IMG/VR virus record: IMGVR_UViG_3300023174_000042
Coordinates: 186,001 to 250,000 of that record
DNA length: 64,000 nt
Strand: one strand, 5' to 3'
In this document: piece by piece, positions 1 to 64,000 of the stretch
How the letters are laid out: the number at the start of each line of letters is the position of its first letter
Position numbering within the stretch: position 1 is the first letter of the stretch
Made by a program: the position numbers and the translations under genes
Notes under the pieces: model-generated
Told to the model about the DNA's origin: nothing
Seen by the model: the letters and a program-made list of their open reading frames with translations, nothing else
The model's database searches: none

Positions 1-245
1 GTTGGTTGAATTTTATTTATCAAATTTTCGTAAGCAATAATTGATTCGTTTACAAACTCAACGGCCATATTTTCTGATAAACCTTTTTTTGTTGATAACT
101 CATCATACAAGAAAAAAAGTTTAGAAATATTTTTATTTTTTAAAACCAACTCTTCAAAAATAAAAAAATTATCTTTAAATAAATTTTTCTTGTAAGACTC
201 AGTAAGTTGATTTTCTATTTTTGATTTTATTTCACCAAATTTCAT
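1..245 (-). CDS. hypothetical protein, 5' part only (runs off window start)
   Basis: ATG at 245 opens MKFGEIKSKIENQLTESYKKNLFKDN... with no stop before position 1; preceded by the TATTTATA motif. Confidence 0.7.
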   Translation of the reverse strand, partial: MKFGEIKSKIENQLTESYKKNLFKDNFFIFEELVLKNKNISKLFFLYDELSTKKGLSENMAVEFVNESIIAYENLINKIQP

Positions 246-268
246 TTTTTTTGTTTTTTTTATAAATA

Positions 269-727
269 TCAACTTATTTTATTTATTTCATCTATTTCCG
301 TTTCACTAGTTTCTTCATCATATTCGTCTCGGTCAATCATCTCACCATTCCACCAATCATATCCACCAAACCAAGAAGTATAATCTTCAACACCTTCTAT
401 GTCATCAAAGTAGCTTTCATATGTATTTTTCCAATACTCTATAACTTGAATACTTGCATATCTTTTTGTTACAATTTCATATTCGTGTAACTCAGGTATG
501 TTAATTTCTTCAGTTAAATAATTTGGGTTATCTCTATAGAGCGCAAAAACAAACTCAATATCTTTATTATTAATATTCATTCCAATATCATTAAAAATGT
601 CCCTTACGATTTTTTGATTTGAGCTGGATATTAATTGTCTTCCATCACCAAATTGTTCAATACCTTCATTCATTCTTTTTAGAATAAACTTTAAATTTTT
701 TTGTGGTAGTTTTTCTAATTTACTCAT
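269..727 (-). CDS. acidic hypothetical protein, paralog of 44760..45236
   Basis: 152 aa; shares the MxKxExxPxKxLxxIL start and the P-L--YEI...NTY-SY...GE-ID pattern with 44760..45236. Confidence 0.75.
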   Translation of the reverse strand: MSKLEKLPQKNLKFILKRMNEGIEQFGDGRQLISSSNQKIVRDIFNDIGMNINNKDIEFVFALYRDNPNYLTEEINIPELHEYEIVTKRYASIQVIEYWKNTYESYFDDIEGVEDYTSWFGGYDWWNGEMIDRDEYDEETSETEIDEINKIS

Positions 728-738
728 GTTAATAAATA

Positions 739-2547
739 TTAGTCACCAAGAAGTTTTGAAAGATGGTCGTCTAAATCACCTAGTGTGCTATTAACTTTTT
801 GAAAATCCAAAAATTCATCTTCATCAAAATCATCATCCAAAGATTCTAAAATCAATTTATTTTTATCTTTTTTTATCGACTCTGGTACTGGGGGTGGTGC
901 CCCTCCTTCAGGTCCAGATGGAGGTGGTGGTGGTGCTCCACCGCCCGCTTCTTCACCAGCAGGGGCCGCTCCTCCACTAGTGGGTGTTCCTCCTGTTACT
1001 GGTTGATAAAGTCTATCTACGGTGCTAAAAATACCTGTCTTAGTGATTATTGTCGCGGTGTTATCGAGTTCTGCAGAAACCGCTCTTTCCATTCTAATTT
1101 GTAATAATTCATTTTTAATTTCATCATCAGAAAAACCAAAAATATGTTTTTTAGCCCAAGTTGCTGAAGTTGGTTGAATTGATTTAGCGATTTCACTAAC
1201 CATATCTTTATACAACGTTACTTTTTCTTTCCAAACATCAATCATTAGAAGGTCCGCTTGTTTTGATGGATTTGTAAGTTGTAATGTAAAATTTGATAAT
1301 TCATCTTCAAAACCCATTAAATATAAATGAATAATTGCGATTTTATTCATTTCGGCAATGGCCGATTTTTGAATTCTATTAATCGTTCTAGCAAATCTAA
1401 TATCCAAAAGAGAAAGATTTTTTCCATCACCAACTGGTTCTTCAAACCCAAGATACGCTTTAGGAACCCTTAATGCCGTGACCAATTTCTTTTGAATATA
1501 TTCAATATCAGCAATTTCAGAAAGGTTTGTTGCTCCCGGTAATGTATCAATCGGACTTGCTTGAGTGGCATCACGAACAGGTATGAAATAATCTTGATCC
1601 ACCGCCATTTGATTAAAACGTAAATCAACGTTTCCGGTTTTTCTATCAACAACCTGATCTCTTTTAAATTTGTTGGCAACTCTTTGAACATATGGTTCAA
1701 CATCTTTATCATCCATGTTCCCAACAAATACTTTAAACACCCTTCTTTCAGGAGCTCTTGATGTTCTATAAATTAACATCGCATCTTCAGATAAAACCAA
1801 TTGTTTCCAAATACGACGTGCTTTTTCTAACATTGACGTTCCATAAGGAAGTTTTCTATCATCACCCAATAATCTAAAGTGAGCAACTTCCCAAGTGTTA
1901 AACTCGGCGTCTCTTGCTTTCCATGAAAACTTTAAAGCCTTTCTGTTAACGTTTATTGTTGATTGAAAAGTTCTAGAATCCATACCCCTTTCTAATCTTT
2001 CAATTTCAATATTTGGTAATTGTAAACAACCTGTAACACCTTTTTCGTGATCTAACTTTAGATAAACAAAATTATCACCATATTTACACATATTTCTAAT
2101 CCACATAGGTAGATTAGTGTTAATATCTAAAACATTAACAAACAAATCGACTAAAATACTTTTGATTCTTTTTGACTCTGAATAAACTTGTAAAATGTAT
2201 CCATTTTGATCGGGTGTTGTTGATTCTTCGGCATATATGTCCAAAGCTGTTGAAATTTCAGGAGTATATTCCATCGATTCGTAATCATAAAACGCAGCCA
2301 ATCTTGTTGGTTCATAGTAAACGGCTTGTGTATAAAGATTATTTTCTACTTTAGCCCAATTGGTGCTAAGATATAATGATTGTTGATTTTGTAACTTAGC
2401 CCTTTCGTATTCGGCCTTATCTTGTGTTTTTAAAAGTTCTTTTTTATCTAATTTGTAATCTGGTTGCCCTTGACCTAAAGTAGAGTCAGGACCAAAGGTT
2501 TTTGCCAATCTTTGCCAAACCGTAAGATTTTGATTATTATTTTCCAT
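739..2547 (-). CDS. portal protein (T4 gp20-like)
   Basis: 602 aa with gp20-type motifs SMLEKARRIWKQLVLSEDAMLIYRTSRAPERRVF, DYFIP, IDTLPG and DIEYIQKKLVTALRVP; Pro/Gly-rich C-terminal tail; near TerL. Confidence 0.93.
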   Translation of the reverse strand: MENNNQNLTVWQRLAKTFGPDSTLGQGQPDYKLDKKELLKTQDKAEYERAKLQNQQSLYLSTNWAKVENNLYTQAVYYEPTRLAAFYDYESMEYTPEISTALDIYAEESTTPDQNGYILQVYSESKRIKSILVDLFVNVLDINTNLPMWIRNMCKYGDNFVYLKLDHEKGVTGCLQLPNIEIERLERGMDSRTFQSTINVNRKALKFSWKARDAEFNTWEVAHFRLLGDDRKLPYGTSMLEKARRIWKQLVLSEDAMLIYRTSRAPERRVFKVFVGNMDDKDVEPYVQRVANKFKRDQVVDRKTGNVDLRFNQMAVDQDYFIPVRDATQASPIDTLPGATNLSEIADIEYIQKKLVTALRVPKAYLGFEEPVGDGKNLSLLDIRFARTINRIQKSAIAEMNKIAIIHLYLMGFEDELSNFTLQLTNPSKQADLLMIDVWKEKVTLYKDMVSEIAKSIQPTSATWAKKHIFGFSDDEIKNELLQIRMERAVSAELDNTATIITKTGIFSTVDRLYQPVTGGTPTSGGAAPAGEEAGGGAPPPPPSGPEGGAPPPVPESIKKDKNKLILESLDDDFDEDEFLDFQKVNSTLGDLDDHLSKLLGD

Positions 2548-2614
2548 ATTAATAATTTAACTATAGATATAAATATTTCAATAGTAATTTGTCTTTTATG
2601 ATATTTTCCTTATG

Positions 2615-3949
2615 CTATATGGCGTTGATATAAGTATTCCATGCTGTCACAAATGCGGTGTTTTGACTACCCAAATAACCACCCATAGCATATCCAGCAA
2701 CAATATGATTTCCGAAGTTGATTCCTGATCTTCCGATAAACTGATTGTTGTTCTGAACGGATGTTACAAATGACAATCTGGCAGTTATAGATGTTCCATT
2801 AGAAAGTCTAAGAGATTGACTACCAAGTCTTTGAATTGATTTAACTGATGGAATGTTTTTTGGTCCACTTGGGTCGTTTAGATAATTAAACGCAGTATTA
2901 AGATCAAAAGGACCTTGGTTAATTCGTTGTGCTAACGAATTTCCTAACTGAAAGCTGTTTATATATGAATTTGGTGTTGTTCCTATACCATCAAAAACTC
3001 CAGACGTTACCGAATATGGCATAAAATACCTTGATGATTGTGAAGTTTGATAATTGACACCACTTGTAAATGGATTGAACTGAGTATCAATATAACCACT
3101 CACACCATCTAAAGAGAATCCTTGGTTCGGAATAAACGTATAACCACTGTAAGCGACCGAGTTTCTGGTGTTAGTTTTCCAATCAGTTAGGGCATAAAAC
3201 TCATCTCCGTCTGTTGCACAAACTATGAAATAATCTAACTTAGCCCAAGCGCCAGATGATTTAACACCTAACATTAATTGATTTTGTAAAATACTTTGTC
3301 CAACCGAAGGAGGTCCTATTGTGTATCCTGTGTAAATTGCATAATAATCACTATCGTAAATATAATTGGTGTTATTACTGCTATTAGCAACTCCACTACC
3401 ATATAGATTTATTGCCGTTACTTCACAATAAACGTAAGTGTTTGCTTCAGATTGTGTTAGTAAGTAAGAAGAATTAGTCGCTCCTGTTATTAAAGTAGGA
3501 CTTCCACCTGAATAATTTACACTATACCACTGATAAGTAAAAGATGTTGGTGAATTACTCCACGTCCCGTTAGAGGTTAATAATACCGAACCAACTGAAT
3601 TTACTCCTGAAACCACAGGGATACTAATGTTTGTTGGAGGTAAAGGTATAGGTGGTGTTGGAGTTGGGGTTGGTGTATTTGTCGGGGTTTGTGTTGGTGT
3701 GGGTGTATTAGTTGGTGATTGTGATGGTTGAGGGGTATTAGTTGGTGTATTTGTTGGTGTCACTGATGGAGTTGGTTGGGGTGTTAAAAACGGCAATATT
3801 TGTTCTAATAAATCTCGATCGATTGGTGCTGATTTTTTGTTTTTAAAAGTTGGCTCAAAAACTTTTTGTCCAAGATACTGCTGACCAGGAACAATAAGTC
3901 TTGATCCGTTGGCTATTTTTCCATTTTTCTTTCTATAACTTAGTCCCAT
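2615..3949 (-). CDS. PT-repeat, Ig-like-domain virion or surface protein
   Basis: Pro/Thr repeat linker followed by an Ig-like module (G-W...TYQW...GATNSSY...CEVTA-N-YG) and a beta-rich C-terminal domain. Confidence 0.6.
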   Translation of the reverse strand: MGLSYRKKNGKIANGSRLIVPGQQYLGQKVFEPTFKNKKSAPIDRDLLEQILPFLTPQPTPSVTPTNTPTNTPQPSQSPTNTPTPTQTPTNTPTPTPTPPIPLPPTNISIPVVSGVNSVGSVLLTSNGTWSNSPTSFTYQWYSVNYSGGSPTLITGATNSSYLLTQSEANTYVYCEVTAINLYGSGVANSSNNTNYIYDSDYYAIYTGYTIGPPSVGQSILQNQLMLGVKSSGAWAKLDYFIVCATDGDEFYALTDWKTNTRNSVAYSGYTFIPNQGFSLDGVSGYIDTQFNPFTSGVNYQTSQSSRYFMPYSVTSGVFDGIGTTPNSYINSFQLGNSLAQRINQGPFDLNTAFNYLNDPSGPKNIPSVKSIQRLGSQSLRLSNGTSITARLSFVTSVQNNNQFIGRSGINFGNHIVAGYAMGGYLGSQNTAFVTAWNTYINAI

Positions 3950-3953
3950 TTTT

Positions 3954-5732
3954 TTATCTTCTTATTCCCCCAAATAACCAACCATATTTTTGATAATCAT
4001 CTCTGGTTGGTCCATTATTTTGAAATCCCGCTCTTTCTCTCAATACGTTATCGTTAGGTATTGTAGGATTAAACTCTATTTCTTTTTTTACCGAATCGTT
4101 ATTTACAACCGCCCAAGAATCAATCATTGATTTTGCTTGTTCGGTTGCTTTTTCTAATCTTGAAAAAGAAGACTCCCCAACATAAATAGCCATCGACATT
4201 CCCATGATTAAATCATCATGTTGTCCTTTTTGGTGATCAGGTCTTCCATTAACATAAACAAACGTGTTCATTTCACTAAATAAACGAACACTTTTTACTT
4301 TAAATTTGTGTCTTATTGCTTCTTCAAAGGATGCAATAATCTGAACTCTTTTATTATTAAAATTAATTCCCGGTATTTTTTCACTATTACCTTTGTTTGA
4401 TGACCAAACATTAAAAGCATCGACACCATCCACATATAAGTTTCTATATCCAAGTTCTTGCATTTTTCTTACAGTTGTAATACCCATACCTCCTGTAATA
4501 TCGACAACGACAAAACAATTATACATAATACCCCACTTGTATGCAACTTCTGCTAGTGTGTCAGGTGGAATTTTTCCAACATATTCTAAAACTTGTTCTC
4601 TATCATCAAAATCAATAATTTGAATAGTTGAATAATCCTCGCTGTCGCCACGAGATACGTCAACACCCATTATATATTTGTGACCTTCAATCGGATCTTT
4701 CCAAATCCAAAGCGAATTTCCCATAAGTTTTGATACTGGATCTTGTAAAAAATCATTTTTTATGTCCTCAAGTTGTTTGTTGTCAAATACGTTATCTCCC
4801 GAACCCAAGAATTCACAATTTAACTCTTGGTTTATTTTTCGTTTGTCGTATTTAAGTTTTTTAACCATTTTTTCATACCAAGAAGAACATGGTTTATATC
4901 CTTGTTTGAAAAAATGTTTTAATTCTTCATAATCTCTTTCATAGGGATCTATGTGTGAAAGGGAAATATTTTTTGAATCATCATATTCTTCTCGATTCAA
5001 AAGATAATGAACTAAATCTTCTGTTGGAACTAAATATAAATCCTTTGTATATCTTGGATCTCTATACCAAAACATTTCAGAAATTTTAAATTGGTTCATT
5101 CCTTTTAATGCCTGATCGTATATGTCGTGATAAATTGCATCATATCCGTTTGGTGTTGATATTACAATTACTTTACCACCCGTAGATAGGGACGCCATAC
5201 AAGCGGCCCAAAAGTCACCATCGGCCTCAATAAACGCCGCCTCATCAAAAATAAGTATTGTTGGTGTAAACCCACGAAGAGCGTCTTTTGAAGTCGCTAC
5301 CGCCTTAACCTCGGAACCATTATTTAATTTATAATGTCTTTGTGAATTTTTCTCGGCAGAAAATCCAGCACCAACCCAAGATGGCCATTGATCAACAAAT
5401 GTTCTAATTTTATTTGACATCTCCATCGAGGTATCAAGTTTGTTGGCAATTATTAGAATTTTTTCAGGTTGTGTTTTTTTTGCAAATACCAGTCTTTTTG
5501 AAATCCAAGCGGCTGTTACCGTAGATACTCCCGCTTGTCTATATTTTAACGCAATATTTTCTTCGTATTCTTCGTAATCTTTTAATAAAGAAATTTGATC
5601 AGGGAATAGCTCCAAAGGAACGTATTTTGACACGGTATTATCATATGTTTGTAAATATGTTCTAAGAGCATATGGAGTGTCGCTCATACATTTAGCATAT
5701 TCAATTAAAACTTGTTCTTTAGATAAACCCAT
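3954..5732 (-). CDS. terL: terminase large subunit (T4 gp17-like)
   Basis: Walker A-like KYRQAGVST, Walker B LIFDEAAF, coupling motif ISTPNG, nuclease motifs MGVDVSRG and HDDLIM. Confidence 0.95.
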   Translation of the reverse strand: MGLSKEQVLIEYAKCMSDTPYALRTYLQTYDNTVSKYVPLELFPDQISLLKDYEEYEENIALKYRQAGVSTVTAAWISKRLVFAKKTQPEKILIIANKLDTSMEMSNKIRTFVDQWPSWVGAGFSAEKNSQRHYKLNNGSEVKAVATSKDALRGFTPTILIFDEAAFIEADGDFWAACMASLSTGGKVIVISTPNGYDAIYHDIYDQALKGMNQFKISEMFWYRDPRYTKDLYLVPTEDLVHYLLNREEYDDSKNISLSHIDPYERDYEELKHFFKQGYKPCSSWYEKMVKKLKYDKRKINQELNCEFLGSGDNVFDNKQLEDIKNDFLQDPVSKLMGNSLWIWKDPIEGHKYIMGVDVSRGDSEDYSTIQIIDFDDREQVLEYVGKIPPDTLAEVAYKWGIMYNCFVVVDITGGMGITTVRKMQELGYRNLYVDGVDAFNVWSSNKGNSEKIPGINFNNKRVQIIASFEEAIRHKFKVKSVRLFSEMNTFVYVNGRPDHQKGQHDDLIMGMSMAIYVGESSFSRLEKATEQAKSMIDSWAVVNNDSVKKEIEFNPTIPNDNVLRERAGFQNNGPTRDDYQKYGWLFGGIRR

Positions 5733-5770
5733 ATTACATAAATATCAATCTTGGGTTTTTGTTGTAAAGA

Positions 5771-6631
5771 TTACTTTTTACCAATAGAAAACATTTTACC
5801 GATTGGTAATTCCATGGGTGCTTGGTCAGAAAACATTGTCAATTTTTTTGGTTTACGAATAATCATAGAATCAGATTTTTTTATTTTTTTTTTGATTGTA
5901 TTAACCAAATCTTTTTTTGACATTTTTGGTTCAATATTGTTTTCAACAATATTTTCAATTTTATCTTCCAAATATTTTTGTAAACTTTCTTTAGTTTCAC
6001 TTTTTTTATAATTTACAGTTTTCTCGGGATGTTTTTTTTCTGGCATGTTTTTATATTCTTTTTTTGTTGTAGAATCAGAAAACTCTTTTGCCATTTTACA
6101 CCATTTACAATTTTTAGAAGAACATTTATTACAACGAGCCCAAAATAAACCTTGTTGGGCTTTTGATTCGAACTTTTCGTTTAATTTAGATTCCGCAATT
6201 CCTTCATTACCTCTATCATTACAAGAATCATCGTCCATACCATCACAGGCTTGATCATTAGCATCATGAGGAGCTTCTTGCCCTGTATATGATTGTAAAG
6301 ATAAATCACCTAAAGCGTTTGAAGATGTAACATCATCAGTTTCATCTTCTTGTATTTCTTCAGTTGGGGTTGCTTTTATACCTGTGTTTGTTTTTTGAAT
6401 TACCATTTTTTTACCTGGAACTTCAGGTATTGTAGTTCCTTTTTCTAAATCGGCGTTTGGTATTTCATAACTGGTTGTAACTTTTTGTGTAACCGCTTCT
6501 TTATTTTCTCTTTTGTTTAGTTTTTTGAACTTTTCAACCAACAAACCAAATTGTTTATTAGACAATGACGAAATTGTATTAGAAGATAATCCGTTCTCAA
6601 GCAAAAATAAAATATTTTTTTTAGTTTTCAT
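5771..6631 (-). CDS. hypothetical head-associated protein
   Basis: Probable start MKTKKNILFLLE at 6631; acidic middle, Cys cluster (CNKC...CKWC), internal (I/L)xE motifs; directly upstream of terL. Confidence 0.6.
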   Translation of the reverse strand: MKTKKNILFLLENGLSSNTISSLSNKQFGLLVEKFKKLNKRENKEAVTQKVTTSYEIPNADLEKGTTIPEVPGKKMVIQKTNTGIKATPTEEIQEDETDDVTSSNALGDLSLQSYTGQEAPHDANDQACDGMDDDSCNDRGNEGIAESKLNEKFESKAQQGLFWARCNKCSSKNCKWCKMAKEFSDSTTKKEYKNMPEKKHPEKTVNYKKSETKESLQKYLEDKIENIVENNIEPKMSKKDLVNTIKKKIKKSDSMIIRKPKKLTMFSDQAPMELPIGKMFSIGKK

Positions 6632-7028
6632 AAACCACTTTTTTTTCAAATTGTAATACTATATCTCTTTCATATAGTTTGTTTTTAACATCTTCTTCAG
6701 ATTCTCCAAAGTGAAAAACTAAACGTTTTACTAATGAAAAATCAATGTTATCGGTTTCAACCTCCCAACCCATAGCAATAACTCCATCCATAGAATCAAT
6801 CAAAGAAAATACATCTGAATTTTGAACCAAATCAAAAGATATTTCTTCATTTATCATAGTTCCAACTTTTCTGATATATTCTAAGTCAGGTGGTGATGGA
6901 TAACCATTTGCTGGTTTTGATTCCCAATTTTCACCAAAAACTTCCAAAGTGTCGGAAAAAATAAATTCATAAATATTGTCCCCTTTATAGTTTGGACCTA
7001 AACCATTAATATAAATCAATCGATTCAT
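6621..7028 (-). CDS. hypothetical protein
   Basis: 135 aa ORF overlapping both neighbours, consistent with translational coupling. Confidence 0.7.
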   Translation of the reverse strand: MNRLIYINGLGPNYKGDNIYEFIFSDTLEVFGENWESKPANGYPSPPDLEYIRKVGTMINEEISFDLVQNSDVFSLIDSMDGVIAMGWEVETDNIDFSLVKRLVFHFGESEEDVKNKLYERDIVLQFEKKVVYEN

Positions 7029-8518
7029 ATAATATCACCATTTTTTGTGATTTTAGTTTCGTTAAGTCCGTCTTTAAAAATTAAATTTCCTCTTGTTGAT
7101 AATCCTATCAATCTTGTTCTTGGATTTTGTTTAATATAATTCAAAGAAACATCTAATTGATTTCCTGATTCAGAAAGTCTAATAACATTTTCTTTATTTT
7201 GTTTGTAAAGTTGGTTTGTCTTAGTTTCTTTTGATTTTTGATAGTTATTGTTGTCATCTTCATTTGTAAGAAAATATTTTGACAAAACTTTATCTACTTT
7301 GGATTCGGCAAAAGTCCCATGTTCAAATCTATCAACATTGGGATAATTTTTTCTTCCCCTTCTTCTTTCTCTGTGATATTCGTCTTGATCATCAAATTCG
7401 TTATCAAAATGATGTGTCATAGACTCAGTTTTTTCGCCTTGCATATTTCTGATTGCGATATTAGAATATGCCCCACCTAATAGGTCTTGGAATGCGTCGC
7501 CAAAATTGTCATATCCTTCGGCCATTTCAGGTTCTTGTGGTGGTTCAGGAGCCACATCTTCATTACCCATTTCAGGTTCTTCTATTTTTTTCTTTCTAAC
7601 TTTTATTTCTTCTTCATCTCCTTTTTCTTCACCTTCTTCTTCAACCCCCTCAAGTTTAGAAATAATTTGTTCAATATCGTCTTCGTCTAAAGCATCAACA
7701 TCAATCGCAGATAAAATAGAGTTAATAATATATTTTATGTCTTTAGCGTCCAATTCTTTTTCTTCCTCATACGATCTTATTTTTTGGGCTAACTTACCTG
7801 TTAAAATTTGTATTCTTTTAAGTTCTGATACCTTTTTTTCTTTTGGTTTTTCTTCAACATCAACTTCTTCCTCTTCTTCTTCTCCTCCCATATCAGGTGC
7901 CGGCATTGGTTGTTCTTCTCCTCCCATATCAGGAGCCGGTTCTTCCATTGGTGATCCTCCCATATCAGGAGCCGGTTCTTCCATTGGTGATCCTCCCATA
8001 TCAGGTGCTGGCATTGCTTGTTCTTCTCCACCCATATCAGGTGCGGGAGCAGGTGCTTCTGGTGCGGGTTCAGGAGCAGGAGTTGCGGGAGCGGGTTCTG
8101 TGGTTTCTGATTCAGGACCTTCCGTTGTTTTTGGTTTTTTACTTTTCAGTATGAACTTTTTTTTTTGCTCCCCTAAAAGTGGTGTCCCTTCTTCATTTTC
8201 AAAAAGAGTATTAATTTCTTTTGTCATTAGATTTAATCTCTTTAATGCTTGTGAATATGAAGAATAATATTTTCTTCCTTTAATATTGTCTATGTATTCA
8301 GTTTCAGACTCATTAATAGTTTTTTTAATGATATATCCTTGTCTTTCTTTGATAATCTCATAAGAATTACCATCCGCCAAACTGATTTTATACTCACTTG
8401 ATTGAATATCATTATTTCTTTGTGGGATATTTTCATTATAACGAGCAATTTCCATTATTCGTCTTAATTTGTCTGTTCCTTGAAGTTTTTCACTTCCGAT
8501 AGGTTTAATTCCTGCCAT
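7025..8518 (-). CDS. acidic Pro-rich repeat protein, possible prohead core or scaffold-associated protein
   Basis: 497 aa, Glu-rich, five PAPDMGG repeats, multiple xxE motifs; lies in the head gene cluster. Confidence 0.55.
   Translation of the reverse strand: MAGIKPIGSEKLQGTDKLRRIMEIARYNENIPQRNNDIQSSEYKISLADGNSYEIIKERQGYIIKKTINESETEYIDNIKGRKYYSSYSQALKRLNLMTKEINTLFENEEGTPLLGEQKKKFILKSKKPKTTEGPESETTEPAPATPAPEPAPEAPAPAPDMGGEEQAMPAPDMGGSPMEEPAPDMGGSPMEEPAPDMGGEEQPMPAPDMGGEEEEEEVDVEEKPKEKKVSELKRIQILTGKLAQKIRSYEEEKELDAKDIKYIINSILSAIDVDALDEDDIEQIISKLEGVEEEGEEKGDEEEIKVRKKKIEEPEMGNEDVAPEPPQEPEMAEGYDNFGDAFQDLLGGAYSNIAIRNMQGEKTESMTHHFDNEFDDQDEYHRERRRGRKNYPNVDRFEHGTFAESKVDKVLSKYFLTNEDDNNNYQKSKETKTNQLYKQNKENVIRLSESGNQLDVSLNYIKQNPRTRLIGLSTRGNLIFKDGLNETKITKNGDII
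7883..8047. repeat. coding tandem repeat (~36 bp unit) encoding PAPDMGG...
   Basis: Recurring cccatatcagg(a/t)gc core, with two identical cctcccatatcaggagccggttcttccattggtgat units. Confidence 0.85.
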
Positions 8519-8595
8519 AATTATTTTTTGTATTATGAATTATTTTTTTCTTAATAAATATATCAATAAATATATTTGTTTGAAATTCTGATTAA

Positions 8596-9330
8596 TTATT
8601 GTTTCATTGACAATCCCTTTTCTAAAATCTTGTGTGATGCTTCACTTAATTTTTCTAAATATCCATTTCTTCTTAGGATTTTAAACACCAAATTTTCTGA
8701 AGAATATTCGCCTCCTTTTTGAAGACCACAAGTTCTGAATTTTTTTAATTTGTCCTTGTATTTGGAAATTAATTCTTTAGCATCTTCAATATCTTCACCT
8801 TCAATATTTTCCAACACTTTATCAATATTGTCCATCCACTGCTTTGCCTTTCTTTTAATTGTGTTTTTATCTATTTCTATATCTTCTTTTTTTGGTTTGT
8901 TTTGCCAATCATTATATAATAATGAATATATACCGCTTGAAAAATGTGCTTCATCTTCCGATTCTACATATAATTCTGTTTCATAACCAAAAATTCTAAT
9001 GTCGTGATCTTTGTTAAAGATCGCTTTTTTTAACATAAATAATTCTTTATACAAGTCGATTTGGGAAGGTAGAAACTGATTGAAATTTGCAATTATGTGA
9101 ATGTCAAAATCAGAATATTTTGACCAATTATAATTTGCTAAAGAACCTGTTAAAACAATATCTGTAACAATTATGTCTATTTTAAGATATTCTATAAATT
9201 GATTGGCGATTTCCAACAAACGATTTCTTACTTCGGGTTTCATAGTATATGAATTACCCTCTTTAATCCATATTTTAGGATTTAATTCTTTTTGTGGTTC
9301 AAAACTTTTAATTAGTTCTGTTGTATTCAT
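8596..9330 (-). CDS. Pol-beta-superfamily nucleotidyltransferase
   Basis: Signature hGS...DhD: IVLTGSLANYNWSKYSDFDIHI, with a third acidic residue in ETELYVE. Confidence 0.8.
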   Translation of the reverse strand: MNTTELIKSFEPQKELNPKIWIKEGNSYTMKPEVRNRLLEIANQFIEYLKIDIIVTDIVLTGSLANYNWSKYSDFDIHIIANFNQFLPSQIDLYKELFMLKKAIFNKDHDIRIFGYETELYVESEDEAHFSSGIYSLLYNDWQNKPKKEDIEIDKNTIKRKAKQWMDNIDKVLENIEGEDIEDAKELISKYKDKLKKFRTCGLQKGGEYSSENLVFKILRRNGYLEKLSEASHKILEKGLSMKQ

Positions 9331-9349
9331 ATAGATAAATACTTTCTAA

Positions 9350-9592
9350 TTATAGTTTCTTGTATGGATAAGTTTTAGAAATGTTTTTATTAAAATAATT
9401 TCCTTGTGATTGAGCTGATCTAAATTCGGTATATTTTTGATGTGGGACATTATCATACTCATATCTCATACCATTTTTGAATTCCGCAATCATTTTTTTT
9501 GTTGATGTATCGTATTCAGTTCTAACGATGTTAGATGACTCTACTTCATTTAAAATTGTAAATCCACTAATTATTTCACTTGTAATTGCCAT
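9350..9592 (-). CDS. KTSC domain protein
   Basis: VESSNI--EYD...EFKNG-RYEYDNVP...SAQSQGNYFNKNI matches the KTSC pattern. Confidence 0.9.
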   Translation of the reverse strand: MAITSEIISGFTILNEVESSNIVRTEYDTSTKKMIAEFKNGMRYEYDNVPHQKYTEFRSAQSQGNYFNKNISKTYPYKKL

Positions 9593-9645
9593 AACATTTT
9601 TTTATAAAAAGTTATTTTAAGAAAAACAAAAGTGAATAAAAAAAA

Positions 9646-10152
9646 TTAATTGTCGTAAAGTGGGGTTGTAGCCTTCCAAGAAAAGTTTTGTTTTGGGAAA
9701 TTTGCAACACAGTATCTTTTAAACATTAATTTTGAATTATCTGTTAACGGCAAATTAGGTCCACCAATAAAACTATTTAATTTACCATAATTTGCGTTCC
9801 CTTTATTTTCAATTTCATCACAGTCAACTACCCATGAACCTCCTTTTTTTCCTGTGACTGTTACTACATAATCTACTAAACTTTGATCAACATCTGAAAT
9901 TTTAGAAAAAACACCACCTCCTGTATTATCAACAACTTGGTTATTGTAGGCTTGAGACAAAAGTTGACCATATGTTGCATTTTTTTTTGTTGCATCATTA
10001 TACGTAGGTATGTCTTTTCCGTTAATTTTTACGGTTTTTCCTTGATCTAAATTTTGTGAAGGAGTATCACCAGTTGGATTTTGTTCAAATAATAAAGGTT
10101 TGACATTACCTAACTTTGATTCTAATAATTGTTTAAATCTATTCACATTCAT
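9646..10152 (-). CDS. tagged hypothetical protein
   Basis: Probable start MNVNRFKQLLESKLGNVKPLLFE at 10152, just downstream of a TATTTAT motif. Confidence 0.7.
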   Translation of the reverse strand: MNVNRFKQLLESKLGNVKPLLFEQNPTGDTPSQNLDQGKTVKINGKDIPTYNDATKKNATYGQLLSQAYNNQVVDNTGGGVFSKISDVDQSLVDYVVTVTGKKGGSWVVDCDEIENKGNANYGKLNSFIGGPNLPLTDNSKLMFKRYCVANFPKQNFSWKATTPLYDN

Positions 10153-10217
10153 AATTTTTTGTGTTTGATAATAAATATACACATATAAAAAAAAATCCAC
10201 CATAAAGGTGGATTAAA

Positions 10218-10580
10218 TTACTTAAGAGATTTTATTTGGTCTCGATATTGTATCGCTTTTTCAAAGTCTTGGGTTCGAATACATTCGTCCAATTTAAATT
10301 TCAACTTTGATAACTCTTCTTTGTTTTTTTCTAACTTTTTTATCTCATCTCTTAAATTTACCGCTTCTTCAAAATTTTCTTCTCTAACCGCCAAGTTTAA
10401 CTTTTCTTTTAACACATATAATTCATCAGTAGGTTTTTCATTATTAAAATTTCTTGTCATAAAAGACATAGAATACAAACCATCTTTTGATCTATAAGTA
10501 TTTTTAGTCCAGTTTTTATCATCGAAAGATGAAGAAAAAATTTCATTTAATAATTTGTCAAATTCGTTCCAATTAAACAT
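10218..10580 (-). CDS. tandem UVR (UvrB/C coiled-coil) protein, candidate ClpC adaptor
   Basis: Two UVR motifs, LNLAVREENFEEAVNLRDEIKKL and LDECIRTQDFEKAIQYRDQIKSL; divergent from clpC. Confidence 0.8.
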   Translation of the reverse strand: MFNWNEFDKLLNEIFSSSFDDKNWTKNTYRSKDGLYSMSFMTRNFNNEKPTDELYVLKEKLNLAVREENFEEAVNLRDEIKKLEKNKEELSKLKFKLDECIRTQDFEKAIQYRDQIKSLK

Positions 10581-10647
10581 TTTTTTTATTTTTTTTATAG
10601 GTTTATTTTGATTTTTTTATATGAAAAATTATACCAACCAATATTAT

Positions 10648-10702
10648 CTGACAAATTGTCAGTAAAATAATAATTTAGAAAAAATAAACTGACATTATGA
10701 CA
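10648..10702. promoter_or_regulatory. CTGACAnnnTG(T/A)CA inverted-repeat operators in the divergent promoter
   Basis: CTGACAAATTGTCAG at 10648-10662 and CTGACATTATGACA at 10689-10702. Confidence 0.6.
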
Positions 10703-10749
10703 ATTATGGACTTTTTATTTTATTAATATTATTATTTATAAAAAAAATT

Positions 10750-12792
10750 ATGTTAGAATTTATGGACGAAGGAAATGACAAATCTAAAAAAAAGAGTGAT
10801 AGCACAACTCCTGTTTTAGATAATTTTAGTAAAGACTTGAATAAGTTAGCACAAGAAGGAAAATTGGATCCTGTTATCGGAAGAAAAAAAGAAATTTTAA
10901 GAATTGCTCAAATTCTTTCAAGGAGGAAAAAAAATAATCCAATCATAATCGGTGAACCTGGAGCAGGAAAAACGGCAATTGTAGAAGGTTTAGCAATGAT
11001 GATTCATAATGGTGAATGTCCCAAAAATCTTATGGATAAAAGAATTGTATCATTAGATATGAATTCATTAGTTGCCGGAACTAAATACAGAGGTCAATTT
11101 GAAGAAAGAATGAAAGTAATTATTGAAGAATTACAATTGGCTCCAAATATTATTTTATTTATAGACGAAATTCACACCATTGTAGGAGCAGGAAATAGTT
11201 CAGGTTCGTTAGACGCTTCAAACATCTTCAAACCAGCACTTTCAAGAGGAGAAATTCAGTGTATTGGTGCCACAACACTTGACGAATACCGAACAAACTT
11301 TGAAAAAGACGGAGCGCTTGAGAGACGTTTTCAGAAAGTTATAGTTGATCCATCTTCAAAAGAAGAAACATTAGAAATTTTAATGTTAAGTAAATCAAAA
11401 TATGAAGATCACCATAAAGTTACCTATGATGAAAATACTTTAAAAATATTCGTTGAATTAGCAGATCGTTATATCACAGACAGAGAATTTCCTGACAAAG
11501 CATTTGATATATTGGATGAGGTTGGAGCAAGAATGCAAATTGATGTTAAATTACCAAAAGAAATAGAAGATTTAAAAGAAGAAGCAAATAAAATCAAACA
11601 AGAAAAAATAGACGTAATTAAAAAACAAGATTACGAACAAGCGGCCGAACTTCGTGATCGTGAAAGAAATGTTATTTCTAAACTTGATTTAGAGAAGAAA
11701 AAATTTGAGGAATTTTTAAAAAATAGCAAACGAAACATACCGGAAGAACTAATTTATGAAGTAGTATCTAACATGACAAAAATTCCTATTTCTAATATTA
11801 ATGTTGATGAAAAAAATAATTTAATTAATTTGAGTTCAAATTTGAATTCGAAAGTTATTGGTCAAGAAATTGCTGTTAACAAGATTTCAAAAGCAATCAG
11901 AAGAAACAGAATGGGAATCAAAGACCCAAATAAACCGATCGGTTCGTTTATATTTTTGGGGTCAACTGGTGTTGGTAAAACTTATTTAGCAAAACAATTA
12001 GCAAAAGAAATCTTTGGAAGTCCTGATAATATGATTCGAGTTGATATGAGTGAATACCAAGAAAAACACACAATATCGCGGCTTATTGGATCACCTCCAG
12101 GGTATGTTGGTCATGATGATGGGGGTCAATTAACAGAACAAGTAAAAAACAAACCTTACTCTGTTATATTATTTGACGAGATAGAAAAAGCACACAAAGA
12201 CATTTTCTCAACACTTCTTCAGTTGTTAGATGATGGTCATATTACAGATTCATTAGGTCGTAAAATTAACTTCAAAAATTGTTTAATTATTATGACTTCC
12301 AACATTGGAGTAAAAAAATTACAAGATTTTGGAACTGGAGTTGGTTTCAAGACCACAAAAAGTGATGTCGTTTTAGAAGAAGAAAAACAAGACGTTTTGA
12401 AAAAAGAACTAAAAAAGTTTTTTGCACCTGAGTTTTTGAATAGAATTGACGATGTTATTATTTTCAATAGTTTAGAAAAAAGTCATATTGATCAAATTAC
12501 AAAACTTGAAATTGATAAACTATTAAGTAGAGTTTTAGAAAAACATTATATCTTTTCTTACAACGATGATTTAATTGAATATATTTCTAAAGTAGGTTTT
12601 GATGAAACCTTTGGAGCAAGACCAATCAAGAGAGCAATTCAAGAAAAAATTGAAGATTTAATTTCAGAAAAAATATTAATGTCGGAAATTGAAGAAAATA
12701 AGGAATATGTTTTCAAAGTTGAAAATGATGAAATCATCGTAGTTGAAAAAGAAGAAAAACCAAAAAAAAGAAGTAGGAAAAAAAGCGAATAA
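10750..12792 (+). CDS. clpC: ClpC-type AAA+ chaperone lacking the N-terminal Clp repeat domain
   Basis: LDPVIGR, Walker A GEPGAGKT and GSTGVGKT, pore loops AGTKYRG and GYVG, UVR middle domain QDYEQAAELRD, ClpP-docking-type VGF loop, FGARP. Confidence 0.93.
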   Translation: MLEFMDEGNDKSKKKSDSTTPVLDNFSKDLNKLAQEGKLDPVIGRKKEILRIAQILSRRKKNNPIIIGEPGAGKTAIVEGLAMMIHNGECPKNLMDKRIVSLDMNSLVAGTKYRGQFEERMKVIIEELQLAPNIILFIDEIHTIVGAGNSSGSLDASNIFKPALSRGEIQCIGATTLDEYRTNFEKDGALERRFQKVIVDPSSKEETLEILMLSKSKYEDHHKVTYDENTLKIFVELADRYITDREFPDKAFDILDEVGARMQIDVKLPKEIEDLKEEANKIKQEKIDVIKKQDYEQAAELRDRERNVISKLDLEKKKFEEFLKNSKRNIPEELIYEVVSNMTKIPISNINVDEKNNLINLSSNLNSKVIGQEIAVNKISKAIRRNRMGIKDPNKPIGSFIFLGSTGVGKTYLAKQLAKEIFGSPDNMIRVDMSEYQEKHTISRLIGSPPGYVGHDDGGQLTEQVKNKPYSVILFDEIEKAHKDIFSTLLQLLDDGHITDSLGRKINFKNCLIIMTSNIGVKKLQDFGTGVGFKTTKSDVVLEEEKQDVLKKELKKFFAPEFLNRIDDVIIFNSLEKSHIDQITKLEIDKLLSRVLEKHYIFSYNDDLIEYISKVGFDETFGARPIKRAIQEKIEDLISEKILMSEIEENKEYVFKVENDEIIVVEKEEKPKKRSRKKSE

Positions 12793-12842
12793 AAAGATAG
12801 TAATTCAAAAAATTTTTATAAATTTGTTTAGTAACTTTACAA

Positions 12843-13355
12843 ATGAAAACATTATCAATTTTTATCTTCTTTATTTTCTTTCACAACTTTGGTCAAACTG
12901 TAAATGATATAATCATTAAAAAAGTTAATCAATATCGAAAAGAATATAATTTAACACCATTAAAATATTCTTCAGAGGCAAAATTAGCAAATACACAGAT
13001 GCTAAACTATATGGTCGAGACATCAACAATGCCAGTTGATCACTCCCAAAAGATTCCATCTTCTTTTGGAAAAACTTTTGATAATTTTTCTGATCGAATT
13101 ACATACCTGTATGGTTACAATTATGAATATATTGGTGAGAATTTATGCACTTTCGATGATAAAAAAACAGATGAAGAAAGAGCAAATAAAGTATTAGAAA
13201 TATGGAAAAAATCTCCAACACATAACGCTCTTTTACTTAGTCTTAAATATGATGGTGTTTGTGTTGGGTCTAAGATATCAAATACAATTTATTATGGTAA
13301 TTTGTATTATGAAAACACCCCAACCTTTTATTGTGTTTTAACAATGTATAAGTAA
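12843..13355 (+). CDS. secreted CAP/SCP domain protein
   Basis: Signal peptide; VNQYRKEYNL-PL, IGENL and WKKSPTHNALLL motifs. Confidence 0.85.
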   Translation: MKTLSIFIFFIFFHNFGQTVNDIIIKKVNQYRKEYNLTPLKYSSEAKLANTQMLNYMVETSTMPVDHSQKIPSSFGKTFDNFSDRITYLYGYNYEYIGENLCTFDDKKTDEERANKVLEIWKKSPTHNALLLSLKYDGVCVGSKISNTIYYGNLYYENTPTFYCVLTMYK

Positions 13356-13432
13356 AAATATATCAAATTTTTTAAAAACATTTTTTTTCTTTAATTAATT
13401 TTTATATATTTGTAGAAATAAACAAATACAAC

Positions 13433-13855
13433 ATGAAAACATTTCTTTTAACCTTCGGTCTTTTGTTATCTTTATTTAGTTTTTCTCAAAAATTAGTAAT
13501 TGAAATTTTCGAAAGACAAGAATTAATTTCTTATAGAAATACAACTTTAGATTCTGTAATTATGAGTCCTGATGTGGTTAGTGATCTTGAGGTTACAAAA
13601 ACAACATATGTCATTGATTTAGATGAAAAGACATCTTCTTACTTTGTTGGTGAAGAACTTTTAAGTGTTTTACCTGTTGATGTAATTCGTGGTGGTGATG
13701 GACTTTTTGTTGTAAAAATATTGGAAAAAGGATTTGATTACGGTTTGATTGTTCACATTGGAAATGATGGTGATAATGTTTTGTGGTACTGGAATGCCGA
13801 TCAAATGACCACAGTTAAAAAAATGATCAAGTTTAATATTGTCAAATCTTCATAA
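13433..13855 (+). CDS. secreted hypothetical protein
   Basis: Bacteroidetes-style signal peptide (SFS-Q); TATATTTG promoter upstream; paralog of the next ORF. Confidence 0.75.
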   Translation: MKTFLLTFGLLLSLFSFSQKLVIEIFERQELISYRNTTLDSVIMSPDVVSDLEVTKTTYVIDLDEKTSSYFVGEELLSVLPVDVIRGGDGLFVVKILEKGFDYGLIVHIGNDGDNVLWYWNADQMTTVKKMIKFNIVKSS

Positions 13856-13864
13856 AAAATCAAA

Positions 13865-14281
13865 ATGAAAAAACTTTTTTTAATCATCAGTTTGTTATTT
13901 TTTTTAATTTCCTTCTCTCAAAATATTATTATTGAGGTATATGAAACTCAACCATTTTACGGAGATACTTCACAGAAAATTGACGAAATTTTTGATAGTA
14001 ATTTGTATGATAAAATTTTACCGGCAGGTTGTAAATACTTTATTAATACAACACAAAATTATTTAGATTTTTATAGGAACGATACATTAAAAATGACATA
14101 CCCTATAAAAACGTCAAAAAATCAAAATTTTATTCAAATTGACATCTTGGTTAAAGGATTCAATGTAGGTTTGATCCTGAACCTAAATCCATTCAATGAA
14201 ATTGCGGCGTATTTTAACATACAGGAATCTTATGTAATTTATAACAAATTTATAAAATACAAAATCATCAAAGAGCAATGA
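13865..14281 (+). CDS. secreted hypothetical protein (tandem paralog of 13433..13855)
   Basis: Shares SFSQ---IE--E-Q and IL-KGF--GLI with the previous ORF. Confidence 0.75.
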   Translation: MKKLFLIISLLFFLISFSQNIIIEVYETQPFYGDTSQKIDEIFDSNLYDKILPAGCKYFINTTQNYLDFYRNDTLKMTYPIKTSKNQNFIQIDILVKGFNVGLILNLNPFNEIAAYFNIQESYVIYNKFIKYKIIKEQ

Positions 14282-14297
14282 AAAAAATTTTTGTTGA

Positions 14298-14783
14298 TTA
14301 TTTAACAGCGGCTCTAACTTTATCCATACCACTTCTAATTGCTGTTTGAATGTAATTAGATGTATTTGCGTCTGTAAAAGTAGTTTTAACAGAATCTATA
14401 AATGTAGATTGAAAAACTGATAATTTATAGGTAACATCATTAGATTTATATATGGGGTCTACTGCAGGTGATGGAGTTGCCGGACTTTCTAAAACTTTAG
14501 TTATTGCAACACCAAAATCTCTTGGAGATGTAACTTTTACTTTTCCATTTTCAAGTATAGAAATAGTTCCGTGATAATCATCAATACCCTTGTTATAGTT
14601 TGCGGTGTATGTTGCCATAGTAGTATCACCCTTTTTATATGCTGCCATAACACGGTTGAATTCATTTACAAACAAAGTTGCTGTATCACTTGCCCCTTCC
14701 ATCAAATATTGTCTTGATGTTGCATTTTGATGCATTTCCAAAATTCTTTGTTTTTCTTGTTCTGAGATTATAAATTGTTTCAT
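14298..14783 (-). CDS. tagged hypothetical protein
   Basis: Starts MKQFIISEQEKQRILEMH...YLME. Confidence 0.75.
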   Translation of the reverse strand: MKQFIISEQEKQRILEMHQNATSRQYLMEGASDTATLFVNEFNRVMAAYKKGDTTMATYTANYNKGIDDYHGTISILENGKVKVTSPRDFGVAITKVLESPATPSPAVDPIYKSNDVTYKLSVFQSTFIDSVKTTFTDANTSNYIQTAIRSGMDKVRAAVK

Positions 14784-14795
14784 AGTTATTTTAAT

Positions 14796-15305
14796 TTATT
14801 TTTGAGTTGGTGTTGCGTTATAGTCGGCAATTTGAAAAGATGCGTATTTACTATCACCGCTAAAATTGATAAACATTTTTTGAGAACCGGCTTGCATAGG
14901 TTTACCAAGTTCTACTTTTAATTTGTCATACATTTCTTGAGTTAATCCAAATGAACCTGAAATATTTCCATTACTTGTGTCCGTAGCTTTAGTTGTAATG
15001 CCAACCGCAGCAACATCATCAAACGCCATGGCGGTTATTTTTTTATATTCATCAGTATTAAAACCTCCACCAGGTGTTTTTTGCCCAATTATTGTAAATT
15101 TTGCTCTTCCAAGTGGATTGTATTTTTTAGATTGGTTTTTTGGATCTAACGTATATGGTAAATAAATATATATGGTTGGGGTATTTGATTGTGTTATACC
15201 TTCGTCTTCCATCAACAAATGTCTTGATTTTTCTTCTAGTCTTCTACTTTCTAACATCAAGTTTGCTTCTTGAATGTGTCTAATTTTGCTAAAACTTTTA
15301 TTCAT
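14796..15305 (-). CDS. tagged hypothetical protein
   Basis: Starts MNKSFSKIRHIQEANLMLE...LLME; TATTTAT upstream. Confidence 0.75.
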   Translation of the reverse strand: MNKSFSKIRHIQEANLMLESRRLEEKSRHLLMEDEGITQSNTPTIYIYLPYTLDPKNQSKKYNPLGRAKFTIIGQKTPGGGFNTDEYKKITAMAFDDVAAVGITTKATDTSNGNISGSFGLTQEMYDKLKVELGKPMQAGSQKMFINFSGDSKYASFQIADYNATPTQK

Positions 15306-15377
15306 AATTTTGTAATTTATTTAATAAATACTTTGTATAGTCAAAAAATAAATCTATATTTGTAGAAATAATATAAA

Positions 15378-16409
15378 ATGAATATAGAAAAATTTAAAGA
15401 ACTCTTATCTGTCCCAACCAAGACTTATAAAGAAAGTAAAATGGTTGAATACATATTGTCAGTTCTTGAGGGTATGGAAGGTGTGATTTATAACTACGAT
15501 GATCATAATAACATATACGCAACAAAAGGCTCATTAGAAGATGACGAGTTTTATCCCATGTTTATTTCTCATACAGACACGGTTCATGAACTTGTTGAAA
15601 AAATAGTTGTTAAAGAAGAACAACTTGTTCGCCCATTTACATTTGGAAAAGATTTCGGAAAAGATCAAGTTTTATGTTTAAAAGCATATGATAAAGATGA
15701 TAAACCAACAGGAATTGGTGGTGATGACAAATGTGGAATTTATATTTGTTTGGAACTTCTATCTCAATTAGACAAAGTTAAAGTGGCATTTTTTGTTTCA
15801 GAAGAAACGGGTTGTCACGGATCAAAATTTGTTGATAAAGAGTTTTTAAAAGACGTTGGTTACTGCGTTCAATATGACGCACCAGGAGATCATTTAATTT
15901 CTCAATCTTGTTTTGGAACCACTTTATTTGATAAAGAAGGAGAGTTTTTTAAATTATCACTTGAAGCGATCACAAAAGGGTTTGGTAATGAAATGATGGT
16001 TCAGTCTCATCCATATACCGATATTATGATGATTAAACAACAATCTGATCTATCTTGTATCAATATGTCATGTGGTTATTATAATATGCACACAGCAAAC
16101 GAATTTGTTTGTATCGATGACGTTCAAAGAGCAATTGAATCAGGAAAAAACATGGTAAAAGATCTTGGTTTAAAAAAATATGAATTTAAATATAATGAAC
16201 CAAAACCAACAAAATCTTTACTACCGTTTGATGATTTCGATGAAAACCCATTTTATGATGATGTTCATCAATTAACTTCGATTGACATAATTGAAGATAA
16301 AGATGGTATTATAATCTCGGATATATACGATGAAAACCAATTTTTTATTGATGATGAAGATGGTTACAAATTATATGAGATTTTAAAAGAACGTTATCGT
16401 CTTAATTGA
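15378..16409 (+). CDS. M20/M28-family zinc peptidase
   Basis: Metal ligands SHTDTV, GGDDKCG, EETG and the C-terminal GYYNMHTANE; TATATTTG promoter. Confidence 0.85.
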   Translation: MNIEKFKELLSVPTKTYKESKMVEYILSVLEGMEGVIYNYDDHNNIYATKGSLEDDEFYPMFISHTDTVHELVEKIVVKEEQLVRPFTFGKDFGKDQVLCLKAYDKDDKPTGIGGDDKCGIYICLELLSQLDKVKVAFFVSEETGCHGSKFVDKEFLKDVGYCVQYDAPGDHLISQSCFGTTLFDKEGEFFKLSLEAITKGFGNEMMVQSHPYTDIMMIKQQSDLSCINMSCGYYNMHTANEFVCIDDVQRAIESGKNMVKDLGLKKYEFKYNEPKPTKSLLPFDDFDENPFYDDVHQLTSIDIIEDKDGIIISDIYDENQFFIDDEDGYKLYEILKERYRLN

Positions 16410-17527
16410 CCTGGATCAATTCTAAACTCAGTTGGGTTAAATAAACCTGGCTGAGTTACCATTTGAATTACCTCATTAGCAGACGCCAAACCATATTTAC
16501 GATCACCAAAATAACTACCTGAACCGATTAAATATTTTACCTTTAATGTTTCAGGATCAACTGACTCCACTTTTATAAATAAATTTTTTTGACCTGGAAT
16601 TTCTTTTCTATAAAATAAATTCAAAGATGAAAGCTTATCTATAATTTTTCTAAATTCAGAAGAAAATTCTTCTTGGGCTCTTTCTATATATTCATCAATC
16701 AAATCAACTAATTTTTCACAAGACTCAGATTCAAACATTTCATCATCCATTACATAATATTCCATTTCGTAATGTTCAGGAAGACCATGTATAAATTTTT
16801 TATATATTTTTTGAATTAATACGTCAAGAACTTTTCCATCAAATTCACCATCTTCAATAAATAACTGTACCAGATTACCCCAACTTATAAAGTATAATCC
16901 AAAACACCACTTACCCCATTTTTCAACTCCAAACTGACTAAGTGTTTCACAATATTCTTTTTCGATTGCTTCTTTAGCTCCCGATTCAGTTGCATTCGCT
17001 TTAGCAGAACATATAATCTCATCTATTTCATCTGCAATATGTTGAAAGTATTTGTCTAATACACTTGTAATCGCACCTTCATCATCAATTCTACCGTTTT
17101 CATGAATATTATCAACAAGGTTAGGTGAGATTATTTTAAGTAATTCTTTTAATCTGATTTTTGCTTCACGACAAAGATATCCTAAAGTATATCCCTCACT
17201 CCAATCGTCGTATGCTCGATCTTGACACTCACTATAAAAATCATAAGAACCATAATACATACGATCATAGTTAATAGCATCCCACTCACCGTCAGTTCCT
17301 TCTTCAAATGTAGGATAATGAAAAAACTTTAAAAACTGTTCTAAATCATCAAAATCAAATAATAGACCATCAGGTTTTACTTGAACATGATTTAAGTTCA
17401 AACCTTCATGATTATCACTTTTGAATTCAACATCATCGGAAGACAACTTTCTTTTATTTAAAAGAAGAATTTTTTGAAAGTCCGTCATTTCTGAAACATC
17501 ATTTTCTACTAAAAGTCTTTTTTTCAT
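16394..17527 (-). CDS. acidic hypothetical protein with a short tag
   Basis: 377 aa; starts MKKRLLVE; TATTTATA upstream. Confidence 0.75.
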   Translation of the reverse strand: MKKRLLVENDVSEMTDFQKILLLNKRKLSSDDVEFKSDNHEGLNLNHVQVKPDGLLFDFDDLEQFLKFFHYPTFEEGTDGEWDAINYDRMYYGSYDFYSECQDRAYDDWSEGYTLGYLCREAKIRLKELLKIISPNLVDNIHENGRIDDEGAITSVLDKYFQHIADEIDEIICSAKANATESGAKEAIEKEYCETLSQFGVEKWGKWCFGLYFISWGNLVQLFIEDGEFDGKVLDVLIQKIYKKFIHGLPEHYEMEYYVMDDEMFESESCEKLVDLIDEYIERAQEEFSSEFRKIIDKLSSLNLFYRKEIPGQKNLFIKVESVDPETLKVKYLIGSGSYFGDRKYGLASANEVIQMVTQPGLFNPTEFRIDPGQLRR

Positions 17528-17594
17528 ATATTTATAAATATATTGGATAATACAAATCTTTGTATTATATTTGTATAGAAGTTATTTGACATAT

Positions 17595-18002
17595 GGGCCT
17601 ATATCGGAATTGACGGGCGTTGGTTGAATAAAAGAAGCATGTAGGGACTAAGTTAATCTCTTTAAAAACTGACTTAGAAAACAACTGGCAATGTGCTAAA
17701 CAAAATGGAAACTCTTGGTTTACTAAGAGGTTCTGAAGTTACTGTAGCTTAAGAAGTTTACGGAAACGCGAGCCGGTTCACATACGCTCAGGAACAGAAG
17801 TGATGAAGGTGAAATACAACTGAACCATAAATCGAGTTGTCTATTGGTTTTTAATTTACGATAGTGAAGAACAAATTAAAATTGTTTTTGATCAAGTAAA
17901 AATCAAATATTTTGGGGTATTAGAAAATACCAACCTAAACATGTAGTTGTCTTTTAGACAAAACGAGCCGGACGAGGGAGTCGGAGCCCTCTAGGTCCAC
18001 CA
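17595..18002 (+). ncRNA. ssrA: tmRNA
   Basis: 5' GGGCCTA pairs with 3' TAGGTCC-A-CCA, giving the G3:U70 Ala identity pair; GGAATTGAC D-loop analog; internal tag ORF at 17687-17752; TATATTTG promoter upstream and terminator downstream. Confidence 0.93.
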
Positions 18003-18007
18003 ATTGA

Positions 18008-18040
18008 TCCCACTATTTAATTATGGTGGGATTTTTTTTG
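18008..18040 (+). terminator. intrinsic terminator after tmRNA
   Basis: ATCCCAC...GTGGGAT hairpin followed by a T run. Confidence 0.75.
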
Positions 18041-18059
18041 TGCCTTAGTTTTAAAGCAT

Positions 18060-18095
18060 AAAAAAAGGGATCAATTGATCCCTGAATTTTTTTTG
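18060..18095. terminator. bidirectional terminator
   Basis: A-tract, GGGATC-AATT-GATCCC hairpin, T-tract, between convergent RNA genes. Confidence 0.7.
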
Positions 18096-18132
18096 CCGGT
18101 TTTTGCTCCATTTCTAAAAAAGAAAAATAAAA

Positions 18133-18940
18133 ACGCTGAGATTACACGTCGTGTTTGAGAACCTTTAGAGTCATTATTGTTTCTACTCTTATCCACTTTC
18201 TTTTGGAAAGTATTTCTCAGTGCTGGTTATTTAGGTGAACCACTCCTTGAGATCTTATCTACTCTCTTACTACTCGATACTCTTCGAGGATGCCTCCCCA
18301 ATTGATCCTTGCGGGACTAGAGATCTTTTGTAAAACTACACTCGGTCTTGGGAACCTAATGTGCCACGGACAACCCGTGACTAAGTAAGCACCTTTCAAC
18401 AAGATCTGACGGACACTTTTCCTTATTTATAATTAATTGTTTAATGATAATTAAGTTTTGTGTCGTGGATTGTCGAAGTAGTGGTCCGCCACCAGAGCCA
18501 ACCCATCTTTTGAACGAGTCGATACTCAACTACTCCGTGAAATGTCCCCATTTCCATACTTCAAGAACTCTTCGAATTATTACCTTGGTGGGTAATTAAT
18601 AAGGACGATGTCAGCACCACCTGTTACTCATCTTGTCTTTCGACGTTAAGATTCCTTTGATATTGGAACTCGCAATTAAAGTGTTGGAGCACTTAGTTTT
18701 GCAAAAATCCCTACGAGTTATTCCTATTGGTGTCCCCACCTCAATTAGACGACCCACATCGCCCAATCATCTAACCACTTTCCCTACAGCGTCGCCCTCG
18801 GTACTAAAGGTTAAACGGTATCCCGCTTGTGTACTCGACCTCAATTATCCGAAGACAACTAAGACGCAAACCATATAACACAAATGGTTCACTTTATCCC
18901 ACTTTCGTGGTTTATTTTAATGGACCATACACGGCCCAAT
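18133..18940 (-). ncRNA. large structured ncRNA, GOLLD-like
   Basis: ~810 nt, GC-richer than its flanks, no credible ORF, dense hairpins with GNRA loops on the minus strand (CCAC-GAAA-GTGG, GTC-GAAA-GAC, TCCC-GCAA-GGA); own promoter and boxA. Family assignment rests on size and context only. Confidence 0.65.
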
Positions 18941-19022
18941 ATCTTCATCAATCAAAGAAGAGAATTCCATCTCAATTACTTGCCAAATAATCTGACAAAA
19001 CTTATCATGAACGGATAGTCAT

Positions 19023-19094
19023 TTTTTCAAAGAACGTTATCGGACGTTTCCGATTTGTTTTACAAAGATAGGACATTTATTTTAATTTGTCAAA
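19023..19094 (-). promoter_or_regulatory. Bacteroidetes sigma-A promoter plus boxA-like element for the large ncRNA
   Basis: Minus strand TTTGACAAATTAAAATAAATGTCCTATCTTTG (-33 TTTG, -7 TAnnTTTG), followed by GTTCTTTGAAAA. Confidence 0.75.
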
Positions 19095-19115
19095 CTTTTC
19101 TTTCACTTTTTTTTT

Positions 19116-19205
19116 GGTGGTTTCGGATTTTTACCGAAGTTAAGGAAGTTTACGTTTCCTTTTACAACCTCACGTTAGGCTTGTGTTTCATACACTCCCA
19201 CCCCC
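19116..19205 (-). ncRNA. candidate small multibranch ncRNA
   Basis: GGTGG...CCACC closing stem around four short hairpins, immediately after a TATATTTG promoter. Confidence 0.45.
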
Positions 19206-19235
19206 AAATTGTTCTACAAATATAAATACTTTATT

Positions 19236-19412
19236 TTAATTAATCAAGTTTTTTAACTCAATTTTTTCAACAAAAACATTATCTGTCCCTTCTTTACTTG
19301 CTCTAAGTTGAGCGAACATCAAATTGGATGTCCAAAGTTTAATTCCGTTTACCATATAATAATACATTTCAACTTCTTTAACTTCTGTTAATTGTTTAAT
19401 TTCTTCGTTCAT
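19236..19412 (-). CDS. small hypothetical protein (58 aa)
   Basis: Manually translated MNEEIKQLTEVKEVEMYYYMVNG...; below the ORF-track length cutoff. Confidence 0.5.
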   Translation of the reverse strand: MNEEIKQLTEVKEVEMYYYMVNGIKLWTSNLMFAQLRASKEGTDNVFVEKIELKNLIN

Positions 19413-19468
19413 TTGTTTATTTATTACAATTGAAATGATAGTGTTTTAATTTTGTTAAGTCAAATATC

Positions 19469-20770
19469 TTAGAGAACTTTTTTCATGATATTTTTTATAT
19501 TATGGATTTCATAAATTAATTCTTCATTTATTTCTTTTACTTTTGAAGTTGAAATTGCTGGAGGTGCAATATTTTTTGTCGTCAACGTTCTTTTGATACC
19601 TTCACCAGTTCCCCATTTTTTTAAATCTGAAGAACAATTCGTTGCTATGTTTATTGCTCCAATATCTTTCTTTAATCCATTCACAATACAACCATAATTA
19701 CCATTCATCAAAGTTTGAGCCGTGGCATCAATACCATCAGACTCAGATTTATAATTTCTAACGCCACCTAAACATTTTCCTTCTTTTCTTTTTAAACAAT
19801 TCCAAAAAGAAGATCCTTCTTTTTTTTGTGTTGTATTAAAAGGGTTAAATGTTGATTTAGCACCTTCGGCTTGTCTCCATGCGTAAAAAAATAATAAATT
19901 TTGTGGTGACTCAGGTGCCCCAATTTTTTTTAACACTTGAGAGTAAAACTCATCATCTGTTTGTGCGGGTTTTGTTATTTTATAATCACTTATAGACGTT
20001 GTTTGACTTGTTTGACTTGATTGGTCAGAATCTAATGTTTGCTCTTCTTTAGATGACACAGAAGTGGTCGGTTGATCTTTAAATCCAAAAAACTTTTTCC
20101 ATTGATCACTACCTTTTGAAACACGGTCACTAATACCAAGACTTGAAGTAATCTGACTTACAAAATCGTTAATTGAAAAATCTTTTGTTTTTTTATCTTG
20201 ACTTGATTGACTTGATTGATCTTGACTTGATGTATCATCAGATTCAGGTGCTGAAGTATCTACAGTGATTTTTTCTTTCAAATATGAGTCACAATTTTTG
20301 TCTCTGTTTGGTCCTGATCCACAGAATGTAAAATGCCAAGGTTCTCCAACCGCCTTTCCCTCTCCCCATGTCCAACCATATTTTTCTCCATTCTCTTTAA
20401 TCCATTTTTGAACGTTTGATGGCGATATATCAATTGCTCTACCCCATCCGTGATTTGAACTTCCAGGATAAGCCGCCGCAGTTCCTGCTGTCCCCTTTTT
20501 TCTTTTTTTTCCCGTTTTTTCATAATGGTCAAAATCAAAAATTTTACACTGAACATTCAAAGGTCTATAAGAATCTGATAATTTAACTGAACTTTTTATT
20601 TCACTTGGCATATCAGAATACATTTTTATAAATGCGTTTGCTGCGTCTGTTTGTAATTTATGATTACCAATACCAAGAGATTTTAGTTGGGAATTACTAA
20701 TACATCCACTCGCATCTCCAAAACCTGAGCATGGATCGGAAGAACTACAAGCCGATTTTGTAACTTTCAT
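19469..20770 (-). CDS. two-domain peptidoglycan hydrolase (M15B/VanY-like peptidase plus lysozyme-like domain)
   Basis: SYR...AAYPGSSNHGWGRAID...EPWH (M15B); Ser/Gln linker; AWRQAEG...FNPFNTT...GVRNY C-terminal domain. Confidence 0.8.
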   Translation of the reverse strand: MKVTKSACSSSDPCSGFGDASGCISNSQLKSLGIGNHKLQTDAANAFIKMYSDMPSEIKSSVKLSDSYRPLNVQCKIFDFDHYEKTGKKRKKGTAGTAAAYPGSSNHGWGRAIDISPSNVQKWIKENGEKYGWTWGEGKAVGEPWHFTFCGSGPNRDKNCDSYLKEKITVDTSAPESDDTSSQDQSSQSSQDKKTKDFSINDFVSQITSSLGISDRVSKGSDQWKKFFGFKDQPTTSVSSKEEQTLDSDQSSQTSQTTSISDYKITKPAQTDDEFYSQVLKKIGAPESPQNLLFFYAWRQAEGAKSTFNPFNTTQKKEGSSFWNCLKRKEGKCLGGVRNYKSESDGIDATAQTLMNGNYGCIVNGLKKDIGAINIATNCSSDLKKWGTGEGIKRTLTTKNIAPPAISTSKVKEINEELIYEIHNIKNIMKKVL

Positions 20771-20791
20771 ATAAATAAATACTCTGTTATT

Positions 20792-21259
20792 TCAAAACCA
20801 TTCAGGAATTTCTCTATTTTTCCATTTAGCAAACTCTTTTTTTGCCCCACGATAATAATTTCTGTAGGATTCTACCACATCACCAACTTTATATTCGTCA
20901 GGCATTGCTTTAGGTGGTGTGGTGAAGTTTTTATCTGCGATATTTGGTTTATTAGACAAGCACCATTCTATAACATCTTGTGACTTGTGTCTTTTACCAT
21001 AACGATATGTATATTCTTTACACAACTCTAAACCAAGATCACATAAATAAAGATAATTAGATAATGACTCACGAACCCATATGGCACAAGGATGATTTTT
21101 ATGTGATAACTTGTAGGGAACTTGGGGGGTAACTTGGGGGGTCATATGGTGAACTCCACATAAAAGTTGTGCGGTTTCCAATATCATTTTAACAACGTGT
21201 TTATCGCAATGATATTTAGCACATTTATTAGTGTCAAAATCCAAAAAGAAAATGTTCAT
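20792..21259 (-). CDS. pyrimidine-dimer DNA glycosylase / endonuclease V-like family protein
   Basis: MNIFFLD...CDKHVVKMILETAQLL...HKNHPCAIW...EYTYRYGKRH. Confidence 0.75.
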   Translation of the reverse strand: MNIFFLDFDTNKCAKYHCDKHVVKMILETAQLLCGVHHMTPQVTPQVPYKLSHKNHPCAIWVRESLSNYLYLCDLGLELCKEYTYRYGKRHKSQDVIEWCLSNKPNIADKNFTTPPKAMPDEYKVGDVVESYRNYYRGAKKEFAKWKNREIPEWF

Positions 21260-21282
21260 ATCACAAAGATATGAAATGTTAT

Positions 21283-21885
21283 TTACTTATTCAAATAACT
21301 CATTAAAACACCACCAACGGAGGAAGCATGAACTAACAGATGATTTACAGATTCAATATCTAAAACGGTTTTCTTTTTTGTGTAATCGACCGAAAGAATA
21401 CCTATAAACTTATCTTCAATTGTTTTGATAGCAAATAAATAAGACGATTTAGATCCACATTCTTCTGCAATGTATTTAAGACCAAAAGTTGCAACTTTTT
21501 CGTCTTTGAAGTCTGGAATTTGAATAATATCGTTTTGGTAAAGTTCGTTAATTGCTTTTGAAAAAAGTTGGACTGGTATATTTTGAAAACTTGTCTGAAT
21601 AGATTGTGCGTTTGCTCCGACTGATTCATAAACAATAGAAAATTTAGCCATAGACTTTCCTGTTGGATAAAAATTTCCACCATTGTGAAATTGTGAAATC
21701 CAAACACGATCTGCTTTGAATTCTTCTTTGATATGATCAATTTTTTGATTCACTAACTCGCTCACTCTAAGAGTGTCGGTAACCATATCAGGTTTTTTCT
21801 TATTTTTGTTTAATAAATTTTTTATAAGTAGAATACTAATTGGTCCCAAGACTCCAGTAATAAATGCAATTATAATCTCTGCCAT
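21283..21885 (-). CDS. membrane-anchored GAF-fold protein, possible T4 gpT-like holin
   Basis: Probable start MAEIIIAF at 21885; single N-terminal TM helix, then ADRVWISQFHNGG...IGILSVDY; near the PG hydrolase. Confidence 0.6.
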   Translation of the reverse strand: MAEIIIAFITGVLGPISILLIKNLLNKNKKKPDMVTDTLRVSELVNQKIDHIKEEFKADRVWISQFHNGGNFYPTGKSMAKFSIVYESVGANAQSIQTSFQNIPVQLFSKAINELYQNDIIQIPDFKDEKVATFGLKYIAEECGSKSSYLFAIKTIEDKFIGILSVDYTKKKTVLDIESVNHLLVHASSVGGVLMSYLNK

Positions 21886-21948
21886 ACAAATTATTTTATA
21901 CAAATAAATATCCCCCACTTTTATAAAATAGGGGATACTTTTTTTTCT

Positions 21949-22122
21949 TTAGGCTTTGTTTTTAGAAATAACTGACCAAATTGTTCCTGTTAGTGTTATA
22001 ACACCACCCACAATTTCAGTCACAGTAGTCTCATCAATAAGACCTTTCATTACTAAAATACCACCAATAAAGGTAAGGGCATGTCTTGTAATTCCTAAAA
22101 TTTGTTCTTTTGTAAGTTTCAT
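21949..22122 (-). CDS. small two-TM holin-like protein (57 aa)
   Basis: MKLTKEQILGITRHALTFIGGILVMKG...IVGGVITLTGTIWSVISKNKA; not in the ORF track; TATTTAT upstream. Confidence 0.7.
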   Translation of the reverse strand: MKLTKEQILGITRHALTFIGGILVMKGLIDETTVTEIVGGVITLTGTIWSVISKNKA

Positions 22123-22374
22123 TTTATTAAAGTTTTAATTTTAATTTTTTTAATAAATACTTAACATAAAAAAAATTATTAAATAAATTTTATTTTACAA
22201 TTTTTTTCTATTGTCATTTACTGTTGCTAAAATTAAAACAGTAACAAAGACAACAATTGGAATTGATACTGCGATGATTGTTTCTATACTCATAATTTAA
22301 TTTTTTTAATTGACGAACAAAAAATAAAAACTCTTTTTGCAAATGATTATTCACTATTATTGATAGAGCAAAGT

Positions 22375-22578
22375 TTATTTTTTATTTTTTTTAAATAAAC
22401 TAAGAATTCTAATTTCCCACCTTTCAATAGCCGGATATACAATAAAAAATCCTATAACACCTAAAAGAATGGTCACCACAGAAATTTCTTTTTGTGAGTA
22501 TAAACTCATAAGATAACCACCCAACATTACTATACCAGTCGCTATAGATCCAACAAAAAAATCTACTATCTTATTCAT
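22375..22578 (-). CDS. small two-TM membrane protein
   Basis: 67 aa, two hydrophobic stretches and a basic C-terminus. Confidence 0.6.
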   Translation of the reverse strand: MNKIVDFFVGSIATGIVMLGGYLMSLYSQKEISVVTILLGVIGFFIVYPAIERWEIRILSLFKKNKK

Positions 22579-22581
22579 AAT

Positions 22582-22812
22582 TTATGCATTTACTTTGTGT
22601 TTTGACATTAATTCAGTTGCTTTTTCTGTTGCGGTCACTTTATTTGAAAATCCGTGTTGAATTAATTTTTTTGAATGATAAATTAAATATTCGGTTTTAG
22701 CAACCTGTGGTTTTGATCCACGACCTGATTGGGGTTTCATTGTGTCTTTTGCGTAGATATCATAAAAACCAACTTTACAAATATAACGCCCTTTAGTTTG
22801 TCCTTTACTCAT
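22582..22812 (-). CDS. small basic hypothetical protein
   Basis: 76 aa ORF in operon orientation. Confidence 0.6.
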   Translation of the reverse strand: MSKGQTKGRYICKVGFYDIYAKDTMKPQSGRGSKPQVAKTEYLIYHSKKLIQHGFSNKVTATEKATELMSKHKVNA

Positions 22813-22848
22813 TTTTTTTCTTTTTTTTTAATTAAACAATATTTTTTG

Positions 22849-22935
22849 CGGTCTCGAAGGGAGTCGAACCCTCTTTTTCGTTTACCTACTTGCTACCGTG
22901 ACAGGGTAGTGCACCAACCATTATGCGCCGAGACC
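22849..22935 (-). tRNA. tRNA-Asp(GTC) with an unusually long variable region
   Basis: Acceptor GGTCTCG/CGAGACC, G73, anticodon arm CTACC-CTGTCAC-GGTAG, T-loop TTCGACT, ~19-nt variable region. Confidence 0.85.
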
Positions 22936-22940
22936 AATTA

Positions 22941-23219
22941 TTATATCAAAGCGTCCCATTCAGACACAATAAATTCAAGTTTTAAAAGACCCTCAACTGA
23001 AATGTAGGTTACATGAAAACCTCCTGAAGCAACATCTGTTTCACTTTCTATTGCTTGAGTTAAAAGTTGTCTTGCTTTTTCTCTAATTTCACCTTGACAA
23101 GGAATTTTTTCTTCACTACCTACCCATTCCCAACGAAGAGCTTTCATAGTTTTATGAACTTTTTCAAAGTCAAACCAATCCATAATGTTGTCTATCGCTT
23201 TTCTTTGTTCTTCTGTCAT
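22941..23219 (-). CDS. hypothetical protein
   Basis: 92 aa; FDFEKVHKTM...W-W...SGGF pattern. Confidence 0.7.
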   Translation of the reverse strand: MTEEQRKAIDNIMDWFDFEKVHKTMKALRWEWVGSEEKIPCQGEIREKARQLLTQAIESETDVASGGFHVTYISVEGLLKLEFIVSEWDALI

Positions 23220-23242
23220 GTTTTAAACATAATAATATTTTT

Positions 23243-23713
23243 TTATAATGATTGCACTTGTTCCATAATTTCTGATACTTCATGAGGTTCTAAATAACCA
23301 ATCACATCGTTTGTCACAGAAGTTTCATAAGTTAGTTTTCCATCTTTATCTAAAACAGCAACTTCAAACAAACCATCTTTACCACCGTAAGAAAATGTGT
23401 GAGACACAACACTAACACCAAATCCATTATCAAACTGTAGTCTTGCTTGTTTTCCAACCATGTGTGGAGCATCATCAAGCATTTCAAATTCCAGATCTTC
23501 AAATTTTTTCATAACTTTTATTTTTTTTGTTTCTTTTAATACTGTTTTTGCACAAGCTTTGCCAAATGAAAATCCACCTTGACTTTCATGATTTGTAGGA
23601 AAACTATTTGAGTCATAATAATTTCCGTCAGTTAAAGATAATTCTAACCAAACGGCAGTTTTTGGATTTATCTTGTCTCCACATTTTTCACAATAAATTA
23701 TTTTGTCATTCAT
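23243..23713 (-). CDS. hypothetical protein (possibly two fused small domains)
   Basis: N-terminal CxxC...C part and a C-terminal FDNGFGVSVV...SYGG...FEVAVL...DVIGYL domain; TATCTTTG promoter. Confidence 0.7.
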   Translation of the reverse strand: MNDKIIYCEKCGDKINPKTAVWLELSLTDGNYYDSNSFPTNHESQGGFSFGKACAKTVLKETKKIKVMKKFEDLEFEMLDDAPHMVGKQARLQFDNGFGVSVVSHTFSYGGKDGLFEVAVLDKDGKLTYETSVTNDVIGYLEPHEVSEIMEQVQSL

Positions 23714-23784
23714 TAAACAAAGATAAATAGAATATTTTATACTATCAAATTTTTTACAAAAAAAAATTTACAATTTAAGGTTTG

Positions 23785-23856
23785 TAGCCCATCCCGGTAA
23801 CGCTCCGAGATTTGTTGGATGAAAACCAACTGTCCTTACTTTTAGACGAATGGGCC
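23785..23856 (-). tRNA. tRNA-Glu(TTC) with a non-canonical T-loop
   Basis: GGCCCAT/ATGGGCT acceptor, GTTGG-TTTTCAT-CCAAC anticodon arm, T-loop AGCGTTA. Confidence 0.8.
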
Positions 23857-23863
23857 GTAAATT

Positions 23864-23924
23864 AGGGTAGACACGGGCTTAGCTAGCCGTCTTTCAGGAA
23901 AAGCCCTTTTTCATATTCTACCCT
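23864..23924 (-). ncRNA. candidate ~60-nt structured RNA between tRNAs
   Basis: AGGGTAGA/TCTACCCT closing stem with an inner GGGCTT/AAGCCC stem. Confidence 0.45.
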
Positions 23925-23929
23925 ACTTG

Positions 23930-24002
<73 letters not shown>

Positions 24003-24007
24003 ATGTG

Positions 24008-24081
24008 TAGTTAATACTGGACTCGAACCAATGACCTATTCCGTATCAGGGAATCGCTCTAACCAACTGAGCTAATTAACT
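24008..24081 (-). tRNA. tRNA-Ile(GAT)
   Basis: Canonical cloverleaf; anticodon arm ATTCC-CTGATAC-GGAAT. Confidence 0.92.
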
Positions 24082-24094
24082 ATTAATATTTTCG

Positions 24095-24175
24095 TACTGA
24101 CGGTTGGATTCGAACCAACGTTTTCAACTTACCACTACAGGTATAGATGATATAAGCATCCACTGGTACGCCAGC
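24095..24175 (-). tRNA. D-armless tRNA-like RNA, apparent anticodon TAT
   Basis: Acceptor GCTGGCG/CGTCAGT and a perfect T arm; only 7 nt before the GGATG-CTTATAT-CATCT arm; 25-nt variable region. Confidence 0.6.
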
Positions 24176-24182
24176 TTATTTG

Positions 24183-24254
24183 TGGTATGGGAGTGGATTC
24201 GAACCACCGGCACAAGTTTTTCACACTTTGCTCTACCTACTGAGCTACCACACC
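24183..24254 (-). tRNA. tRNA-Phe(GAA), aberrant
   Basis: Canonical D and T loops; 4-bp anticodon stem AAGT-GTGAAAA-ACTT; one extra C between T stem and acceptor stem. Confidence 0.65.
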
Positions 24255-24359
24255 ATTTTTTTGTAATTAATAGTTGATACACACTCTCGTTTCACCATCT
24301 TGTATCAACAGGTTAATGTACTTTACGAGTTTCCCTTTTCTTACAATCACAATATTTTT

Positions 24360-24466
24360 AAATCAAAGAACTTTTTCCCTTTTGTGGTGGGGGTGAGACC
24401 ACCATCACACTTTCTCACCCCCTTGTTTGTTATACAAATATATGTAGTTTATTTTAAACTGACAAA
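24360..24466 (-). promoter_or_regulatory. promoter, leader hairpin and boxA-like element of the tRNA operon
   Basis: TTTG...TATATTTG promoter, GGGGGTGAGA/TCTCACCCCC hairpin, then GTTCTTTGAT. Confidence 0.7.
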
Positions 24467-24554
24467 TCTTTATTAAACTTTTTTTTAATTTGTCTAAAAA
24501 TAAAAAACCCCACCTCTTTTCGAAGATGGGGTCGTAAAAGGTCATAAATAAAAT

Positions 24555-25304
24555 TTAAATAACTTCTCTTGTGTCAATATGTGCCTCATACATTAATCTT
24601 CTTGTTGATAAAGATCTGTAATAATAATAGTCTTCCAAAATAGACTCAAACAAACCGCTCACAAATCCTGATGCCGCATCCCAAGCATTTGAAAGTCCTT
24701 TCCCAACTGCCTGTGCCCCGCTTTGAATAGCGCTTCCTACCGCTTGAGCTCCTTTTTTAATTCCTTGTCCTACAGCTTGAACACCACCTTTAACAAAGTT
24801 GTATGCTTTATTCAACATGTTTCCTGCAAATTGTTTTACGTAAGACCAAAGTTCAGCAATTTTTGAGGCGGCGATAACTGCGGCCCCCCAAGCGGCTTGT
24901 CCTAATTTCCATATGGCATCAAACATAGATTTAAAAAATTGTAATATGTTTGTAGATGCTTTACTGATAAAACTAGAAATTTGATTTGCGGTATATTTAA
25001 TGGTTTGAGCGGCACCAATTACTATACCTTTAACTTGTTTTGCAAGTGCGGTTAAAAAACTCAAAATAACATTTCCAATTGCCTGTGCCACTTTAAAAGT
25101 AGCCTGACCAAGTTTAATTCCAACAATTGCAGGAAGAAAAATGATTGTCAATGAAATTTGACCAATTTTAATTACCGTTTGTTTGACAGCTTTACCAGCC
25201 TGAAAGCCAGCTTTGAATGCCGCGCTTTGGACATTTTGTTCTGAAATAACTTGTTTGATAACTTTTATCAAATCATTTTCAGTTAATTTTATTACCTTTT
25301 TCAT
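24555..25304 (-). CDS. tagged amphipathic Ala/Gly-rich helical-repeat protein
   Basis: MKKVIKLTENDLIKVIKQVISE tag; 11-residue GAQAVG repeats; hydrophobic segments. Confidence 0.75.
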   Translation of the reverse strand: MKKVIKLTENDLIKVIKQVISEQNVQSAAFKAGFQAGKAVKQTVIKIGQISLTIIFLPAIVGIKLGQATFKVAQAIGNVILSFLTALAKQVKGIVIGAAQTIKYTANQISSFISKASTNILQFFKSMFDAIWKLGQAAWGAAVIAASKIAELWSYVKQFAGNMLNKAYNFVKGGVQAVGQGIKKGAQAVGSAIQSGAQAVGKGLSNAWDAASGFVSGLFESILEDYYYYRSLSTRRLMYEAHIDTREVI

Positions 25305-25360
25305 AACTTTTTTTATTTATAAATACATCGTAAGTTGAAAAAATTTTGCAAAAGAAAAAA

Positions 25361-25816
25361 TCATCGACAATGGTAATCTGCAGCTCTTGTTGCGATTTGA
25401 TTATCAGGTTTTATATTTGCCTTATAACCCAATGACGTAACCAATCCAACGGCAGGAGATACGAGTTTTGAACTAAAATGTTTTTCTTGTGAATTATAGT
25501 CCAAATCGATCTCAATTTTTACACTTATTTTACTTGACAACCAATTTGCGACCTCAACAGAATGTTCACATTCAGTCCAAAGACGTGTCCATTTATCTTT
25601 TATTTTTCTTACCTTTTGTTTATGATAAATGTAATGAACACCCCTGTTTCCAAATCTATATGCAATTGCTGTTACATATACAGTATTTCTTCTGTGATTT
25701 TGTGAATCAGTTCCTATATGGATTTCTACATATGGACATTCTTTTAAAATATCAATTGTATGATTTACTATATCAAAAACAGCGTCTCCTTCTACTTTTT
25801 TAAATACCCTGTTCAT
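25361..25816 (-). CDS. RNase H-like YkuK (DUF458) family protein
   Basis: IHIGTDSQ...RLWTE---SVEVA...EIDLDYN...IKPD--IA--AAD. Confidence 0.85.
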   Translation of the reverse strand: MNRVFKKVEGDAVFDIVNHTIDILKECPYVEIHIGTDSQNHRRNTVYVTAIAYRFGNRGVHYIYHKQKVRKIKDKWTRLWTECEHSVEVANWLSSKISVKIEIDLDYNSQEKHFSSKLVSPAVGLVTSLGYKANIKPDNQIATRAADYHCR

Positions 25817-25917
25817 AAATTGATTTGGGTGAGAAAATTCAAAATTTTATTATAATTTCTGTTGTATGAAATATTTGACTATCGATCACTCCTTTTATAA
25901 ATAGTATTAACAAAATA

Positions 25918-26526
25918 CTAATAAACAAAATCAACAAAAAAATAAAAAATTCCATTGTCATAAAAAACACAAGTTGCCGCAATTGTGTTTGATTTATATC
26001 CTTTATCTAAAAAGTAAGTGTTATGTAATAAAGATCTTTGTGTACATCGGTGCATATATGATTTTTCCCAACACATAATCATGTGATCTGCCAATTGTTC
26101 ATATGTATCCATTTTATATGTCGTATACCCACAATTTTCACTTAGAGTTAATTTAAATCCTTTGTTATTTGTTGGGTAAACTTCATCTAAAAATAAAAAT
26201 TGATTATTTTTATCACTCCACCAAGATGATCTATCAACATGAAATAATTTTTTTTGTTTTACATTTTCAAGGGCATTTGGTAAAACAATAGTATCATATA
26301 AAAGTTCTGACCAAATAAGTTTCATCAACTGATTGTTATTTTCCAACATAGGCCAAGCGGATAAAAGATTTTTACCATAACCAGTTGTAGTTATGGTGTC
26401 TCTGAAAGCGTTTAACTTGTCGAATAAAACTTTCGATGCGTGTTTAGAATCAAAATTGTTGTAGTCAATATTTTGTGAAAAAGAAATGTGACCAATAAAA
26501 AGAAGGATTGTTAGGATATTTTTCAT
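25918..26526 (-). CDS. secreted divergent CAP-like protein
   Basis: Signal peptide; LNAFR, LFH, SENC and WEKSYMH parallel the CAP motifs of 12843..13355. Confidence 0.6.
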   Translation of the reverse strand: MKNILTILLFIGHISFSQNIDYNNFDSKHASKVLFDKLNAFRDTITTTGYGKNLLSAWPMLENNNQLMKLIWSELLYDTIVLPNALENVKQKKLFHVDRSSWWSDKNNQFLFLDEVYPTNNKGFKLTLSENCGYTTYKMDTYEQLADHMIMCWEKSYMHRCTQRSLLHNTYFLDKGYKSNTIAATCVFYDNGIFYFFVDFVY

Positions 26527-26543
26527 ATTACAAATAAAAAAAA

Positions 26544-27041
26544 TTATTTTACTTCAAAAGCACATCTCATAATTTTTTTTGTTTTAACAGAATCCTCGAA
26601 GTTTCCTATAACAACACCATCTTTGATTGTAAATGCGTGTTGTCTAACTAAAACAAAAAATGTACCTTTTGGGTTTTGTTTAATAAAAGTCCCAACGGTC
26701 ATTTGTCTTAATTTGGTTTCACCTTTGATTGTAACATTATAAGACAAAGAATTAATCAATGTAGAACTTTTCCTTACTCCAACTGTGTGAATTTTTTTAT
26801 TATTGATTAATGTATTATTATCAACCATTTTTAAAAGTTTTGTTATAGTCCCAAAAGTTCCTTTTTTTGGTTTTCTTTGAAATTCTTTTGCGACATATTT
26901 GTGAGCGTCATCATAAGGAATTTCAAATGAAGATGCAAATGCTCTAACAACACAATCGTTTGTTTCTGATTTTGCGATTACAGATTCAGAATATCCTTGA
27001 ATCGCTTTTGATGTGGCTTCGTATGGGAGTTTGTTTTTCAT
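26544..27041 (-). CDS. hypothetical protein (DCVVRA...H motif, papain-like dyad possible)
   Basis: NDCVVRAFA...RQHAFTIKDG; probable start MKNKL directly after TATCTTTG. Confidence 0.65.
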   Translation of the reverse strand: MKNKLPYEATSKAIQGYSESVIAKSETNDCVVRAFASSFEIPYDDAHKYVAKEFQRKPKKGTFGTITKLLKMVDNNTLINNKKIHTVGVRKSSTLINSLSYNVTIKGETKLRQMTVGTFIKQNPKGTFFVLVRQHAFTIKDGVVIGNFEDSVKTKKIMRCAFEVK

Positions 27042-27173
27042 ACTACAAAGATACAAAAAATTTTTAAATCAAACCATATTGGTGTAATTCATATAAAAAT
27101 TTTTCATATTCCTCTGAGTTTATAAACTCTTCATGTAGTTGATAAAATATTTCTTCCATAATTTTAATATTTG

Positions 27174-27450
27174 TGATCCCGAATGGATTCGAACCATTGA
27201 CCTACTGCTTAGACATACCACTATAGTTTTCACTACCAACTTAATTGTTGTTTGTGGTCTGGACTTTCTCTTTACCTTATCTTTCGACTTAGGCACTCAC
27301 CGTCAAGTCTCTACACCTTCTTCTTTTCAGAAGCTTGGCTCGGGATTACCATTTTACAGGCTTCCCCGAATTTGATGAGTTCTATTTAATCGTTTCCAAC
27401 TAAACGCCCCCTTTGAGGCAGTTGCTCTATTCCAGCTGAGCTACGGGACC
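27174..27450 (-). tRNA. tRNA-Arg(TCT) interrupted by a group I intron
   Basis: 5' exon 27450-27416 and 3' exon 27213-27174 join to give ACTGC-CTTCTAA-GCAGT and a canonical cloverleaf. Confidence 0.92.
27214..27415 (-). mobile_element. group I intron (IC3-like, 202 nt, no ORF)
   Basis: P AAATTCGGGGAA, Q AATCCCGAGC, R GTAGAGACTTGACG, S AAGAGAAAGTCC; P1 GCCT^C/GGGGC with a U:G pair; terminal G. Confidence 0.9.
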
Positions 27451-27465
27451 ATATTTTACATTTAG

Positions 27466-27550
27466 CAGAGGAGGAGGGATTCGAACCCCCGGATCCGTAA
27501 AGATCAACGGTTTTCAAGACCGCCTCATTCGACCGCTCTGACACTCCTCT
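27466..27550 (-). tRNA. tRNA-Ser(TGA)
   Basis: GCGGT-CTTGAAA-ACCGT anticodon arm, long variable arm GATC-TTTACG-GATC, G73. Confidence 0.93.
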
Positions 27551-27588
27551 AACATTTTCAAAGAACACTAACCTACTTGATAAGTATA

Positions 27589-28353
27589 CTAGTTATTATA
27601 TAAAATATCAATCACTTCTCTATCAATAGGTGCATATTCTGTGTTACTATTTGAATTTTGATAGAAAATGCTTTCTGGATATTTTTCTGAATCATTAAAA
27701 AATCCTAATGATTGTGTAAGTTCTTCTCGTAAAATACTTTTTTGTGAAATTGTATCATCACCAGACCCAACCATTTCAACATACATTACAGATCCAGACG
27801 AAGGATATACTTCAAAATATCCCCAATTTCCTCTTAGATTTTCTTCTTGAATTTGTGGATATAAAGTTTTGAACCCTTCTTTTGAGCCTAAGAAAATAAA
27901 TGTGTTTGCTTCACTACGATTTTTTACAATCTTGATTTCAATCGTATTAATAATTTCATTGAGGTCTTTCACAATTTTATCTAATTCATCCATCATGTAT
28001 TGAGGACAAGATCCATGAACATAGATTTTAACGTCTCTTTTCCATTTGAACGCTTTATTTACACCACCGTATTCATCACGAAGACATATTTCTTTATAGT
28101 AATCCAATGCTTCCGAGGAATACGAATGTTGGTTTTGATTTTTTTGATAATCAAATGAATCTAATGAACTTCCATTTGATTTTGATAATTCTTTTTCTGT
28201 TGTTTCTAAAACACGCCTAAGAGATCCTTCATTTAAATTGAATAAAACTTCGCCAGACTTGAGGACGCGATTTTTTATTTCTTTTGTTGATAAACAGAAA
28301 GCAATTACCATAATTGCTATTAATCCTAAACTGTAGTTTACTAAATTTTTCAT
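27589..28353 (-). CDS. DUF2927-like zincin-fold protein with N-terminal anchor
   Basis: KWKRDVKIYV...SILREELTQSLG--NDS...SIF...DREVI-ILY. Confidence 0.8.
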   Translation of the reverse strand: MKNLVNYSLGLIAIMVIAFCLSTKEIKNRVLKSGEVLFNLNEGSLRRVLETTEKELSKSNGSSLDSFDYQKNQNQHSYSSEALDYYKEICLRDEYGGVNKAFKWKRDVKIYVHGSCPQYMMDELDKIVKDLNEIINTIEIKIVKNRSEANTFIFLGSKEGFKTLYPQIQEENLRGNWGYFEVYPSSGSVMYVEMVGSGDDTISQKSILREELTQSLGFFNDSEKYPESIFYQNSNSNTEYAPIDREVIDILYNN

Positions 28354-28405
28354 ATTTGTTTGTTTTTATTTCTACAAATATAGGAAGTTTCTTGATACAA
28401 AAAAA

Positions 28406-29539
28406 TTAAAACCTGAATTTTTTTAGTTCTTCATTTAAAAAAATATTAATCTTTTTCTCAATTGAACTTTCTTTGATATTTCCATATTTTGCTTTACCTA
28501 CGACTCTTCGTAAATTAGCAATTCCATAAGGACCACCATTAAGTTTGATTCTATCAAATTCATCTTCTAAACCAAAAATACCACCAATTTTTGGGGATTC
28601 ACATCTTAAAGCGATAAATTTATTTTTAAACAAATCAACACCACAGTCTCTTGCTGTGTCTGAAGTTATACAATTATAAAGTTTTTTGATCGTTGTTCTA
28701 CAGGTTTTTTTATCAGGATATAATATTTCATTCATAGGATAAATTACATCATTATCTCTTCCAACACCAGCTTGAGAGGTTAAAGCTGGCCAATCATTTT
28801 TAATGTCTTTGAAATAAAACGAATATTTATTTTCATCCGACTCCGGATTTTCAGGTTCAGTAGTTGTAAAGTTTTGTTTTGTTAACATGGATTCAATCTG
28901 ATCCATTTTACCTTGTGTTGTTTGTTTTAAACCAACTTTTCTCCACAAATATCCAGGTCCAGTATAATTAGGTAAAATAGGTTGTCCAGTACTTGTGTTT
29001 TTCAAATCTTTATATAATACTTCTTCGTATTGACTTGGATTTTTTGGATCAAACCTGACATAAACTCCGCCAGAATTATCAACAAATTCTTGTAATGTTG
29101 CCTCATCTTTTGGACCTAATGATGCAATTCCTAAATTCTCAAGTGCCTTTAATTGTTCACATTGACTTCCTAACCCATTAGGAACCCTACTTGCAGGCTT
29201 ATCATATGTTATTCTATAGGATAGAAGTGCTGTTTGAGGTGCTTTATCATCTTTAACACCAAATACCATATAATAATCACCTTGACCTCCTGTTGGTTGA
29301 CTTGATATATAAAAGGCACTTTCTAAACCTTTACTTTGTAATTCTGGAAAATAACTCCAATATTTTTTTTCTAATTCTTTGATTGGTCTGTTTTTTAAAA
29401 AATCTAAAAAAGAACAATTGTCTCGAACACCTTCTAACATTCTTTTTTGATCGTTATAGTCTAGACCTTTAACGGTTTTGTTTTTTTGAAGTTCATCGTC
29501 TTCTAATAAAACTTTTCGAATAATTTTTGAAATTTCCAT
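28406..29539 (-). CDS. tagged hypothetical protein
   Basis: N-terminal MEISKIIRKVLLE and C-terminal IKESSIEKKINIFLNE. Confidence 0.8.
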   Translation of the reverse strand: MEISKIIRKVLLEDDELQKNKTVKGLDYNDQKRMLEGVRDNCSFLDFLKNRPIKELEKKYWSYFPELQSKGLESAFYISSQPTGGQGDYYMVFGVKDDKAPQTALLSYRITYDKPASRVPNGLGSQCEQLKALENLGIASLGPKDEATLQEFVDNSGGVYVRFDPKNPSQYEEVLYKDLKNTSTGQPILPNYTGPGYLWRKVGLKQTTQGKMDQIESMLTKQNFTTTEPENPESDENKYSFYFKDIKNDWPALTSQAGVGRDNDVIYPMNEILYPDKKTCRTTIKKLYNCITSDTARDCGVDLFKNKFIALRCESPKIGGIFGLEDEFDRIKLNGGPYGIANLRRVVGKAKYGNIKESSIEKKINIFLNEELKKFRF

Positions 29540-29542
29540 TTT

Positions 29543-30661
29543 TTATAATTCTGCTAATGTTGACCCCAAACCTGACCTACAAATATATTTTATGTCGTCT
29601 TTGGTAAAAGATATTTGATTTATTTTTTTTGATAATGCGGTTTCCGTTTCTTTATTGAATAACCCTGTTACTTTAACACCCAAACAAGATTGTGCTTTAG
29701 ATATTAAATCTTCAGACCCTTTTGGTGTTTTACACCCAATATAATATTCTTTTGTGCAATCTCTATAAACATTACCGTCTTCATCGGTTATTTGTGTTGG
29801 ATCATCATCACTTGATCCTTTTTTTACACAATCATTTTTTTCAACACTAAACTCATAACCTTCTTGTTCACATTCTATTTTGGTATTTCCTTTTTTCTTG
29901 AAAAAAAGATACCAAACCCCAACACCAATACCTGTTAAAAGTGCTAATTTGATAAGTGCTTTGGCTTTAATAACTCTTTTAACAGGATCCCAAATGCCTC
30001 GTCTTTCTAACCAATCTAAAACTTTATTTGGTTTTTTATCTATTTCTTTTTTCAAGTCAATAATCTCTTCTTTAGTTGGTGGAACTTCTTCTATGGGTTT
30101 TGGTTCAGGTTTTGGTTCAGGTTTTGGTAAATCACGTTCACCTTTCCAAGTATCCAAGTCTTTTAGTCGTCTTTCATTTGCATCAAAAATGGCCTTTAAT
30201 TGTTCATCGGGAAGCTTTGGATTTTTTTGTTTTAATTTTAAAAACCTATCACCACTAGTCCCAAAAGAATAATTATCTTTAAATGTTTTTGTATCAACAA
30301 TGTCTTCAGCAATTGCCGAAATTAATTTTTTATTTTTTGTATTGGTGTATACACTCCACTTTACTTTCATTCGTTCGGCGTTGGATAATTTACCATCTTT
30401 AAGTGCTCCTATAATTTCATCAATACTTTTGAGACTTTTTCCGTCTTTAGTCATTACACCACCAAATTTTAGAAGTTGTTTCTCAACTGATTGTAGTTCG
30501 GTTCTAAATTCTCTTGCTAATTCGGCATCTCCACGTAAAGCATCAATCAATCCTCTTACTTGTTCGGATATAATTGTAAAATTTTCTTTGGATGTTTTTG
30601 ATAAATCATATCCACTTAAAAATTTAATCCTGTTAATTTCCTCTATTATAATATTTTTCAT
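29543..30661 (-). CDS. tagged membrane protein with C-terminal peptidoglycan-binding-like domain
   Basis: MKNIIIEEINRIKFL tag, PKPE repeat, TM helix, AQSCLGVKVTGLFNKETETAL. Confidence 0.7.
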   Translation of the reverse strand: MKNIIIEEINRIKFLSGYDLSKTSKENFTIISEQVRGLIDALRGDAELAREFRTELQSVEKQLLKFGGVMTKDGKSLKSIDEIIGALKDGKLSNAERMKVKWSVYTNTKNKKLISAIAEDIVDTKTFKDNYSFGTSGDRFLKLKQKNPKLPDEQLKAIFDANERRLKDLDTWKGERDLPKPEPKPEPKPIEEVPPTKEEIIDLKKEIDKKPNKVLDWLERRGIWDPVKRVIKAKALIKLALLTGIGVGVWYLFFKKKGNTKIECEQEGYEFSVEKNDCVKKGSSDDDPTQITDEDGNVYRDCTKEYYIGCKTPKGSEDLISKAQSCLGVKVTGLFNKETETALSKKINQISFTKDDIKYICRSGLGSTLAEL

Positions 30662-30668
30662 AATTTTT

Positions 30669-31865
30669 TTATTTTATATACGCACTGAAATCATCTTCTC
30701 CTTTATTTTTTTCTAATGCTGCGATTAATTCTTTTTCATCAGATTTATTTGATGCAACTTGTTTTTCTTTTTGATATTCCCCATATGTTCCTATAGCAGA
30801 CAACAAACCTAAATTAATTAAAACGGGTTTAAGTGCTGGACTTTTGAACAAACTTTTAATACCATTTATAATTGTTTTAATAAAACTTGAAATACCAGAA
30901 AGTGCCTTTGAAAATAATTTTGAAAAGAAGGTTCCCTCCTTGAAGTATTTAGCAGCACTTGTAAACTTTGATGGTAAAGATTTTAGAGCATCAATTCCTG
31001 TTTTTAACATTTCCATAAATCCTCTGTTTTTTGCTAAAGATTTCCCAACTTCCCCACTTGCTTTAGCGGCACTAATCGCACCTTTTGCGGATATTTTGGC
31101 CGCTTTTGCGGCACTTCCAGCAAAAACTAAACCAATTACATCTATAATAAAAAATACAATTCTCATCCACATTGGTTCGGTTGGATCTTCATAGTCTCCT
31201 GTAACTAGTTCATATATATCTAAACCTACGACTATTGCCCAAACAACTAACTGAGGCACTTTACCTATACCAGTCGCAACTAAAATAGTATCTATAATAA
31301 TACCAACAGGACTATAAACTGCTTGTCTAATTTTTCTAGCCAACCATTTAGCACCTTTTTTTGCCAACATTAAAATTTCGTTCCAATCCCCTTTAGATAT
31401 GGCCAATCCTAATTTTTTTATACCATCCCAAGAATCAACAACAAAATCAGAAACGCCTTTTACTGTTGATTTTGCGGTATCAGAAACCCAACTTGTAAAG
31501 TTATCCCACAAATTTTCTTGTAGATAACTTTTTACTAATGGTTTTATTGAAGATAGATCAACATCATTTTCGACCAATAAAAGGTTGTCAAAAACATTTC
31601 TTGCCTCTTCTTTTATTGATTTTTTTAAACTTGAAACTCTAAAGGTGTGTTCTAAAAAAAGAATTAAATTGTCAGGTCTTTCCCAAATATTTCCTAAACT
31701 TTTTCCTTCTTTAAGATCAATAAGATCATCTAAAAAAATTACATATCTTTCATCAGGAGACAACCAATCCGTAAAAACCAAATTTTCCAACATAATATCT
31801 TTAGTATTTACATACTTAGATAAAATTCGTTGTTTTTCAGATTCTTGAATTATTATTTTTTTCAT
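30669..31865 (-). CDS. tagged protein with hydrophobic hairpins
   Basis: MKKIIIQESEKQRIL tag; three hydrophobic segments and an Ala/Lys-rich helix. Confidence 0.75.
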   Translation of the reverse strand: MKKIIIQESEKQRILSKYVNTKDIMLENLVFTDWLSPDERYVIFLDDLIDLKEGKSLGNIWERPDNLILFLEHTFRVSSLKKSIKEEARNVFDNLLLVENDVDLSSIKPLVKSYLQENLWDNFTSWVSDTAKSTVKGVSDFVVDSWDGIKKLGLAISKGDWNEILMLAKKGAKWLARKIRQAVYSPVGIIIDTILVATGIGKVPQLVVWAIVVGLDIYELVTGDYEDPTEPMWMRIVFFIIDVIGLVFAGSAAKAAKISAKGAISAAKASGEVGKSLAKNRGFMEMLKTGIDALKSLPSKFTSAAKYFKEGTFFSKLFSKALSGISSFIKTIINGIKSLFKSPALKPVLINLGLLSAIGTYGEYQKEKQVASNKSDEKELIAALEKNKGEDDFSAYIK

Positions 31866-31894
31866 TTTCTTTTATAAATATCAATATTAATGGA

Positions 31895-32128
31895 TTATAA
31901 TAAAGTATTTGCTTTACCTCTTGTAATTTTATTTAAGTCTTTCCACTTAGCCTTATAATCTATTTGGTTTGCAACACCCCTTGTCAAACCCGTTTCCCAT
32001 TTTGTTACAGTAGGATAAGTTGTTCCTCCTGCTCCACCAGCATCACCTTGTTCATCTATTTCAGAATTTTTTTGTTTTTCTGAACGAGTATATGTTTTCA
32101 ATAAATAAATAATTTCGTCTAAATCCAT
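31895..32128 (-). CDS. small hypothetical protein with internal repeat
   Basis: KWETGLTRGVANQI / KWKDLNKITRGKANTL repeat after an EIDE site. Confidence 0.7.
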   Translation of the reverse strand: MDLDEIIYLLKTYTRSEKQKNSEIDEQGDAGGAGGTTYPTVTKWETGLTRGVANQIDYKAKWKDLNKITRGKANTLL

Positions 32129-32189
32129 TTTTTTTATAAATATTATAATTAGAATAAAAAAATATTTATATTTGTAGAAAGAAACAATT

Positions 32190-32693
32190 ATGAAAAATTT
32201 ATTTTATTTATCGGTATTGGTTTTGGTTTTTTCATCTTGTATGAAATACGCAGAACCACAATTATTAAGTCTAAGTGGTGAGTATCGAATTGACAAAATT
32301 ACTTATGAAAATAGAGATAACTCTGGTTTGAATCAGGTGTTTTATCCTGGTGATTTATATGTTAATCAAAGTGAAACCAAACCTTTAGACTCAATTTCAG
32401 TCGGGTTTACTCGTATGGCGTTAGACTATTCTGTGATTTATTTTAATCCGATTGATGATCCAAGCACCGGATCAACAACATGGACCAAAAAGTTCACATA
32501 TACAATTCAAGGACACCATAGCGTTTATGATTTAGGATATATTGTATTTAATTACGACGGCACAAGACGTGTATGGAAAATTATCGATGATGGAACTGAA
32601 AGTCTTGTAATTAGAACTTCGGGAAGTTATGATTATGGAAACAGCACCAGTGGAGAAACAACCACAATGTATTTAACTCGAGTTGGTCCTTAA
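32190..32693 (+). CDS. lipoprotein, lipocalin-like beta-barrel
   Basis: Lipobox VFSSC, LSGEYRI start, terminal TMYLTRV; TATATTTG promoter. Confidence 0.7.
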   Translation: MKNLFYLSVLVLVFSSCMKYAEPQLLSLSGEYRIDKITYENRDNSGLNQVFYPGDLYVNQSETKPLDSISVGFTRMALDYSVIYFNPIDDPSTGSTTWTKKFTYTIQGHHSVYDLGYIVFNYDGTRRVWKIIDDGTESLVIRTSGSYDYGNSTSGETTTMYLTRVGP

Positions 32694-32989
32694 ATCAAGT
32701 CAATTTTTGGTAATTTGTCAGGATAAACAATATAGTATTCATTTAGAAATGATATTAAATTGTCTTCGTCGATTGATGTTGATTCGCCCCAAAAAAATTC
32801 ATCATCTTCTTCTTCGTCACCCATATCATGATCTTCCAAAATCAAGTCAAAACCAAAATCATTAACATCTGATAAATTAATTATGTCCAATCTAATTTCT
32901 TCTTCTGAGTCCGTGATTAAACGAAACTGAACTTCTATTGTATTATCAATTTCATGTAAATAATAAAATATTAGTTCAGAAACTTCCAT
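32690..32989 (-). CDS. acidic hypothetical protein
   Basis: 99 aa, D/E-rich. Confidence 0.7.
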   Translation of the reverse strand: MEVSELIFYYLHEIDNTIEVQFRLITDSEEEIRLDIINLSDVNDFGFDLILEDHDMGDEEEDDEFFWGESTSIDEDNLISFLNEYYIVYPDKLPKIDLI

Positions 32990-32993
32990 CTTT

Positions 32994-33587
32994 TTAATTG
33001 TATTTTTTAAATCTTTTAAACATGTCTAAAGATTCGTTTAATTTTGAAATAAAGTCAGGTAATATTTCTTCATCAATATTTGAATACATTTCTGAATCAT
33101 CAAATTCTTCTTCTTCGGTCTCTTCAAGTTCTTTTGACATGTCTTCCGAAGAATAATCTTCTAACTGGTCAATATCGTATTCGTATTGATCTTCGTTGTT
33201 GTCTAATTCATCTGTCATATTACCAAAAGAAATGTATTCTTCTTCATTCTCATTTGGTGACGGATAGATATCGTGCATAAATTGAGTATTTCTGTTGTCA
33301 GTATCTTCATAACTATCAATATCTACCGTTCCATTTTTTAAATCCATAGGGCCATCACCAATACGATCTAATGGTTGTTCGTTAATTCTAAAATTTGTGT
33401 AGTTTCCAATAGTTCCATCATTTTTTAATGAAATTCCATTTTTATCATTTGCCAAATCCTGAACATATAAAGGATATTGATTACTTTGTTGGTTATATTT
33501 TGTAACATACCCATCATAAACATGTTTATGTTGGTCTAAAATATTTTCTTTTTCTTGTTTATTCATTTTGAAAAAATATGCATTCAT
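32994..33587 (-). CDS. acidic hypothetical protein
   Basis: Probable start MNAYFFKMNKQEKENILDQH; internal RINE and KLNE motifs. Confidence 0.7.
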   Translation of the reverse strand: MNAYFFKMNKQEKENILDQHKHVYDGYVTKYNQQSNQYPLYVQDLANDKNGISLKNDGTIGNYTNFRINEQPLDRIGDGPMDLKNGTVDIDSYEDTDNRNTQFMHDIYPSPNENEEEYISFGNMTDELDNNEDQYEYDIDQLEDYSSEDMSKELEETEEEEFDDSEMYSNIDEEILPDFISKLNESLDMFKRFKKYN

Positions 33588-33700
33588 AAGTTCTTTTTTT
33601 TTTATAAATATCATTTGGTTCAACAAATATTTGAAATATTAATAATTGTTCTATTTTTAATTGAAATAAACTTTGTTTTGTTTAGATATTTATTATTGAT

Positions 33701-34321
33701 ATGAAAATAATTTTAACTGAGGATCAATATATTTCATTACTTAAAGAAGAAAAAGAAAATGAAATTGAACAAACTTTTACAAACTCAAAAAAATTTACAA
33801 AAAGATTATTAAGGGATGTTAAAAATCAATATGGGATTGATTTTAATTTTGCTTTAACTTGGGGTTCTGTAATCGGTGGTTTTGTTGGTCCAATATCAAA
33901 ATACTTAGAAGGAAAATATACAAATCTTTCAAAAACTGATATTACATTAATTTGTTTTGGAATAGTTCTAACTTTTTTTTCTGAAAACAAAGAAAAATTA
34001 CACAAAGTATTAGAATTAATAAAGGAAAACAAATTAATTACTTTTTTTGATCATGCTTTAATGAAAGCTTACGATTTAAAAGATGCGTTTTTTAATTTTT
34101 TGGAGTCTTTAAATATGACATTTTCAAAAGTTTCAAATATGGTCGCTTATACTTTTTTGGTCCCTCTGATTCCCTTATTAAAAAATTTGGCAGATATGGA
34201 TTTATCTTCAGATCAAATTCATTTATTGTCGATGGGCGTGTCCCACTATACAGGAACAATAATTTCTTCAAAAATAATTACCGAATTAATCAAAAAAATA
34301 ATTAAAAGATTTAGATCTTAG
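33701..34321 (+). CDS. tagged membrane protein
   Basis: MKIILTEDQYISLLKE tag, ATATTTATT upstream, hydrophobic segments. Confidence 0.75.
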   Translation: MKIILTEDQYISLLKEEKENEIEQTFTNSKKFTKRLLRDVKNQYGIDFNFALTWGSVIGGFVGPISKYLEGKYTNLSKTDITLICFGIVLTFFSENKEKLHKVLELIKENKLITFFDHALMKAYDLKDAFFNFLESLNMTFSKVSNMVAYTFLVPLIPLLKNLADMDLSSDQIHLLSMGVSHYTGTIISSKIITELIKKIIKRFRS

Positions 34322-34916
34322 AATTGTAATCTAAAATCATTTTAATAATATTTTGTTCTTCTTCGTTTGACAGGTGGTGAATGTCTTTGTGAGTTCTAAA
34401 CCAATTTCTTACCAACTCTTCAAATGGTCTCTTGGTTATTTTTTTCATTCTTCTAAATCCATAAACTTGAGCATCAATTTCTTCAGGACTAGAATAATAT
34501 TCAAAAGGTGTTCTATCATCATTATTATTCAAATCAAACATTTCGGTATCTCTTTGATGTAAATGTCTTAATTCGTGTGAAACTAATTCATTTAATTCAC
34601 CAATTAAATCATAAAGCAATTGATTTTTGTTTTTAGGGTTATATACGATTTTAATAGCGATAATATCATCATTTTTGTAAAATTCGGCATTTACCATAAA
34701 TCCATCTATGTCATAATCTTGTTCAATAATTAATTCAATTGAAATGGATATGTCTGAAAAGTTGTATTCAATTTCATCTTCTTTGATTTCTTCAGGAAGA
34801 TAATATTCACCTTCAGATTCTTTTTTGAAAACACTTATAATGTCTCTAACAATTTCTCTAATTAATGAATCGTTTTTTGAAGTTTCTAATATTAAACTTT
34901 TTTTAATTTCAATCAT
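34311..34916 (-). CDS. putative zinc metallopeptidase
   Basis: VSHELRHLHQ (HExxH) plus YYSSPEEIDA. Confidence 0.7.
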   Translation of the reverse strand: MIEIKKSLILETSKNDSLIREIVRDIISVFKKESEGEYYLPEEIKEDEIEYNFSDISISIELIIEQDYDIDGFMVNAEFYKNDDIIAIKIVYNPKNKNQLLYDLIGELNELVSHELRHLHQRDTEMFDLNNNDDRTPFEYYSSPEEIDAQVYGFRRMKKITKRPFEELVRNWFRTHKDIHHLSNEEEQNIIKMILDYNSKI

Positions 34917-34974
34917 ATTGATAAATATTGGTTTATAGTTTATTATTAGTATAAATAAAATGTAATTTAATTGT

Positions 34975-35943
34975 ATGAAAAAAAAATTTGATTTTGAAAA
35001 TATAACCTTGATTCCAAATTATAGTTATGTAGAAAGTAGAAGTGAGTGCAAAACAACTATTAAATTTGGTCATTTAGAGTTTAAATTACCAATAGTTCCT
35101 TCAAATATGGAAAGTATTATAGATTCTAATTTGGCTATCAAATTGGCGAAAAACAATTATTTTTATATAATGCACAGATTTAACATAAACCCTGTTGAAT
35201 TTACAAGTCAAATGCATCGTCTTGGTTTATATTCTTCAGTGTCTATTGGTGTTAATGAAGACTCTTACGAATATATTAATCAATTTGTAGAGTTAGGTCT
35301 TTGTCCTGAATACATTACAATTGATATTGCTCATGGTCATTGTGTTAAGATGAAAAAAATGGTGAAATACATTAAAGAAAATTTACCAAATACATTTTTA
35401 ATTGGTGGGAATGTTTCTACACCAGATGCGGTGGAAGATTTACAAAAGTGGGGTTGTGATGCGATCAAATGTGGTATTGGTGGTGGATCGGCATGCACAA
35501 CATACCATTCGACAGGTTTCGGAAATAGGGGATGGCAAGCAAATATGATTTTGGATTGTTCTAAAGTTTCAAAAGTTCCGATCATCGCCGATGGGTCAAT
35601 TAAAGAACATTCCGACATTGTAAAAAGTTTGGTTTTAGGAGCAACTATGGTAATGGTTGGGGGAATGTTATCCGGTTATGTTGATTCACCTGGAGAGAAG
35701 GTTAAAAACTTGGTGGATGGTCTATGGTATAAAGAATTTTGGGGGAGTGCTTCATCATCACAATCAGGAAAAACAAATAGAATCGAGGGTATTAGAAAAT
35801 TAGTTCCATTCAAGGATTACTCAATATTCACCAAACTAACTCAAATTGAAGAATCTTTACAAAGTGCTATATCATACGCAGGAGGGAATCACTCTAATTT
35901 AGAGTCTTTTAATAAGGTCGAATATTGTATTAAAATGAATTAA
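34975..35943 (+). CDS. guaC: GMP reductase
   Basis: PSNMES, YFYIMHRF, ITIDIAHGH, GNV, KCGIGGGSACTT, IIADG, EFWGSAS, LQSAISYAGG. Confidence 0.93.
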   Translation: MKKKFDFENITLIPNYSYVESRSECKTTIKFGHLEFKLPIVPSNMESIIDSNLAIKLAKNNYFYIMHRFNINPVEFTSQMHRLGLYSSVSIGVNEDSYEYINQFVELGLCPEYITIDIAHGHCVKMKKMVKYIKENLPNTFLIGGNVSTPDAVEDLQKWGCDAIKCGIGGGSACTTYHSTGFGNRGWQANMILDCSKVSKVPIIADGSIKEHSDIVKSLVLGATMVMVGGMLSGYVDSPGEKVKNLVDGLWYKEFWGSASSSQSGKTNRIEGIRKLVPFKDYSIFTKLTQIEESLQSAISYAGGNHSNLESFNKVEYCIKMN

Positions 35944-35945
35944 AA

Positions 35946-36533
35946 TTACCACGCTTTGCAGCTCCAATATCTTGCTTTCCATCTTGGTCCAGGATTATCA
36001 CAATTCATTCTTGCTCTAAAAGATTTTCTTCTTGCCGGATTATTTTTTTTGATAACCATTCGTTTTCCGTGTGCAGATTTACCACCAAAACCAAAATTTA
36101 CTTTAACAACATTTCCTTTGTCGTTTTTTACATATACTTTGAATTTTTTTATGTCTCCTTGCATTATCTTTCCAAGTTTTACTTCTCGACCTTTATATTT
36201 TGCTTCAGATAAATAAATTGGATCCTCCATAGGGATTTCTAAATAAACAACTTGACCATTTTCTAAAATAACTTTTTTACCTAAGTCAGACTCAACAATA
36301 AATCTGTCTTCATCATTTAAATCAATAAAATCAAAATTGTATAATCTTCTTACTTCGTTAATTAAGTTTATAAAGGATTTTGAATAATCTTTAAGCGGTG
36401 TTTCGCATAAAGGTATTTTTTTATCCAAGTGATATTTTAATTGATCTGAAACTTTAACATTTTCTTTAAGTTTCATAGGGTGATAAAAGATTTTTTCTAA
36501 AGATCTCCTAACAATATTTTCAACTATTTTCAT
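35946..36533 (-). CDS. conserved phage protein with basic C-terminal domain
   Basis: After YLSE: KKFKVYVKN...KVNFG...RRKSFRARMNC...ARYWSCKAW. Confidence 0.75.
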   Translation of the reverse strand: MKIVENIVRRSLEKIFYHPMKLKENVKVSDQLKYHLDKKIPLCETPLKDYSKSFINLINEVRRLYNFDFIDLNDEDRFIVESDLGKKVILENGQVVYLEIPMEDPIYLSEAKYKGREVKLGKIMQGDIKKFKVYVKNDKGNVVKVNFGFGGKSAHGKRMVIKKNNPARRKSFRARMNCDNPGPRWKARYWSCKAW

Positions 36534-36587
36534 ACTTAATGATATTTATTTATATAAATATTAAAAGTATTTAAAATTTGATGAATT

Positions 36588-37118
36588 ATGAAAATAAAAC
36601 AAATAACAGAAAGAGATATTAATAAAATTGTTAGATCTGTTCTTAAAGAAGATGATATGTCTTTTAAATCAAAAAAGAAAGATAAAAAACCAAGTTGTCT
36701 ACCTGAGAATGTGATTCCTCTTGACGAAATTGTCGGAAGATCTGATGAATACTCAAGATATACTCCAGGAATTACTAAAAGAATATCAGGAGTAAATTCT
36801 ATGGTAGACACATTAGGTATATTAAACAACTTACGATTGTTTAAAGATGTTAAAGATGGGGGATCTCATTTGGCTTACGAAATGATGAATCATTTAAATA
36901 GATTCAGAAATAAAAATTATTACGACGAAACAACCGGAAATTGTCACAAAGCAATGGATAAGATAATTGAATTGTATAAAGAAAATGAACACGGGACAGA
37001 ATTAGTAAAAGATATTGAGAGAGTTTTGAACCTTCAAACAAGAGAAGACGAATATACTCCGTCACCAAGAGCAAAAGAATATTTAAAGCAATCTATAAAC
37101 TTAGTAAAAGGAATGTAA
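36588..37118 (+). CDS. tagged hypothetical protein
   Basis: MKIKQITERDINKIVRSVLKE tag. Confidence 0.8.
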   Translation: MKIKQITERDINKIVRSVLKEDDMSFKSKKKDKKPSCLPENVIPLDEIVGRSDEYSRYTPGITKRISGVNSMVDTLGILNNLRLFKDVKDGGSHLAYEMMNHLNRFRNKNYYDETTGNCHKAMDKIIELYKENEHGTELVKDIERVLNLQTREDEYTPSPRAKEYLKQSINLVKGM

Positions 37119-37119
37119 A

Positions 37120-37371
37120 ATGAAAAGATTAAAAAGAATTGCAAGTTCTTATTGGGCACCTACACCAAAAAAGTGGAGAAAATTCGGAGATTCTTTATTA
37201 GCGGTAGCATCAGTTTTAGCGGTTGGTGGATTATGGCAATTTGACAATCTAAAAGATATATTTTCGCCATTTGAAATCAAAGCGATGATCGTTTCATCTA
37301 TTATTTTAGGGGTTTGTGGTAAATTTATTACCAACTTTTTTAAAGAAGACACTACAGAAAACTCTAATTAA
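37120..37371 (+). CDS. small two-TM holin-like protein
   Basis: WAPTPKKWRKFGD followed by two TM segments and GKFITNFF. Confidence 0.6.
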   Translation: MKRLKRIASSYWAPTPKKWRKFGDSLLAVASVLAVGGLWQFDNLKDIFSPFEIKAMIVSSIILGVCGKFITNFFKEDTTENSN

Positions 37372-37406
37372 ATCAAAAAACCCCTTAAAATAAAGGGGTT
37401 TTTTTG
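37372..37406. terminator. bidirectional terminator
   Basis: AAAAAACCCCTT...AAGGGGTTTTTTT between convergent genes. Confidence 0.75.
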
Positions 37407-37458
37407 TATATATGAAGACAAAAAAGACATTTTTTTGATCTTTTTTGAGGAGTTTTAC

Positions 37459-37752
37459 TTATTTTTTACCCATTTTTTTAGCAAATTCATTCATTCTTTG
37501 ACTAAAATCAGTTAATTTATTGTCAAAATTACCCATTTGACCCCCAAAATTACCCATATTTTTGTAAAAATCCTCTAAATTACCTAAATTTTCCATGTTT
37601 TCCATGAAATTTTGTGGATTTTGCATGTTTTTTAGGTCTTTTAGTGTTGAAAATAATGTTTTTCCATATTTTTTCCACCAAAATATAAATAAAATGATAA
37701 AAATTAGTATAATTATACTAAAAACGAGTAAAGAAATAGATAAAAGTGTCAT
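37459..37752 (-). CDS. membrane-anchored Met/Asn-rich protein
   Basis: N-terminal TM helix and MGNF-like repeats. Confidence 0.65.
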   Translation of the reverse strand: MTLLSISLLVFSIIILIFIILFIFWWKKYGKTLFSTLKDLKNMQNPQNFMENMENLGNLEDFYKNMGNFGGQMGNFDNKLTDFSQRMNEFAKKMGKK

Positions 37753-37796
37753 AATTTATGTGATTTTACTTAAAAATAGGTGTTTTTTTTATAAAA

Positions 37797-38453
37797 TCAA
37801 TAAAAAGACTTAATATACCACTGTAATATCTCTTTTGTGAGTCTATTTATCCTATTTGTTGCTGATTGCGGTGTAATTTCTTTATTTTGTCGTTCTAAAT
37901 CAGTAATTGACGCTGAAATCATAATATTTCTGACATTTTCACCCATATCTATGATTTTTTCGATCAATTCTTCGTCATTATCGTCTAAATCTCGTTGCAT
38001 TCGGTATAAATCGAAGTATTTTGTTAGATATTCTTTAGTTTGACCTAAAATTTGACCTGATTGTAGCATATTTACTACTCCTAACTCTCTAATTGCCATT
38101 AAAAAGTCTAAAACATATTGTAAATCAGCCTTTTTAAACAATTTTGACCACTCATGGTGTCTAATTAGATCATCTAAGTCAGTAAAACGGGCTTCTTGGA
38201 GGTTTTTTTGATTAAATTCAGGATCTAACATCCAAATATCACCTTGTGGGAGTAAAGATAAAGAAGAAATGACATTTCCATTGTCATCATACCACTCTAC
38301 ATCATACTTATAATTAAATTCTGACCCAAAACCAGGTTGTTCACCAATTTTTTTTACCTTTCCTTTGGTTCCTGTATCAAGATCTTCACCTGGCATGTAT
38401 ATTAATACAATACGATCACCTTCTTTTAACTTAGGATTTTGTTTTTTATTCAT
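37797..38453 (-). CDS. two-module hypothetical protein (SH3-like N-domain)
   Basis: LKEGDRIVLIYM...GTKGKV...VEW...LSLLP; NLQE linker; helical second module. Confidence 0.7.
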   Translation of the reverse strand: MNKKQNPKLKEGDRIVLIYMPGEDLDTGTKGKVKKIGEQPGFGSEFNYKYDVEWYDDNGNVISSLSLLPQGDIWMLDPEFNQKNLQEARFTDLDDLIRHHEWSKLFKKADLQYVLDFLMAIRELGVVNMLQSGQILGQTKEYLTKYFDLYRMQRDLDDNDEELIEKIIDMGENVRNIMISASITDLERQNKEITPQSATNRINRLTKEILQWYIKSFY

Positions 38454-38468
38454 ATAAATAAATATCTT

Positions 38469-40916
38469 TTATCTGATAAGTGTGAAATTTCCTAAAAACT
38501 CTTTAACTTCATCAGTTTTAGGAGATTTAAACCTTAATTTCCAAGTATATATCCCATCTTGACACATAAAATTGTTATAAGTCCCATCCCAACCTTCATA
38601 GGGATTAAAAGATTCCCAAATAATTTGACCCCAACGATTATAAATAACAAAAGTATAGTTAAAAATGTCCACACCACTAGTAATTACTGGTTTAAGTATA
38701 TTATTTCTTTCATCACCGTCAGGAGTAAAGGCATTTGGTATGTAAAATATTTCATTTGGACACAATTCTAAAGTAATTGTAAAGTTTTCTGGGTTAGAAA
38801 CACAACCATTATTCCATCTAACCCCTTGAAAAGTAAAAATTCCATCTGTATTCCATGTATGTGTTAATATATTTGAAGTAATTGTGTCTCCAAACACATA
38901 CCATTGGTTAAAACCTCCCCCAACTGACGATAAATTAAAGAAATCTGTTAGAGTGTCTCCTTCACAAATTTGATGATAAGTAAAATTTTGATCAGAAATA
39001 CCGTTTGTAATTGGTAAAACACTTGGTCTTGGGTAAACTTGAACATGAATGGAATCAAAAAACCAACATCCCGATTGATTATACATGTAATAAACGGTAT
39101 CAATACCAATAAATCCGTTATCAGGACAATATTGACTATTCCAAACATTCAAACCATTAAAAATTCCACCTTGAGGAGTTGCATTTAGGTTAATACAGTT
39201 ATTGTATTCGCAAAACGGACCCATAGGTGTTATATTTGGTATAACATTTAAGTCGTAAATTGTAAAAGTTTGTGGTTGAGATTGACAACCCAACTGATTA
39301 ACACCAATAACTGATAAAGTATTTGCGTAAAGTCCGCTATTTACACCTGAAACATTTAAGTTTATTGAATTTGGAGATTGACCTAAAGTTATAACCCCAA
39401 TTTGTGAAGTCCAATTATATGTTAAATTTAAAAAATTACTTGTAACGTTGTATAAATTACTTGTAGAATTGAAACACACTGTATCAAATCCAGTTATTGG
39501 GTTGATTGTAACTTGTGGTGGGTTATTTAATGTTGTTGTTTGATTAGAAACACACCCATTTAGGTCAGTAACAACAACAGAATAGTTTCCAAAACATAAA
39601 TTAGTCGCTGTTTGTGTTGTTTGACCATTACTCCATAAATAAGTATAAGGAGCAAGACCACTTATAGGGTTAACTGTTGCAGATCCATTACAATCATTAA
39701 AACAAACAGGATCTGTTGGCGTAATTGTTGGTTGTTGTAATGGTGGTGGATTATTTAAAGTTGTTGCTCCATTATAAACACAGCCGGATCCATCAGTTAA
39801 TGTAAATGTATAGTTTCCCGAACAAAGGTTATTTAAAGTTAATGTGTTTCCACCCATATTCCAAATAATATTAAATGGTTGAGTCCCCCCAATAGGAGTA
39901 ACAACAACAGATCCGTTGCAACCATTATTACACAAAGGATCAATTGGTGTAATTGTAGGGGGTGGTAAATTAGGGGTTAAAGTGACATGAATTGTGTCAG
40001 GACCTAACCCTACACCAACATTACAAACGGACCACCCAGCATTACAAGTTGGATATACAGGAATACAAGTATAATACGCTCCTTGTGGTGGAGGATTTAC
40101 AACTATTGATAAACCCGTTCCAATTGAATTAACATTTCCAACCTGAAACCACGTATAAGTCGGAGTTACAGTTGGTCCTTGTGGTGTATAACGATAAGAG
40201 TTATTAATTGTCGACCATTGTGTTGAATTTCTTCCTGGAACTGTAACTGCTGACGTTCCTAATAAATCGTGAATACCTTGAACTGCGGTTCCTCCTGCCC
40301 ACTGCGGACAATTTGGTTTATTTGCAATATGATTTTCAATAATGTTTGTTGATTCATATATTACAATATGAAATGTTCCTTGTAGATTAGTGCATGAAAA
40401 CATTGGGACTCCGACCCAACTAACAACTAATTTTCTACAAGGAGCTGTTCCTGAAACTTGATATTTAATTTGACCTCCAAGACCAGGATTCCAATCTTGC
40501 CAAGGTCCCATAATACAATTTTTTGGTATTGTAATTCCAGCATTCGGAATAGACGCTGATGTAAAAGTTGTTGGCTGATTTGAACTAAATGAAATCCACC
40601 CATTAGACCCGATATAAAATTGATTATAAGTCTGACCATAAAAACAAAAATTAAAACCAATGTTAAATGGACCTGTTTGCGAATCATCGGTTAAAAAAAC
40701 GTTTGTTCCTGTATTATTTTGAGCAACATAAGGGATATTTGTTACTCCGTAAGATGTGGTTTGTTTTGGTTGAGATCCAGGTCCACACTGAGATAAGTCG
40801 GCCGTTAATGTTGTTTGATTTACACCACAAGGTAAAGTTAAATCAGGCCCTAAATACGGACAATACTGTGAGTATATAAAAAGGGGAAACAAAAATAGAA
40901 TTAATAATTTTTTCAT
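38469..40916 (-). CDS. SprB-repeat adhesin with T9SS type-B (gliding-motility-associated) C-terminal domain
   Basis: Signal peptide; SprB-like repeats (C...CNGS..V...GG..P...W...L..G-Y...TD..GC); CTD YIPNAFTPDGDERN...IYNRWG...GWDGTY...GIYTW...FTLIR. Confidence 0.9.
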   Translation of the reverse strand: MKKLLILFLFPLFIYSQYCPYLGPDLTLPCGVNQTTLTADLSQCGPGSQPKQTTSYGVTNIPYVAQNNTGTNVFLTDDSQTGPFNIGFNFCFYGQTYNQFYIGSNGWISFSSNQPTTFTSASIPNAGITIPKNCIMGPWQDWNPGLGGQIKYQVSGTAPCRKLVVSWVGVPMFSCTNLQGTFHIVIYESTNIIENHIANKPNCPQWAGGTAVQGIHDLLGTSAVTVPGRNSTQWSTINNSYRYTPQGPTVTPTYTWFQVGNVNSIGTGLSIVVNPPPQGAYYTCIPVYPTCNAGWSVCNVGVGLGPDTIHVTLTPNLPPPTITPIDPLCNNGCNGSVVVTPIGGTQPFNIIWNMGGNTLTLNNLCSGNYTFTLTDGSGCVYNGATTLNNPPPLQQPTITPTDPVCFNDCNGSATVNPISGLAPYTYLWSNGQTTQTATNLCFGNYSVVVTDLNGCVSNQTTTLNNPPQVTINPITGFDTVCFNSTSNLYNVTSNFLNLTYNWTSQIGVITLGQSPNSINLNVSGVNSGLYANTLSVIGVNQLGCQSQPQTFTIYDLNVIPNITPMGPFCEYNNCINLNATPQGGIFNGLNVWNSQYCPDNGFIGIDTVYYMYNQSGCWFFDSIHVQVYPRPSVLPITNGISDQNFTYHQICEGDTLTDFFNLSSVGGGFNQWYVFGDTITSNILTHTWNTDGIFTFQGVRWNNGCVSNPENFTITLELCPNEIFYIPNAFTPDGDERNNILKPVITSGVDIFNYTFVIYNRWGQIIWESFNPYEGWDGTYNNFMCQDGIYTWKLRFKSPKTDEVKEFLGNFTLIR

Positions 40917-40983
40917 ATACGATTTACGATATTAAGTTTAGTAAGTTGTTTTTATATGTTAAATGAAAATCTATAAATATTAA

Positions 40984-41166
40984 TTACTTTGACTTCCATT
41001 CAAGATAAATAGTATGAATAACCATTAAATTAATCAATAAACAAAGAGAAGTTTCTAAAGCCCAATGCCAATTAACTTGTGTCATTCCTAAATGAACCCC
41101 AAACCACATAAATGATCCGTATTTGTTCATTACTGTAATATAAAAGTATCTTAAAAAATTTTTCAT
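40984..41166 (-). CDS. small membrane protein
   Basis: 60 aa hydrophobic ORF with TATTTATA upstream. Confidence 0.55.
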   Translation of the reverse strand: MKNFLRYFYITVMNKYGSFMWFGVHLGMTQVNWHWALETSLCLLINLMVIHTIYLEWKSK

Positions 41167-41226
41167 TTAATTATAAATATCATTTTACAAAAACATTTTT
41201 TAATAGTATGTTTATTAAAAAAAACT

Positions 41227-41652
41227 ATGAAAATTGTAGACGTAAACAGTTCCGTGACTGTTAATTACACGGGTAAATTAGAAGATGGTTCAATTTTTGA
41301 TTCTTCATTAAACGAAGGTCGTGAACCATTATCAGCAACTTTGGGTCAAGGTTCTTTAATTCCTGGGTTTGAAAAAGGATTACTTGGCATGACCGAAGGA
41401 GAAACCAAGACAATTACAATTCCTTTTTCTGAAGGTTATGGCGATATTAATCCTGATTTGATTGCTGAAGTCCCAAAAGACAGAGCACCTGAAGGCGTTA
41501 CAGAAGGACAGATGCTTCAAACTATGACTAATCAAGGACCATTAAATGTTATTGTAAAAGAAATCAAAGAAGAAAGTTTGGTAATTGATGGTAACCACCC
41601 ATTAGCAGGTAAAGATTTAATTTTTGATTTGGAGTTAATTTCCGTAGAGTAA
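41227..41652 (+). CDS. FKBP-type peptidyl-prolyl isomerase (SlyD/SlpA type, no His tail)
   Basis: VNYTGKLEDGSIFDSS...LIPGFEKGL...IF domain...DGNHPLAGKDLIFD. Confidence 0.93.
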   Translation: MKIVDVNSSVTVNYTGKLEDGSIFDSSLNEGREPLSATLGQGSLIPGFEKGLLGMTEGETKTITIPFSEGYGDINPDLIAEVPKDRAPEGVTEGQMLQTMTNQGPLNVIVKEIKEESLVIDGNHPLAGKDLIFDLELISVE

Positions 41653-41715
41653 TTTTTTTATTTCAATTTATTTTTATATATTTGTTTTATAACAACTATA
41701 AAAATATTTATTGAT

Positions 41716-42042
41716 ATGAATAATTTAAATAAAGAAATTGATTTATATAAAGACTTAAAAAAGAATGAACTAAAAAAAGTAATTCGACAATATAAATTTT
41801 TGTCTTTTACGAATAGTGAACTTTTTTATTTTTTATACACATTTCTTATATGTGGATTGGTTTTTTTCTTTTTTGTTGAGATATCTTTAAAGAATGTTTT
41901 TGTGTTAGTGTTATTTCACTATATTTTTATGTGGGAACTAATTTACAATTTAACAAAATTTAGATCTACAGATAAAAAAGAGAAAAAAGAGATAGATCAA
42001 ATAATCCATACTCTTGAAAAATATCTTAAAGATAAAAATTAA
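41716..42042 (+). CDS. two-TM membrane protein
   Basis: 108 aa, two hydrophobic helices. Confidence 0.6.
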   Translation: MNNLNKEIDLYKDLKKNELKKVIRQYKFLSFTNSELFYFLYTFLICGLVFFFFVEISLKNVFVLVLFHYIFMWELIYNLTKFRSTDKKEKKEIDQIIHTLEKYLKDKN

Positions 42043-42068
42043 AACCCCTTTTTAAGAGGGGTTTTTTA

Positions 42069-42596
42069 TTATCTACCTAATCTTGTGTCTCTATCTACTC
42101 GTCCTTTAAGCGCTAATAGTAATCCTGCAAATACCATTGCTGCGGATACTGGACCACCACCCATTTTGTCAACATAATCATGAACTTGGATCATAAGTTC
42201 ACCAGCGTCAGTATATCCCATTGCTTGACTAATCATACCCAAAGCACCGGCTCCCATCATACCTAATCCACCTCTCATCATTGCTTTTTCTTTGAATGAT
42301 TTCATTCTGTCTGAAATATCCTCTCTTAGAAACATTTCAGTTAAACCTTCAACTTCTTGATTGCTAACAATATCTTCCAAATCTTCAATTTCTTCGTCAT
42401 CCAATCTTCTTAATTTCTTTTCGAAAAAGTCAGCAATTGTGTTTACTACTTCAGATTTATCCATTTTACTGTAATCACTTTCATTATCCATTTCGTGATC
42501 ATCAGATTCCATGCCCATTTCATTTTGAGTTTCGATAATAATTCTTTTGATTAAAGAATGAAACTCTGATTCTGTAAGTCTAATTTTTCTTCCCAT
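42069..42596 (-). CDS. tagged protein with C-terminal hydrophobic hairpin
   Basis: MGRKIRLTESEFHSLIKRIIIE tag; Gly/Met-rich TM-like segments. Confidence 0.8.
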   Translation of the reverse strand: MGRKIRLTESEFHSLIKRIIIETQNEMGMESDDHEMDNESDYSKMDKSEVVNTIADFFEKKLRRLDDEEIEDLEDIVSNQEVEGLTEMFLREDISDRMKSFKEKAMMRGGLGMMGAGALGMISQAMGYTDAGELMIQVHDYVDKMGGGPVSAAMVFAGLLLALKGRVDRDTRLGR

Positions 42597-42649
42597 TTTT
42601 TTATTTTATTTATAAATATATTGTTATTTGAAATAAATTGGTATTTAAT

Positions 42650-43501
42650 TTATTTTTTTTGAATTGAGATTTTATATTTGTATTCGTTTGCTACACCCAA
42701 ATTCAAATTTTTCGATTTTCCCCATTTTTTAATTATTTGTTCAAGTTCTGAAACATAAATTTCAGGAACTTTGGTGGCAACTCTAATTTGTTTTACATTA
42801 GTTGGATTTGGTGTTGGATTTGGAATTATATCATTTTTTTTAGGAGCATTTTTTTGATATAAATAACCAGGAGTTCTTGTATTGTCACCAATGTCACCTT
42901 TAGGGTCAATATCTATCATTTTAGTTCCTGAAATAACCATATTAACATTTTGTGCAGTTTCTGGATTATCAAAATTTGAAACTTTAGCGGTGCCTTTTAC
43001 AATCTTTACGTTTGGTAAATTCAAACTATTTAAATATGCGACCATGTTGTCTCTTCTTTTTGCGGCTAACTCTTCATTTTTTTTCTTAGCCTCAGGAGAT
43101 CCTGCTTTGAAATTACCCCATTGTGTATCGGAACTTGATCCGTTCACTGTCACAGTTCCACCTCCTTGTTGATTTATATTTCGGATTTGAAAAACCGCAT
43201 CTTTAACTTTTTGTGAATTCGGGTCGATTTGATCTTGTCCCGATTTAAAATTGTTACTACCTTCAACTTTTATAACTTGTGGAATACTTCCTTTTTTTCC
43301 TAAAGCTCTCATTCTATCCACACTACTCATAGAACTATTTGGATAATTTGCGTAATCTGTTGTAGTCATCAGAGGCCCTTTGTAATTTTTGTCGAACATA
43401 TTTGTTTTATCATCTTCTGTTATTGATTTGCCAGACTTTTTAAACTCATGTAGGAGTAAAATTCTTTTTTTTTCGTAATTATCAACTTTTAAACTTTTCA
43501 T
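42650..43501 (-). CDS. tagged protein with OmpA-C-like domain
   Basis: YEKKRILLLHE...ITE tag; NFKSG...VTVNGSSSD...NEELAAKRRDNMVAYL. Confidence 0.6.
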   Translation of the reverse strand: MKSLKVDNYEKKRILLLHEFKKSGKSITEDDKTNMFDKNYKGPLMTTTDYANYPNSSMSSVDRMRALGKKGSIPQVIKVEGSNNFKSGQDQIDPNSQKVKDAVFQIRNINQQGGGTVTVNGSSSDTQWGNFKAGSPEAKKKNEELAAKRRDNMVAYLNSLNLPNVKIVKGTAKVSNFDNPETAQNVNMVISGTKMIDIDPKGDIGDNTRTPGYLYQKNAPKKNDIIPNPTPNPTNVKQIRVATKVPEIYVSELEQIIKKWGKSKNLNLGVANEYKYKISIQKK

Positions 43502-43548
43502 ACTTTTGTTTTATAATAAATATTCAGAAATTTTTATTTATTTATTGT

Positions 43549-44040
43549 TTATAATAAATCATTAAGATTTTTCCATTTTTTACATTTACTTTTTTTGGGA
43601 ATCATGGCCACAATGATAATGATTAAAATAAAAATTCCAATCGCAATTAAAATTCCAGGAGAGACCGCAATTGTTCCTATCATAATTGCCTCAGTTAGTT
43701 GTTCTTTTACTTCTTCCTTTTTCTGAGATTTTTTTAATGATAAAAAGGCATCCTTAACTTTTTTGAATGTTTCTTTCAATTTTGTTTTATTTTGTGGGTC
43801 ATGAGCCCAATCCCAAATTTTGGATAAAATTGTGTCATGTTCTTGATTTCCGGTTTTTGGAGGAGAGCAAATAGGATTGGATTTATCCAAAACATTTTTA
43901 ACTTCAACATTCAAACCTTCCAAATTTGACAAATTTTGTATTTTACTTAAATCCGATGCTTGATCTATTTTTGTTTCCTCTTCATTTAACAAACCCATCA
44001 TTTGTCTAATTGTATTTATTTCATTTAATAAATTATTCAT
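43549..44040 (-). CDS. tagged protein with C-terminal TM helix
   Basis: MNNLLNEINTIRQMMGLLNE tag. Confidence 0.75.
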   Translation of the reverse strand: MNNLLNEINTIRQMMGLLNEEETKIDQASDLSKIQNLSNLEGLNVEVKNVLDKSNPICSPPKTGNQEHDTILSKIWDWAHDPQNKTKLKETFKKVKDAFLSLKKSQKKEEVKEQLTEAIMIGTIAVSPGILIAIGIFILIIIIVAMIPKKSKCKKWKNLNDLL

Positions 44041-44062
44041 TTTGATTTTTTTTTAATAAATA

Positions 44063-44401
44063 TTACTTTTTTACAAAACAGAAAGGTTTTCCGTCTTTCA
44101 TTATTGTAATACCAAGTTCGTCTGAAGGTGCTTTAGGATCAAATGTTAAATCAACATTATTAACTCTCTTACTTTCTTCATCTTTTAGAGAGTGTGTGTT
44201 GAAAGAAACCATGGTTGTATCTGACTTCATCATCATAGAAAAACAATCAGGAAGTATGTTAAAATCAGGAATAGGTCGTCTGTAATCCATTTTATCGGGC
44301 TGAACACCTGGTAGGTTAGAAAATTCCATTTCATTTATTAATTGTCCTCTTTTGTAGTCAAGAAGATATTTGATTTGAGACAGTTGTTCTTGGATATTCA
44401 T
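44063..44401 (-). CDS. tagged hypothetical protein
   Basis: Probable start MNIQEQLSQIKYLLDYKRGQLINE. Confidence 0.75.
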   Translation of the reverse strand: MNIQEQLSQIKYLLDYKRGQLINEMEFSNLPGVQPDKMDYRRPIPDFNILPDCFSMMMKSDTTMVSFNTHSLKDEESKRVNNVDLTFDPKAPSDELGITIMKDGKPFCFVKK

Positions 44402-44412
44402 ATAAATAAATA

Positions 44413-44727
44413 TCACAAAGGTAGTTCTTCAAAAAAGTCAATATATTCAACTCCTTTAAAAATCATTTGTTCTGAATATCTTTCTTTAATCCAAATTGAA
44501 AATTGTTTAATAAATTCGTCTCGGTGAAGCGGAATAAAAGATGAAAAATCAAGTTCTATGTCCCTTAAAGTTTTAATTTCTTTAGTAGAAGGGTAATAAA
44601 CAATTAGAGGTGAATTTTTATTGTCTATTGTATAAAATATGAAAACCATTTTACCAAAAAATTTTGATTCTACGGGAAATAACTCACCGTAAACCAAATC
44701 AAATAATTTCATACTTGCCTTTTTCAT
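44413..44727 (-). CDS. hypothetical protein
   Basis: Probable start MKKAS after TATATTTG; no tag. Confidence 0.65.
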   Translation of the reverse strand: MKKASMKLFDLVYGELFPVESKFFGKMVFIFYTIDNKNSPLIVYYPSTKEIKTLRDIELDFSSFIPLHRDEFIKQFSIWIKERYSEQMIFKGVEYIDFFEELPL

Positions 44728-44759
44728 TCTAAACAAATATAAAATAAAAAAATCAAAAA

Positions 44760-45236
44760 TTAAACTTCTCTAATGTCGTCAATCCAATCATCAACCCAAT
44801 CAGAATCGATTACTTCTGAATCAATTTCTTCACCATTATACGGTTCATAAAAACCATCAGATTGCATTTCTTGTAACATACCTTTTGTTATTGGAATATA
44901 ACTATCATATGTGTTTAAATATGTGTCTTGAATTCTTGCGTTTCTTTCGTAAACATGAGTAATTTCATAACTTTTCAACTTAGGTCTTTTGATTGGTTCA
45001 GTTGCGAACTCAGGATTTTCAAGTAAAATGTAAATAATGTAAGTAACATCTTCGAACTCAGATTCTAAACCAAAAGTTTCTAATTCTGATTCAATTGGTC
45101 CGTAAGCCTCAATAAACCTATCTTCATAATCTTCAAGTAGATCATCTAAAGACACACCTTTATTTTCTAATGTTTCAACTATACTAATTAAAATTGGTCT
45201 AAGCGCTTTATCGGGATATTGTTCTATTTTTCTCAT
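44760..45236 (-). CDS. acidic hypothetical protein, paralog of 269..727
   Basis: Shared motifs listed under 269..727. Confidence 0.75.
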   Translation of the reverse strand: MRKIEQYPDKALRPILISIVETLENKGVSLDDLLEDYEDRFIEAYGPIESELETFGLESEFEDVTYIIYILLENPEFATEPIKRPKLKSYEITHVYERNARIQDTYLNTYDSYIPITKGMLQEMQSDGFYEPYNGEEIDSEVIDSDWVDDWIDDIREV

Positions 45237-45634
45237 AAATTGTCATTAATATTTTTAATTTTTTCATCGTATTCTTCACTAAATTGTATTTTAACAATTT
45301 TAATTCCAATGTATTCATCACCAAAAAAATACGACATTTCTTCTCTAATTAAATTAGTCAAATAATTATTTAATCTATAATCTTTATCTAAATTATTTTT
45401 TAATGCTTTAAACACATGAAAAATTTTTGTAGCTCTTTCATCACCATCAATAATTTCAACTAGCACATCTAAATAATCTTGATATTCTCCAACAGAAATC
45501 ATTCTTCTTTGACCTGTTATTATAAATTGAAATTGAAAATTTATTTTAAGATCAGTAACAATATCTCCGTCATAATCAAAAACCATGTCTTTGATTACAT
45601 TATTTATTTTTTTTATGTGTTTTTCTGAAATCAT
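45233..45634 (-). CDS. hypothetical protein
   Basis: 133 aa, coupled to neighbouring ORFs. Confidence 0.7.
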   Translation of the reverse strand: MISEKHIKKINNVIKDMVFDYDGDIVTDLKINFQFQFIITGQRRMISVGEYQDYLDVLVEIIDGDERATKIFHVFKALKNNLDKDYRLNNYLTNLIREEMSYFFGDEYIGIKIVKIQFSEEYDEKIKNINDNL

Positions 45635-45639
45635 ATAAT

Positions 45640-46500
45640 TTACATAAACTTACTTATATAGTAATCAATCAATTCCTTAATTGGCTCGATTAACAATTTA
45701 GGATATTCATTATTTAAAAAATTAATTAGTTCTGAAATAGACTCAAAACTTTTTGGGGTATAACTTGTTTGAAAACCTTGATTGTCATACATATCATAAT
45801 AATCACCAGATTCCCTATCTTCAAAATATCCTCCTTCAACAGGAGTTCTACACTCACCATTCCAATAAGGTGTTGCAAACCCACTTAACATGTAGTCTGG
45901 ATTGTAATATTCAAAAGTAATAGCACCACCAAAAGTGTCCCAATTTAGAACTAAATCTACAGTTCCGTCATCAAAACTATGTTTTTTATTTACTAAATCA
46001 GTATAATTAAAAAGTATTCTAACTAATTTTTCAGCAAAATCACAATTAATATGCATTTTTTTATCTTTTAATAAAAAAATTATTTGTTCTAAAGATAATC
46101 CTGTCAATTCTGAAATTTCTTTAAAATCCATACCATCATTATACATTTTATAAATGAGTTTTGAATTTTTATCAAAAGTTGATTCATTAATATTTTTTTC
46201 TAAACGAGACATAAAGTAATCTTTAATTTTCGTGTAATATTCATTTGTAATATATCGTTGGGTTTGGTTTCTTAATGTCACTTTTTCATCTCCTGTAAGT
46301 TTTGTTTGATTTGCAATTTCATTTGCTAATTTCATTACAACAGTGGATTCAAATGAACGGTAAAGTCTTTTGTCTAAAGGAGTGTTATAATTACCTTGTA
46401 AGTAACTGTAGACTAAATCCATAGTAGGATCAATTAATCTTTCAATTTCACCGATTCGTCTAATAAGACCAAGTTGATTTTCTGAAATTAATATTTTCAT
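45640..46500 (-). CDS. tagged two-module protein
   Basis: MKILISENQ tag; internal KNINE linker before an HTH-like segment (GMDFKEISELTGLSLEQI). Confidence 0.75.
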   Translation of the reverse strand: MKILISENQLGLIRRIGEIERLIDPTMDLVYSYLQGNYNTPLDKRLYRSFESTVVMKLANEIANQTKLTGDEKVTLRNQTQRYITNEYYTKIKDYFMSRLEKNINESTFDKNSKLIYKMYNDGMDFKEISELTGLSLEQIIFLLKDKKMHINCDFAEKLVRILFNYTDLVNKKHSFDDGTVDLVLNWDTFGGAITFEYYNPDYMLSGFATPYWNGECRTPVEGGYFEDRESGDYYDMYDNQGFQTSYTPKSFESISELINFLNNEYPKLLIEPIKELIDYYISKFM

Positions 46501-46556
46501 ATATTATAAATACAGTAGAAAACAAAAAACCCCACTTGTTATAAATGGTGCCAAAC

Positions 46557-46727
46557 TTAAAAAAAAATACTAAACAGAATATTTTTTAAATCAACCAAAA
46601 TAAATGGAAAGTATCTATAAACTAAGTAAATTCCTAGTATGATTAAAATTACACGATAAAATTTTTTGATTAGGTATCTAACTAAAAGAATTGCTAAAAT
46701 TAAAAAAATGATAAGAGAAATTGACAT
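46557..46727 (-). CDS. small hydrophobic peptide (56 aa)
   Basis: MSISLIIFLILAILLVRY... downstream of TATATTTG; not in the ORF track. Confidence 0.4.
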   Translation of the reverse strand: MSISLIIFLILAILLVRYLIKKFYRVILIILGIYLVYRYFPFILVDLKNILFSIFF

Positions 46728-46971
46728 TGTATGATTATATTTTTACAAATATAAATATTTTTTTTTATTCACAAAAAAAATCATTCATTTTTTTCATCAT
46801 TATCGTTTCTGACATTTTTTTTCACGATTTTTTTAAATTTTTTAAACTTAAGTGTGTCTTTTGATATTCCTGATGAAGAGTGTTCTCTAATTTTTGGTTT
46901 TTTCATTTCATTAGATAATTTAACATTAAATATTTAAGATCATCAAATGTTTTATTTTTTAAAAAGACCAA

Positions 46972-47060
46972 AAAAAAACCCGAAGGGTTCAGGTCAAAAA
47001 ATTTCCGACGTAGTCGGGAAGTGGTTTCCGGCACCCCACACAAAGGAAGAAAAATAAAAA
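46972..47060 (-). repeat. structured intergenic repeat, copy 1 (candidate small RNA)
   Basis: Three hairpins; near-identical to 48037..48121. Confidence 0.75.
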
Positions 47061-47234
47061 ACCCCCAATAATAATTAAAAATTTATGAATTATTTGATTT
47101 ATCATATATAATCCAAAAAACCCAATATAAAATTTGATAACAACCAATTAAATTAATTATTTGTTTTGGCAAATATATAAAAGAAACAATTGTTAAAACA
47201 ATTACAAAAAATATATATAAAAACTTTTTTAAAA

Positions 47235-47645
47235 TCACCATTTAATTCTTTTATTTTTTTTGACATTAAAATTGTATTTGACTAACACAGGATTTCCTAT
47301 AAGATCGGATTTTTTCTCATAAAAAAATTCAACACAATCAATATTAAGTTTTGTTTTTTCATTAACATAAGATAAAATGGTTCTTGAAAACATTTTTTTT
47401 CTTGTGATAGCTTTTGATATAAAACTTTCAATTTCATCTAAGATGTCTGTAGAAACATACATATCTTTTTTGCAACCTGGCATTCTTCCCGCTTTAGTAT
47501 AAACTGTAAAAATATCCTCACCATCCTTTGATATTATATGAATTATACTATCCTTTTTTTTATATGAAATGTTTGGTCCATAAAAATTATCTAATAATTT
47601 AAAAACCACTTTTTTATATTGATCTTCTGTAACAATAATTTTCAT
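47235..47645 (-). CDS. tagged hypothetical protein
   Basis: Probable start MKIIVTEDQY at 47645. Confidence 0.75.
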   Translation of the reverse strand: MKIIVTEDQYKKVVFKLLDNFYGPNISYKKKDSIIHIISKDGEDIFTVYTKAGRMPGCKKDMYVSTDILDEIESFISKAITRKKMFSRTILSYVNEKTKLNIDCVEFFYEKKSDLIGNPVLVKYNFNVKKNKRIKW

Positions 47646-47646
47646 A

Positions 47647-47970
47647 TTAATCTTTTGACATTTGTTTAACAAAATAAACATCTCGAATCGGATACCAAAA
47701 CTTATTTTGAATCCAAATTTTAATAACTTCTTTTGCTTTTTCTTCATCCAAGTCTGAGGTCATATCTATTAATTCATCAACATACTTTTTAAAAAAATAA
47801 ACATCTTCACTTCTTTCACTATAAGTAAAAATTCTAATATCCCCAATATAATATAGTTTATAACCTCTTTCAGATTTTTCTTTATTTAATTCAATACCTT
47901 TAAGTATTAAATCCAAACTCTTCAAGTAGAATAACAGATTTAGTTGCGATTCTGAAATAATAATTTTCAT
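47647..47970 (-). CDS. tagged hypothetical protein
   Basis: MKIIISESQ tag, TATTTAT upstream. Confidence 0.75.
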   Translation of the reverse strand: MKIIISESQLNLLFYLKSLDLILKGIELNKEKSERGYKLYYIGDIRIFTYSERSEDVYFFKKYVDELIDMTSDLDEEKAKEVIKIWIQNKFWYPIRDVYFVKQMSKD

Positions 47971-48036
47971 ATAAATAAATATAGTGTTCGACCTCTTTTT
48001 TTAATGAACCATTTTAATAAGTTATAATATAAAACA

Positions 48037-48121
48037 AAAAAACCCCGAAGGGTTTAAGTCAAAAATTTTCGACGAAGTCGTAGGGGGTTTCCGGCCCCCC
48101 ACACAAAGGAAGAAAATAAAA
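48037..48121 (-). repeat. structured intergenic repeat, copy 2
   Basis: See 46972..47060. Confidence 0.75.
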
Positions 48122-48151
48122 AAAAGTATTTTATTTTTTTATAAAATAAAA

Positions 48152-48457
48152 TTAATAATCTTCACCCATTTCATCACCCATAGGGTTTCTCAAACTTTCT
48201 GATCCCCAATTTGGATTTCTATGTTTGGAAGCAACTTCCATATTATTCATTTCTAGTTTGATTGCATGTTGTAAAGCCTTCAAATCATCCATAATTTCTT
48301 CAGGAGTTCTTGCCCCCAACATTCCACCTCTTTCTCTTAAAAAAGAATCTACCGCCTTCATAGCACTTGGTAAATTACTCATTTCGCCACTTTCTTTAAT
48401 TACACGTCTAACAATTCTTGTTAAATCTCTTTCGTTTAATCTTACAGTTCTTTTCAT
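48152..48457 (-). CDS. tagged cargo protein
   Basis: MKRTVRLNERDLTRIVRRVIKE. Confidence 0.85.
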   Translation of the reverse strand: MKRTVRLNERDLTRIVRRVIKESGEMSNLPSAMKAVDSFLRERGGMLGARTPEEIMDDLKALQHAIKLEMNNMEVASKHRNPNWGSESLRNPMGDEMGEDY

Positions 48458-48635
48458 AACTTTATTTTTTTTTATTATTTATTTATTTATAAATATATCA
48501 TAAAATAAAAAACCCCCACTTTAAGGGAGAGGATTTAATTTTCAATTATCCGATATACGGTGTTTTTTTTAAAAATTAGTAGAAATTTAAAATTGGTCTT
48601 TATATTTATCGATATCTGAAATAATTTGTTTTTTA

Positions 48636-49064
48636 CTAAAAATCTTGATCATCATCATTATACATATGATCTCCCCACTGATAAGGTTTTTCACTTTCAA
48701 CCCACATACGATTTTTACCGTGGGACCCCTTTCTAATTCCTATCTTTATACTTTTAATTCCATTTTTTGAAATACCTTTAACGATTTCAAAAAAAGTTTT
48801 TTTAACATCAGAAAAATCCATAGAAACCTTGTCTCTTTGATACATAATGTCAGCATCAGATTTATTCATATATGCGCCATATAAATCTTTAATAACATTT
48901 TTTAATTGTTGATCATTTGAATTTTCTACTTCATCCATGACATCTTCAATATCATCTTTTGAAGGTTCTCCCAAGAAGGTTCTTCTTAAAAAATTTGTTT
49001 CAGAAATAACACGTTTAACAATACGAGTTAAATCTCTTTCTGTTAGTCTTACAATTCTTTTCAT
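48636..49064 (-). CDS. tagged cargo protein
   Basis: Probable start MKRIVRLTERDLTRIVKRVISE at 49064. Confidence 0.85.
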   Translation of the reverse strand: MKRIVRLTERDLTRIVKRVISETNFLRRTFLGEPSKDDIEDVMDEVENSNDQQLKNVIKDLYGAYMNKSDADIMYQRDKVSMDFSDVKKTFFEIVKGISKNGIKSIKIGIRKGSHGKNRMWVESEKPYQWGDHMYNDDDQDF

Positions 49065-49131
49065 AATATTTTTATTTATAAATATATTATAAAACAAAAA
49101 ACCCCACTTTAAGGGAGGGGGGGTTTTTTTA

Positions 49132-49530
49132 TTATCCTTTATTAGCTGTTTTTTTAAATTTATAAGTTTTGTAATCTCCTAAATCTTTTAAAATTTTGTT
49201 GTGGTCTACAAGGTAATCAGGTGGTGATAAAGGGTATGTTTTATTTATTATGGTTTTTCCATTAACAGATACAATCAACTGTATCTTTTTAGAACTTGAG
49301 CTATAGTAGATATAAGCACCATTACTATCATCACCTTTACTTAAACCATTAAATACACCATCAGGACCAAGGACACTACTAGCATTATTTAGTTTTTCAA
49401 ACCCGTATGGGGTAAGTGCTTGAGCAAGATGATACATAGGACTATGTGTTCCACCTTCCATTTCTTCATTAATAACTCGTCTTACAATTCGAGCCAAGTC
49501 TGATTCTGTTAATCTTACAATTCTTTTCAT
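49132..49530 (-). CDS. tagged cargo protein
   Basis: Probable start MKRIVRLTESDLARIVRRVINEEM at 49530. Confidence 0.85.
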   Translation of the reverse strand: MKRIVRLTESDLARIVRRVINEEMEGGTHSPMYHLAQALTPYGFEKLNNASSVLGPDGVFNGLSKGDDSNGAYIYYSSSSKKIQLIVSVNGKTIINKTYPLSPPDYLVDHNKILKDLGDYKTYKFKKTANKG

Positions 49531-49644
49531 AATATTTTTATTTATAAATATATCAATCAAAAAAAAAAAACGATTTTTTTATAAAAATTTTTTTTCAGTA
49601 TTTGACCATATTTGAAATGGGGGGGTTAATTTATTTATAAATAT
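49458..49644. repeat. promoter+tag DNA repeat, copy 1
   Basis: Near-identical to 49975..50161 and similar to 52270..52420. Confidence 0.9.
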
Positions 49645-49705
49645 ATCATAAAATAAAAAACCCCACTGATGAGGTGGGGGATTTAATATGTTGTATGTTT
49701 AATTA

Positions 49706-50047
49706 TTATATTTTTGATGTTATTGTCGAATAAACTTTATCAACCACTCTATGATCTCCACTCACTGTACCATTTACTCCAGGTTTACCGTATCTGAACA
49801 CTCCTCTTAGATTCGATGGATTTTTAATATCAAAATGATAATATTGTACATAACTAGCATTTGGGTCTTTACCTTTTTGTAGCATTTCGTTTCCATCGGG
49901 ATCTGTAGAATATTTAAACCCTTTAGGTTCATAATGGTTTCTTAATTTTTTCCAAACGCAATCAGCGTCGCATCCCATTTCTTCATTAATAACTCGTCTT
50001 ACAATTCGAGCCAAGTCTGATTCTGTTAATCTTATAATTCTTTTCAT
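49706..50047 (-). CDS. tagged cargo protein
   Basis: Probable start MKRIIRLTESDLARIVRRVINEEM at 50047. Confidence 0.85.
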   Translation of the reverse strand: MKRIIRLTESDLARIVRRVINEEMGCDADCVWKKLRNHYEPKGFKYSTDPDGNEMLQKGKDPNASYVQYYHFDIKNPSNLRGVFRYGKPGVNGTVSGDHRVVDKVYSTITSKI

Positions 50048-50161
50048 AATATTTTTATTTATAAATATATCAGTCAAAAAAAAAAAACGATTTTTTTTAT
50101 AAAAATTTTTTTTGTATTTGGTGTTTATTTGAAAAGGTGGGGTTAATTTATTTATAAATAT
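49975..50161. repeat. promoter+tag DNA repeat, copy 2
   Basis: See copy 1. Confidence 0.9.
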
Positions 50162-50610
50162 CTTTCTCTTAGAGTTTCTCTAACAATTCTTTTAATTAAA
50201 GATTCATCAATCACACTTTCACCTTTTCTTTTTTCATCATAACCATAGACAGTTGTATAAACACTGAATGGTAGATCCTCCAAATACTCAAGATAAAAAT
50301 CATCTCTAAGTTCTTGAATATACCAAATGTCGTTATCATAACCACTATCGGCCCAAACAGGATAATAGTCCTCACCATTTTTTGTTATAGAATCAATAAT
50401 AGTATCTATATCACCAACGGCATCTATTCCTTCACCAATAACACTTCTAACGACAATATGAAATTTAAATTCATAGATGATATCACCAAGAACATAGTTA
50501 TATCCATCATAAACATCTTCAGTATCTGTGAGCGTCATTTCAAACTCCTTGTTTTCAAAGAGTTTCTTTAATAAATTTTTTAGTTTTTTATTTCCAATAT
50601 TTATTTTCAT
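50152..50610 (-). CDS. hypothetical protein with C-terminal tag
   Basis: Ends VIDESLIKRIVRETLRERYL. Confidence 0.75.
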   Translation of the reverse strand: MKINIGNKKLKNLLKKLFENKEFEMTLTDTEDVYDGYNYVLGDIIYEFKFHIVVRSVIGEGIDAVGDIDTIIDSITKNGEDYYPVWADSGYDNDIWYIQELRDDFYLEYLEDLPFSVYTTVYGYDEKRKGESVIDESLIKRIVRETLRERYL

Positions 50611-50939
50611 GGATCAACAAAATTAAACACCCAAACTGCGGTCCATTTACCATCTTTCTTTGGGAATAATGACTCAAACATCTCATCAATATCATTTGTT
50701 ATGGGTGAGTTATCTGATTCTCCATCATGAAATGATTGTTCATGATCATTTGTTTTAATATTAAACCTATACAACGGAACCTTATATGATTTCGGATGTC
50801 TAAACATAAATGGTTCAACTTTAACACCATCGATTCCTTCATACCAAGGATATTCAGATAGAATATAATCAATATATTTTTCAAATACTTTGATCTTTCT
50901 AAGAGACTCCGCTTGATCTTCAGTTATAATGATTTTCAT
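50607..50939 (-). CDS. tagged hypothetical protein
   Basis: MKIIITEDQ tag. Confidence 0.75.
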   Translation of the reverse strand: MKIIITEDQAESLRKIKVFEKYIDYILSEYPWYEGIDGVKVEPFMFRHPKSYKVPLYRFNIKTNDHEQSFHDGESDNSPITNDIDEMFESLFPKKDGKWTAVWVFNFVDP

Positions 50940-51331
50940 AAAAATAAATGAAATCCTCCGTTTAGTATTTGTTCAACATTTTGATCATATCTTTTATTGA
51001 ACCAATCAACTACCATTTGTTTATTAGGGATATAATCCATAATTGTGTTATATATATCTTCTCTAATATACAAACTTTTTGGATTTTCAATCGGCATAAT
51101 TCTACTTTGTGGGTCATCTGAATCCCAATAGGAACTTTTAAATGGTTCTACAACTCTAAAGAGCATTTTTTTTAGATGAGGATTATAATACCCAACACTA
51201 GTTTTATGAAAACTCCAAGGGTCTTTAATAACGTGAGATTCCAAATTATCTAAGTCCAAGTCAGAAAACATGGAGTCAAAGAATTTCTCAATAAGTGTTT
51301 CGTTAATAATTCTTTTAATTATATGATCCAT
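50936..51331 (-). CDS. tagged hypothetical protein
   Basis: MDHIIKRIINE tag. Confidence 0.75.
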   Translation of the reverse strand: MDHIIKRIINETLIEKFFDSMFSDLDLDNLESHVIKDPWSFHKTSVGYYNPHLKKMLFRVVEPFKSSYWDSDDPQSRIMPIENPKSLYIREDIYNTIMDYIPNKQMVVDWFNKRYDQNVEQILNGGFHLFL

Positions 51332-51416
51332 AATGATAAATAGTTAGGATTTTCTAAAATTTTTTCTGGAAATTTTTTTTCAGTATTTGACCATAATTGA
51401 AATGGGGGGTCATGTT

Positions 51417-51836
51417 TTAGAAATCCTCTTCTTTAAAATACATATCAATAATATCTGAGAATCTTAAACCCATTATTGCGATTCCAAGTTGTTCGGGTAT
51501 TTCATTTTCAATATATATATTTCCATTCTCATCAATAAACTTCTCATGATCCCCCACATCTAAATAAAGATATTTTTTCCCGTCAAGTTCAAAAAGATAC
51601 ATAGGTCCATATTTGTTTAAATAACGATTAATCAATCCAGGTGAAATATATCCAGCAAATTCCATTGGAATATCATAAGTTGAGGTTATTTGTTGAATGC
51701 CATTTGTAAAATCAATACCCAACTTGTTTTTTAAAAACTTTTTGTTTTTTTCTAACATAGAGTCATTTTCACTAATCACTCGTTTAACGAGGTTAGTTAA
51801 TTGTCCGTATTGATCTTCAGTTATAATGATTTTCAT
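51417..51836 (-). CDS. tagged cargo protein, standalone paralog of a module of 57199..60255
   Basis: MKIIITEDQY...VKRVISE, then LEKNKKFLKNKLGIDF...NRYLNKYGPMYL. Confidence 0.8.
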   Translation of the reverse strand: MKIIITEDQYGQLTNLVKRVISENDSMLEKNKKFLKNKLGIDFTNGIQQITSTYDIPMEFAGYISPGLINRYLNKYGPMYLFELDGKKYLYLDVGDHEKFIDENGNIYIENEIPEQLGIAIMGLRFSDIIDMYFKEEDF

Positions 51837-51909
51837 ATTAGATAAATATAATGGAAAATAAAAAACCCCACTCTTATGAAGATGGGGGTTTAGTAATAAC
51901 AATATGTTT

Positions 51910-52341
51910 TTAATTTAGTCCTTTAATTATTTTTTTTACTGTTGAGATAACATTTTGTGGGTTTGAGTAGTCTAATGTAAGGTCGTCTGTATAATATTTA
52001 CCGTCAAAACTAGGAGATTTACCGGTTAATGTTTCGTATGCATCGGCTGTGTCCTCGTCTTGAGTTCCAAACTTTAATCTTTGGTCATCTGAGGATACGC
52101 TAATACCCCATGGTTTTTTTTTCCCTGCATCACTATGGTTTCCCCAATTTAATGATGTGATTTTTTTTCCTTCATACGTAAAAGGAATTATTTTTGGGCT
52201 ATTTCCTGATACATCGGTAAATGATTTTAAACCCGAATAAATAATTGGCCAATTATCAGTAGCACCTTTCATTTCTTCTTTAATAACTCTTTTAACAATT
52301 CTTGCTAAATCCGATTCTGTTAATCTTATAATTCTTTTCAT
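51910..52341 (-). CDS. tagged cargo protein
   Basis: MKRIIRLTESDLARIVKRVIKEEM. Confidence 0.85.
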   Translation of the reverse strand: MKRIIRLTESDLARIVKRVIKEEMKGATDNWPIIYSGLKSFTDVSGNSPKIIPFTYEGKKITSLNWGNHSDAGKKKPWGISVSSDDQRLKFGTQDEDTADAYETLTGKSPSFDGKYYTDDLTLDYSNPQNVISTVKKIIKGLN

Positions 52342-52399
52342 AACTTTATTTTTTTTTATTATTTATTTATAAATATATCAATCAAAAAAAAAAAAAAAG

Positions 52400-54025
52400 A
52401 TTTTTTTATAAAAATTTTTCCATAAATTTTTTTGTGAATACTTTATAGAGGGGATTGAACCCCCCTTTGCCCCTGACAGAAAGTCACTTATGGGGGGGAT
52501 ACGGTAGGGGGGAGGGGGGTATATAATAAGGTAGGGGCCTATGCCAAACAAGAAGGGAGGGGATATGTAGGAAGGGGTTTTTATTAAAAGTTATAAACAA
52601 TAAAGCATAAAAAAATTCCCCATCTATTAGAAAGAGATTAGATTTAAAGATCCCCTCGTTTGAGAATCATATGTAATGTTGTTTTAAAAACCTCATCTTA
52701 TTTTTTACGTATCACTTGGATGACTAAATAACTAATTCCCAACTCCACTGGCGTGTCGGTCTTCGACACCGTGGGGAAAATAAGATTTCTATTAATAAAT
52801 ATATTATTGTTTTAAAAAAGATCAATGGTTTATTTGTTTATGTCAATTTTTTTATCTACCTTTATAATGACACTAAAAATAAAGGTTAAGTCGGGCTTGA
52901 GAGAACAACAAGATGGAGCTTCCATCAGAGGCAGCCTCTCTTATAATGTTTATTGTTAATCCCCAATGTTTTTTACTGATTGTAGTTTTGAACTTGAGAT
53001 AGTGAGTGATCACGTATTAGTTTATTAACTTCTTGAAGATTCTCACTTGACAGTGGGGAATTTAAGTGAATGAATTCTATAACATCCCCCATGTCTGTAT
53101 TAGTAAGTAACAATGCTTTTTGTTTAAATCTTTTAACAGTCCCAAACAATTTTGGAGAATTATTTACATCAATTAGTTTATATTCACAATAACCTGTCAG
53201 TGTGTCATGTTTATAATTGACAAATATGGAACCATTATTTTCACTAACCTCTGTATCGAACTTTTCTATCAGGTGTATCATTAAAGTTGGTTTTTAATAT
53301 TATTTTTTTATTAAATACTTGAATATGTCAAAATGTCAGTCGGAGGGTTGAACACGACACAATCCCCTTCCCCACTTTTTTACCACAAACTCCCACAATA
53401 ATCTACCACTATTTCCCACCATAATTGGTCCTGTTGCTATACTGAGAACAAAAAAATCCCTTTTCTTGCTATCTACAGGACCACTTTTTTTACTACTCAT
53501 GTTTTCCAGCTAAAAAAGTATAGTTATAGAACAAAGTGCGTGTATAGTCCTTTAGGACGTTAGAATACAACTTCAACGACCACTTTAGTGATTTATTAAA
53601 CCCCAACTTAGTGTCTTACTTAGATCCAACTTAACCTTCGACCCACAAATTATAGACACTTAATTAGACTTGTAAACCACTTAATTATTCATATTCATCT
53701 TATGTCTATTGACATATAAATAATATAAAACATAAGTTACTAATTGATCTACTAAAACAAAGTGGTAGTAAGTGGGAACCACAATATATAAAACTTTATA
53801 AATAGATCACAAATTAGTCTTCTTTATTTCTGTCACTCTTTAATGGGGGTCTTTAATTTTGGTGGGGGGATTACATTACTGTTTAATATATGTGGTAATT
53901 AGTGGGACATATCTTTTATAGAAATGTAAGAGTATAAGATAAATTTATGAGGTGAATTCTGAAACGGAGTGTAACGTAGTGAAAGACTATGAACCGAATG
54001 AATTGATCATATACTCTTACAATTA
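52400..54025. other. gene-poor region with G-tracts, phased GTGG repeats and hairpins (candidate origin or packaging/terminus region)
   Basis: Only one ~100-aa ORF in 1.6 kb; G-runs at 52492-52578; CCAC repeats at 53372-53419; inverted repeat at 53925-54021. Confidence 0.4.
52973..53281 (-). CDS. hypothetical protein
   Basis: 102 aa ORF, no recognisable motif. Confidence 0.5.
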   Translation of the reverse strand: MIHLIEKFDTEVSENNGSIFVNYKHDTLTGYCEYKLIDVNNSPKLFGTVKRFKQKALLLTNTDMGDVIEFIHLNSPLSSENLQEVNKLIRDHSLSQVQNYNQ

Positions 54026-54029
54026 CTTG

Positions 54030-54905
54030 TCATACAAAATATAACCTTAAATATTCTGATCTTATTGTATCTATGATTGGGTAACCGCCAATTGAAGAAA
54101 TTATAAGTTCTAATTCATTGTTTAAATCATTAAGTTCTCCTTTTTTTACGATTTCTCCTAGTAAAACTGGATTTTCGTCTTCCCATCCGCTGTTTGAAGG
54201 AAAAGGTTTATATTCATGATACTCTCTCCACCGTTTTTCTCCCCACTTTTCATCTACTTTTAATTTGCCGTGAATTGTTATTTTATGAAAGAATTCATCA
54301 TAACTAATATGATTTATTTCTATTTTTTTAAACCACTTAAATTTTTTTGGTATTATTTTATTTATTACCGTTTCTACATTAAAATCTTCTTCTGAATTTT
54401 TGGCTTCTTTTAATGTTTTATTTTTTTTTTTAACACAATTAGGGTATCTTTTACCAAACATAGTTTTCATTCCTTTTTGAGTATATCCTTTCCAACATTT
54501 TTCTGTAAGTTCGCCTTCTTTCATTTCTTGTTGGTTATCAGACATACTTCCCACTATTTGATTATATCTTTCTTTTATTCTACTACCATAATGTCTAAGA
54601 AGTGGTTTTCTAATTTTATCATAATAGAAATCGTCGTCCTCAAAATATATACGGTTATCATTGGTGAAATAATCTTGTTCTAAATATGTTACCATCTCGT
54701 CAATAACAAATTTCGCAAATAACCATAGAGTGGTTCCTTTTTCTTTATATATAACAGAATTTGGGTTTTCCATTGATTCACTCATTCTATCTAATGCGGA
54801 TTCAAATGCCTCTTCTATAATTTCAGTTGATATTCTTCTTATAATAACAGGAGGTATATGTGTTTCTTCTCTTAATACTTTTCTGATATGTTCTTGTAGG
54901 TTCAT
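54030..54905 (-). CDS. tagged multi-module protein
   Basis: MNLQEHIRKVLRE tag; internal CWKGYTQKGMKTMFGKRYPNCVK mini-module bounded by LTE and LKE. Confidence 0.8.
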   Translation of the reverse strand: MNLQEHIRKVLREETHIPPVIIRRISTEIIEEAFESALDRMSESMENPNSVIYKEKGTTLWLFAKFVIDEMVTYLEQDYFTNDNRIYFEDDDFYYDKIRKPLLRHYGSRIKERYNQIVGSMSDNQQEMKEGELTEKCWKGYTQKGMKTMFGKRYPNCVKKKNKTLKEAKNSEEDFNVETVINKIIPKKFKWFKKIEINHISYDEFFHKITIHGKLKVDEKWGEKRWREYHEYKPFPSNSGWEDENPVLLGEIVKKGELNDLNNELELIISSIGGYPIIDTIRSEYLRLYFV

Positions 54906-54906
54906 A

Positions 54907-55344
54907 TTAACAATCTCCTATACCATAAAAAATGCAGTCAATAAGTTCTGCATCATTTTTATCCCATATATAAACCATAGAATCATTATCATTCATTCTA
55001 TCCCTACATAATCTATGGTGTCCATCTACTACAATTAGTTTTCCCTTGTGTTTGTATAAATGAATATCTTTTTTATCATATGTTTCATCGGACATATCAT
55101 TTACGTAGTCCATATTAATATCTTTTTGAAGACTATAAACTTTTTTTGTTGGTGACAATCTTTGTTTTTTTGGGTTAAGTGTGTGTATTAATTCATCACT
55201 ATCATTTACCACCATATCAAAAATGTTTGTGGATTCTAAATCTTTTTTTAATTCAGGTTCGTATATAATTCCACAGTCTTTATGACTTTCGGTTATCATC
55301 CACATCATTGATTTCATTCTTGATATTTGTTCTTGTAGATTCAT
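54907..55344 (-). CDS. tagged ParB/Srx-like domain protein
   Basis: MNLQEQISRMKSMMWMITE tag; SLQ...LIVVDGHHRL. Confidence 0.75.
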   Translation of the reverse strand: MNLQEQISRMKSMMWMITESHKDCGIIYEPELKKDLESTNIFDMVVNDSDELIHTLNPKKQRLSPTKKVYSLQKDINMDYVNDMSDETYDKKDIHLYKHKGKLIVVDGHHRLCRDRMNDNDSMVYIWDKNDAELIDCIFYGIGDC

Positions 55345-55345
55345 A

Positions 55346-55942
55346 TTATAAATCACTTTTAACCATATTATAGAAATACTCACTAACCTTTTCAGGTGAG
55401 TTTATATTCATTCTTCTCATTTGATTTTTATGTTGTTGAACCATCATAGATACTTGTTGTATTGGAAGGTTCTTATACATTTGTGGTGATCTAAAATTTT
55501 TACTTATCAGATCTTTTTTTTGTAGTTGTCTTATTTTTCTTCCTGCGAACTCATCGGCAACTTCTTCTGTATGTTTCATAAAGTCGGCAGCTTCCTCATT
55601 GGATAGTTCCCCAATATAACAATCATACATTATATTTTCACCATACTTTTTAAATTGATATTGGTGAGAAATCTCGTGGAAGATAACAAATAACGCATCT
55701 TCCAATCTACGACTAAGAATTTGTTTGTTGATCAAAACAACATCGTGTAATGCCAAACCTAAAACAGGTATTTTGAAATTGGAAAACTCAATTTTTTTAC
55801 AATCTGAATTCTCAATAAATTTAACAACCTCATCTTTTAACTCATCTGAAATATTAAAAGCATCGGACAACTCATTTATAAAACTTGATATTCCTTCAGT
55901 TTCTTCCTTTAATATTCTTCTTATTTGTTCTTGTAGGTTCAT
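55346..55942 (-). CDS. tagged zinc metallopeptidase-like protein
   Basis: MNLQEQIRRILKE tag; VIFHEISHQYQ...EEVADEFA. Confidence 0.75.
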   Translation of the reverse strand: MNLQEQIRRILKEETEGISSFINELSDAFNISDELKDEVVKFIENSDCKKIEFSNFKIPVLGLALHDVVLINKQILSRRLEDALFVIFHEISHQYQFKKYGENIMYDCYIGELSNEEAADFMKHTEEVADEFAGRKIRQLQKKDLISKNFRSPQMYKNLPIQQVSMMVQQHKNQMRRMNINSPEKVSEYFYNMVKSDL

Positions 55943-55955
55943 ATCAAATAAATAT

Positions 55956-56213
55956 CTAAAAAACTTTAAATTGACAGGTGATATAAAAATCAAATGGAAA
56001 CATATTTGACATATCTTCTTCTAATTGTTTTAGTATATTCAACTCTCTTCCTTTTGTTCCAAAAAACTTATGAGCTTTTTGTGCTGTATTGCAGTGCAAA
56101 GTAATAAAAACAATTTTTTGATTGTCGTTATATCTAAATTTTAAATCATCATAATCATGTGGAACAATTAACTTAAAATAATCTAATATGACTTTATCTA
56201 ATTTATTTTCCAT
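55956..56213 (-). CDS. hypothetical protein
   Basis: 85 aa; FFGTKG may be a KH-like GxxG loop (weak). Confidence 0.55.
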   Translation of the reverse strand: MENKLDKVILDYFKLIVPHDYDDLKFRYNDNQKIVFITLHCNTAQKAHKFFGTKGRELNILKQLEEDMSNMFPFDFYITCQFKVF

Positions 56214-56500
56214 GATCCATATTTGTATTCTTTAATTATTGGTTTTATATCAATCTTTGGATAATTTATATATTCAACCAATAATTTAACTTTAAAATTA
56301 GGTAAGTATTTTTTTATTTGAACTCTGACATATCTAATGTCATCTTCGCTATTGTATTTTGCGTTATCGTATTTTATATTACTAAATTTAAGATCGTTAG
56401 TTAACACAATTTTATATGATCCATCTTCTTGTAAAGAAATTTGCATAGGTATATCAACGTCATCAAACAAGGATTCTATATATTTGGTTAAGTCTTTCAT
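56198..56500 (-). CDS. hypothetical protein
   Basis: 100 aa ORF. Confidence 0.6.
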   Translation of the reverse strand: MKDLTKYIESLFDDVDIPMQISLQEDGSYKIVLTNDLKFSNIKYDNAKYNSEDDIRYVRVQIKKYLPNFKVKLLVEYINYPKIDIKPIIKEYKYGSWKIN

Positions 56501-56606
56501 TATTGCTAAAATAAAAAAAATCCCCCAATTTTACAAGTGGAGGAATATAGTTATTTATCTTTTATTTTTTTGAAACAAAAAAAATATTTCTTTACTGAAA
56601 TTTATT

Positions 56607-57170
56607 TTAACTATCACGATCAAAATGATTTTTTATTTTTTGATAAGTTTTAGGAGAAAGAACCCATGAAATATTTTCCACCACATCTTCGGGTAACTCT
56701 TCTTCCATTTTATTATTTATTTCAGTATTTAAATAAGCCTTTATTCCATCAATAGAAAACCATTTAATATCGTCTTCATTAAAGTTTGATGTCATTCCGT
56801 ATAAAACATCTATTTTTTGATTTTTAGGTAAGTTTTCCACATTCGGTAAATCGATATATTCTGATGTTAAATTTTCAATTAATTTATTAACTTCATCACA
56901 TCTAACTTTTTTTACGTTACAATATTTTAGAATTTTTGATACTTCATCTTCATCAAGATCAAATGGATACTTATATTTTTTTGATACATTTGTTCCATAC
57001 TTTTGATCAAATTCTAATGCTGGTTTGCTATTAACATCAATCCAAGTTTCTTCATCCCAACTTGGTAAATCATCTTTTTTTGTTTTAAATAGATTTGAAA
57101 CAAAATCAAAAATTCCTTCATTTAATCCCATTAACTCTCGGGTCCTTTTTAATTCTTCATTTAAATTCAT
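56607..57170 (-). CDS. tagged hypothetical protein
   Basis: Probable start MNLNEELKRTRELMGLNE. Confidence 0.75.
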   Translation of the reverse strand: MNLNEELKRTRELMGLNEGIFDFVSNLFKTKKDDLPSWDEETWIDVNSKPALEFDQKYGTNVSKKYKYPFDLDEDEVSKILKYCNVKKVRCDEVNKLIENLTSEYIDLPNVENLPKNQKIDVLYGMTSNFNEDDIKWFSIDGIKAYLNTEINNKMEEELPEDVVENISWVLSPKTYQKIKNHFDRDS

Positions 57171-57198
57171 AACAATAAATATCTTTAAAATTATTAAA

Positions 57199-60100
57199 CT
57201 AATCCCAATAACCAATTTGAATTGTTTCCATCATCCAAGAAAGAATTGATAATAACTCTTCATTAGTTAAGCTGTTAATTGTTGTTAGGTATTGGTCTTT
57301 TGTTATCCTCTGACCATAATTATCTTCATAATATTCCCATATTTCAACAGCAATTTGGTCGCTATCTTGAACCATAATATCATAAATTAATTTGGTATTA
57401 CTTAGTCGTATTTTTAGACCAAAAAGAGAACCACTATTTTTACTACTCATCCCATCATGTTCTAAAACATATTCTCTAATATATTGTTTAATTATTTTTT
57501 TTGGATTGTCTATTTTATTTAAAATTGATTTGACTTGATTGAAGTCTAATCCTGACATTTCAATAAAGTTGTATAATCCGTCTTTTTCTATAATTTTTTG
57601 TAATGATTGTTTTTTATTATCCGATTCATTTATATTTTTATCAAAATGTATGTGATATTTGAAATTAAGTGGAAATATATCAAGATCCTCCATAACTTGT
57701 TTTCCTACTTTTTTAATAACTGAGTTAATTCCACCACCCAATTTGACGGACTCAACTGGATCAAAAAATATATTTACAATAACATCATCAAATTGTTCAT
57801 CGTAATATAACATGAATTTTTTTACACTCAGATATTCGTTGGAGTTTAAATAATCTTCTACATTTTGAATCAATTTATTAAACTTTCTTTCTTGTTTAGA
57901 TTCGTCAGATTCGTTTATAACATTACCTTCATCATCATATTTTATTTTTTGAACATCAATATAAAGGTCTGCATTTTTATATTTCCAATCCCAACCGTAA
58001 CCCCACCATGGAGATAAAATAACACCATCTCCTGTCAGTTCCATAATTTCATCTATTATTTTATGTGTAAACCAATTATCGTAGTTTGCTGCGGTATCTT
58101 CCACATCATGAAAGACTTTGATAAGTGGTTTTCCTTGATAATTTGTATCGACTTCAATAAATTCAACCTCATCAAAAAGATTATAAATCATTTCTTTTAC
58201 TAACTTAAGTTTTTTATCTTCTGATTTATTTTCTGATTCCATCAAATCATCTATTTTTTGACATTTTGTTGTGTCATACGCTAAATAAAGATTATCAACA
58301 ATTGGAAAAAAATCTTTTATCATTTTTTTTATCTCGGTTCTTGTTTCGTGAAATGTAAAAGGTCTAAATTTGTTTTTTTTGTATTTTAGAATCAATCTTA
58401 AAGAAGGTTTTTCAGAATATTTTGAATCAAAAAAACTATCTATTTCAATCCCACATAACAATTCTTTATCAACGACACTGTATACCATGTCATTTAAAAG
58501 TTTTTCATATTTTGAAAAGTCATTATGTTCAAATTTACTTTCTGATTCCACAAGTTCTGAATCTTCCCTTAATGTTCTTCTATTAGGTGAATCTTCAGGC
58601 CAAGAATTTAAAATATCTTCACTACTTCCTGTCCCTTCATATTTTAAAGTTATCGCCTCTTTTGGGATATCTTGAAATGTTACAATATGTTTTGACCTTG
58701 ACTCAAAATGTCTATCTTTAAACCATTTAACATCTGGAATCTTTGTTGTGTCAATAAACCAAATGTCGTCATCATATGTTGAATCAAACCAAGCTCTTTT
58801 GTTTGTTGAGTTGGTTGCAAAAATTGCTGGTTTACATTTAACCCCATAACCCACATATATTTTATAACATTCTCCGGCTCTTACTTTAAGACCGTTTTCC
58901 ATTATCTTATCTCTGAACTTTGGATTGGATTTATGGACAACAATCTGATTGGGTTTTACTTCTTTACCCGCCGGACTATAATCTTCGTTTTCGTTTAATA
59001 CTTCATCAGAATTTTCTTCATTAAAAAATAAATCCACAATAGTTTTAAGTGAAATTCCTGTGTGGTCAATTTTAATTTTTTCTGTATATTCTCGGTCTGT
59101 ATAATTTAAACCGTCTTCACTATCTATAACTAAACCTTCATCACCATTACCCGTAATATATAAAGGATTGTATAAGATATATTCTTTATTAATTTTCATT
59201 AGATAACAAGGACCATGATTGTTCATAAATCGGTTTAACCAATCATTTGAAATAAAATTAAAAGTTTGCCACGGTAAATCCCAAGCACTTTGAACTAATT
59301 CTATTTTACCATCGAAATCAATTCCTAATTTGTTTTTTATAAAATTCTTATTTTTTTCTTCTAACTTATTTTCATTTAAAAAACTATTTTCTTCTTCATT
59401 ACAGTTCGAAGTTTGTTCTCCACGAACACCAATTACTACTCCTGTATAAGTTGCAATTTCTTTTGAAATGTCATCTAAAACTTCAATATACATGTTTCTT
59501 ATACCTTGTGTCATGGGCCAAAGTTTTGTTCCGTAACCTCCAATAAATAAAACTGTAACTTCAGGTATATTAAAAACTTCGTTTAATGTGATTTCATAAG
59601 AACAAATGATATGATTATATTCAGGAAGTATTAGGTCTTCCATAATCATTTTTGTTATTTTTAAAAGTTTTTTTAAATCCTTTTCACTTTTGTTTGAACT
59701 TTCATTTAAACTTTCAGATTCACCATAAAGTTTGTTGTGTATTCTTATCACATCTTTTTTTGAAAAAGAATATTCATCCTCATGTATATCGACATCTTTT
59801 CCGTTTATTTGTTTAATATCAAAATAATTGGAGTCTTTAAAATTAAGTGTTTTTGTTTTTATTTTTCCTGTGGTATTATCGTTTTGAATTACGGCGATTA
59901 TGGATTTTAAAGTTTCATTTTCACTTGGACTTAATTTATCTTCGTCATAAATAAGATTTAATTCAGGCCAAGAATTTGTTTCCGATATATTTTTTCTAAT
60001 GTTTATTATTTCATACTGAAGTGGAAATACGATAGGTTTTGGGTCTCTGAAATAATCATATACTGAAAAATCAACAACACCTGTTAAATCATCTAATATT

Positions 60101-60255
60101 TCAGAAAATTCAGGATCATTCTTGAATGCTTTTTTGAGGTTTTTTAATCCTCCAACCATGTCAATAGCATCAAAGATACCATTATCTTCAATAACTTGTT
60201 TCAACTCTTGTTGGAGTCTATTTTCTTTTAAGATATGTCTAATCAGTTCTCTCAT
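57199..60255 (-). CDS. tagged multi-module polyprotein containing an ADP-ribosyltransferase-like domain
   Basis: 1018 aa; MRELIRHILKE tag; about eight modules separated by LNE/LRE/LME/INE linkers; VVHKS...IMENGL...IFAT...DIPKEAI. Confidence 0.8.
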   Translation of the reverse strand: MRELIRHILKENRLQQELKQVIEDNGIFDAIDMVGGLKNLKKAFKNDPEFSEILDDLTGVVDFSVYDYFRDPKPIVFPLQYEIINIRKNISETNSWPELNLIYDEDKLSPSENETLKSIIAVIQNDNTTGKIKTKTLNFKDSNYFDIKQINGKDVDIHEDEYSFSKKDVIRIHNKLYGESESLNESSNKSEKDLKKLLKITKMIMEDLILPEYNHIICSYEITLNEVFNIPEVTVLFIGGYGTKLWPMTQGIRNMYIEVLDDISKEIATYTGVVIGVRGEQTSNCNEEENSFLNENKLEEKNKNFIKNKLGIDFDGKIELVQSAWDLPWQTFNFISNDWLNRFMNNHGPCYLMKINKEYILYNPLYITGNGDEGLVIDSEDGLNYTDREYTEKIKIDHTGISLKTIVDLFFNEENSDEVLNENEDYSPAGKEVKPNQIVVHKSNPKFRDKIMENGLKVRAGECYKIYVGYGVKCKPAIFATNSTNKRAWFDSTYDDDIWFIDTTKIPDVKWFKDRHFESRSKHIVTFQDIPKEAITLKYEGTGSSEDILNSWPEDSPNRRTLREDSELVESESKFEHNDFSKYEKLLNDMVYSVVDKELLCGIEIDSFFDSKYSEKPSLRLILKYKKNKFRPFTFHETRTEIKKMIKDFFPIVDNLYLAYDTTKCQKIDDLMESENKSEDKKLKLVKEMIYNLFDEVEFIEVDTNYQGKPLIKVFHDVEDTAANYDNWFTHKIIDEIMELTGDGVILSPWWGYGWDWKYKNADLYIDVQKIKYDDEGNVINESDESKQERKFNKLIQNVEDYLNSNEYLSVKKFMLYYDEQFDDVIVNIFFDPVESVKLGGGINSVIKKVGKQVMEDLDIFPLNFKYHIHFDKNINESDNKKQSLQKIIEKDGLYNFIEMSGLDFNQVKSILNKIDNPKKIIKQYIREYVLEHDGMSSKNSGSLFGLKIRLSNTKLIYDIMVQDSDQIAVEIWEYYEDNYGQRITKDQYLTTINSLTNEELLSILSWMMETIQIGYWD

Positions 60256-60899
60256 TAATATAATCCTCTTAATCTATCATACTCAACGTTACGAAGTTTT
60301 TCTAAATATGTTTTTTCAATCCATCCTGGACTTTCTTCTTCTTGTTTCATTATGGCATCTCTTCTAAAAAGTGTGGTTTTAAGAATAAGTTCTATCATAT
60401 CCTCCTCAGTCACGCCTTCAGGTTTTGTCATTGGTGGAACACAAGTTTGAGCATCTCTATCATCTATATTAAATTCAGAAATATGAATGTCATTTCTACC
60501 CATCTTACTTTGAATTTCACCTAAATAGGTGTCGTCAAACCATTCTTCAAAAAGGTATTTTAAGTAACTTGCTCTAACAGGAATATCAGACATCAACTCT
60601 TTAAATATATCATTTGGAATATAAATTGAACCTGATTCAAAATCTCTTTCTTCAGTTTTTCTTCTATCGTCAAAAACATCACTATTATCTTCAAAAAATA
60701 ATATAAATTTCATTATTTCTTTTCCATGATTACACCATTCAAAATCATGTCTTGTTTCCCACGATTTGTCATGATACATTTTTGCACCATCAAAATAGTT
60801 GTTTAACCACCTATAAACAAGTTGTTCTACCTTTGGTGTAGGTTTAGAATATTTTCTAGTAACCTCATCTTCTAATATTAATTTAATTAAATTTCTCAT
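60255..60899 (-). CDS. tagged hypothetical protein
   Basis: MRNLIKLILE tag. Confidence 0.8.
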   Translation of the reverse strand: MRNLIKLILEDEVTRKYSKPTPKVEQLVYRWLNNYFDGAKMYHDKSWETRHDFEWCNHGKEIMKFILFFEDNSDVFDDRRKTEERDFESGSIYIPNDIFKELMSDIPVRASYLKYLFEEWFDDTYLGEIQSKMGRNDIHISEFNIDDRDAQTCVPPMTKPEGVTEEDMIELILKTTLFRRDAIMKQEEESPGWIEKTYLEKLRNVEYDRLRGLY

Positions 60900-61333
60900 C
60901 TAAATTTAAATCTATCTGGTTCTAATTTTTTTATATCGTTAAATTGATCTTTAACCGTTAAATGCTCAGGAAGCATTTCATAAATGTCATTTAATTCTTG
61001 TTTTATTTTTTTATAATCTTCAAACATTTCATCACTTGTCATTTCATTTTTAATATTTAATATTGAAACGGCATATGGATAATCTTCGTTGGATAATTCA
61101 TTTTGGTATCTTTTGTGATAGGGGTTTAAGTCACTATTATAAAATTCTTTTAGTTTTTTTATATCACAAATAATATTAATATCAATTGAAAAATTACCAT
61201 CATTACCTAATTCCCACCCAATGATAAATGGATAAGTTTTTTTTATTATTTTAATTACAAGGTCAATTCCTTTTTCAAGAGTTTTTGAATCATCCGTTTC
61301 TTCTTTTAATATATGTCTAATCAGTTCTTTCAT
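60896..61333 (-). CDS. tagged hypothetical protein
   Basis: MKELIRHILKEET tag. Confidence 0.8.
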   Translation of the reverse strand: MKELIRHILKEETDDSKTLEKGIDLVIKIIKKTYPFIIGWELGNDGNFSIDINIICDIKKLKEFYNSDLNPYHKRYQNELSNEDYPYAVSILNIKNEMTSDEMFEDYKKIKQELNDIYEMLPEHLTVKDQFNDIKKLEPDRFKFR

Positions 61334-61655
61334 TACACATTACTTGTTCTAAAAACTTTTTAATTGTTCTAACTATTTTTTGTCTGTCAGGATCATTCTC
61401 ATTTGAGAAATTATCAACAGGTTCAATAACATTATTTTCTTGTAACATATTCAAAATTTTTTGTATTTGTCTTTTTTTATTATCAAAATTAGAAATTGAG
61501 TAATATTTATCATCTATATTAAAGTAAATTGTTTCGAATTTGAATGTTTCGAGATCAATTTCTTTTTTTTGATATCTTCGAAGCAAAAAATTCATAACTA
61601 TCTGATCAATCTCTTCAGTTTCTTCTTTTAATATATGTCTAATTAACTCTTTCAT
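61317..61655 (-). CDS. tagged hypothetical protein
   Basis: MKELIRHILKEET tag. Confidence 0.8.
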   Translation of the reverse strand: MKELIRHILKEETEEIDQIVMNFLLRRYQKKEIDLETFKFETIYFNIDDKYYSISNFDNKKRQIQKILNMLQENNVIEPVDNFSNENDPDRQKIVRTIKKFLEQVMCNERTD

Positions 61656-62089
61656 TATGCGTCGTATTCGTCTTGAAATAATATAAACTCTAAAGTTATC
61701 ATAAATGGTTCATCGCCGTAACTATTCCATTTCATAGCAATTGGCATGCAACTCATAAACCAATCATTGTCAGGTCCTCTTTTTATTAAACCACCACTTT
61801 CAGTGAATGTATATTGTCCTTGTATTTTATAAACTTCGTCTTCCAATTTATCAATATGTTTTGCAATACCTCCAAAATCATGGTCTTCATAGTATGATTT
61901 TACAATAAGTTTTCCTTCAATATAAGGATGTTTTAAAATAAAACTAATATCTTTTATTTCTATAGAATCAATTTTAGAAGAAACATTACTTTCAAATATG
62001 TATTGAAGTTTTTGCATAGAGTTTTTGAACCTTTCTTCAAGATTGTTATCCTCATCTTCTTTTAATATATTTTTAATTAATTTTTTCAT
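61655..62089 (-). CDS. tagged hypothetical protein
   Basis: MKKLIKNILKE tag; TATTTATA upstream, heading the operon. Confidence 0.8.
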   Translation of the reverse strand: MKKLIKNILKEDEDNNLEERFKNSMQKLQYIFESNVSSKIDSIEIKDISFILKHPYIEGKLIVKSYYEDHDFGGIAKHIDKLEDEVYKIQGQYTFTESGGLIKRGPDNDWFMSCMPIAMKWNSYGDEPFMITLEFILFQDEYDA

Positions 62090-62140
62090 ATTTTATAAAT
62101 ACTTGAAATTATATAAAAACAAAAAAATCAATTTATGATT

Positions 62141-63637
62141 CTAACTGATTTGTCTAATAGCACTTTCTACTTTATCTTGATTTTTTAACTTGGTATTTTT
62201 TCTATCTTTGATTGCCAATTCAATTAATTGTTGATCCGATAGTCCGTTTTTGATTCCATTTTCCAAACTTTCAGCAAATTTTTTGAAAAACCCCGGTCCA
62301 TTCCAACAAGCATATGACATATGAAGAGTTAAACCTGGTATTGATTGAATTTTTTCTTTAGTTTTTGGATCTTTTACAAAATTTGACATATTTTTGTCAA
62401 AAGATCTTTTCATTATTTTAACTGCCAAATTTTTCAAAGATTGTTCTTTGTCTCCACCTCGATATAACCATTTCCATTCTTTACAAAAGTCATCCATGTT
62501 TGACCAAGTGGTATTTGGTCCAACACCATTTGATTTAGCCCCAGCACCATATTTTTCTCCATCTATAATTTGAAAAAATTCTTTACCTTCAGGTGATGAC
62601 TCAATATTTCCGTTATATCTGTCCAATCCAAACATTGTTTCTGTAGATTTTCCCATATTACCACCTGGATGCTTACAAAACGGATTCCAATATCCGCCTT
62701 CAAACTTATCAATCACAATTTTTGTAACATTTTCAAAATTTGACAAATCAACAGCAGATAAATTGTTTTCATCAGATTGACTTTCCTTACATATCTTTTG
62801 AACATCAGATACGTTAAATTCTTTTTTTCCTGTTTTTTCTTCCATAGCACTTTGAGTTTTAGGTCCAAAATATCCATCTTGATTTATACCCAAGCAACCT
62901 TGCACTTGATATATAATTCCATTAGTATTTGGAGATTTATATTTAGTTCCGACATCTTTACAACCTTTTTTAAAATTTGGTCCATCACAATCGGAGTATT
63001 TTTTTAATTTATCTGATATATCACTAACACTAGAACCACCACCTATAAGTGATATATCGTCACTTGTTTCGATTTCAGTTGGTTTGTCTGTCCTATTATA
63101 TTCACCTTTACCTTCATGTGGAGGATAGTTTTTTGGTAAAGAATATTTGTAAAAAAATTGTCTAATATAAACACCATCAGGGTTTTTGAAGTCTAATACT
63201 AATTTGATGTTTTCTGCGTCTTTTTTTTCTAATTTTCTAGTCAAATCATTTATTTGTCTTTCTGCTCTTATGTCTGCTCTGTTTCCTGCGGATCCTCGTG
63301 TAGAGATTCCCATATAAGCAATTCCATCTTTACTTTCATCAATAGTTGCTTCCCAATTTACAGTATAATTTGTAGAATCAACTTTTATATTCAAATTTGT
63401 AATGTCGGGATTAATTCCAGCATCGTAAACTTCTTTTAATTTTTCATTTATTTTTGTTGACATTTTTCCTCCAAAACCATCTGATTTTCTACTTTCAAAT
63501 GAATGTAATGCGTCCGCATCTCCTTTTGGTGCTGTATAACCACCTTTAACAACAATAGGTAATGAAATTGTTTGTTCTTTTAACAGTCCCATTATTGATT
63601 TAATTCTAAAAATTTCTTCGTTAATATAAGGTTTCAT
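62141..63637 (-). CDS. tagged multidomain peptidoglycan hydrolase (PG-binding plus GH108-like lysozyme)
   Basis: INEEIFRIKSIMGLLKE tag; VQGCLGINQDGYFGPKTQSAM; IDKFEGGYWNP...ETMFGL. Confidence 0.7.
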   Translation of the reverse strand: MKPYINEEIFRIKSIMGLLKEQTISLPIVVKGGYTAPKGDADALHSFESRKSDGFGGKMSTKINEKLKEVYDAGINPDITNLNIKVDSTNYTVNWEATIDESKDGIAYMGISTRGSAGNRADIRAERQINDLTRKLEKKDAENIKLVLDFKNPDGVYIRQFFYKYSLPKNYPPHEGKGEYNRTDKPTEIETSDDISLIGGGSSVSDISDKLKKYSDCDGPNFKKGCKDVGTKYKSPNTNGIIYQVQGCLGINQDGYFGPKTQSAMEEKTGKKEFNVSDVQKICKESQSDENNLSAVDLSNFENVTKIVIDKFEGGYWNPFCKHPGGNMGKSTETMFGLDRYNGNIESSPEGKEFFQIIDGEKYGAGAKSNGVGPNTTWSNMDDFCKEWKWLYRGGDKEQSLKNLAVKIMKRSFDKNMSNFVKDPKTKEKIQSIPGLTLHMSYACWNGPGFFKKFAESLENGIKNGLSDQQLIELAIKDRKNTKLKNQDKVESAIRQIS

Positions 63638-63669
63638 TTACATAATAAATATAATTATTTTTCAAGTTT

Positions 63670-64000
63670 TTATACAGAATAAACAAACCTTTCATTTCCA
63701 CAATTAAAAATTCTATAATATCCCAAAGTATTCATAATTTCCCGTTCAGTAAGTTTAGAATCATATCCCATTTTAACTAATTTATGTTTTTGATAATTAA
63801 TTCTATTTTTACGAACTTTATTTATGACATAACTATAGTTTGGTGGAGTAAAACCATGGGTTTCAAACCCTAACTTTTTATATAACTCCCCTGTTGCCCA
63901 AGAAATATCACAATAAGATAGGATTTTTTTTGGTTGATGATTGTTTAAAAAACATTTAAATAGTTTTGAAGCACCACCAACAACAGAAATTCCAAGTTTA
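63670..64000 (-). CDS. C-terminal part of a Hef-like homing endonuclease-associated protein
   Basis: Manually translated VVGGASKLFK...ILSYCDISWATGELYKKLGF...PNYSY...QKHKL...TEREIM...RIFNCGN; start lies beyond the window. Confidence 0.75.
   Translation of the reverse strand, partial: KLGISVVGGASKLFKCFLNNHQPKKILSYCDISWATGELYKKLGFETHGFTPPNYSYVINKVRKNRINYQKHKLVKMGYDSKLTEREIMNTLGYYRIFNCGNERFVYSV

What the first reader, a model, noticed from the sequence alone, without database searches (positions are those of the whole stretch)
10218..18002. Phage proteostasis module: N-domain-less ClpC, tandem-UVR partner, peptidase and own tmRNA
Seen: ClpC starts about 20 aa before the first AAA domain, with no Clp_N repeats, but keeps the UVR middle domain and VGF loop. 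It is divergent from a gene with two UVR motifs, and a zinc peptidase and a tmRNA lie within 5 kb. Known: ClpC adaptors bind through the N and middle domains, and UVR motifs pair with each other. Inference: the UVR protein regulates a rewired unfoldase that uses host ClpP and may recognise the phage tmRNA tag.
Basis: partly seen in the sequence, partly recalled or inferred. Interest (0 to 1): 0.65.

Follow-up and report, generated by a model that had tools for sequence, protein, structure and literature searches.

The report
Jumbo-phage ClpC, peptidase, tmRNA module
A 273-kb uncultured T4-like phage, and hundreds of its relatives, carries a ClpC unfolding motor that has lost its regulatory N-domain, next to a small protein that copies ClpC's own middle-domain tip, an aminopeptidase and a phage tmRNA with its own 21-residue tag; together they look like a phage-owned protein-recycling kit, but that function is untested.

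Summary
At 10218-18002 lie a 120-aa protein with two UVR motifs, a divergent 680-aa ClpC without Clp_N, a PepT/TET-like metallopeptidase and a tmRNA (Rfam 64.9 bits, cut-off 47).

- **N-domain loss:** all 78 complete phage homologues lack the N-domain. All 78 bacterial best hits with intact upstream DNA keep it.
- **Conserved features:** ATPase motifs, pore loops, the M-domain tip (Y295, R302, D303) and the G-[VI]-G-F ClpP loop.
- **Linkage:** the peptidase lies just downstream of ClpC in 77/80 loci. The tmRNA is found in all 60 loci with enough downstream DNA.
- **Tag:** its 21-22-aa frame is under coding-type selection and differs from the 9-aa Bacteroidota tag.
- **UVR protein:** accessory. 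It is present in 46/78 loci, with at least 9 changes on the tree. In four close relatives DnaK fills its slot.
- **ClpP:** none in this 272.6-kb record, but four relatives encode their own.
- **Co-fold:** no verdict.

Published S. aureus work shows that ΔN-ClpC becomes an adaptor-free SsrA degrader once M-domain contacts are broken. A GOLLD RNA and a ClpC-specific palindrome are new. Verdict: new variant of a known kind.

The parts
10218..10580 (-). UVR2: 120-aa protein. N-terminal helix plus beta-hairpin (residues 1-45), then two UVR motifs sharing one long helix. F70/E71/A73/R77/D78 and F106/E107/A109/R113/D114 are invariant in the 17-sequence alignment; in the wider 36-locus set only R77, D78, E107 and R113 stay invariant.
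   Evidence: Pfam UVR 4.7e-19 with 2 stretches. Alignments A1 and A3. AlphaFold2 model pLDDT 70. hhalign to ClpC 275-308, E 4.4e-5.
10194..10214 (-). Terminator-like hairpin with a T-run, directly after the UVR2 stop codon.
10648..10662 (.). Perfect palindrome CTGACAAATTGTCAG in the 170-bp divergent UVR2/ClpC intergenic region; a second, weaker copy lies at 10689-10703. Probable operator.
   Evidence: TGACA-N3-TGTCA lies 58-140 bp upstream of ClpC in 54/79 loci, often twice. Only 2 exact copies exist in the 272.6-kb genome, and the other is inside a gene. Absent from 80 bacterial clpC loci.
10750..12792 (+). ΔN-ClpC, 680 aa: 20-residue Lys-rich tail, AAA1, M-domain (residues ~262-330; tip Y295, R302, D303 = S. 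aureus F436, R443, D444), AAA2, ClpP loop V531-G532-F533 (nt 12340-12348), D2-small domain.
12843..15305 (.). Variable insert of five small genes, including a CAP-domain protein at 12843-13355. It separates ClpC from the peptidase in this phage only and is not part of the conserved module.
   Evidence: Each gene is found in 1-5 of 80 loci. CAP Pfam 6.8e-07.
15378..16409 (+). MH-clan dinuclear metallopeptidase (PepT/M20B- and TET/M42-like), 343 aa. Catalytic domain of ~265 aa plus an 80-aa acidic C-terminal extension specific to this subclade.
   Evidence: Pfam, PHROG 4191 and NCBIfam. H65, D116, E142/E143, D167 and H238 are invariant in 37 sequences. Fold match. Present in 77/80 loci.
16394..17527 (-). 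377-aa hypothetical protein between the peptidase and the tmRNA; function unknown.
   Evidence: tblastn in 28/80 loci at 21-90% identity. No Pfam, PHROG, NCBIfam or Atlas lead.
17595..18002 (+). Phage tmRNA. Acceptor stem GGGCCUA/UAGGUCC with G3:U70, encoded CCA, and tag frame 17687-17752 giving GNVLNKMETLGLLRGSEVTVA*.
   Evidence: Rfam. Tag. Compensatory acceptor-stem variants. Present in 60/60 loci with enough downstream DNA.
18006..18083 (.). Terminator after the tmRNA (18006-18033, +) and a bidirectional hairpin (18066-18083) between the convergent tmRNA and GOLLD genes.
18133..18537 (-). GOLLD RNA, conserved 3' domain. The ORF-poor stretch up to about 19468 may hold its variable 5' domain (inference).
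   Evidence: Rfam 309.4 bits against a cut-off of 150. Convergent with the tmRNA in 17 loci of the window's subclade.

Best explanation
This is a phage-owned protein-turnover and ribosome-rescue module on the conserved backbone of a clade of T4-like jumbo phages. Their hosts are probably Bacteroidota.

1. ΔN-ClpC is an active double-ring unfoldase that docks on ClpP through its G-[VI]-G-F loop. It would use host ClpP in this phage and a phage ClpP in some relatives. The motifs and the loop are shown; docking is inferred.
2. Without the N-domain it escapes N-domain-dependent repression and adaptor gating. Its pore is then open to C-terminal degrons. This is inferred from S. aureus ΔN-ClpC biochemistry.
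3. UVR2 carries two copies of the M-domain-tip motif F-E-x-A-x-x-x-R-D. It would cap ClpC M-domain tips and so prevent the inactive head-to-head ring dimers that ΔN-ClpC forms. This step is inferred. UVR2 is an accessory modulator, not a required part.
4. The phage tmRNA is charged by host AlaRS and delivered by host SmpB. It tags stalled nascent chains with a phage-specific 21-aa peptide. The tRNA-like and coding features are shown; the fate of tagged chains is inferred.
5. The PepT/TET-like peptidase trims the released peptides to amino acids for phage protein synthesis (inferred).

My probabilities for the sub-claims:
- ClpC is a functional gene: 0.9.
- ClpC acts with ClpP as a protease: 0.7.
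- The peptidase acts downstream of it: 0.5.
- UVR2 binds the M-domain: 0.4.
- ClpC degrades tmRNA-tagged chains: 0.35.
For: - N-domain: all 78 complete phage homologues are 664-688 aa with at most 42 open codons upstream. All 78 bacterial best hits with intact upstream DNA have at least 159.
- Motifs: Walker A/B in both rings, the KYR and GYVG pore loops, the M-domain tip and the ClpP loop are conserved at 90% or more.
- ClpP: none in the 93%-complete record. True ClpP genes (E 1e-51 to 1e-58) occur in four relatives.
- Peptidase: next to ClpC in 77/80 loci despite inversions and inserts. Metal ligands are invariant and the fold matches PepT and TET.
- tmRNA: present in 60/60 testable loci, always on the ClpC strand. 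At least 11 acceptor-stem variants keep 7 pairs and G3:U. Tag codon positions vary 18/13/21, with G1, K6, G11 and L12 invariant and A21 in 30 of 33. The tag differs from GENNYALAA and GEYNYALAA of Bacteroidota and Ignavibacteriota.
- UVR2: always adjacent and divergent when present (45 of 46 carrier loci). It matches ClpC residues 275-308.
- Related gene in the same slot: in L002, L003, L005 and L008 the slot holds DnaK, and L057 has both. An independent gain of a chaperone gene at this site supports the proteostasis theme.
- Literature: ΔN-ClpC binds ClpP but forms inactive M-domain-mediated rods, while ΔN-ClpC-F436A degrades GFP-SsrA without MecA (PMC12583610). UVR-domain proteins are trapped with plastid CLPC1 (PMC8889267).
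Against: - UVR2 is missing from 32/78 loci. The nearest relative is among them, and the M-domain is unchanged there.
- ClpC, peptidase and tmRNA sit in a collinear backbone. The flanking KTSC, nucleotidyltransferase and 497-aa genes are conserved to the same degree (74-76/80), and the portal and terminase genes lie next door. Linkage may therefore reflect descent rather than function.
- In the huge phages LR745206 and LR756508, N-less ClpC is not next to a tmRNA, and no UVR2 or peptidase homologue lies within 20 kb of it.
- There are no expression data and no binding data.
- The S. aureus precedent comes from a Bacillota enzyme about 55% identical to this one.
Confidence: 0.5

Rival explanations
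1. Three separately useful backbone genes with no direct coupling. ΔN-ClpC is a deregulated general protease arm for host-proteome breakdown. The tmRNA belongs to the adjacent RNA island (tmRNA, GOLLD, six tRNAs) that keeps ribosomes working, and tagged chains go to host ClpXP or other proteases.
For: - Neighbouring backbone genes are equally conserved.
- The tmRNA lies beside GOLLD and 5 kb from a tRNA cluster.
- Huge phages with N-less ClpC keep their tmRNA elsewhere or have none.
- Phage tmRNAs occur without any phage ClpC in mycobacteriophages and Bacillus phage G (PMC4131195).
Against: - ClpC, peptidase and tmRNA stay together through inversions of the peptidase and variable inserts.
- The tag is long, conserved internally and unlike the presumed host tag. 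That suggests a dedicated reader.
- Removing the N-domain is exactly what gives ClpC SsrA proficiency in vitro.
Confidence: 0.27
2. UVR2 targets the host ClpC rather than the phage ClpC. As an M-domain-tip mimic it would break the host ClpC resting state or block its adaptors. This would be a host-takeover factor comparable to SPO1 Gp53.
For: - The host-type (Bacteroidota) ClpC is the closest bacterial kin, so it probably has a similar M-domain.
- M-domain contacts hold the resting state together, and breaking them is toxic (PMC5699869, PMC12583610).
- SPO1 Gp53 is a precedent for a phage protein acting on host ClpC (PMC6873191).
- An accessory, often-lost gene fits a host-specific weapon.
Against: - UVR2 is strictly adjacent to and divergent from the phage clpC, sharing one regulatory region.
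- It was never found away from ClpC in the records searched.
Confidence: 0.13
3. ΔN-ClpC is a virion-assembly or disaggregase chaperone that works without ClpP. It would sit beside the portal and terminase genes for that reason.
For: - The gene lies 5 kb from the terminase and 8 kb from the portal gene.
- Jumbo-phage ClpA and ClpX have been proposed as assembly chaperones (PMC7824862).
- DnaK is the neighbour in some relatives.
- This record has no ClpP.
Against: - The ClpP-docking G-[VI]-G-F loop is at least 90% conserved across the 81 sequences, with G532 and F533 invariant in the 36-sequence alignment.
- Several relatives carry a true ClpP.
- An aminopeptidase is the tightest partner gene.
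Confidence: 0.1

Closest known systems
Bacterial ClpC (S. aureus, B. subtilis; PDB 6em8, 3j3s) and the engineered ΔN-ClpC / ΔN-ClpC-F436A (PMC12583610)
   Same: - Two AAA+ rings, a UVR-type M-domain with an aromatic tip residue plus R/D, and the ClpP loop.
- 720 bits to S. aureus ClpC over residues 151-792.
- The natural protein begins where the engineered ΔN construct begins.
   Different: - The N-domain is absent by nature in a whole phage clade.
- There is no MecA- or McsB-type docking site.
- The tip residue is Tyr, not Phe.
- The lineage nests with Bacteroidota ClpC at about 55% identity.
UVR-motif partners of ClpC: McsA, plastid CLPF, EXE1/2, UVR2-4
   Same: A UVR motif in proteins that associate with ClpC (PMC8889267). 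There are weak hits to McsA (NCBIfam 43 bits; PDB 8wtb).
   Different: - It has no McsA zinc fingers and scores far below the McsA cut-off of 210 bits.
- It has two tandem UVR motifs on one long helix plus a short beta-hairpin domain.
- It is known only from this phage group.
SPO1 Gp53, a phage adaptor-like protein for host ClpC (PMC6873191)
   Same: A small phage protein proposed to modulate a ClpC protease.
   Different: Gp53 acts on host ClpC, SPO1 has no ClpC of its own, and no sequence relation was seen.
Phage tmRNAs (mycobacteriophage Bxz1 group, Bacillus phage G; huge phages)
   Same: A phage-encoded tmRNA that relies on host factors (PMC4131195, PMC7162821).
   Different: - It is in conserved linkage with a phage ClpC and a peptidase.
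- It has a 21-22-aa clade-specific tag.
- There is no phage SmpB.
PepT (M20B) and TET (M42) aminopeptidases
   Same: The fold and the dinuclear metal site. These enzymes finish peptides released by ATP-dependent proteases (established knowledge).
   Different: It is a minimal catalytic domain of about 265 aa. Sequence scores are far below the PepT equivalog cut-offs. The oligomeric state is unknown.
GOLLD RNA (RF02032)
   Same: A full-length match to the conserved 3' domain, in a phage, near tRNA genes (PMC12286853).
   Different: Here it is convergent with a tmRNA. In LR745206 it lies 2 kb upstream of another N-less ClpC.

Membership tests
ClpC (class I Hsp100 with M-domain) | Two AAA+ modules with intact Walker A/B motifs and pore loops | tested here: met
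   Pfam AAA and AAA_2. Motifs conserved at 90% or more in 81 sequences.
ClpC (class I Hsp100 with M-domain) | Short coiled-coil M-domain with a UVR motif inside AAA1 | tested here: met
   UVR at residues 276-307. Y295, R302 and D303 align to S. aureus F436, R443 and D444.
ClpC (class I Hsp100 with M-domain) | ClpP-docking loop (L/I/V)-G-(F/L) | tested here: met
   V531-G532-F533. G532 and F533 are invariant in 36 sequences.
ClpC (class I Hsp100 with M-domain) | N-terminal double Clp_N repeat domain | tested here: not met
   No Clp_N in the protein or anywhere in the genome. At most 42 open codons upstream in 78 of 78 homologues.
tmRNA (RF00023) | Score above the Rfam gathering cut-off over the full model | tested here: met
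   64.9 bits against 47, model positions 1-374.
tmRNA (RF00023) | tRNA-Ala-like acceptor stem with G3:U70 and a CCA end | tested here: met
   GGGCCUA/UAGGUCC followed by ACCA. 39 relatives have perfect stems in 11 compensatory variants.
tmRNA (RF00023) | Conserved in-frame tag ending at a stop codon | tested here: met
   A 21-22-aa frame in 47 of 54 sequences examined; the third codon position is the most variable.
tmRNA (RF00023) | SmpB partner | tested here: not met
   No SmpB in the phage record at E <= 1. Host SmpB is presumed.
McsA (arginine kinase activator) | N-terminal zinc fingers plus a C-terminal UVR motif; NCBIfam equivalog cut-off | tested here: not met
   43.4 bits against a cut-off of 210, and only the UVR part matches. 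One Cys in the whole protein and none in the N-terminal half.
MH-clan metallopeptidase (M20/M42) | Pfam score above the cut-off, conserved His/Asp/Glu/Asp/His metal ligands with a catalytic Glu, and the fold | tested here: met
   M42 30.7 bits against 23.2 and M20 26.0 against 24.6. H65, D116, E142, E143, D167 and H238 are invariant. PepT, TET and DapE fold matches at 1e-13 to 1e-9.
PepT equivalog (tripeptidase) | NCBIfam equivalog cut-off | tested here: not met
   18-37 bits against cut-offs of 255-293.
GOLLD RNA (RF02032) | Score above the Rfam gathering cut-off over the full model | tested here: met
   309.4 bits against 150, model positions 1-416.
ClpC adaptor acting through the M-domain (MecA-like in function) | Physical binding to ClpC and a change in its activity | not testable with these tools
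   The single co-fold job returned no verdict. Biochemistry is needed.

The most novel reading that the evidence does not exclude
Phages have evolved a natural counterpart of the engineered hyperactive ΔN-ClpC-F436A. They use an N-domain-less ClpC whose self-inhibiting M-domain contacts are relieved in trans by a tandem M-domain-tip mimic (UVR2). This motor would be paired with a phage tmRNA that writes a private 21-aa degron, distinct from the host's GENNYALAA. Together they would form an orthogonal tag-and-destroy pathway that feeds an aminopeptidase for amino-acid recycling. It would be switched by a dedicated palindromic operator.
Probability: 0.2. Interest if true: 0.85.

Novelty: new variant of a known kind. 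Interest (0 to 1): 0.62.

Why it matters
- **ClpC regulation:** control of ClpC by its N- and M-domains is an active field and a drug-target question. A large natural clade of ΔN-ClpC, with a candidate trans-acting M-domain mimic, would give a ready test of the 2025 resting-state model. It would also supply new reagents for it.
- **Phage tmRNAs:** their role is unclear. A tmRNA with a conserved, non-host tag held next to a phage unfoldase and peptidase turns the question 'what happens to phage-tagged proteins?' into a direct experiment.
- **Phage biology:** the module suggests that jumbo phages of Bacteroidota bring their own protein-recycling machinery, which bears on infection in nutrient-poor waters.
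- **GOLLD:** its neighbourhood here, beside a tmRNA and beside another N-less ClpC in a 635-kb phage, adds a lead for an RNA of unknown function.

Tried and rejected
- **Co-fold:** ClpC(1-345) with UVR2, using paired 36-row alignments, scored ipSAE 0.17 and 0.19 against a mark of 0.32. The result is no verdict, neither for nor against binding.
- **Sequencing runs:** No read mapping was done, read laying was not used, and there is no expression evidence.
- **GenBank phages:** megablast of the region found nothing. The tblastn search found no cultured phage with a close homologue; the best matches are the huge phages at 58-59% identity.
- **UVR2 fold:** Foldseek against the PDB gave no significant match (best E 0.5). 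Only weak, non-significant ClpC M-domain rows appeared.
- **Unknown neighbours:** Atlas searches for the 377-aa and 497-aa proteins gave only viral hypotheticals or nothing.
- **Independent N-domain loss:** the free tree places LR745206 apart from the T4-like clade. The AU test does not reject one clade of all phage ΔN-ClpC (p 0.24 and 0.46). The claim is dropped.
- **M-domain versus UVR2:** the M-domain is the same in UVR2+ and UVR2- loci.
- **Host operator:** the ClpC palindrome is absent from 80 bacterial clpC loci.
- **UVR2 relocation:** UVR2 was not found elsewhere in five UVR2- records of 67-106 kb.
- **McsA label:** the JGI name 'McsA' on some UVR2 homologues is rejected.
Full report
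**Context**

The window is bases 186001-250000 of a 272,576-bp IMG/VR virus record that CheckV rates 93% complete. It encodes a T4-type portal (739-2547) and large terminase (3954-5732), six tRNAs and has 30% G+C. Shine-Dalgarno-like motifs occur 20 to 1 bp upstream of only 2.9% of 273 crudely called genes, against 13.8% in coding background. TATAAATA is enriched upstream of genes, 8.8% against 0.5%. The record is therefore a T4-like jumbo phage. SD-poor translation signals and the ClpC tree (below) point to a Bacteroidota host, which remains an inference.

**Checking the observation**

- The 120-aa protein (10218-10580, minus strand; called UVR2 here) has two Pfam UVR stretches, E 4.7e-19.
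- ClpC (10750-12792, plus strand, 680 aa) has AAA, AAA_lid_9, UVR (276-307), AAA_2 and ClpB_D2-small but no Clp_N.
- ClpC aligns to S. aureus ClpC residues 151-792 at 720 bits, and to PHROG 4871 only from profile position 161.
- The upstream intergenic gap is 170 bp, and no Clp_N domain exists anywhere in the genome.
- The ClpP loop is V531-G532-F533.
- The peptidase (15378-16409) matches Pfam M42, M20 and M28 and PHROG 4191.
- The tmRNA (17595-18002) scores 64.9 bits in Rfam against a cut-off of 47. ARAGORN misses it here.

**Relatives**

A scan of IMG/VR with ClpC found at least 598 viral stretches. The 80 best (66-92% identity) were fetched with 8-kb flanks.

*ClpC*
- All 78 complete homologues are 664-688 aa, with at most 42 open codons upstream.
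- All 78 bacterial best hits that have intact upstream DNA (46-57% identity) have at least 159 upstream codons, enough for an N-domain.
- Walker A/B motifs of both rings, the KYR and GYVG pore loops, the M-domain tip and the G-[VI]-G-F loop are conserved at 90% or more.
- By the alignment, Y295, R302 and D303 correspond to S. aureus F436, R443 and D444. Those residues mediate M-domain head-to-head contacts (PMC5699869, PMC12583610).

*Origin of the phage ClpC*
- The phage clade is monophyletic and nests among Bacteroidota ClpC sequences.
- Two huge phages, LR745206 and LR756508, also have N-less ClpC, with 47 and 8 open codons upstream.
- The AU test does not reject a single clade of all phage ΔN-ClpC (p 0.24). 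Independent N-domain losses are therefore not shown.

*Gene neighbourhood*
- tblastn of the window's genes on the 80 loci shows a conserved backbone. It runs: 497-aa protein, NTP_transf_2 protein, KTSC protein, (UVR2), ClpC, peptidase, (377-aa protein), tmRNA.
- The peptidase is found in 77/80 loci, directly after ClpC and on either strand.
- In the window, five variable genes (12843-15305) are inserted between ClpC and the peptidase.
- A profile nhmmer search finds the tmRNA in 60 loci, always on the ClpC strand, with a median of 2.7 kb after ClpC. All 20 loci without a hit are cut off less than 5.6 kb after ClpC.

*The tmRNA and its tag*
- At least 39 copies have a perfect 7-bp acceptor stem with G3:U. 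They come in 11 sequence variants carrying compensatory changes, and most encode ACCA.
- The tag frame is conserved at 21-22 aa. The window's tag is GNVLNKMETLGLLRGSEVTVA (17687-17752).
- G1, K6, G11 and L12 are invariant, and A21 occurs in 30 of 33 distinct versions.
- Codon positions 1, 2 and 3 vary at 18, 13 and 21 of 21 sites. This is a coding-type pattern.
- Bacteroidota and Ignavibacteriota genomes that hold the closest ClpC kin have the 9-aa tags GENNYALAA and GEYNYALAA.
- The phage has no SmpB.

*The peptidase*
- H65, D116, E142, E143, D167 and H238 are invariant in 37 sequences.
- The AlphaFold2 model has pLDDT 88. It matches PepT (1.7e-13), TET/M42 aminopeptidases and the DapE catalytic domain.
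- Most homologues are 260-280 aa. The window's subclade adds an 80-aa acidic tail.

*UVR2*
- A family HMM finds UVR2 in 46 of 78 loci with upstream DNA. It is always on the strand opposite to ClpC, adjacent in 45 loci and about 1.5 kb upstream in L072.
- The ClpC tree needs 13 changes of UVR2 presence, and at least 9 are forced by well-supported branches. The nearest relative, L008 (92% ClpC identity), lacks UVR2.
- Five UVR2-negative records of 67-106 kb hold no copy elsewhere.
- The M-domain is the same in both groups.
- In the 17-sequence family alignment the two motifs are invariant: F70-E71-x-A73-x3-R77-D78 and F106-E107-x-A109-x3-R113-D114.
- In the wider 36-locus alignment only R77, D78, E107 and R113 stay invariant. 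F106 is at 90% or more, and F70 is often Tyr.
- Profile comparison aligns motif 2 to ClpC residues 275-308, E 4.4e-5.
- The model (pLDDT 70) shows a helix, a beta-hairpin, and two helical hairpins sharing one long helix.
- UVR2 relatives occur only on phage-like contigs.

*DnaK in the same slot*
- In L002, L003, L005 and L008 the UVR2 slot holds a full-length Hsp70/DnaK, PF00012 E 2.6e-259. L057 has both genes.
- The window's genome has no DnaK.
- A second, independent chaperone gene at this position supports a proteostasis theme beyond shared descent.

*ClpP*
- None is found in the window's record, even at E <= 1.
- True ClpP genes occur in four relatives (the records of L049, L075, L063 and L040) and in both huge phages. 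In the two relatives examined (L049 and L075) it sits in a variable region 30-50 kb after ClpC.
- ClpP is absent from the fragments of L008, L009 and L060.
- 'Host ClpP' therefore fits this phage and probably its subclade, but not the whole clade.

**Mechanism**

The published S. aureus results (PMC12583610) are these:
- Deleting the N-domain destabilises the resting state and lets ClpC bind ClpP.
- The hexamers then pair head-to-head through M-domain contacts and form inactive rods.
- Adding F436A gives a very active enzyme that degrades GFP-SsrA without MecA.
- SsrA is read by the pore, and the N-domain acts as a selectivity barrier.

The phage ClpC is a natural ΔN form with an intact aromatic tip. 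A protein carrying two tip-like motifs is a reasonable candidate to compete for those contacts. I therefore rate M-domain binding at about 0.4 and treat UVR2 as a modulator. Tag recognition by ClpC is plausible at about 0.35 and untested. The tightest gene partner of ClpC is the aminopeptidase, which fits a role in finishing peptides to amino acids.

**Caveats**

- The module sits in a collinear backbone, so linkage may reflect descent rather than function.
- The huge phages do not keep ClpC beside a tmRNA.

**Regulatory features**

- A perfect palindrome, CTGACAAATTGTCAG, lies at 10648-10662. TGACA-N3-TGTCA is conserved upstream of ClpC in 54/79 loci, often in two copies.
- The motif is almost unique in the genome and absent from bacterial clpC loci.
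- Terminator-like hairpins follow UVR2, the tmRNA and GOLLD.

**GOLLD**

- A 309-bit GOLLD match (18133-18537, minus strand) lies convergent to the tmRNA. It is present in 17 loci of the window's subclade.
- In LR745206 a GOLLD RNA lies 2 kb upstream of that phage's N-less ClpC.

**Comparison with the literature**

- Phage Clp ATPases, ClpP and ClpS are known (PMC7824862).
- Phage tmRNAs are known (PMC4131195, PMC7162821).
- GOLLD in phages near tRNA genes is known (PMC12286853).
- A phage adaptor for host ClpC is known (PMC6873191).
- I found no description of a natural N-less ClpC clade, its tandem-UVR neighbour, or its linkage to a peptidase and a tmRNA.

**Verdict**

This is a new variant of a known kind; interest 0.62.

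Noticed in passing
window 18133-18537 (-), possibly extending to ~19468: GOLLD RNA (Rfam 309 bits), convergent with the tmRNA and separated from it by a bidirectional terminator. It is present in 17 loci of the window's subclade.
   Followed up: partly
L162 (LR745206.1) 17535-17940 and ~19900-21900: In a 635-kb huge phage, a GOLLD RNA lies 2 kb upstream of another N-domain-less ClpC (59% identity), with tRNAs nearby. This is a second GOLLD-ClpC neighbourhood.
   Followed up: partly
window 10648-10662 and 10689-10703: Palindrome TGACA-N3-TGTCA in the UVR2/ClpC divergent promoter region. It is conserved upstream of ClpC in 54/79 relatives and nearly unique in the genome. The binding protein is unknown.
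   Followed up: partly
L008 5961-7829 (-); also L002, L003, L005, L057: A full-length phage Hsp70/DnaK occupies the slot divergent from ClpC in close relatives. It replaces UVR2 in four of them and sits behind UVR2 in L057.
   Followed up: partly
G006:C1:245312-245839, G007:C1:275850-276377, G008:C1:143701-144228, G011:C1:86309-86836: Relatives encode a true ClpP (E 1e-51 to 1e-58); in G006 and G007, the two checked, it lies in a variable region. The window's own record has none.
   Followed up: partly
window 7025-9592 (-): Three backbone genes are conserved with ClpC in 74-76 of 80 loci: a 497-aa protein with no family, an NTP_transf_2 nucleotidyltransferase (8596-9330) and an 80-aa KTSC-domain protein (9350-9592). 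Their functions and any link to the RNA genes are unknown.
   Followed up: no
window 12843-13355 (+): A CAP (cysteine-rich secretory protein family) domain protein lies inside a five-gene insert that is almost unique to this phage.
   Followed up: no
window 22848-27550 (-): A cluster of six tRNA genes (Asp, Glu, Met, Ile, Phe, Ser) lies 5-9 kb beyond the tmRNA and GOLLD.
   Followed up: no
window 19469-21259 (-): A VanY-type D-Ala-D-Ala carboxypeptidase domain protein (433 aa) and a pyrimidine-dimer glycosylase (Pyr_excise domain, the T4 endonuclease V family).
   Followed up: no
whole record G000: Shine-Dalgarno-like motifs are depleted upstream of genes (2.9% against 13.8% background), and TATAAATA is enriched upstream. 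This fits a T4-like phage of an SD-poor host such as Bacteroidota.
   Followed up: partly
window 17978-17995: ARAGORN misses the window's tmRNA although Rfam scores it above the cut-off. The cmscan alignment shows one extra base in the T-loop (8 against 7). The same T-arm sequence is present in L008 and L009.
   Followed up: partly

What the first reader, a model, noticed from the sequence alone, without database searches (positions are those of the whole stretch)
17687..17752. tmRNA with an unusually long tag and non-canonical T-loop
Seen: the probable resume codon after ACAACT gives (A)GNVLNKMETLGLLRGSEVTVA*, 21 encoded residues ending VTVA. The T-arm is GAGGG-AGTCGGAG-CCCTC instead of a TTCRAAT loop. 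Known: bacterial tags are usually about 10 aa ending in ALAA or LAA. Inference: the tag may reroute or spare rescued proteins, and the altered loop may avoid host nucleases or modification.
Basis: partly seen in the sequence, partly recalled or inferred. Interest (0 to 1): 0.6.

Follow-up and report, generated by a model that had tools for sequence, protein, structure and literature searches.

The report
Jumbo-phage tmRNA with odd T-loop
A giant freshwater phage carries its own ribosome-rescue RNA (tmRNA) that encodes a conserved 21-residue tag and has an eight-base elbow loop in place of the near-universal seven-base one; this variant recurs in many uncultured phages, was not found in the bacterial tmRNAs sampled, and is missed by the standard tmRNA finder.

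Summary
Rfam calls a full-length one-piece tmRNA at 17595-18002 (+), 64.9 bits against a cut-off of 47. The window lies in a 272.6-kb, 30% G+C virus record, a jumbo phage. The tag frame GGC...GCU UAA (17687-17752) is the true one. It is open for 21-22 codons in 52 related viral loci with 14 distinct peptides. Synonymous changes are enriched in this frame (43% against 21% and 3% in the other two). The frame starts 9 nt after PK1, and its stop codon lies in the loop of a covarying helix 5. The T-arm is GAGGG-AGUCGGAG-CCCUC. The identical 8-nt loop sits on four covarying T-stems and on viral tmRNAs with unrelated tags. It was absent from 401 sampled Bacteroidota genomes. In the one MAG that has it, it is a second, low-scoring tmRNA copy.

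G3:U70, A73, CCA and the D-loop GG..GAC/GGAC elements are invariant, so the RNA looks functional. The phage has no SmpB, AlaRS or EF-Tu and must use the host's. The tmRNA sits in a conserved block: N-domain-less ClpC-like ATPase, M42/M20 peptidase, an orphan protein, the tmRNA, then GOLLD RNA.

Verdict: a new variant of a known kind, of moderate interest.

The parts
17595..18002 (+). One-piece tmRNA gene (408 nt), with CCA encoded
   Evidence: RF00023 full-length hit, 64.9 bits, E 4.7e-23. In 33 aligned family members RNAalifold finds 55 pairs, 25 of them with compensatory changes.
17566..17573 (+). Possible Bacteroidota-type -7 promoter box TATATTTG (TAnnTTTG), 21 nt upstream of the mature 5' end, with TTG about 20 nt further upstream; inference only
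   Evidence: Read from the sequence. A sigma-70-like match at 17544-17571 overlaps it. SD-less leaders suggest a Bacteroidota-like host.
17595..17601 (+). 5' strand of the acceptor stem, GGGCCUA; G3 pairs with U70
   Evidence: It pairs with UAGGUCC at 17992-17998. G:U at pair 3 is present in 33 of 33 sequences, and pairs 4-5 covary (CG/GC/UA).
17602..17614 (+). D-loop analogue UAUCGGAAUUGAC, with invariant GG and GAC
   Evidence: Invariant columns G12 G13 A14 T16 G18 A19 C20.
17643..17677 (+). Pseudoknot PK1: AGGGA/UCUCU and CUAAGU/ACUUAG
   Evidence: The second stem is predicted with compensatory changes (alignment columns 57-63 / 78-84). The first stem was read from the sequence and varies in step across the alignment (AGGGA/UCUCU, CGGGA/UCUCG, GGAGA/UCUCC, by eye).
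17678..17686 (+). Single-stranded leader AAAACAACU before the resume codon (A at -4)
   Evidence: Sequence. The Rfam alignment places the resume codon here. The 9-nt spacing from PK1 is conserved.
17687..17752 (+). Tag reading frame: resume codon GGC, 21 codons, stop UAA; predicted appended peptide A-GNVLNKMETLGLLRGSEVTVA
   Evidence: Open for 21-22 codons in 52 loci with 14 peptide variants. Synonymous share of codon differences is 43% here, against 21% and 3% in the other frames.
17738..17767 (+). Helix 5: GUUaCUGU / ACGGaAAC, with GCU UAA in its loop
   Evidence: 7 pairs are predicted. Pair 149:174 switches U-A to A-U together with a synonymous GUU/GUA change.
17974..17991 (+). T-arm: stem GAGGG/CCCUC with the 8-nt loop AGUCGGAG (17979-17986)
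   Evidence: The same loop occurs on stems CGGGG/CCCCG, GCGGG/CCCGC and GUGGG/CCCAC. MAFFT aligns it to the canonical UUCGAGU as a 1-nt insertion plus U54>G and A58>G.
17992..18002 (+). 3' acceptor strand UAGGUCC, discriminator A, CCA
   Evidence: Sequence. The columns for T402, CC, A405 and CCA are invariant.
18006..18041 (+). Intrinsic terminator, starting 4 nt after CCA
   Evidence: 11-bp stem followed by T8. Folding z-score is -4.4, with 0 of 200 shuffles folding as well.
10750..12792 (+). Context: ClpC-like double AAA+ unfoldase (680 aa) without the N-domain but with a ClpP-docking-type loop (GVGF)
   Evidence: Pfam AAA, AAA_lid_9, UVR, AAA_2 and ClpB_D2-small. It aligns to residues 151-792 of S. 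aureus ClpC at 720 bits. It is present upstream of the tmRNA in every family locus with enough flank.
15378..16409 (+). Context: M42/M20-type metallopeptidase (343 aa)
   Evidence: phrog_4191 peptidase at 134.7 bits. Pfam Peptidase_M42 and M20 match weakly. Found in 40 of 46 family loci.
16394..17527 (-). Context: conserved orphan protein (377 aa), divergent from the tmRNA
   Evidence: No Pfam or PHROG hit. AF2 pLDDT is 87.7. No fold match in PDB, BFVD, pdb_via_wide or the ESM Atlas. 24 distinct homologues at 26-81% identity in viral loci holding a tmRNA T-arm.
18095..18920 (-). Context: GOLLD RNA, convergent with the tmRNA; the Rfam core is 18133-18537 and its 5' half probably extends to about 18920
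   Evidence: RF02032 at 309 bits. Metatranscriptome contigs cover 18095-18920 but not the flanking genes. Found 3' of the tmRNA in 27 of 46 family loci.

Best explanation
This is a functional tmRNA encoded by a jumbo phage. Shown: it has the full one-piece architecture, namely an acceptor stem with G3:U70, A73 and CCA, the D-loop analogue, P2, PK1, a resume codon, a tag frame whose stop lies in the loop of helix 5, a T-arm and its own terminator. The fold is kept by compensatory changes, and the tag frame is kept as protein across a family of uncultured freshwater phages. Inferred: the phage has no SmpB, AlaRS or EF-Tu, so host AlaRS charges the RNA, and host SmpB and EF-Tu carry it to ribosomes stalled on broken mRNAs during infection. 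Translation resumes at GGC and adds Ala plus 21 residues. The tag's invariant hydrophobic-Ala end marks the truncated protein for an AAA+ protease. The most likely reader is a Clp-type machine, possibly the phage's own N-domain-less ClpC-like unfoldase docked on host ClpP, with the neighbouring M42/M20 peptidase helping to recycle peptides. The 8-nt T-loop is best read as an alternative elbow: U55, C56 and R57 are kept for the contacts with the D-loop GG, the U54-A58 pair is replaced by G54-G58, and one A is inserted 5' of position 54. The loop sequence is under selection and travels with the rest of the tRNA-like domain as a cassette that has been exchanged among close relatives. Why it is favoured is not shown. 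My leading guess is that it changes recognition by a factor that reads the T-loop, such as modification enzymes or a tmRNA-directed host or rival-phage factor.
For: Identity and fold: RF00023 at 64.9 bits; 25 of 55 pairs carry compensatory changes; G3:U70 is present in 33 of 33; terminator.

Tag frame: conserved in 52 loci, synonymous share 43% against 21% and 3%; stop codon in the helix 5 loop.

Phage setting: the window is part of a 272,576-bp virus record with one tmRNA.

Dependence on the host: no SmpB, AlaRS, EF-Tu, RF/ArfB, Lon or ClpP in the phage.

Loop under selection: the identical 8-nt loop sits on four covarying stems and on tmRNAs with unrelated tags. Across the 22 loop types found on stem GAGGG/CCCUC, positions 54/58 are U/A or G/G and never mixed.

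Loop apparently viral: 0 of 401 Bacteroidota genomes have it; 31 of 31 Bacteroidota tmRNAs have UUCRAnn; the one MAG with it also has an ordinary tmRNA at 184.7 bits.

Cassette exchange: at least 3 switches of loop type on the ClpC-like tree, and identical tags occur with both loop types.

Proteolysis neighbourhood.

RNA presence: contigs of a 90-95% identical relative cover the tmRNA in one metatranscriptome.
Against: There is no direct evidence of charging, SmpB binding, tagging or degradation. The RNA evidence for the tmRNA itself is thin: one run, assembled contigs of a relative, low depth. The link to the ClpC-like gene and the peptidase rests on gene order among related phages, which share order by descent. 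The phage lacks ClpP, so that route needs host ClpP. The Bacteroidota host is inferred only from SD-less leaders and base composition. The G54-G58 reading of the loop comes from alignment and covariation of loop types, not from a structure. An 8-nt T-loop might weaken elbow contacts with the ribosome or SmpB.
Confidence: 0.65

Rival explanations
1. The RNA is a working tmRNA, but the tag is not a degradation signal. Its 21 conserved residues give rescued fragments another fate, such as binding to a phage factor, sequestration or protection.
For: The whole length of the tag is conserved, not only its end (G1, N/D2, G11-L12 and the E-V-T/A-V-A block). That is more than a minimal C-terminal degron needs. 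The tag is unlike the 8-10-aa tags of the presumed host phylum.
Against: All 14 variants end in V/L-A with an invariant terminal Ala, the hallmark of known tags. Long tags can still be degrons: the 27-aa Mycoplasma tag is read by Lon (PMC8403727). No phage protein carries a similar motif or C-terminus that would point to a binding partner.
Confidence: 0.15
2. The RNA is a decoy. Its altered elbow lets it bind host SmpB or AlaRS without completing trans-translation, so it blocks host ribosome rescue, as proposed for the TLD-only RNA of mycobacteriophage DS6A.
For: A TLD-only phage RNA has been reported to inhibit tmRNA (PMC4131195, PMC11915505). The T-loop departs from the canonical form. The Rfam score is low (64.9 against 93-198 bits in Bacteroidota).
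Against: A decoy needs no reading frame. Yet the frame, the stop in the helix 5 loop and PK1 are all conserved, with a coding-type substitution pattern. Sister tmRNAs with the same tag have canonical loops, so the tag is used with either elbow.
Confidence: 0.07
3. The 8-nt loop has no adaptive meaning. It is a tolerated neutral variant that spread by descent and recombination in one group of phages.
For: Both loop types occur in near-identical phage backgrounds with identical tags, so either works. No factor that discriminates between them is known.
Against: All eight loop bases are identical across four different stems and across tmRNAs with unrelated tags and lengths of 348-454 nt, which points to constraint on the loop sequence itself. 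However, my searches required the exact loop, so near-variants would have been missed.
Confidence: 0.3
4. It is a decaying or non-functional copy, or merely the remnant of an integration site (attP) at a host ssrA gene.
For: ssrA is a common integration site, and ARAGORN does not recognise this gene.
Against: The gene is complete, lies 203 kb into a 272.6-kb phage record, and has its own terminator. It is conserved with compensatory changes in dozens of contigs. Its tag is unlike those of the sampled bacteria.
Confidence: 0.03

Closest known systems
Standard one-piece bacterial tmRNA (SsrA, Rfam RF00023)
   Same: Acceptor stem with G3:U70, A73 and CCA; D-loop GG..GAC and 3' GGAC; P2; PK1 about 10 nt before the resume codon; tag frame ending in the helix 5 loop; 5-bp T-stem; overall length about 400 nt.
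   Different: The T-loop has 8 nt (AGUCGGAG) with G at 54 and 58, where 31 of 31 Bacteroidota tmRNAs have the 7-nt UUCRAnn. The tag has 21 codons against a mode of 10 (PMC11915505). The resume codon is GGC (Gly), not GCN. The gene is phage-encoded with no SmpB alongside. The Rfam score is low.
Known phage tmRNAs (mycobacteriophages Bxz1, Cali, Catera and others; Bacillus phage G; huge phages of Al-Shayeb et al. 2020)
   Same: A tmRNA carried by a large phage together with tRNAs and other translation-related genes (PMC4131195, PMC7162821).
   Different: Those were found with ARAGORN, which misses all 36 distinct 8-nt-loop tmRNAs tested here. Some huge phages also carry SmpB; this one does not. 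blastn found no relative among 50,697 deposited phage genomes. I did not examine the T-loops of the published phage tmRNAs.
Long Mycoplasma ssrA tag read by Lon
   Same: A tag well over 20 residues that still works as a degron; its length and sequence are tuned to a particular protease (27 aa in M. pneumoniae, PMC8403727).
   Different: The phage has no Lon. The nearby AAA+ gene is ClpC-like. The tag sequences are unrelated. Which protease reads this tag is unknown.
Phage tRNAs that escape host tRNA nucleases through loop changes
   Same: A phage-borne copy of a host translation RNA that differs from the host's in a loop (PMC10264068). tmRNA-binding domains are predicted in CoCoNuT defence systems (PMC11090510).
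   Different: The known cases concern anticodon loops and experimentally known nucleases. Here the change is in the T-loop of a tmRNA, and no nuclease or reader is known. This is an analogy only.

Membership tests
One-piece tmRNA (RF00023) | Scores above the curated covariance-model threshold over the full model | tested here: met
   64.9 bits against a gathering score of 47, model positions 1-374.
One-piece tmRNA (RF00023) | tRNA-Ala-like acceptor: 7-bp stem, G3:U70, discriminator A73, CCA | tested here: met
   GGGCCUA/UAGGUCC-A-CCA. G:U is present in 33 of 33 family members, and other pairs covary.
One-piece tmRNA (RF00023) | D-loop analogue with GG and GAC, plus the 3' GGAC before the T-stem (SmpB-binding region) | tested here: met
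   These are invariant columns in 33 sequences.
One-piece tmRNA (RF00023) | Near-universal (not strictly defining) 7-nt T-loop of the form UUCRAnn | tested here: not met
   The loop is AGUCGGAG, 8 nt. Hence I file it as a variant and not as an ordinary member.
One-piece tmRNA (RF00023) | PK1 followed by a short single strand and a resume codon | tested here: met
   One PK1 stem has compensatory changes; the other varies in step across the alignment (by eye). The spacer is 9 nt, and Rfam places the resume codon at GGC.
One-piece tmRNA (RF00023) | Short conserved reading frame ending in a stop codon within helix 5, with a non-polar Ala-terminal tag | tested here: met
   The tag ends VTVA (VAVA or VLA in relatives).
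One-piece tmRNA (RF00023) | Pseudoknots PK2-PK4 between helix 5 and P2 | tested here: inconclusive
   This region varies in length (family members 384-420 nt). Only one hairpin (alignment columns 351-367) shows clear covariation, and the tools do not predict pseudoknots.
One-piece tmRNA (RF00023) | Alanylation, SmpB and EF-Tu binding, and tagging activity | not testable with these tools
   These need biochemistry. The phage itself lacks SmpB, AlaRS and EF-Tu.
Phage-encoded tmRNA | The gene lies inside a phage genome and not at a prophage-host junction | tested here: met
   It lies at 203,595-204,002 of a 272,576-bp virus record with CheckV completeness 93%. Phage genes flank it on both sides.
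ClpC-type unfoldase (for the neighbouring gene 10750-12792) | Two AAA+ modules, a short M-domain with a UVR motif, a ClpP-docking (I/L/V)GF loop, and an N-terminal Clp_N domain | tested here: inconclusive
   AAA, UVR, AAA_2 and D2-small are present. GVGF aligns to the AGF loop of S. aureus ClpC. The N-domain is absent, since the alignment starts at ClpC residue 151. It is therefore ClpC-like and not a full ClpC.
GOLLD RNA (RF02032; neighbour) | Scores above the curated threshold | tested here: met
   309.4 bits against 150.

The most novel reading that the evidence does not exclude
The phage runs its own tagging-and-disposal circuit. Its tmRNA writes a phage-specific degron that is read by the phage's N-domain-less ClpC-like unfoldase on host ClpP, and not by the host's usual adaptors. 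The G54-G58 eight-base elbow makes the RNA invisible or resistant to a host (or rival-phage) factor that recognises or modifies the canonical tmRNA T-loop. Canonical and 8-nt tRNA-like-domain cassettes would then be swapped among phages under arms-race selection.
Probability: 0.12. Interest if true: 0.8.

Novelty: new variant of a known kind. Interest (0 to 1): 0.5.

Why it matters
The T-loop is one of the most conserved RNA motifs known, and the tmRNA elbow contacts both SmpB and the ribosome. A natural, widespread and strictly conserved 8-nt version with G54/G58 is a ready-made test of what that elbow must do. It also shows that surveys based on ARAGORN undercount phage tmRNAs. The conserved long tag, with a Clp-type unfoldase and a peptidase nearby, suggests that large phages manage the truncated proteins produced during infection in their own way. 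The conserved adjacency to GOLLD, whose function is unknown, adds a tmRNA neighbour to GOLLD's known association with tRNA clusters.

Tried and rejected
1. Alternative tag frames. GCA AUG UGC UAA (AMC) at 17688-17699 is not conserved in L025 or L034. ARAGORN's low-threshold tag AQEQK at 17786-17806 lies about 100 nt beyond PK1 and inside the variable region. Both are rejected.
2. Lon as the neighbour. The PHROG label 'ATP-dependent protease' for ORF 10750-12792 turned out to be a ClpC-like unfoldase. There is no Lon_C in the phage.
3. A phage ClpP, SmpB, AlaRS, EF-Tu or RF/ArfB. None was found.
4. Relatives among cultured phages. blastn found none.
5. The scan of all bacterial genomes for the loop used too loose a pattern. 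It filled its 120 rows mostly with chance hits in high-GC actinomycete coding DNA, and only one real T-arm (L239) emerged. It is therefore not an exhaustive test of absence in bacteria.
6. The orphan 377-aa neighbour as a hidden SmpB-like or RNA-handling protein. There was no sequence, feature or fold match in any library.
7. A tag-like C-terminus or core motif in the phage's own proteins. None was found.
8. The T-loop as the sole reason ARAGORN fails. Swapping in a canonical loop in silico did not rescue detection.
9. 'Relatives' of a virus record cannot be drawn by the genome search.
10. Complex prediction was not used, because the tag (22 aa) is below its 30-residue minimum.

Full report
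WHAT IS THERE. Rfam finds a full-length one-piece tmRNA at window 17595-18002 on the + strand (64.9 bits, gathering score 47, E 4.7e-23). ARAGORN at default settings does not call it. At very permissive thresholds it finds the same boundaries but proposes an implausible tag. The window is part of a 272,576-bp IMG/VR virus record (30% G+C, CheckV completeness 93%). The record holds this single tmRNA and six tRNAs. It is therefore a tmRNA encoded by a jumbo phage.

THE TAG. I collected relatives by scanning IMG/VR for the T-arm and extracted full tmRNAs by matching acceptor strands. The GGC frame is open for 21-22 codons in all 52 loci of the family and gives 14 distinct but clearly related peptides. 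Examples are GNVLNKMETLGLLRGSEVTVA, GNVLNNLETLGLISTQEVTVA, GDVLSKMEVIGLVRTSEVTVA and GDNIINKLSSVGLIRTEEVAVA. Of all pairwise codon differences, 43% are synonymous in this frame, against 21% and 3% in the two other frames. The frame starts 9 nt after PK1. Its last codons form the 5' strand of helix 5, with GCU-UAA in the loop. A U-A to A-U switch in that helix coincides with a synonymous GUU/GUA change. The two other candidate frames are not conserved.

Against bacteria the tag is long. The commonest tag length is 10 aa (PMC11915505), and 31 Bacteroidota tmRNAs fetched here have 8-10 aa ending in LAA or MAA. It is not without precedent: M. pneumoniae has 27 aa (PMC8403727). The other viral tmRNAs seen here have putative tags of 13-32 aa, picked by an ORF heuristic.

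THE FOLD. An alignment of 33 distinct family members gives 55 consensus pairs, 25 of them with compensatory double changes. The supported elements are the acceptor stem, P2, one stem of PK1, helix 5 and a 3' hairpin. G3:U70 is present in 33 of 33 sequences. The discriminator A, CCA, the D-loop GG..GAC and the 3' GGAC are invariant. An intrinsic terminator follows CCA after 4 nt (z = -4.4). Everything needed for recognition by AlaRS, EF-Tu and SmpB, as far as sequence can show it, is intact.

THE T-LOOP. The arm is GAGGG-AGUCGGAG-CCCUC (17974-17991).
- The identical loop occurs on stems CGGGG/CCCCG, GCGGG/CCCGC and GUGGG/CCCAC. It also occurs on viral tmRNAs of 348-454 nt whose tags are unrelated to this one, for example ANDNAFAPVAQAA and ANTVIEKVKGFFTADNYGFDQLAAA. 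Five of these were confirmed as full RF00023 hits at 63-115 bits.
- Sister tmRNAs with the same tag family carry canonical loops such as UUCGAGU, UUCGAAU and UUCGAGA. MAFFT aligns the 8-nt loop to them as one inserted A followed by G-U-C-G-G-A-G. That keeps U55, C56 and G57 and changes U54 to G and A58 to G.
- Among the 22 loop types found on stem GAGGG/CCCUC in viral contigs, positions 54/58 are U/A in 18 types and G/G in 4, and never mixed. This fits replacement of the U54-A58 tertiary pair by a G-G pair. That reading is an inference from covariation, not from a structure.
- On a tree of the neighbouring ClpC-like protein, the loop types are interspersed. Well-supported branches force at least 3 switches, and one canonical-loop phage nests inside the window's own tight clade. 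Identical tags occur with both loop types. The acceptor stem, D-loop and first P2 pairs differ along with the loop. So the tRNA-like domain behaves as a cassette exchanged among close relatives.

IS THE LOOP VIRAL? In 401 sampled Bacteroidota genomes the loop pattern was not found. All 31 fetched Bacteroidota tmRNAs have 7-nt UUCRAnn loops. It gave one true case, a 28-kb, 38% G+C contig in a Desulfobacteraceae MAG. That MAG also has an ordinary tmRNA at 184.7 bits, so the odd-looped one (79.9 bits) is a second copy, probably viral or mis-binned. Cellular tmRNAs with this loop are thus not excluded in general, but none was seen as a cell's own tmRNA.

ARAGORN at default settings found 0 of 36 distinct 8-nt-loop tmRNAs, 10 of 17 canonical viral ones, and 31 of 31 Bacteroidota ones. 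Surveys that rely on it (PMC7162821, PMC11915505) would miss this family. The loop alone does not explain the failure, because swapping in a canonical loop did not rescue detection.

SETTING AND LIKELY MECHANISM. The phage has no SmpB, AlaRS, EF-Tu, RF/ArfB, Lon or ClpP, so the RNA must work with host partners. Shine-Dalgarno motifs are depleted upstream of its ORFs (2% against a 7% background) and the leaders are A/T-rich. Together with 30% G+C and a freshwater source, this points to a Bacteroidota host. That is an inference.

The gene order is conserved in the family, even where the proteins are only 26-60% identical. It runs:
- a ClpC-like unfoldase with two AAA+ modules, a UVR motif, a GVGF ClpP-docking-type loop and no N-domain;
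- an M42/M20-type peptidase;
- an orphan 377-aa protein;
- the tmRNA;
- GOLLD RNA.

Because these phages are kin, shared order is weak evidence of a functional tie. I therefore rate the idea that the tag is read by phage ClpC-like plus host ClpP as a lead and not a finding. The invariant V/L-Ala end of the tag favours a degron over a protective tag.

EXPRESSION. The stretch occurs in lake, pond and other freshwater metagenomes from ten studies. In four metatranscriptome runs from three studies, assembled contigs cover 18095-18920 (GOLLD and its upstream half) but not the flanking protein genes. The tmRNA is covered only in one run, by two contigs of a 90-95% identical relative. Assembled contigs cannot show RNA ends or levels. 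This is good evidence that GOLLD is present as RNA and weak evidence for the tmRNA family.

VERDICT. The object is a functional-looking phage tmRNA, a new variant of a known kind. It is defined by a strictly conserved 8-nt G54/G58 T-loop seen here only in viral or virus-like tmRNA copies, and by a conserved 21-22-residue tag. Interest is moderate at 0.5.

Noticed in passing
window 18095-18920 (-): A GOLLD RNA (RF02032, 309 bits, core 18133-18537) lies tail-to-tail with the tmRNA. It is found just 3' of the tmRNA in 27 of 46 family loci. Metatranscriptome contigs from three studies cover about 18095-18920 but not the neighbouring genes. The 'ORF' at 18633-18878, which tblastn shows as conserved, is therefore most likely the 5' half of GOLLD and not a gene.
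   Followed up: partly
L044, L051, L094, L118, L147, L054, L153 and about 60 other viral loci: Many small viral contigs carry permuted (two-piece) tmRNAs (RF04321/RF01849, 60-137 bits). Their T-loops are also non-canonical: UGCRAnn (G at position 55) or GGCRGnn (G at 54 and 58). Most have a TTGACA-17-TATAAT promoter about 55 nt upstream of the T-arm. Non-canonical elbows thus seem common in viral tmRNAs.
   Followed up: partly
window 23784-23856 (-): The phage tRNA-Glu has a T-arm CUCGG-AGCGUUA-CCGGG and a D-loop AAAAGUAA without the usual GG, so its elbow is non-canonical on both sides. It is conserved in L017 (96% identity, with a compensatory change in the anticodon stem). The other five phage tRNAs have ordinary UUCGA loops.
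   Followed up: partly
window 16394-17527 (-): This 377-aa protein next to the tmRNA is conserved, with 24 distinct homologues at 26-81% identity. It folds confidently (pLDDT 87.7) but matches nothing in Pfam, PHROGs, PDB, BFVD or the ESM Atlas.
   Followed up: yes
window 10750-12792 (+): This ClpC-like unfoldase lacks the N-terminal adaptor-binding domain but keeps a ClpP-docking-type GVGF loop, in a phage with no ClpP of its own. It may redirect host ClpP.
   Followed up: partly
L239 (JASFHE010000010.1, 27,997 bp, 38% G+C), about 2178-2525 (+): A contig binned into a Desulfobacteraceae MAG carries a 348-nt tmRNA with the same 8-nt loop on stem CGGGG/CCCCG and a possible 28-residue tag. The MAG also has an ordinary tmRNA on another contig, so this contig is probably viral or mis-binned.
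   Followed up: partly
window 22848-27550 (-): A cluster of six tRNAs (Asp, Glu, Met, Ile, Phe, Ser) lies 5-9 kb downstream of the tmRNA and GOLLD. The tRNA-Asp call is 88 nt long, with an unusually long variable region for that type.
   Followed up: no

What the first reader, a model, noticed from the sequence alone, without database searches (positions are those of the whole stretch)
18133..18940. ~810-nt ornate ncRNA convergent with tmRNA (GOLLD-like or new)
Seen: a long ORF-free, GC-elevated stretch packed with stems and minus-strand GNRA loops, with its own promoter, boxA-like site and terminator. Known: GOLLD RNAs are ~800 nt, occur in phages and lake metagenomes, often lie near tRNA genes, and have unknown function. 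If it does not match GOLLD it is a new large RNA.
Basis: partly seen in the sequence, partly recalled or inferred. Interest (0 to 1): 0.72.

Follow-up and report, generated by a model that had tools for sequence, protein, structure and literature searches.

The report
GOLLD RNA gene in lake phage
The ~810-nt structured stretch is a full-length, expressed copy of the already-known phage GOLLD RNA (a giant RNA that self-assembles into a hollow cage and whose function is still unknown), here preceded by a ribosomal-RNA-style boxA leader and facing a phage tmRNA gene.

Summary
Rfam's GOLLD model, which covers only the conserved 3' domain, matches window 18537-18133 (minus strand) end to end at 309 bits (threshold 150). 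The upstream half (18940-18538) is the GOLLD 5' domain. Its signature motif sits at a fixed distance from a GOLLD 3' domain in all 113 testable IMG/VR contigs, 74 of 97 predicted pairs show compensatory changes, and it aligns block by block with the cryo-EM-solved env-38 GOLLD. Contigs from four freshwater metatranscriptomes cover 18095-18919 and leave most of the flanking coding DNA, including the adjacent 433-aa ORF, uncovered. The host genome is a 272.6-kb T4-like freshwater phage, probably infecting Bacteroidota. Three points go beyond the finding. First, a conserved promoter-hairpin-boxA leader: GTTCTTTGAAAA occurs only twice in the genome (GOLLD leader, tRNA-Ser), precedes 87 of 103 GOLLD loci, and matches the rRNA-operon boxA of Bacteroidota and other bacteria. 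Second, a phage tmRNA lies downstream of 53 of 140 GOLLD loci, convergent in 44. Third, GOLLD, the tmRNA and the tRNA array share one promoter type. The function of GOLLD remains unknown. This is a known family with modest new context.

The parts
18130..18940 (-). GOLLD RNA core (about 810 nt): 5' domain, P14 hairpin, linker and 3' multi-stem domain
   Evidence: Rfam hit. Conservation starts at about 18940. RNA contigs cover 18095/18129-18919.
18538..18940 (-). GOLLD 5' domain (equivalent to env-38 residues 1-420, the cage 'cap')
   Evidence: The motif at 18914 is coupled to a 3' domain 366-406 nt downstream in 113/113 contigs. 97 pairs, 74 with compensatory changes. Block-by-block match by eye to the env-38 sequence.
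18133..18537 (-). GOLLD conserved 3' domain (Rfam RF02032, model positions 1-416)
   Evidence: 309.4 bits, E 1e-87. 76 pairs, 97% of cells paired.
18408..18472 (-). AU-rich variable linker between the first 3'-domain hairpin and the enclosing helix (equivalent to the disordered, inward-facing linker of env-38); no tRNA embedded
Evidence: No tRNA call here. Role taken from PMC12286853.
18638..18641 (-). GAAA loop on a short stem (CGUC-GAAA-GACA), the L11a-like conserved tetraloop
   Evidence: GAAA in 52 of the 53 homologues listed; the stem covaries GUC/GAC, ACC/GGU, GCC/GGC.
18307..18315 (-). L21a-like loop CCCGCAAGG with the self-complementary GC dinucleotide (intermolecular kissing contact B8 in env-38)
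   Evidence: Homologues carry either GCAA or UCGA, that is GC or CG, the same switch reported in PMC12286853.
18113..18147 (-). Terminal hairpin (CGUGUAAUCUCAGCG) followed by a U-rich run; probable 3' end
   Evidence: End of the Rfam model. The X6 RNA contig stops at 18129 and the X8 contig at 18095. A U-run follows the same hairpin in the huge-phage homologues.
18941..19057 (-). Conserved 5' leader with three hairpins and the boxA element
   Evidence: Alignment of upstream regions of 12 close relatives; the hairpin arms change in a compensatory way by eye. The thermodynamic fold is not exceptional. One RNA contig (X18) spans 18888-19195 at lower depth.
19024..19035 (-). boxA-like element GTTCTTTGAAAA
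   Evidence: Two copies in 272.6 kb, 0.14 expected. GTTCTTTGA lies upstream of 42/51 non-redundant and 87/103 distinct GOLLD loci. The same sequence lies in rRNA leaders and ITS.
19039..19054 (-). Hairpin AUCGGAAACGUCCGAU directly 5' of boxA (in the boxB position)
   Evidence: Arms vary as CAGGAAA..CCUG and UCGGAAA..CCGA among relatives.
19063..19094 (-). Proximal promoter: TTTG (19094-19091), 20-nt spacer, TATCTTTG (19070-19063); also scores as TTGACA-17-TATCTT
   Evidence: Conserved in close relatives. The TANNTTTGTA class is enriched and correctly placed upstream of genes.
19215..19224 (-). Second, distal promoter-like copy TATATTTGTA
   Evidence: The X18 RNA contig reaches 19195 and then runs into adapter sequence.
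18066..18083 (.). Bidirectional terminator hairpin in the convergent gap between the tmRNA and GOLLD
17595..18002 (+). Phage tmRNA, convergent partner; tag ORF 17687-17752 (GNVLNKMETLGLLRGSEVTVA*); own terminator 18006-18033
   Evidence: Rfam 64.9 bits, gathering score 47. Translation. Similar tags in L014 and L047. Terminator.
27555..27566 (-). The only other genomic copy of GTTCTTTGAAAA, 4 nt upstream of tRNA-Ser (27465-27550)

Best explanation
Window 18940-18130 (minus strand) encodes a full-length GOLLD RNA of a 272.6-kb T4-like freshwater phage. SHOWN: it matches the GOLLD covariance model. Its 5' half is the covarying GOLLD 5' domain of the env-38 type. It is present in RNA libraries as contigs that span both domains, while the neighbouring protein-coding DNA is almost entirely absent from them. 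INFERRED from conserved sequence: transcription starts at a Bacteroidota-type promoter (TTTG-N20-TATCTTTG, about 19057), with a second copy about 155 nt further upstream. It then runs through a roughly 115-nt leader carrying a hairpin followed by an rRNA-type boxA (GUUCUUUGAAAA). By analogy with rRNA operons, that boxA would load the host NusB/NusE (S10) antitermination complex, so that RNA polymerase can complete this long, untranslated, highly structured RNA without Rho-dependent termination. Transcription would end at the terminal hairpin and U-run (about 18129-18095), backed up by a bidirectional terminator shared with the convergent tmRNA. INFERRED by homology with env-38 (PDB 9MEE): the two domains fold separately, and about 14 copies (D7) assemble through kissing loops and A-minor contacts into a hollow RNA-only cage with the AU-rich linker pointing inwards. 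The self-complementary L21a GC, the L21b hairpin and the L11a GAAA loop are all present. SPECULATIVE: the cage acts in the phage's takeover of translation or stable-RNA metabolism. GOLLD shares its promoter type and boxA with the phage tRNAs and sits beside the phage tmRNA, but what the cage binds or encloses is unknown.
For: Identity: RF02032 at 309.4 bits, model 1-416, single copy in the genome.
5' domain: the motif-to-3'-domain spacing is fixed in 113/113 contigs. 74/97 pairs show double changes. 97% of cells are paired against 78% in shuffles and about 40% in slid controls. Invariant G-U pairs fix the strand. Blocks are shared with the env-38 sequence.
Expression: contigs from four metatranscriptomes in three studies cover 18095-18919 at depth 10-58. 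One 744-nt contig crosses the domain boundary. Depth is zero over 19255-21618 in three of the four runs (X17 has one faint bin, 0.76) and over 16300-17087 in all four.
Leader: promoter, hairpin and boxA are conserved in relatives. The 12-mer occurs twice in 272.6 kb, both times upstream of stable-RNA genes on their strand. It precedes 42/51 and 87/103 GOLLD loci against 0.009 per 400 nt background. The same motif is the rRNA leader/ITS boxA: 32/122 sense against 0 antisense in GTDB genomes, and it is present in most sampled Bacteroidota rRNA leaders and ITS.
Cage features: GC/CG switch in L21a and conserved GAAA; structural roles from PMC12286853 and PMC12990946.
Phage and host: T4-type portal, SprB/CHU_C protein, TAnnTTTG promoters.
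Against: No experiment exists on this RNA, so oligomer state, ends and function are inferred. The RNA evidence is Logan contigs, not reads: there is no strand information and no exact 5' or 3' ends, and the runs were chosen because they contain GOLLD words. The contigs stop at 18917-18919, about 20 nt short of the conserved 5' start. One lower-depth contig runs upstream to 19195, so the mature 5' end and which promoter is used are open. The homologue set was gathered with exact patterns, so conservation of those patterns is by construction, and many loci are related phages, so counts are not independent events. The leader fold is not thermodynamically unusual (z = 0.04). Flavobacterium rRNA leaders carry a different boxA variant (GTTC[A/C]TAGACA), so the host match holds only at phylum level. 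boxA function (Nus binding) is untested, and about 16% of GOLLD loci, including the Acinetobacter phage, lack the exact motif. The 14-mer stoichiometry could differ: the S. agalactiae GOLLD forms 12-mers.
Confidence: 0.9

Rival explanations
1. A new class of large ornate RNA unrelated to GOLLD.
For: Rfam's model covers only half of the element, so the 5' 400 nt has no Rfam match.
Against: The 3' half matches over the full model at twice the gathering score. The 5' half is always coupled to a GOLLD 3' domain and matches the 5' domain of the solved env-38 GOLLD.
Confidence: 0.01
2. A composite: only 18133-18537 is GOLLD, and 18538-18940 is a separate RNA or regulatory element that merely lies upstream.
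For: The two GOLLD domains fold independently, and the 5' domain is variable across the family (PMC12286853). RNA unitigs break inside the 5' domain.
Against: A 744-nt RNA contig runs continuously from 18095 to 18838 across the boundary. The spacing is fixed in 113/113 loci. No promoter or terminator lies at the junction. The env-38 RNA with the same 5' domain is a single 833-nt chain in the cryo-EM structure.
Confidence: 0.03
3. The conserved GTTCTTTGAAA element is not an antitermination boxA. It could be an RNase processing signal for stable-RNA precursors, a binding site for a phage protein, or a decoy that titrates NusB/NusE away from host rRNA operons.
For: It sits only 4-25 nt in front of several tRNA genes, closer than a typical antitermination site and where 5' processing occurs. 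The abundant GOLLD precursor could act as a sink. Nothing here tests Nus binding.
Against: The sequence is identical to the boxA of rRNA leaders and spacers in many bacteria, including Bacteroidota. It lies at a similar distance, 17-99 nt upstream of the structured RNA against 82-147 nt for the sampled Bacteroidota 16S leaders (32-204 nt across GTDB). It follows a hairpin as in rRNA leaders. A long untranslated RNA is exactly the substrate that needs protection from Rho.
Confidence: 0.3
4. GOLLD and the tmRNA are linked only by shared ancestry of a phage lineage (a frozen gene order), not by function. The convergent arrangement is incidental.
For: The loci come from related freshwater phages. 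84 of 140 GOLLD loci show no tmRNA in the fetched flank, 51 of them with at least 1.5 kb of downstream flank. GOLLD occurs without a tmRNA in the Acinetobacter phage locus examined here and, per the literature, in Lactobacillus and Mycobacterium.
Against: The pairing persists over GOLLD divergence below 70% identity and over gaps of 113-3400 nt, with the orientation kept in 44 of 53. Both genes use the same promoter type.
Confidence: 0.55

Closest known systems
GOLLD RNA, env-38 (marine metagenome; cryo-EM 14-mer, PDB 9MEE; Kretsch et al. 2025, PMC12286853)
   Same: Same family and the same overall architecture: a roughly 420-nt 5' domain with shared sequence blocks, a P14 hairpin with a UCAAAAG loop, an AU-rich linker, and a 3' multi-stem domain with L21a/L21b hairpins and a terminal hairpin. 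Total length is about 810 nt against 833 nt. Both are from phage or environmental DNA.
   Different: Sequence is only partly conserved in the 5' domain. env-38 lies just downstream of a tRNA-Met, whereas here the nearest tRNA is 3.9 kb upstream and the immediate neighbour is a convergent tmRNA. The oligomeric state of this RNA is not measured.
GOLLD RNAs of Lactobacillus brevis prophage, Streptococcus agalactiae (12-mer, PDB 9L0R) and Mycobacterium tRNA arrays
   Same: Same Rfam family, association with phages or prophages, and proximity to stable-RNA genes.
   Different: Those versions have reduced or different 5' domains (Sag lacks P9, P11a-c and P21b), some carry a tRNA inside the linker, and their hosts are Gram-positive or Actinobacteria. 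This one has the full env-38-like element set and no embedded tRNA.
ROOL RNA (Rfam RF03087; 8-mer nanocage)
   Same: A large phage-associated RNA near tRNA islands that forms an RNA-only cage.
   Different: Unrelated sequence and fold. No Rfam match here, even at E<=1.
rRNA operon leader (promoter, boxB-like hairpin, boxA, then large structured RNA; NusB/NusE/NusA/NusG/SuhB antitermination)
   Same: The GOLLD leader has the same order of elements. Its boxA core is identical to that found 82-147 nt upstream of 16S and in the ITS of sampled Bacteroidota, and in Bacilli, Mesorhizobium, Nitrospira and others.
   Different: It lies on a phage genome in front of a non-ribosomal RNA. No leader-trailer helix was identified. 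Function is untested.

Membership tests
GOLLD RNA (Rfam RF02032) | Covariance-model score at or above the curated gathering score (150 bits) over the conserved 3' domain | tested here: met
   309.4 bits, E 1.2e-87, model 1-416 of 416, not truncated (repeated).
GOLLD RNA (Rfam RF02032) | 3'-domain secondary structure maintained by covariation | tested here: met
   76 pairs, 97.3% of cells paired against 74.5% in shuffles. 60 pairs show double changes against a mean of 45 (maximum 50) in shuffles.
GOLLD RNA (Rfam RF02032) | A second, less conserved, structured 5' domain of about 400 nt on the same transcript, giving a total of about 800 nt | tested here: met
   Fixed spacing in 113/113 loci. 97 pairs, 74 compensatory. 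A 744-nt RNA contig crosses the boundary. Shared blocks with the env-38 5' domain, by eye only.
GOLLD RNA (Rfam RF02032) | Variable single-stranded linker after the first 3'-domain hairpin | tested here: met
   18472-18408, AU-rich, unpaired and poorly conserved.
GOLLD RNA (Rfam RF02032) | Conserved contact loops of the cage: L21a with a self-complementary GC or CG, L21b, and L11a GAAA | tested here: met
   CCCGCAAGG (GC), with UCGA (CG) in other homologues. The GGGGAGGCAUCCUC hairpin is present. The GAAA loop is conserved in 52 of the 53 homologues listed. Assignment to the published loop names is by position and sequence, not by a structure-based alignment.
GOLLD RNA (Rfam RF02032) | Encoded by phages or prophages, commonly near tRNA genes | tested here: met
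   The genome is an IMG/VR virus record with a T4-type portal. Six tRNAs lie 3.9-9.4 kb upstream on the same strand. About one third of the homologous loci scanned have a tRNA within a few hundred nt of GOLLD (by-eye tally).
GOLLD RNA (Rfam RF02032) | Self-assembly into a homo-oligomeric RNA-only nanocage | not testable with these tools
   Needs mass photometry or cryo-EM of the transcript. Inferred only from homology to env-38.
GOLLD RNA (Rfam RF02032) | Transcribed, with high levels during phage production | tested here: inconclusive
   Present in four freshwater metatranscriptomes with nearly all flanking DNA uncovered. There is no time course, no strand information, and the evidence is contigs only.
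ROOL, OLE, group I/II introns, other Rfam large RNAs | Covariance-model match | tested here: not met
   No such match in 17400-19400 even at E<=1. Only sub-threshold noise from small sRNA models appears in the terminator region.
rRNA-type boxA antitermination site | Sequence identical to the boxA found in rRNA leaders and 16S-23S spacers, in sense orientation upstream of a stable RNA | tested here: met
   GTTCTTTGAAAA at 19035-19024. A 14-mer containing this core (TGTTCTTTGAAAAC) is sense-oriented next to 16S in 32/122 random genomic instances against 0 antisense, and the core is present in most sampled Bacteroidota rRNA leaders and ITS.
rRNA-type boxA antitermination site | Binds NusB/NusE and confers terminator or Rho read-through | not testable with these tools
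   Biochemical or reporter assay required.

The most novel reading that the evidence does not exclude
GOLLD genes are built like miniature rRNA operons: promoter, hairpin, rRNA-type boxA, then a large structured RNA. In a large group of freshwater phages they form a conserved convergent pair with a phage tmRNA and share promoter and boxA with the phage tRNA genes. On this reading GOLLD belongs to a phage 'stable-RNA / translation takeover' module that depends on, or competes for, the host Nus antitermination machinery. That would give the first concrete, testable handle on GOLLD biology. I found no paper in the searchable library that links GOLLD with boxA, antitermination or NusB, or that reports a GOLLD-tmRNA gene linkage. 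The original 2009 description and the 2020 Mycobacterium paper could not be read, so prior description cannot be excluded.
Probability: 0.3. Interest if true: 0.65.

Novelty: new member of a known kind. Interest (0 to 1): 0.4.

Why it matters
The RNA itself is a textbook GOLLD of the 'lake-derived' kind, so the finding mainly confirms a correct call. GOLLD is nonetheless one of the largest bacterial or phage non-coding RNAs with a solved structure and no known function. The context recovered here turns a vague 'near tRNAs' association into specific experiments. That context has four parts: an rRNA-type boxA leader present at most GOLLD loci; the same boxA in front of phage tRNAs; a recurrent convergent tmRNA partner; and selective abundance in lake metatranscriptomes. 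The experiments are whether GOLLD synthesis requires Nus factors, whether it competes with host rRNA transcription, and whether the cage interacts with tmRNA, tRNAs or ribosomes.

Tried and rejected
ARAGORN did not call the tmRNA, although Rfam and tag similarity support it.

Megablast of 20 kb of context against GenBank phages found only tRNA-sized matches, so no close cultured relative exists.

Full-text searches for the boxA sequence gave only noise or nothing.

The Weinberg 2009 and Morgado 2020 papers are not held, so I could not check whether the leader or boxA was described before.

The four Bacteroidota MAGs reached from the boxA scan have no 16S. Flavobacterium rRNA leaders carry a different boxA variant, so Flavobacterium is not supported as the specific host; the phylum-wide sample does show the motif.

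An exact env-38 5'-domain pattern has no match in IMG/VR. The comparison with env-38 is therefore by eye from the paper's supplement, not a tool alignment.

The leader fold energy is no better than that of shuffles. No SmpB gene is present in the phage genome. No other Rfam family fits the 5' half.

Small ORFs inside the element (at most 81 aa) were not pursued, because covariation and G-U pairs explain the conservation.

Complex prediction and protein-structure tools were not used: they are irrelevant to an 810-nt RNA.

Full report
OBSERVATION. ORFs wholly inside it are at most 81 aa, and it lies in a 1.7-kb gap (17528-19235) between protein-coding ORFs. GC rises to 0.39-0.44, against 0.24-0.33 in the flanks and 0.302 for the genome. 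The stretch lies tail to tail with a tmRNA gene at 17595-18002 on the plus strand (Rfam 64.9 bits, gathering score 47).

IDENTITY. Rfam's GOLLD model (RF02032) matches 18537-18133 on the minus strand at 309.4 bits, E 1e-87. The match covers all 416 model positions without truncation. No other Rfam family matches 17400-19400, even at E<=1.

The window is positions 186001-250000 of a 272,576-bp IMG/VR virus record, 93% complete, with a single GOLLD copy. That record encodes a T4-type portal protein.

THE 5' HALF. blastn found the two 634- and 642-kb 'huge phage' genomes and several Acinetobacter phages. All three loci checked carry RF02032 matches. In the huge phages, similarity extends across the whole 5' half and begins at about window 18940.

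A 23-nt motif from the 5' half (TAAACCNNGAAANNGGGATAAAG, window 18914 on the minus strand) occurs in at least 119 IMG/VR contigs. In every contig with enough downstream sequence (113 of 113, counting the two GenBank huge-phage loci, a few contigs from the 3'-pattern scan and the window itself), nhmmer finds a GOLLD 3' domain. That domain starts 366-406 nt and ends 768-822 nt downstream of the motif.

I aligned 55 non-redundant homologues (below 93% identity) with the window.
- RNAalifold predicts 97 pairs in the 5' domain, 74 of them with compensatory double changes.
- Over the full length there are 171 pairs with 97.2% of cells paired. Column shuffles give 77.6% (maximum 78.3%) and slid partners give 37-44%.
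- 133 pairs show double changes, against a mean of 99 (maximum 109) in shuffles.
- Several invariant G-U pairs, which would be C-A on the other strand, fix the functional strand as minus.

The sequence of the cryo-EM-solved env-38 GOLLD, printed in the supplement of PMC12286853, shares the same ordered blocks with the window. The blocks run from its first nucleotides (ATGGCCGCTATGGTC... against window GGGCCGTGTATGGTC...) to the start of the 3' domain (...GGGTAGTTAAGTATT...GTTCAAAAG). This comparison is by eye: I could not pass that sequence to a tool, and an exact env-38 pattern has no match in IMG/VR.

Loops that the structure papers single out are present. The L21a-like loop is CCCGCAAGG (18315-18307), with GC here and UCGA/CG in other homologues, the same GC/CG switch reported as evidence for an intermolecular kissing contact. 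A second hairpin sits in the L21b position. A GAAA loop (18641-18638) is conserved in nearly all homologues (roles). The linker (18472-18408) is AU-rich and contains no tRNA.

EXPRESSION. The sequence is held by lake and freshwater metagenomes and by several freshwater metatranscriptomes. I laid the Logan contigs of four RNA runs (three studies) on 16300-22200.
- All four runs cover parts of 18073-18919 at word depth 10-58.
- One contig is a continuous 744-nt piece spanning 18095-18838 with one mismatch.
- Over 19255-21618, which includes the adjacent 433-aa ORF, three runs have zero depth and X17 has one faint bin (0.76). Over 16300-17087 all four are at zero; X17 also has a 153-nt contig at 17142-17294 (depth 2.4).
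- The tmRNA is barely seen.

This pattern argues for an abundant stable RNA rather than DNA carry-over. The caveats are that contigs carry no strand or exact-end information, and that the runs were selected for containing these words. One contig ends at 18129 followed by non-templated UU plus A9 in the sense orientation. One lower-depth contig extends upstream to 19195 and then reads into adapter. A co-occurring variant with a diverged 143-nt segment (18567-18709) appears in three runs.

TRANSCRIPTION SIGNALS. I aligned the upstream regions of twelve close relatives. They share a conserved unit with these parts:
- TTTG(AC), about 20 nt, then TA(T/A)CTTTGTA (window 19094-19063; also scored as TTGACA-17-TATCTT);
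- a hairpin (19054-19039) whose arms change in a compensatory way;
- the invariant block CGTTCTTTGAAAAA;
- two further covarying hairpins, then the GOLLD core.

The window and its nearest relative have a second promoter copy (TATATTTGTA, 19224-19215). TANNTTTGTA occurs 18 times in the window (9.5 expected). It sits upstream and in the correct orientation for the tmRNA (17566), GOLLD, the tRNA array (24442) and several ORFs. From my own knowledge, this resembles the Bacteroidota -33 TTTG / -7 TAnnTTTG promoter. The sampled Flavobacterium rRNA promoters show TACTTTTG. Together with a SprB/CHU_C type-IX-secretion protein and 30% GC, this points to a Bacteroidota host.

THE boxA ELEMENT. GTTCTTTGAAAA occurs exactly twice in the 272.6-kb genome (0.14 expected). 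One copy is in the GOLLD leader (19035-19024). The other lies 4 nt upstream of tRNA-Ser (27566-27555). Both are on the strand of the RNA gene.

The core GTTCTTTGA lies 17-99 nt upstream of the GOLLD 5' domain in 42 of 51 non-redundant homologues, against a background of 0.009 per 400 nt. It also lies there in 87 of 103 distinct loci, including loci gathered by a 3'-domain pattern. In loci where GOLLD is embedded in tRNA arrays, the motif instead sits about 20 nt upstream of individual tRNAs.

To test whether this is really boxA, I scanned GTDB genomes for TGTTCTTTGAAAAC. Of the 122 instances returned, 19 lie 32-204 nt upstream of a 16S start and 13 lie in the 16S-23S spacer. All of these are in sense orientation, against 0 in the antisense control. 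In a phylum-wide sample of Bacteroidota, most of 24 rRNA operons have GTTCTTTGA(A/T/C)A 82-147 nt upstream of 16S, and 18 of the 24 have GTTCTTTGACA in the spacer. The Flavobacterium genus has a divergent variant.

Its function here, loading of NusB/NusE and protection of a long untranslated RNA from Rho, is inferred by analogy with rRNA operons (for example PMC3177189 and PMC5725501, listed). It is not tested.

3' END. The last GOLLD hairpin is followed by a U-rich run, as in the huge-phage homologues, and RNA contigs stop at 18129 and 18095. A bidirectional terminator hairpin (18066-18083) and a tmRNA terminator (18006-18033) fill the rest of the 130-nt convergent gap.

tmRNA PARTNER. The tmRNA's tag reading frame gives GNVLNKMETLGLLRGSEVTVA*. 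This resembles the ARAGORN-called tags GNVYNNMEIAGLLATSKVAA and DNVYNTMEIAGLLATSKVAA next to other GOLLD genes.

Of 14 close relatives scanned with Rfam, 7 have a tmRNA convergent with GOLLD, at gaps of about 110-1400 nt. With an nhmmer profile, 56 of 140 GOLLD loci have a tmRNA in the fetched flank. In 53 of these it lies downstream of the GOLLD 3' end, and in 44 it is convergent. The phage has no SmpB. These loci are related phages, so shared ancestry may explain much of this. Still, the pair persists over large sequence divergence and variable spacing.

MECHANISM AND LIMITS. What is shown: family membership, two-domain covarying structure, presence in RNA pools, and conserved leader elements identical to the rRNA boxA. 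What is inferred: the TSS, Nus-dependent antitermination, the 3' end, and assembly into an env-38-like roughly 14-mer cage. What remains unknown: what the cage does. My committed reading is as follows. This is a phage stable RNA made by host RNA polymerase in rRNA-like antiterminated mode. It self-assembles into a nanocage and acts within the phage's tRNA/tmRNA translation-takeover module. I put about 0.97 on identity, about 0.6 on functional boxA antitermination, about 0.6 on a cage of 12-14 copies, and at most 0.3 on a direct functional tie to the tmRNA.

NOVELTY. GOLLD has been known since 2009, was originally found in lake metagenomes, and has solved structures. This copy is a new but typical member. 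The boxA leader and the tmRNA synteny may be new observations about the family. I found no paper combining GOLLD with boxA, antitermination or NusB, or reporting a GOLLD-tmRNA gene linkage, in the searchable library. The founding paper could not be read.

Noticed in passing
window 17595-18002 (+); tag ORF 17687-17752: Phage-encoded tmRNA that ARAGORN missed but Rfam detects. It has a 21-residue tag, GNVLNKMETLGLLRGSEVTVA, similar to tags of tmRNAs beside other GOLLD genes. The phage genome has no SmpB, so the tmRNA would depend on the host protein.
   Followed up: partly
IMG/VR loci L005-L172 (e.g. L033:4989-5396, L113:2084-2470, L160:2216-2622): A tmRNA gene lies downstream of the GOLLD 3' end in 53 of 140 GOLLD loci, and is convergent in 44 of them, at gaps of 113-3400 nt. 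I did not find this recurrent GOLLD-tmRNA pairing described in the searchable literature.
   Followed up: partly
window 27555-27566 (-); L005:3792, 5691, 7344; L084:4201, 6684, 8274; L026:5356, 2488; L116:1710: The rRNA-type boxA core GTTCTTTGA also sits 4-25 nt upstream of many of the tRNA genes in this phage and in the tRNA arrays of related phages, on the tRNA strand.
   Followed up: partly
window 10750-12792 (+): A 680-aa ClpB/ClpA-like double AAA+ ATPase (PHROG 'ATP-dependent protease', E 1e-236) is encoded about 5 kb from the tmRNA. A phage carrying both a tagging RNA and an unfoldase is suggestive.
   Followed up: no
window 38472-40916 (-): An 815-aa protein with SprB repeats, a PKD-like domain and a CHU_C type-IX-secretion sorting domain. 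Together with TAnnTTTG promoters and 30% GC, it points to a Bacteroidota host.
   Followed up: partly
window: 13405, 15355, 17566, 19061, 19215, 24433, 28373, 32167 and others: The promoter-like decamer TA(T/A)NTTTGTA occurs 18 times (9.5 expected). It is mostly intergenic and correctly oriented upstream of genes, including the tmRNA, GOLLD and the tRNA array.
   Followed up: partly
L171:7880-8277 and 8253-8474: In one relative, a group I intron match (Rfam 96 bits) abuts and overlaps the 3' end of the tmRNA match. This may be an intron-interrupted tmRNA or an adjacent intron-bearing gene.
   Followed up: no
window 18567-18709: Three metatranscriptomes contain a second GOLLD variant. It is identical on both sides, but this 143-nt segment of the 5' domain is replaced by a diverged sequence of the same length, indicating strain-level microdiversity or recombination within the RNA.
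   Followed up: no
window 18129 (RNA run X6): One RNA contig ends at 18129 and continues with non-templated UU plus A9 in the sense orientation. This could be a polyadenylated 3' end or a library artefact.
   Followed up: no
window 22848-22935 (-): The tRNA-Asp(GTC) call is 88 nt long, unusually long for a class I tRNA. It may carry an insertion or intron.
   Followed up: no
window 19472-20770 (-) and 20795-21259 (-): The genes immediately upstream of GOLLD on the same strand encode a VanY-type D-Ala-D-Ala carboxypeptidase-domain protein and a pyrimidine-dimer glycosylase (DenV-like).
   Followed up: no
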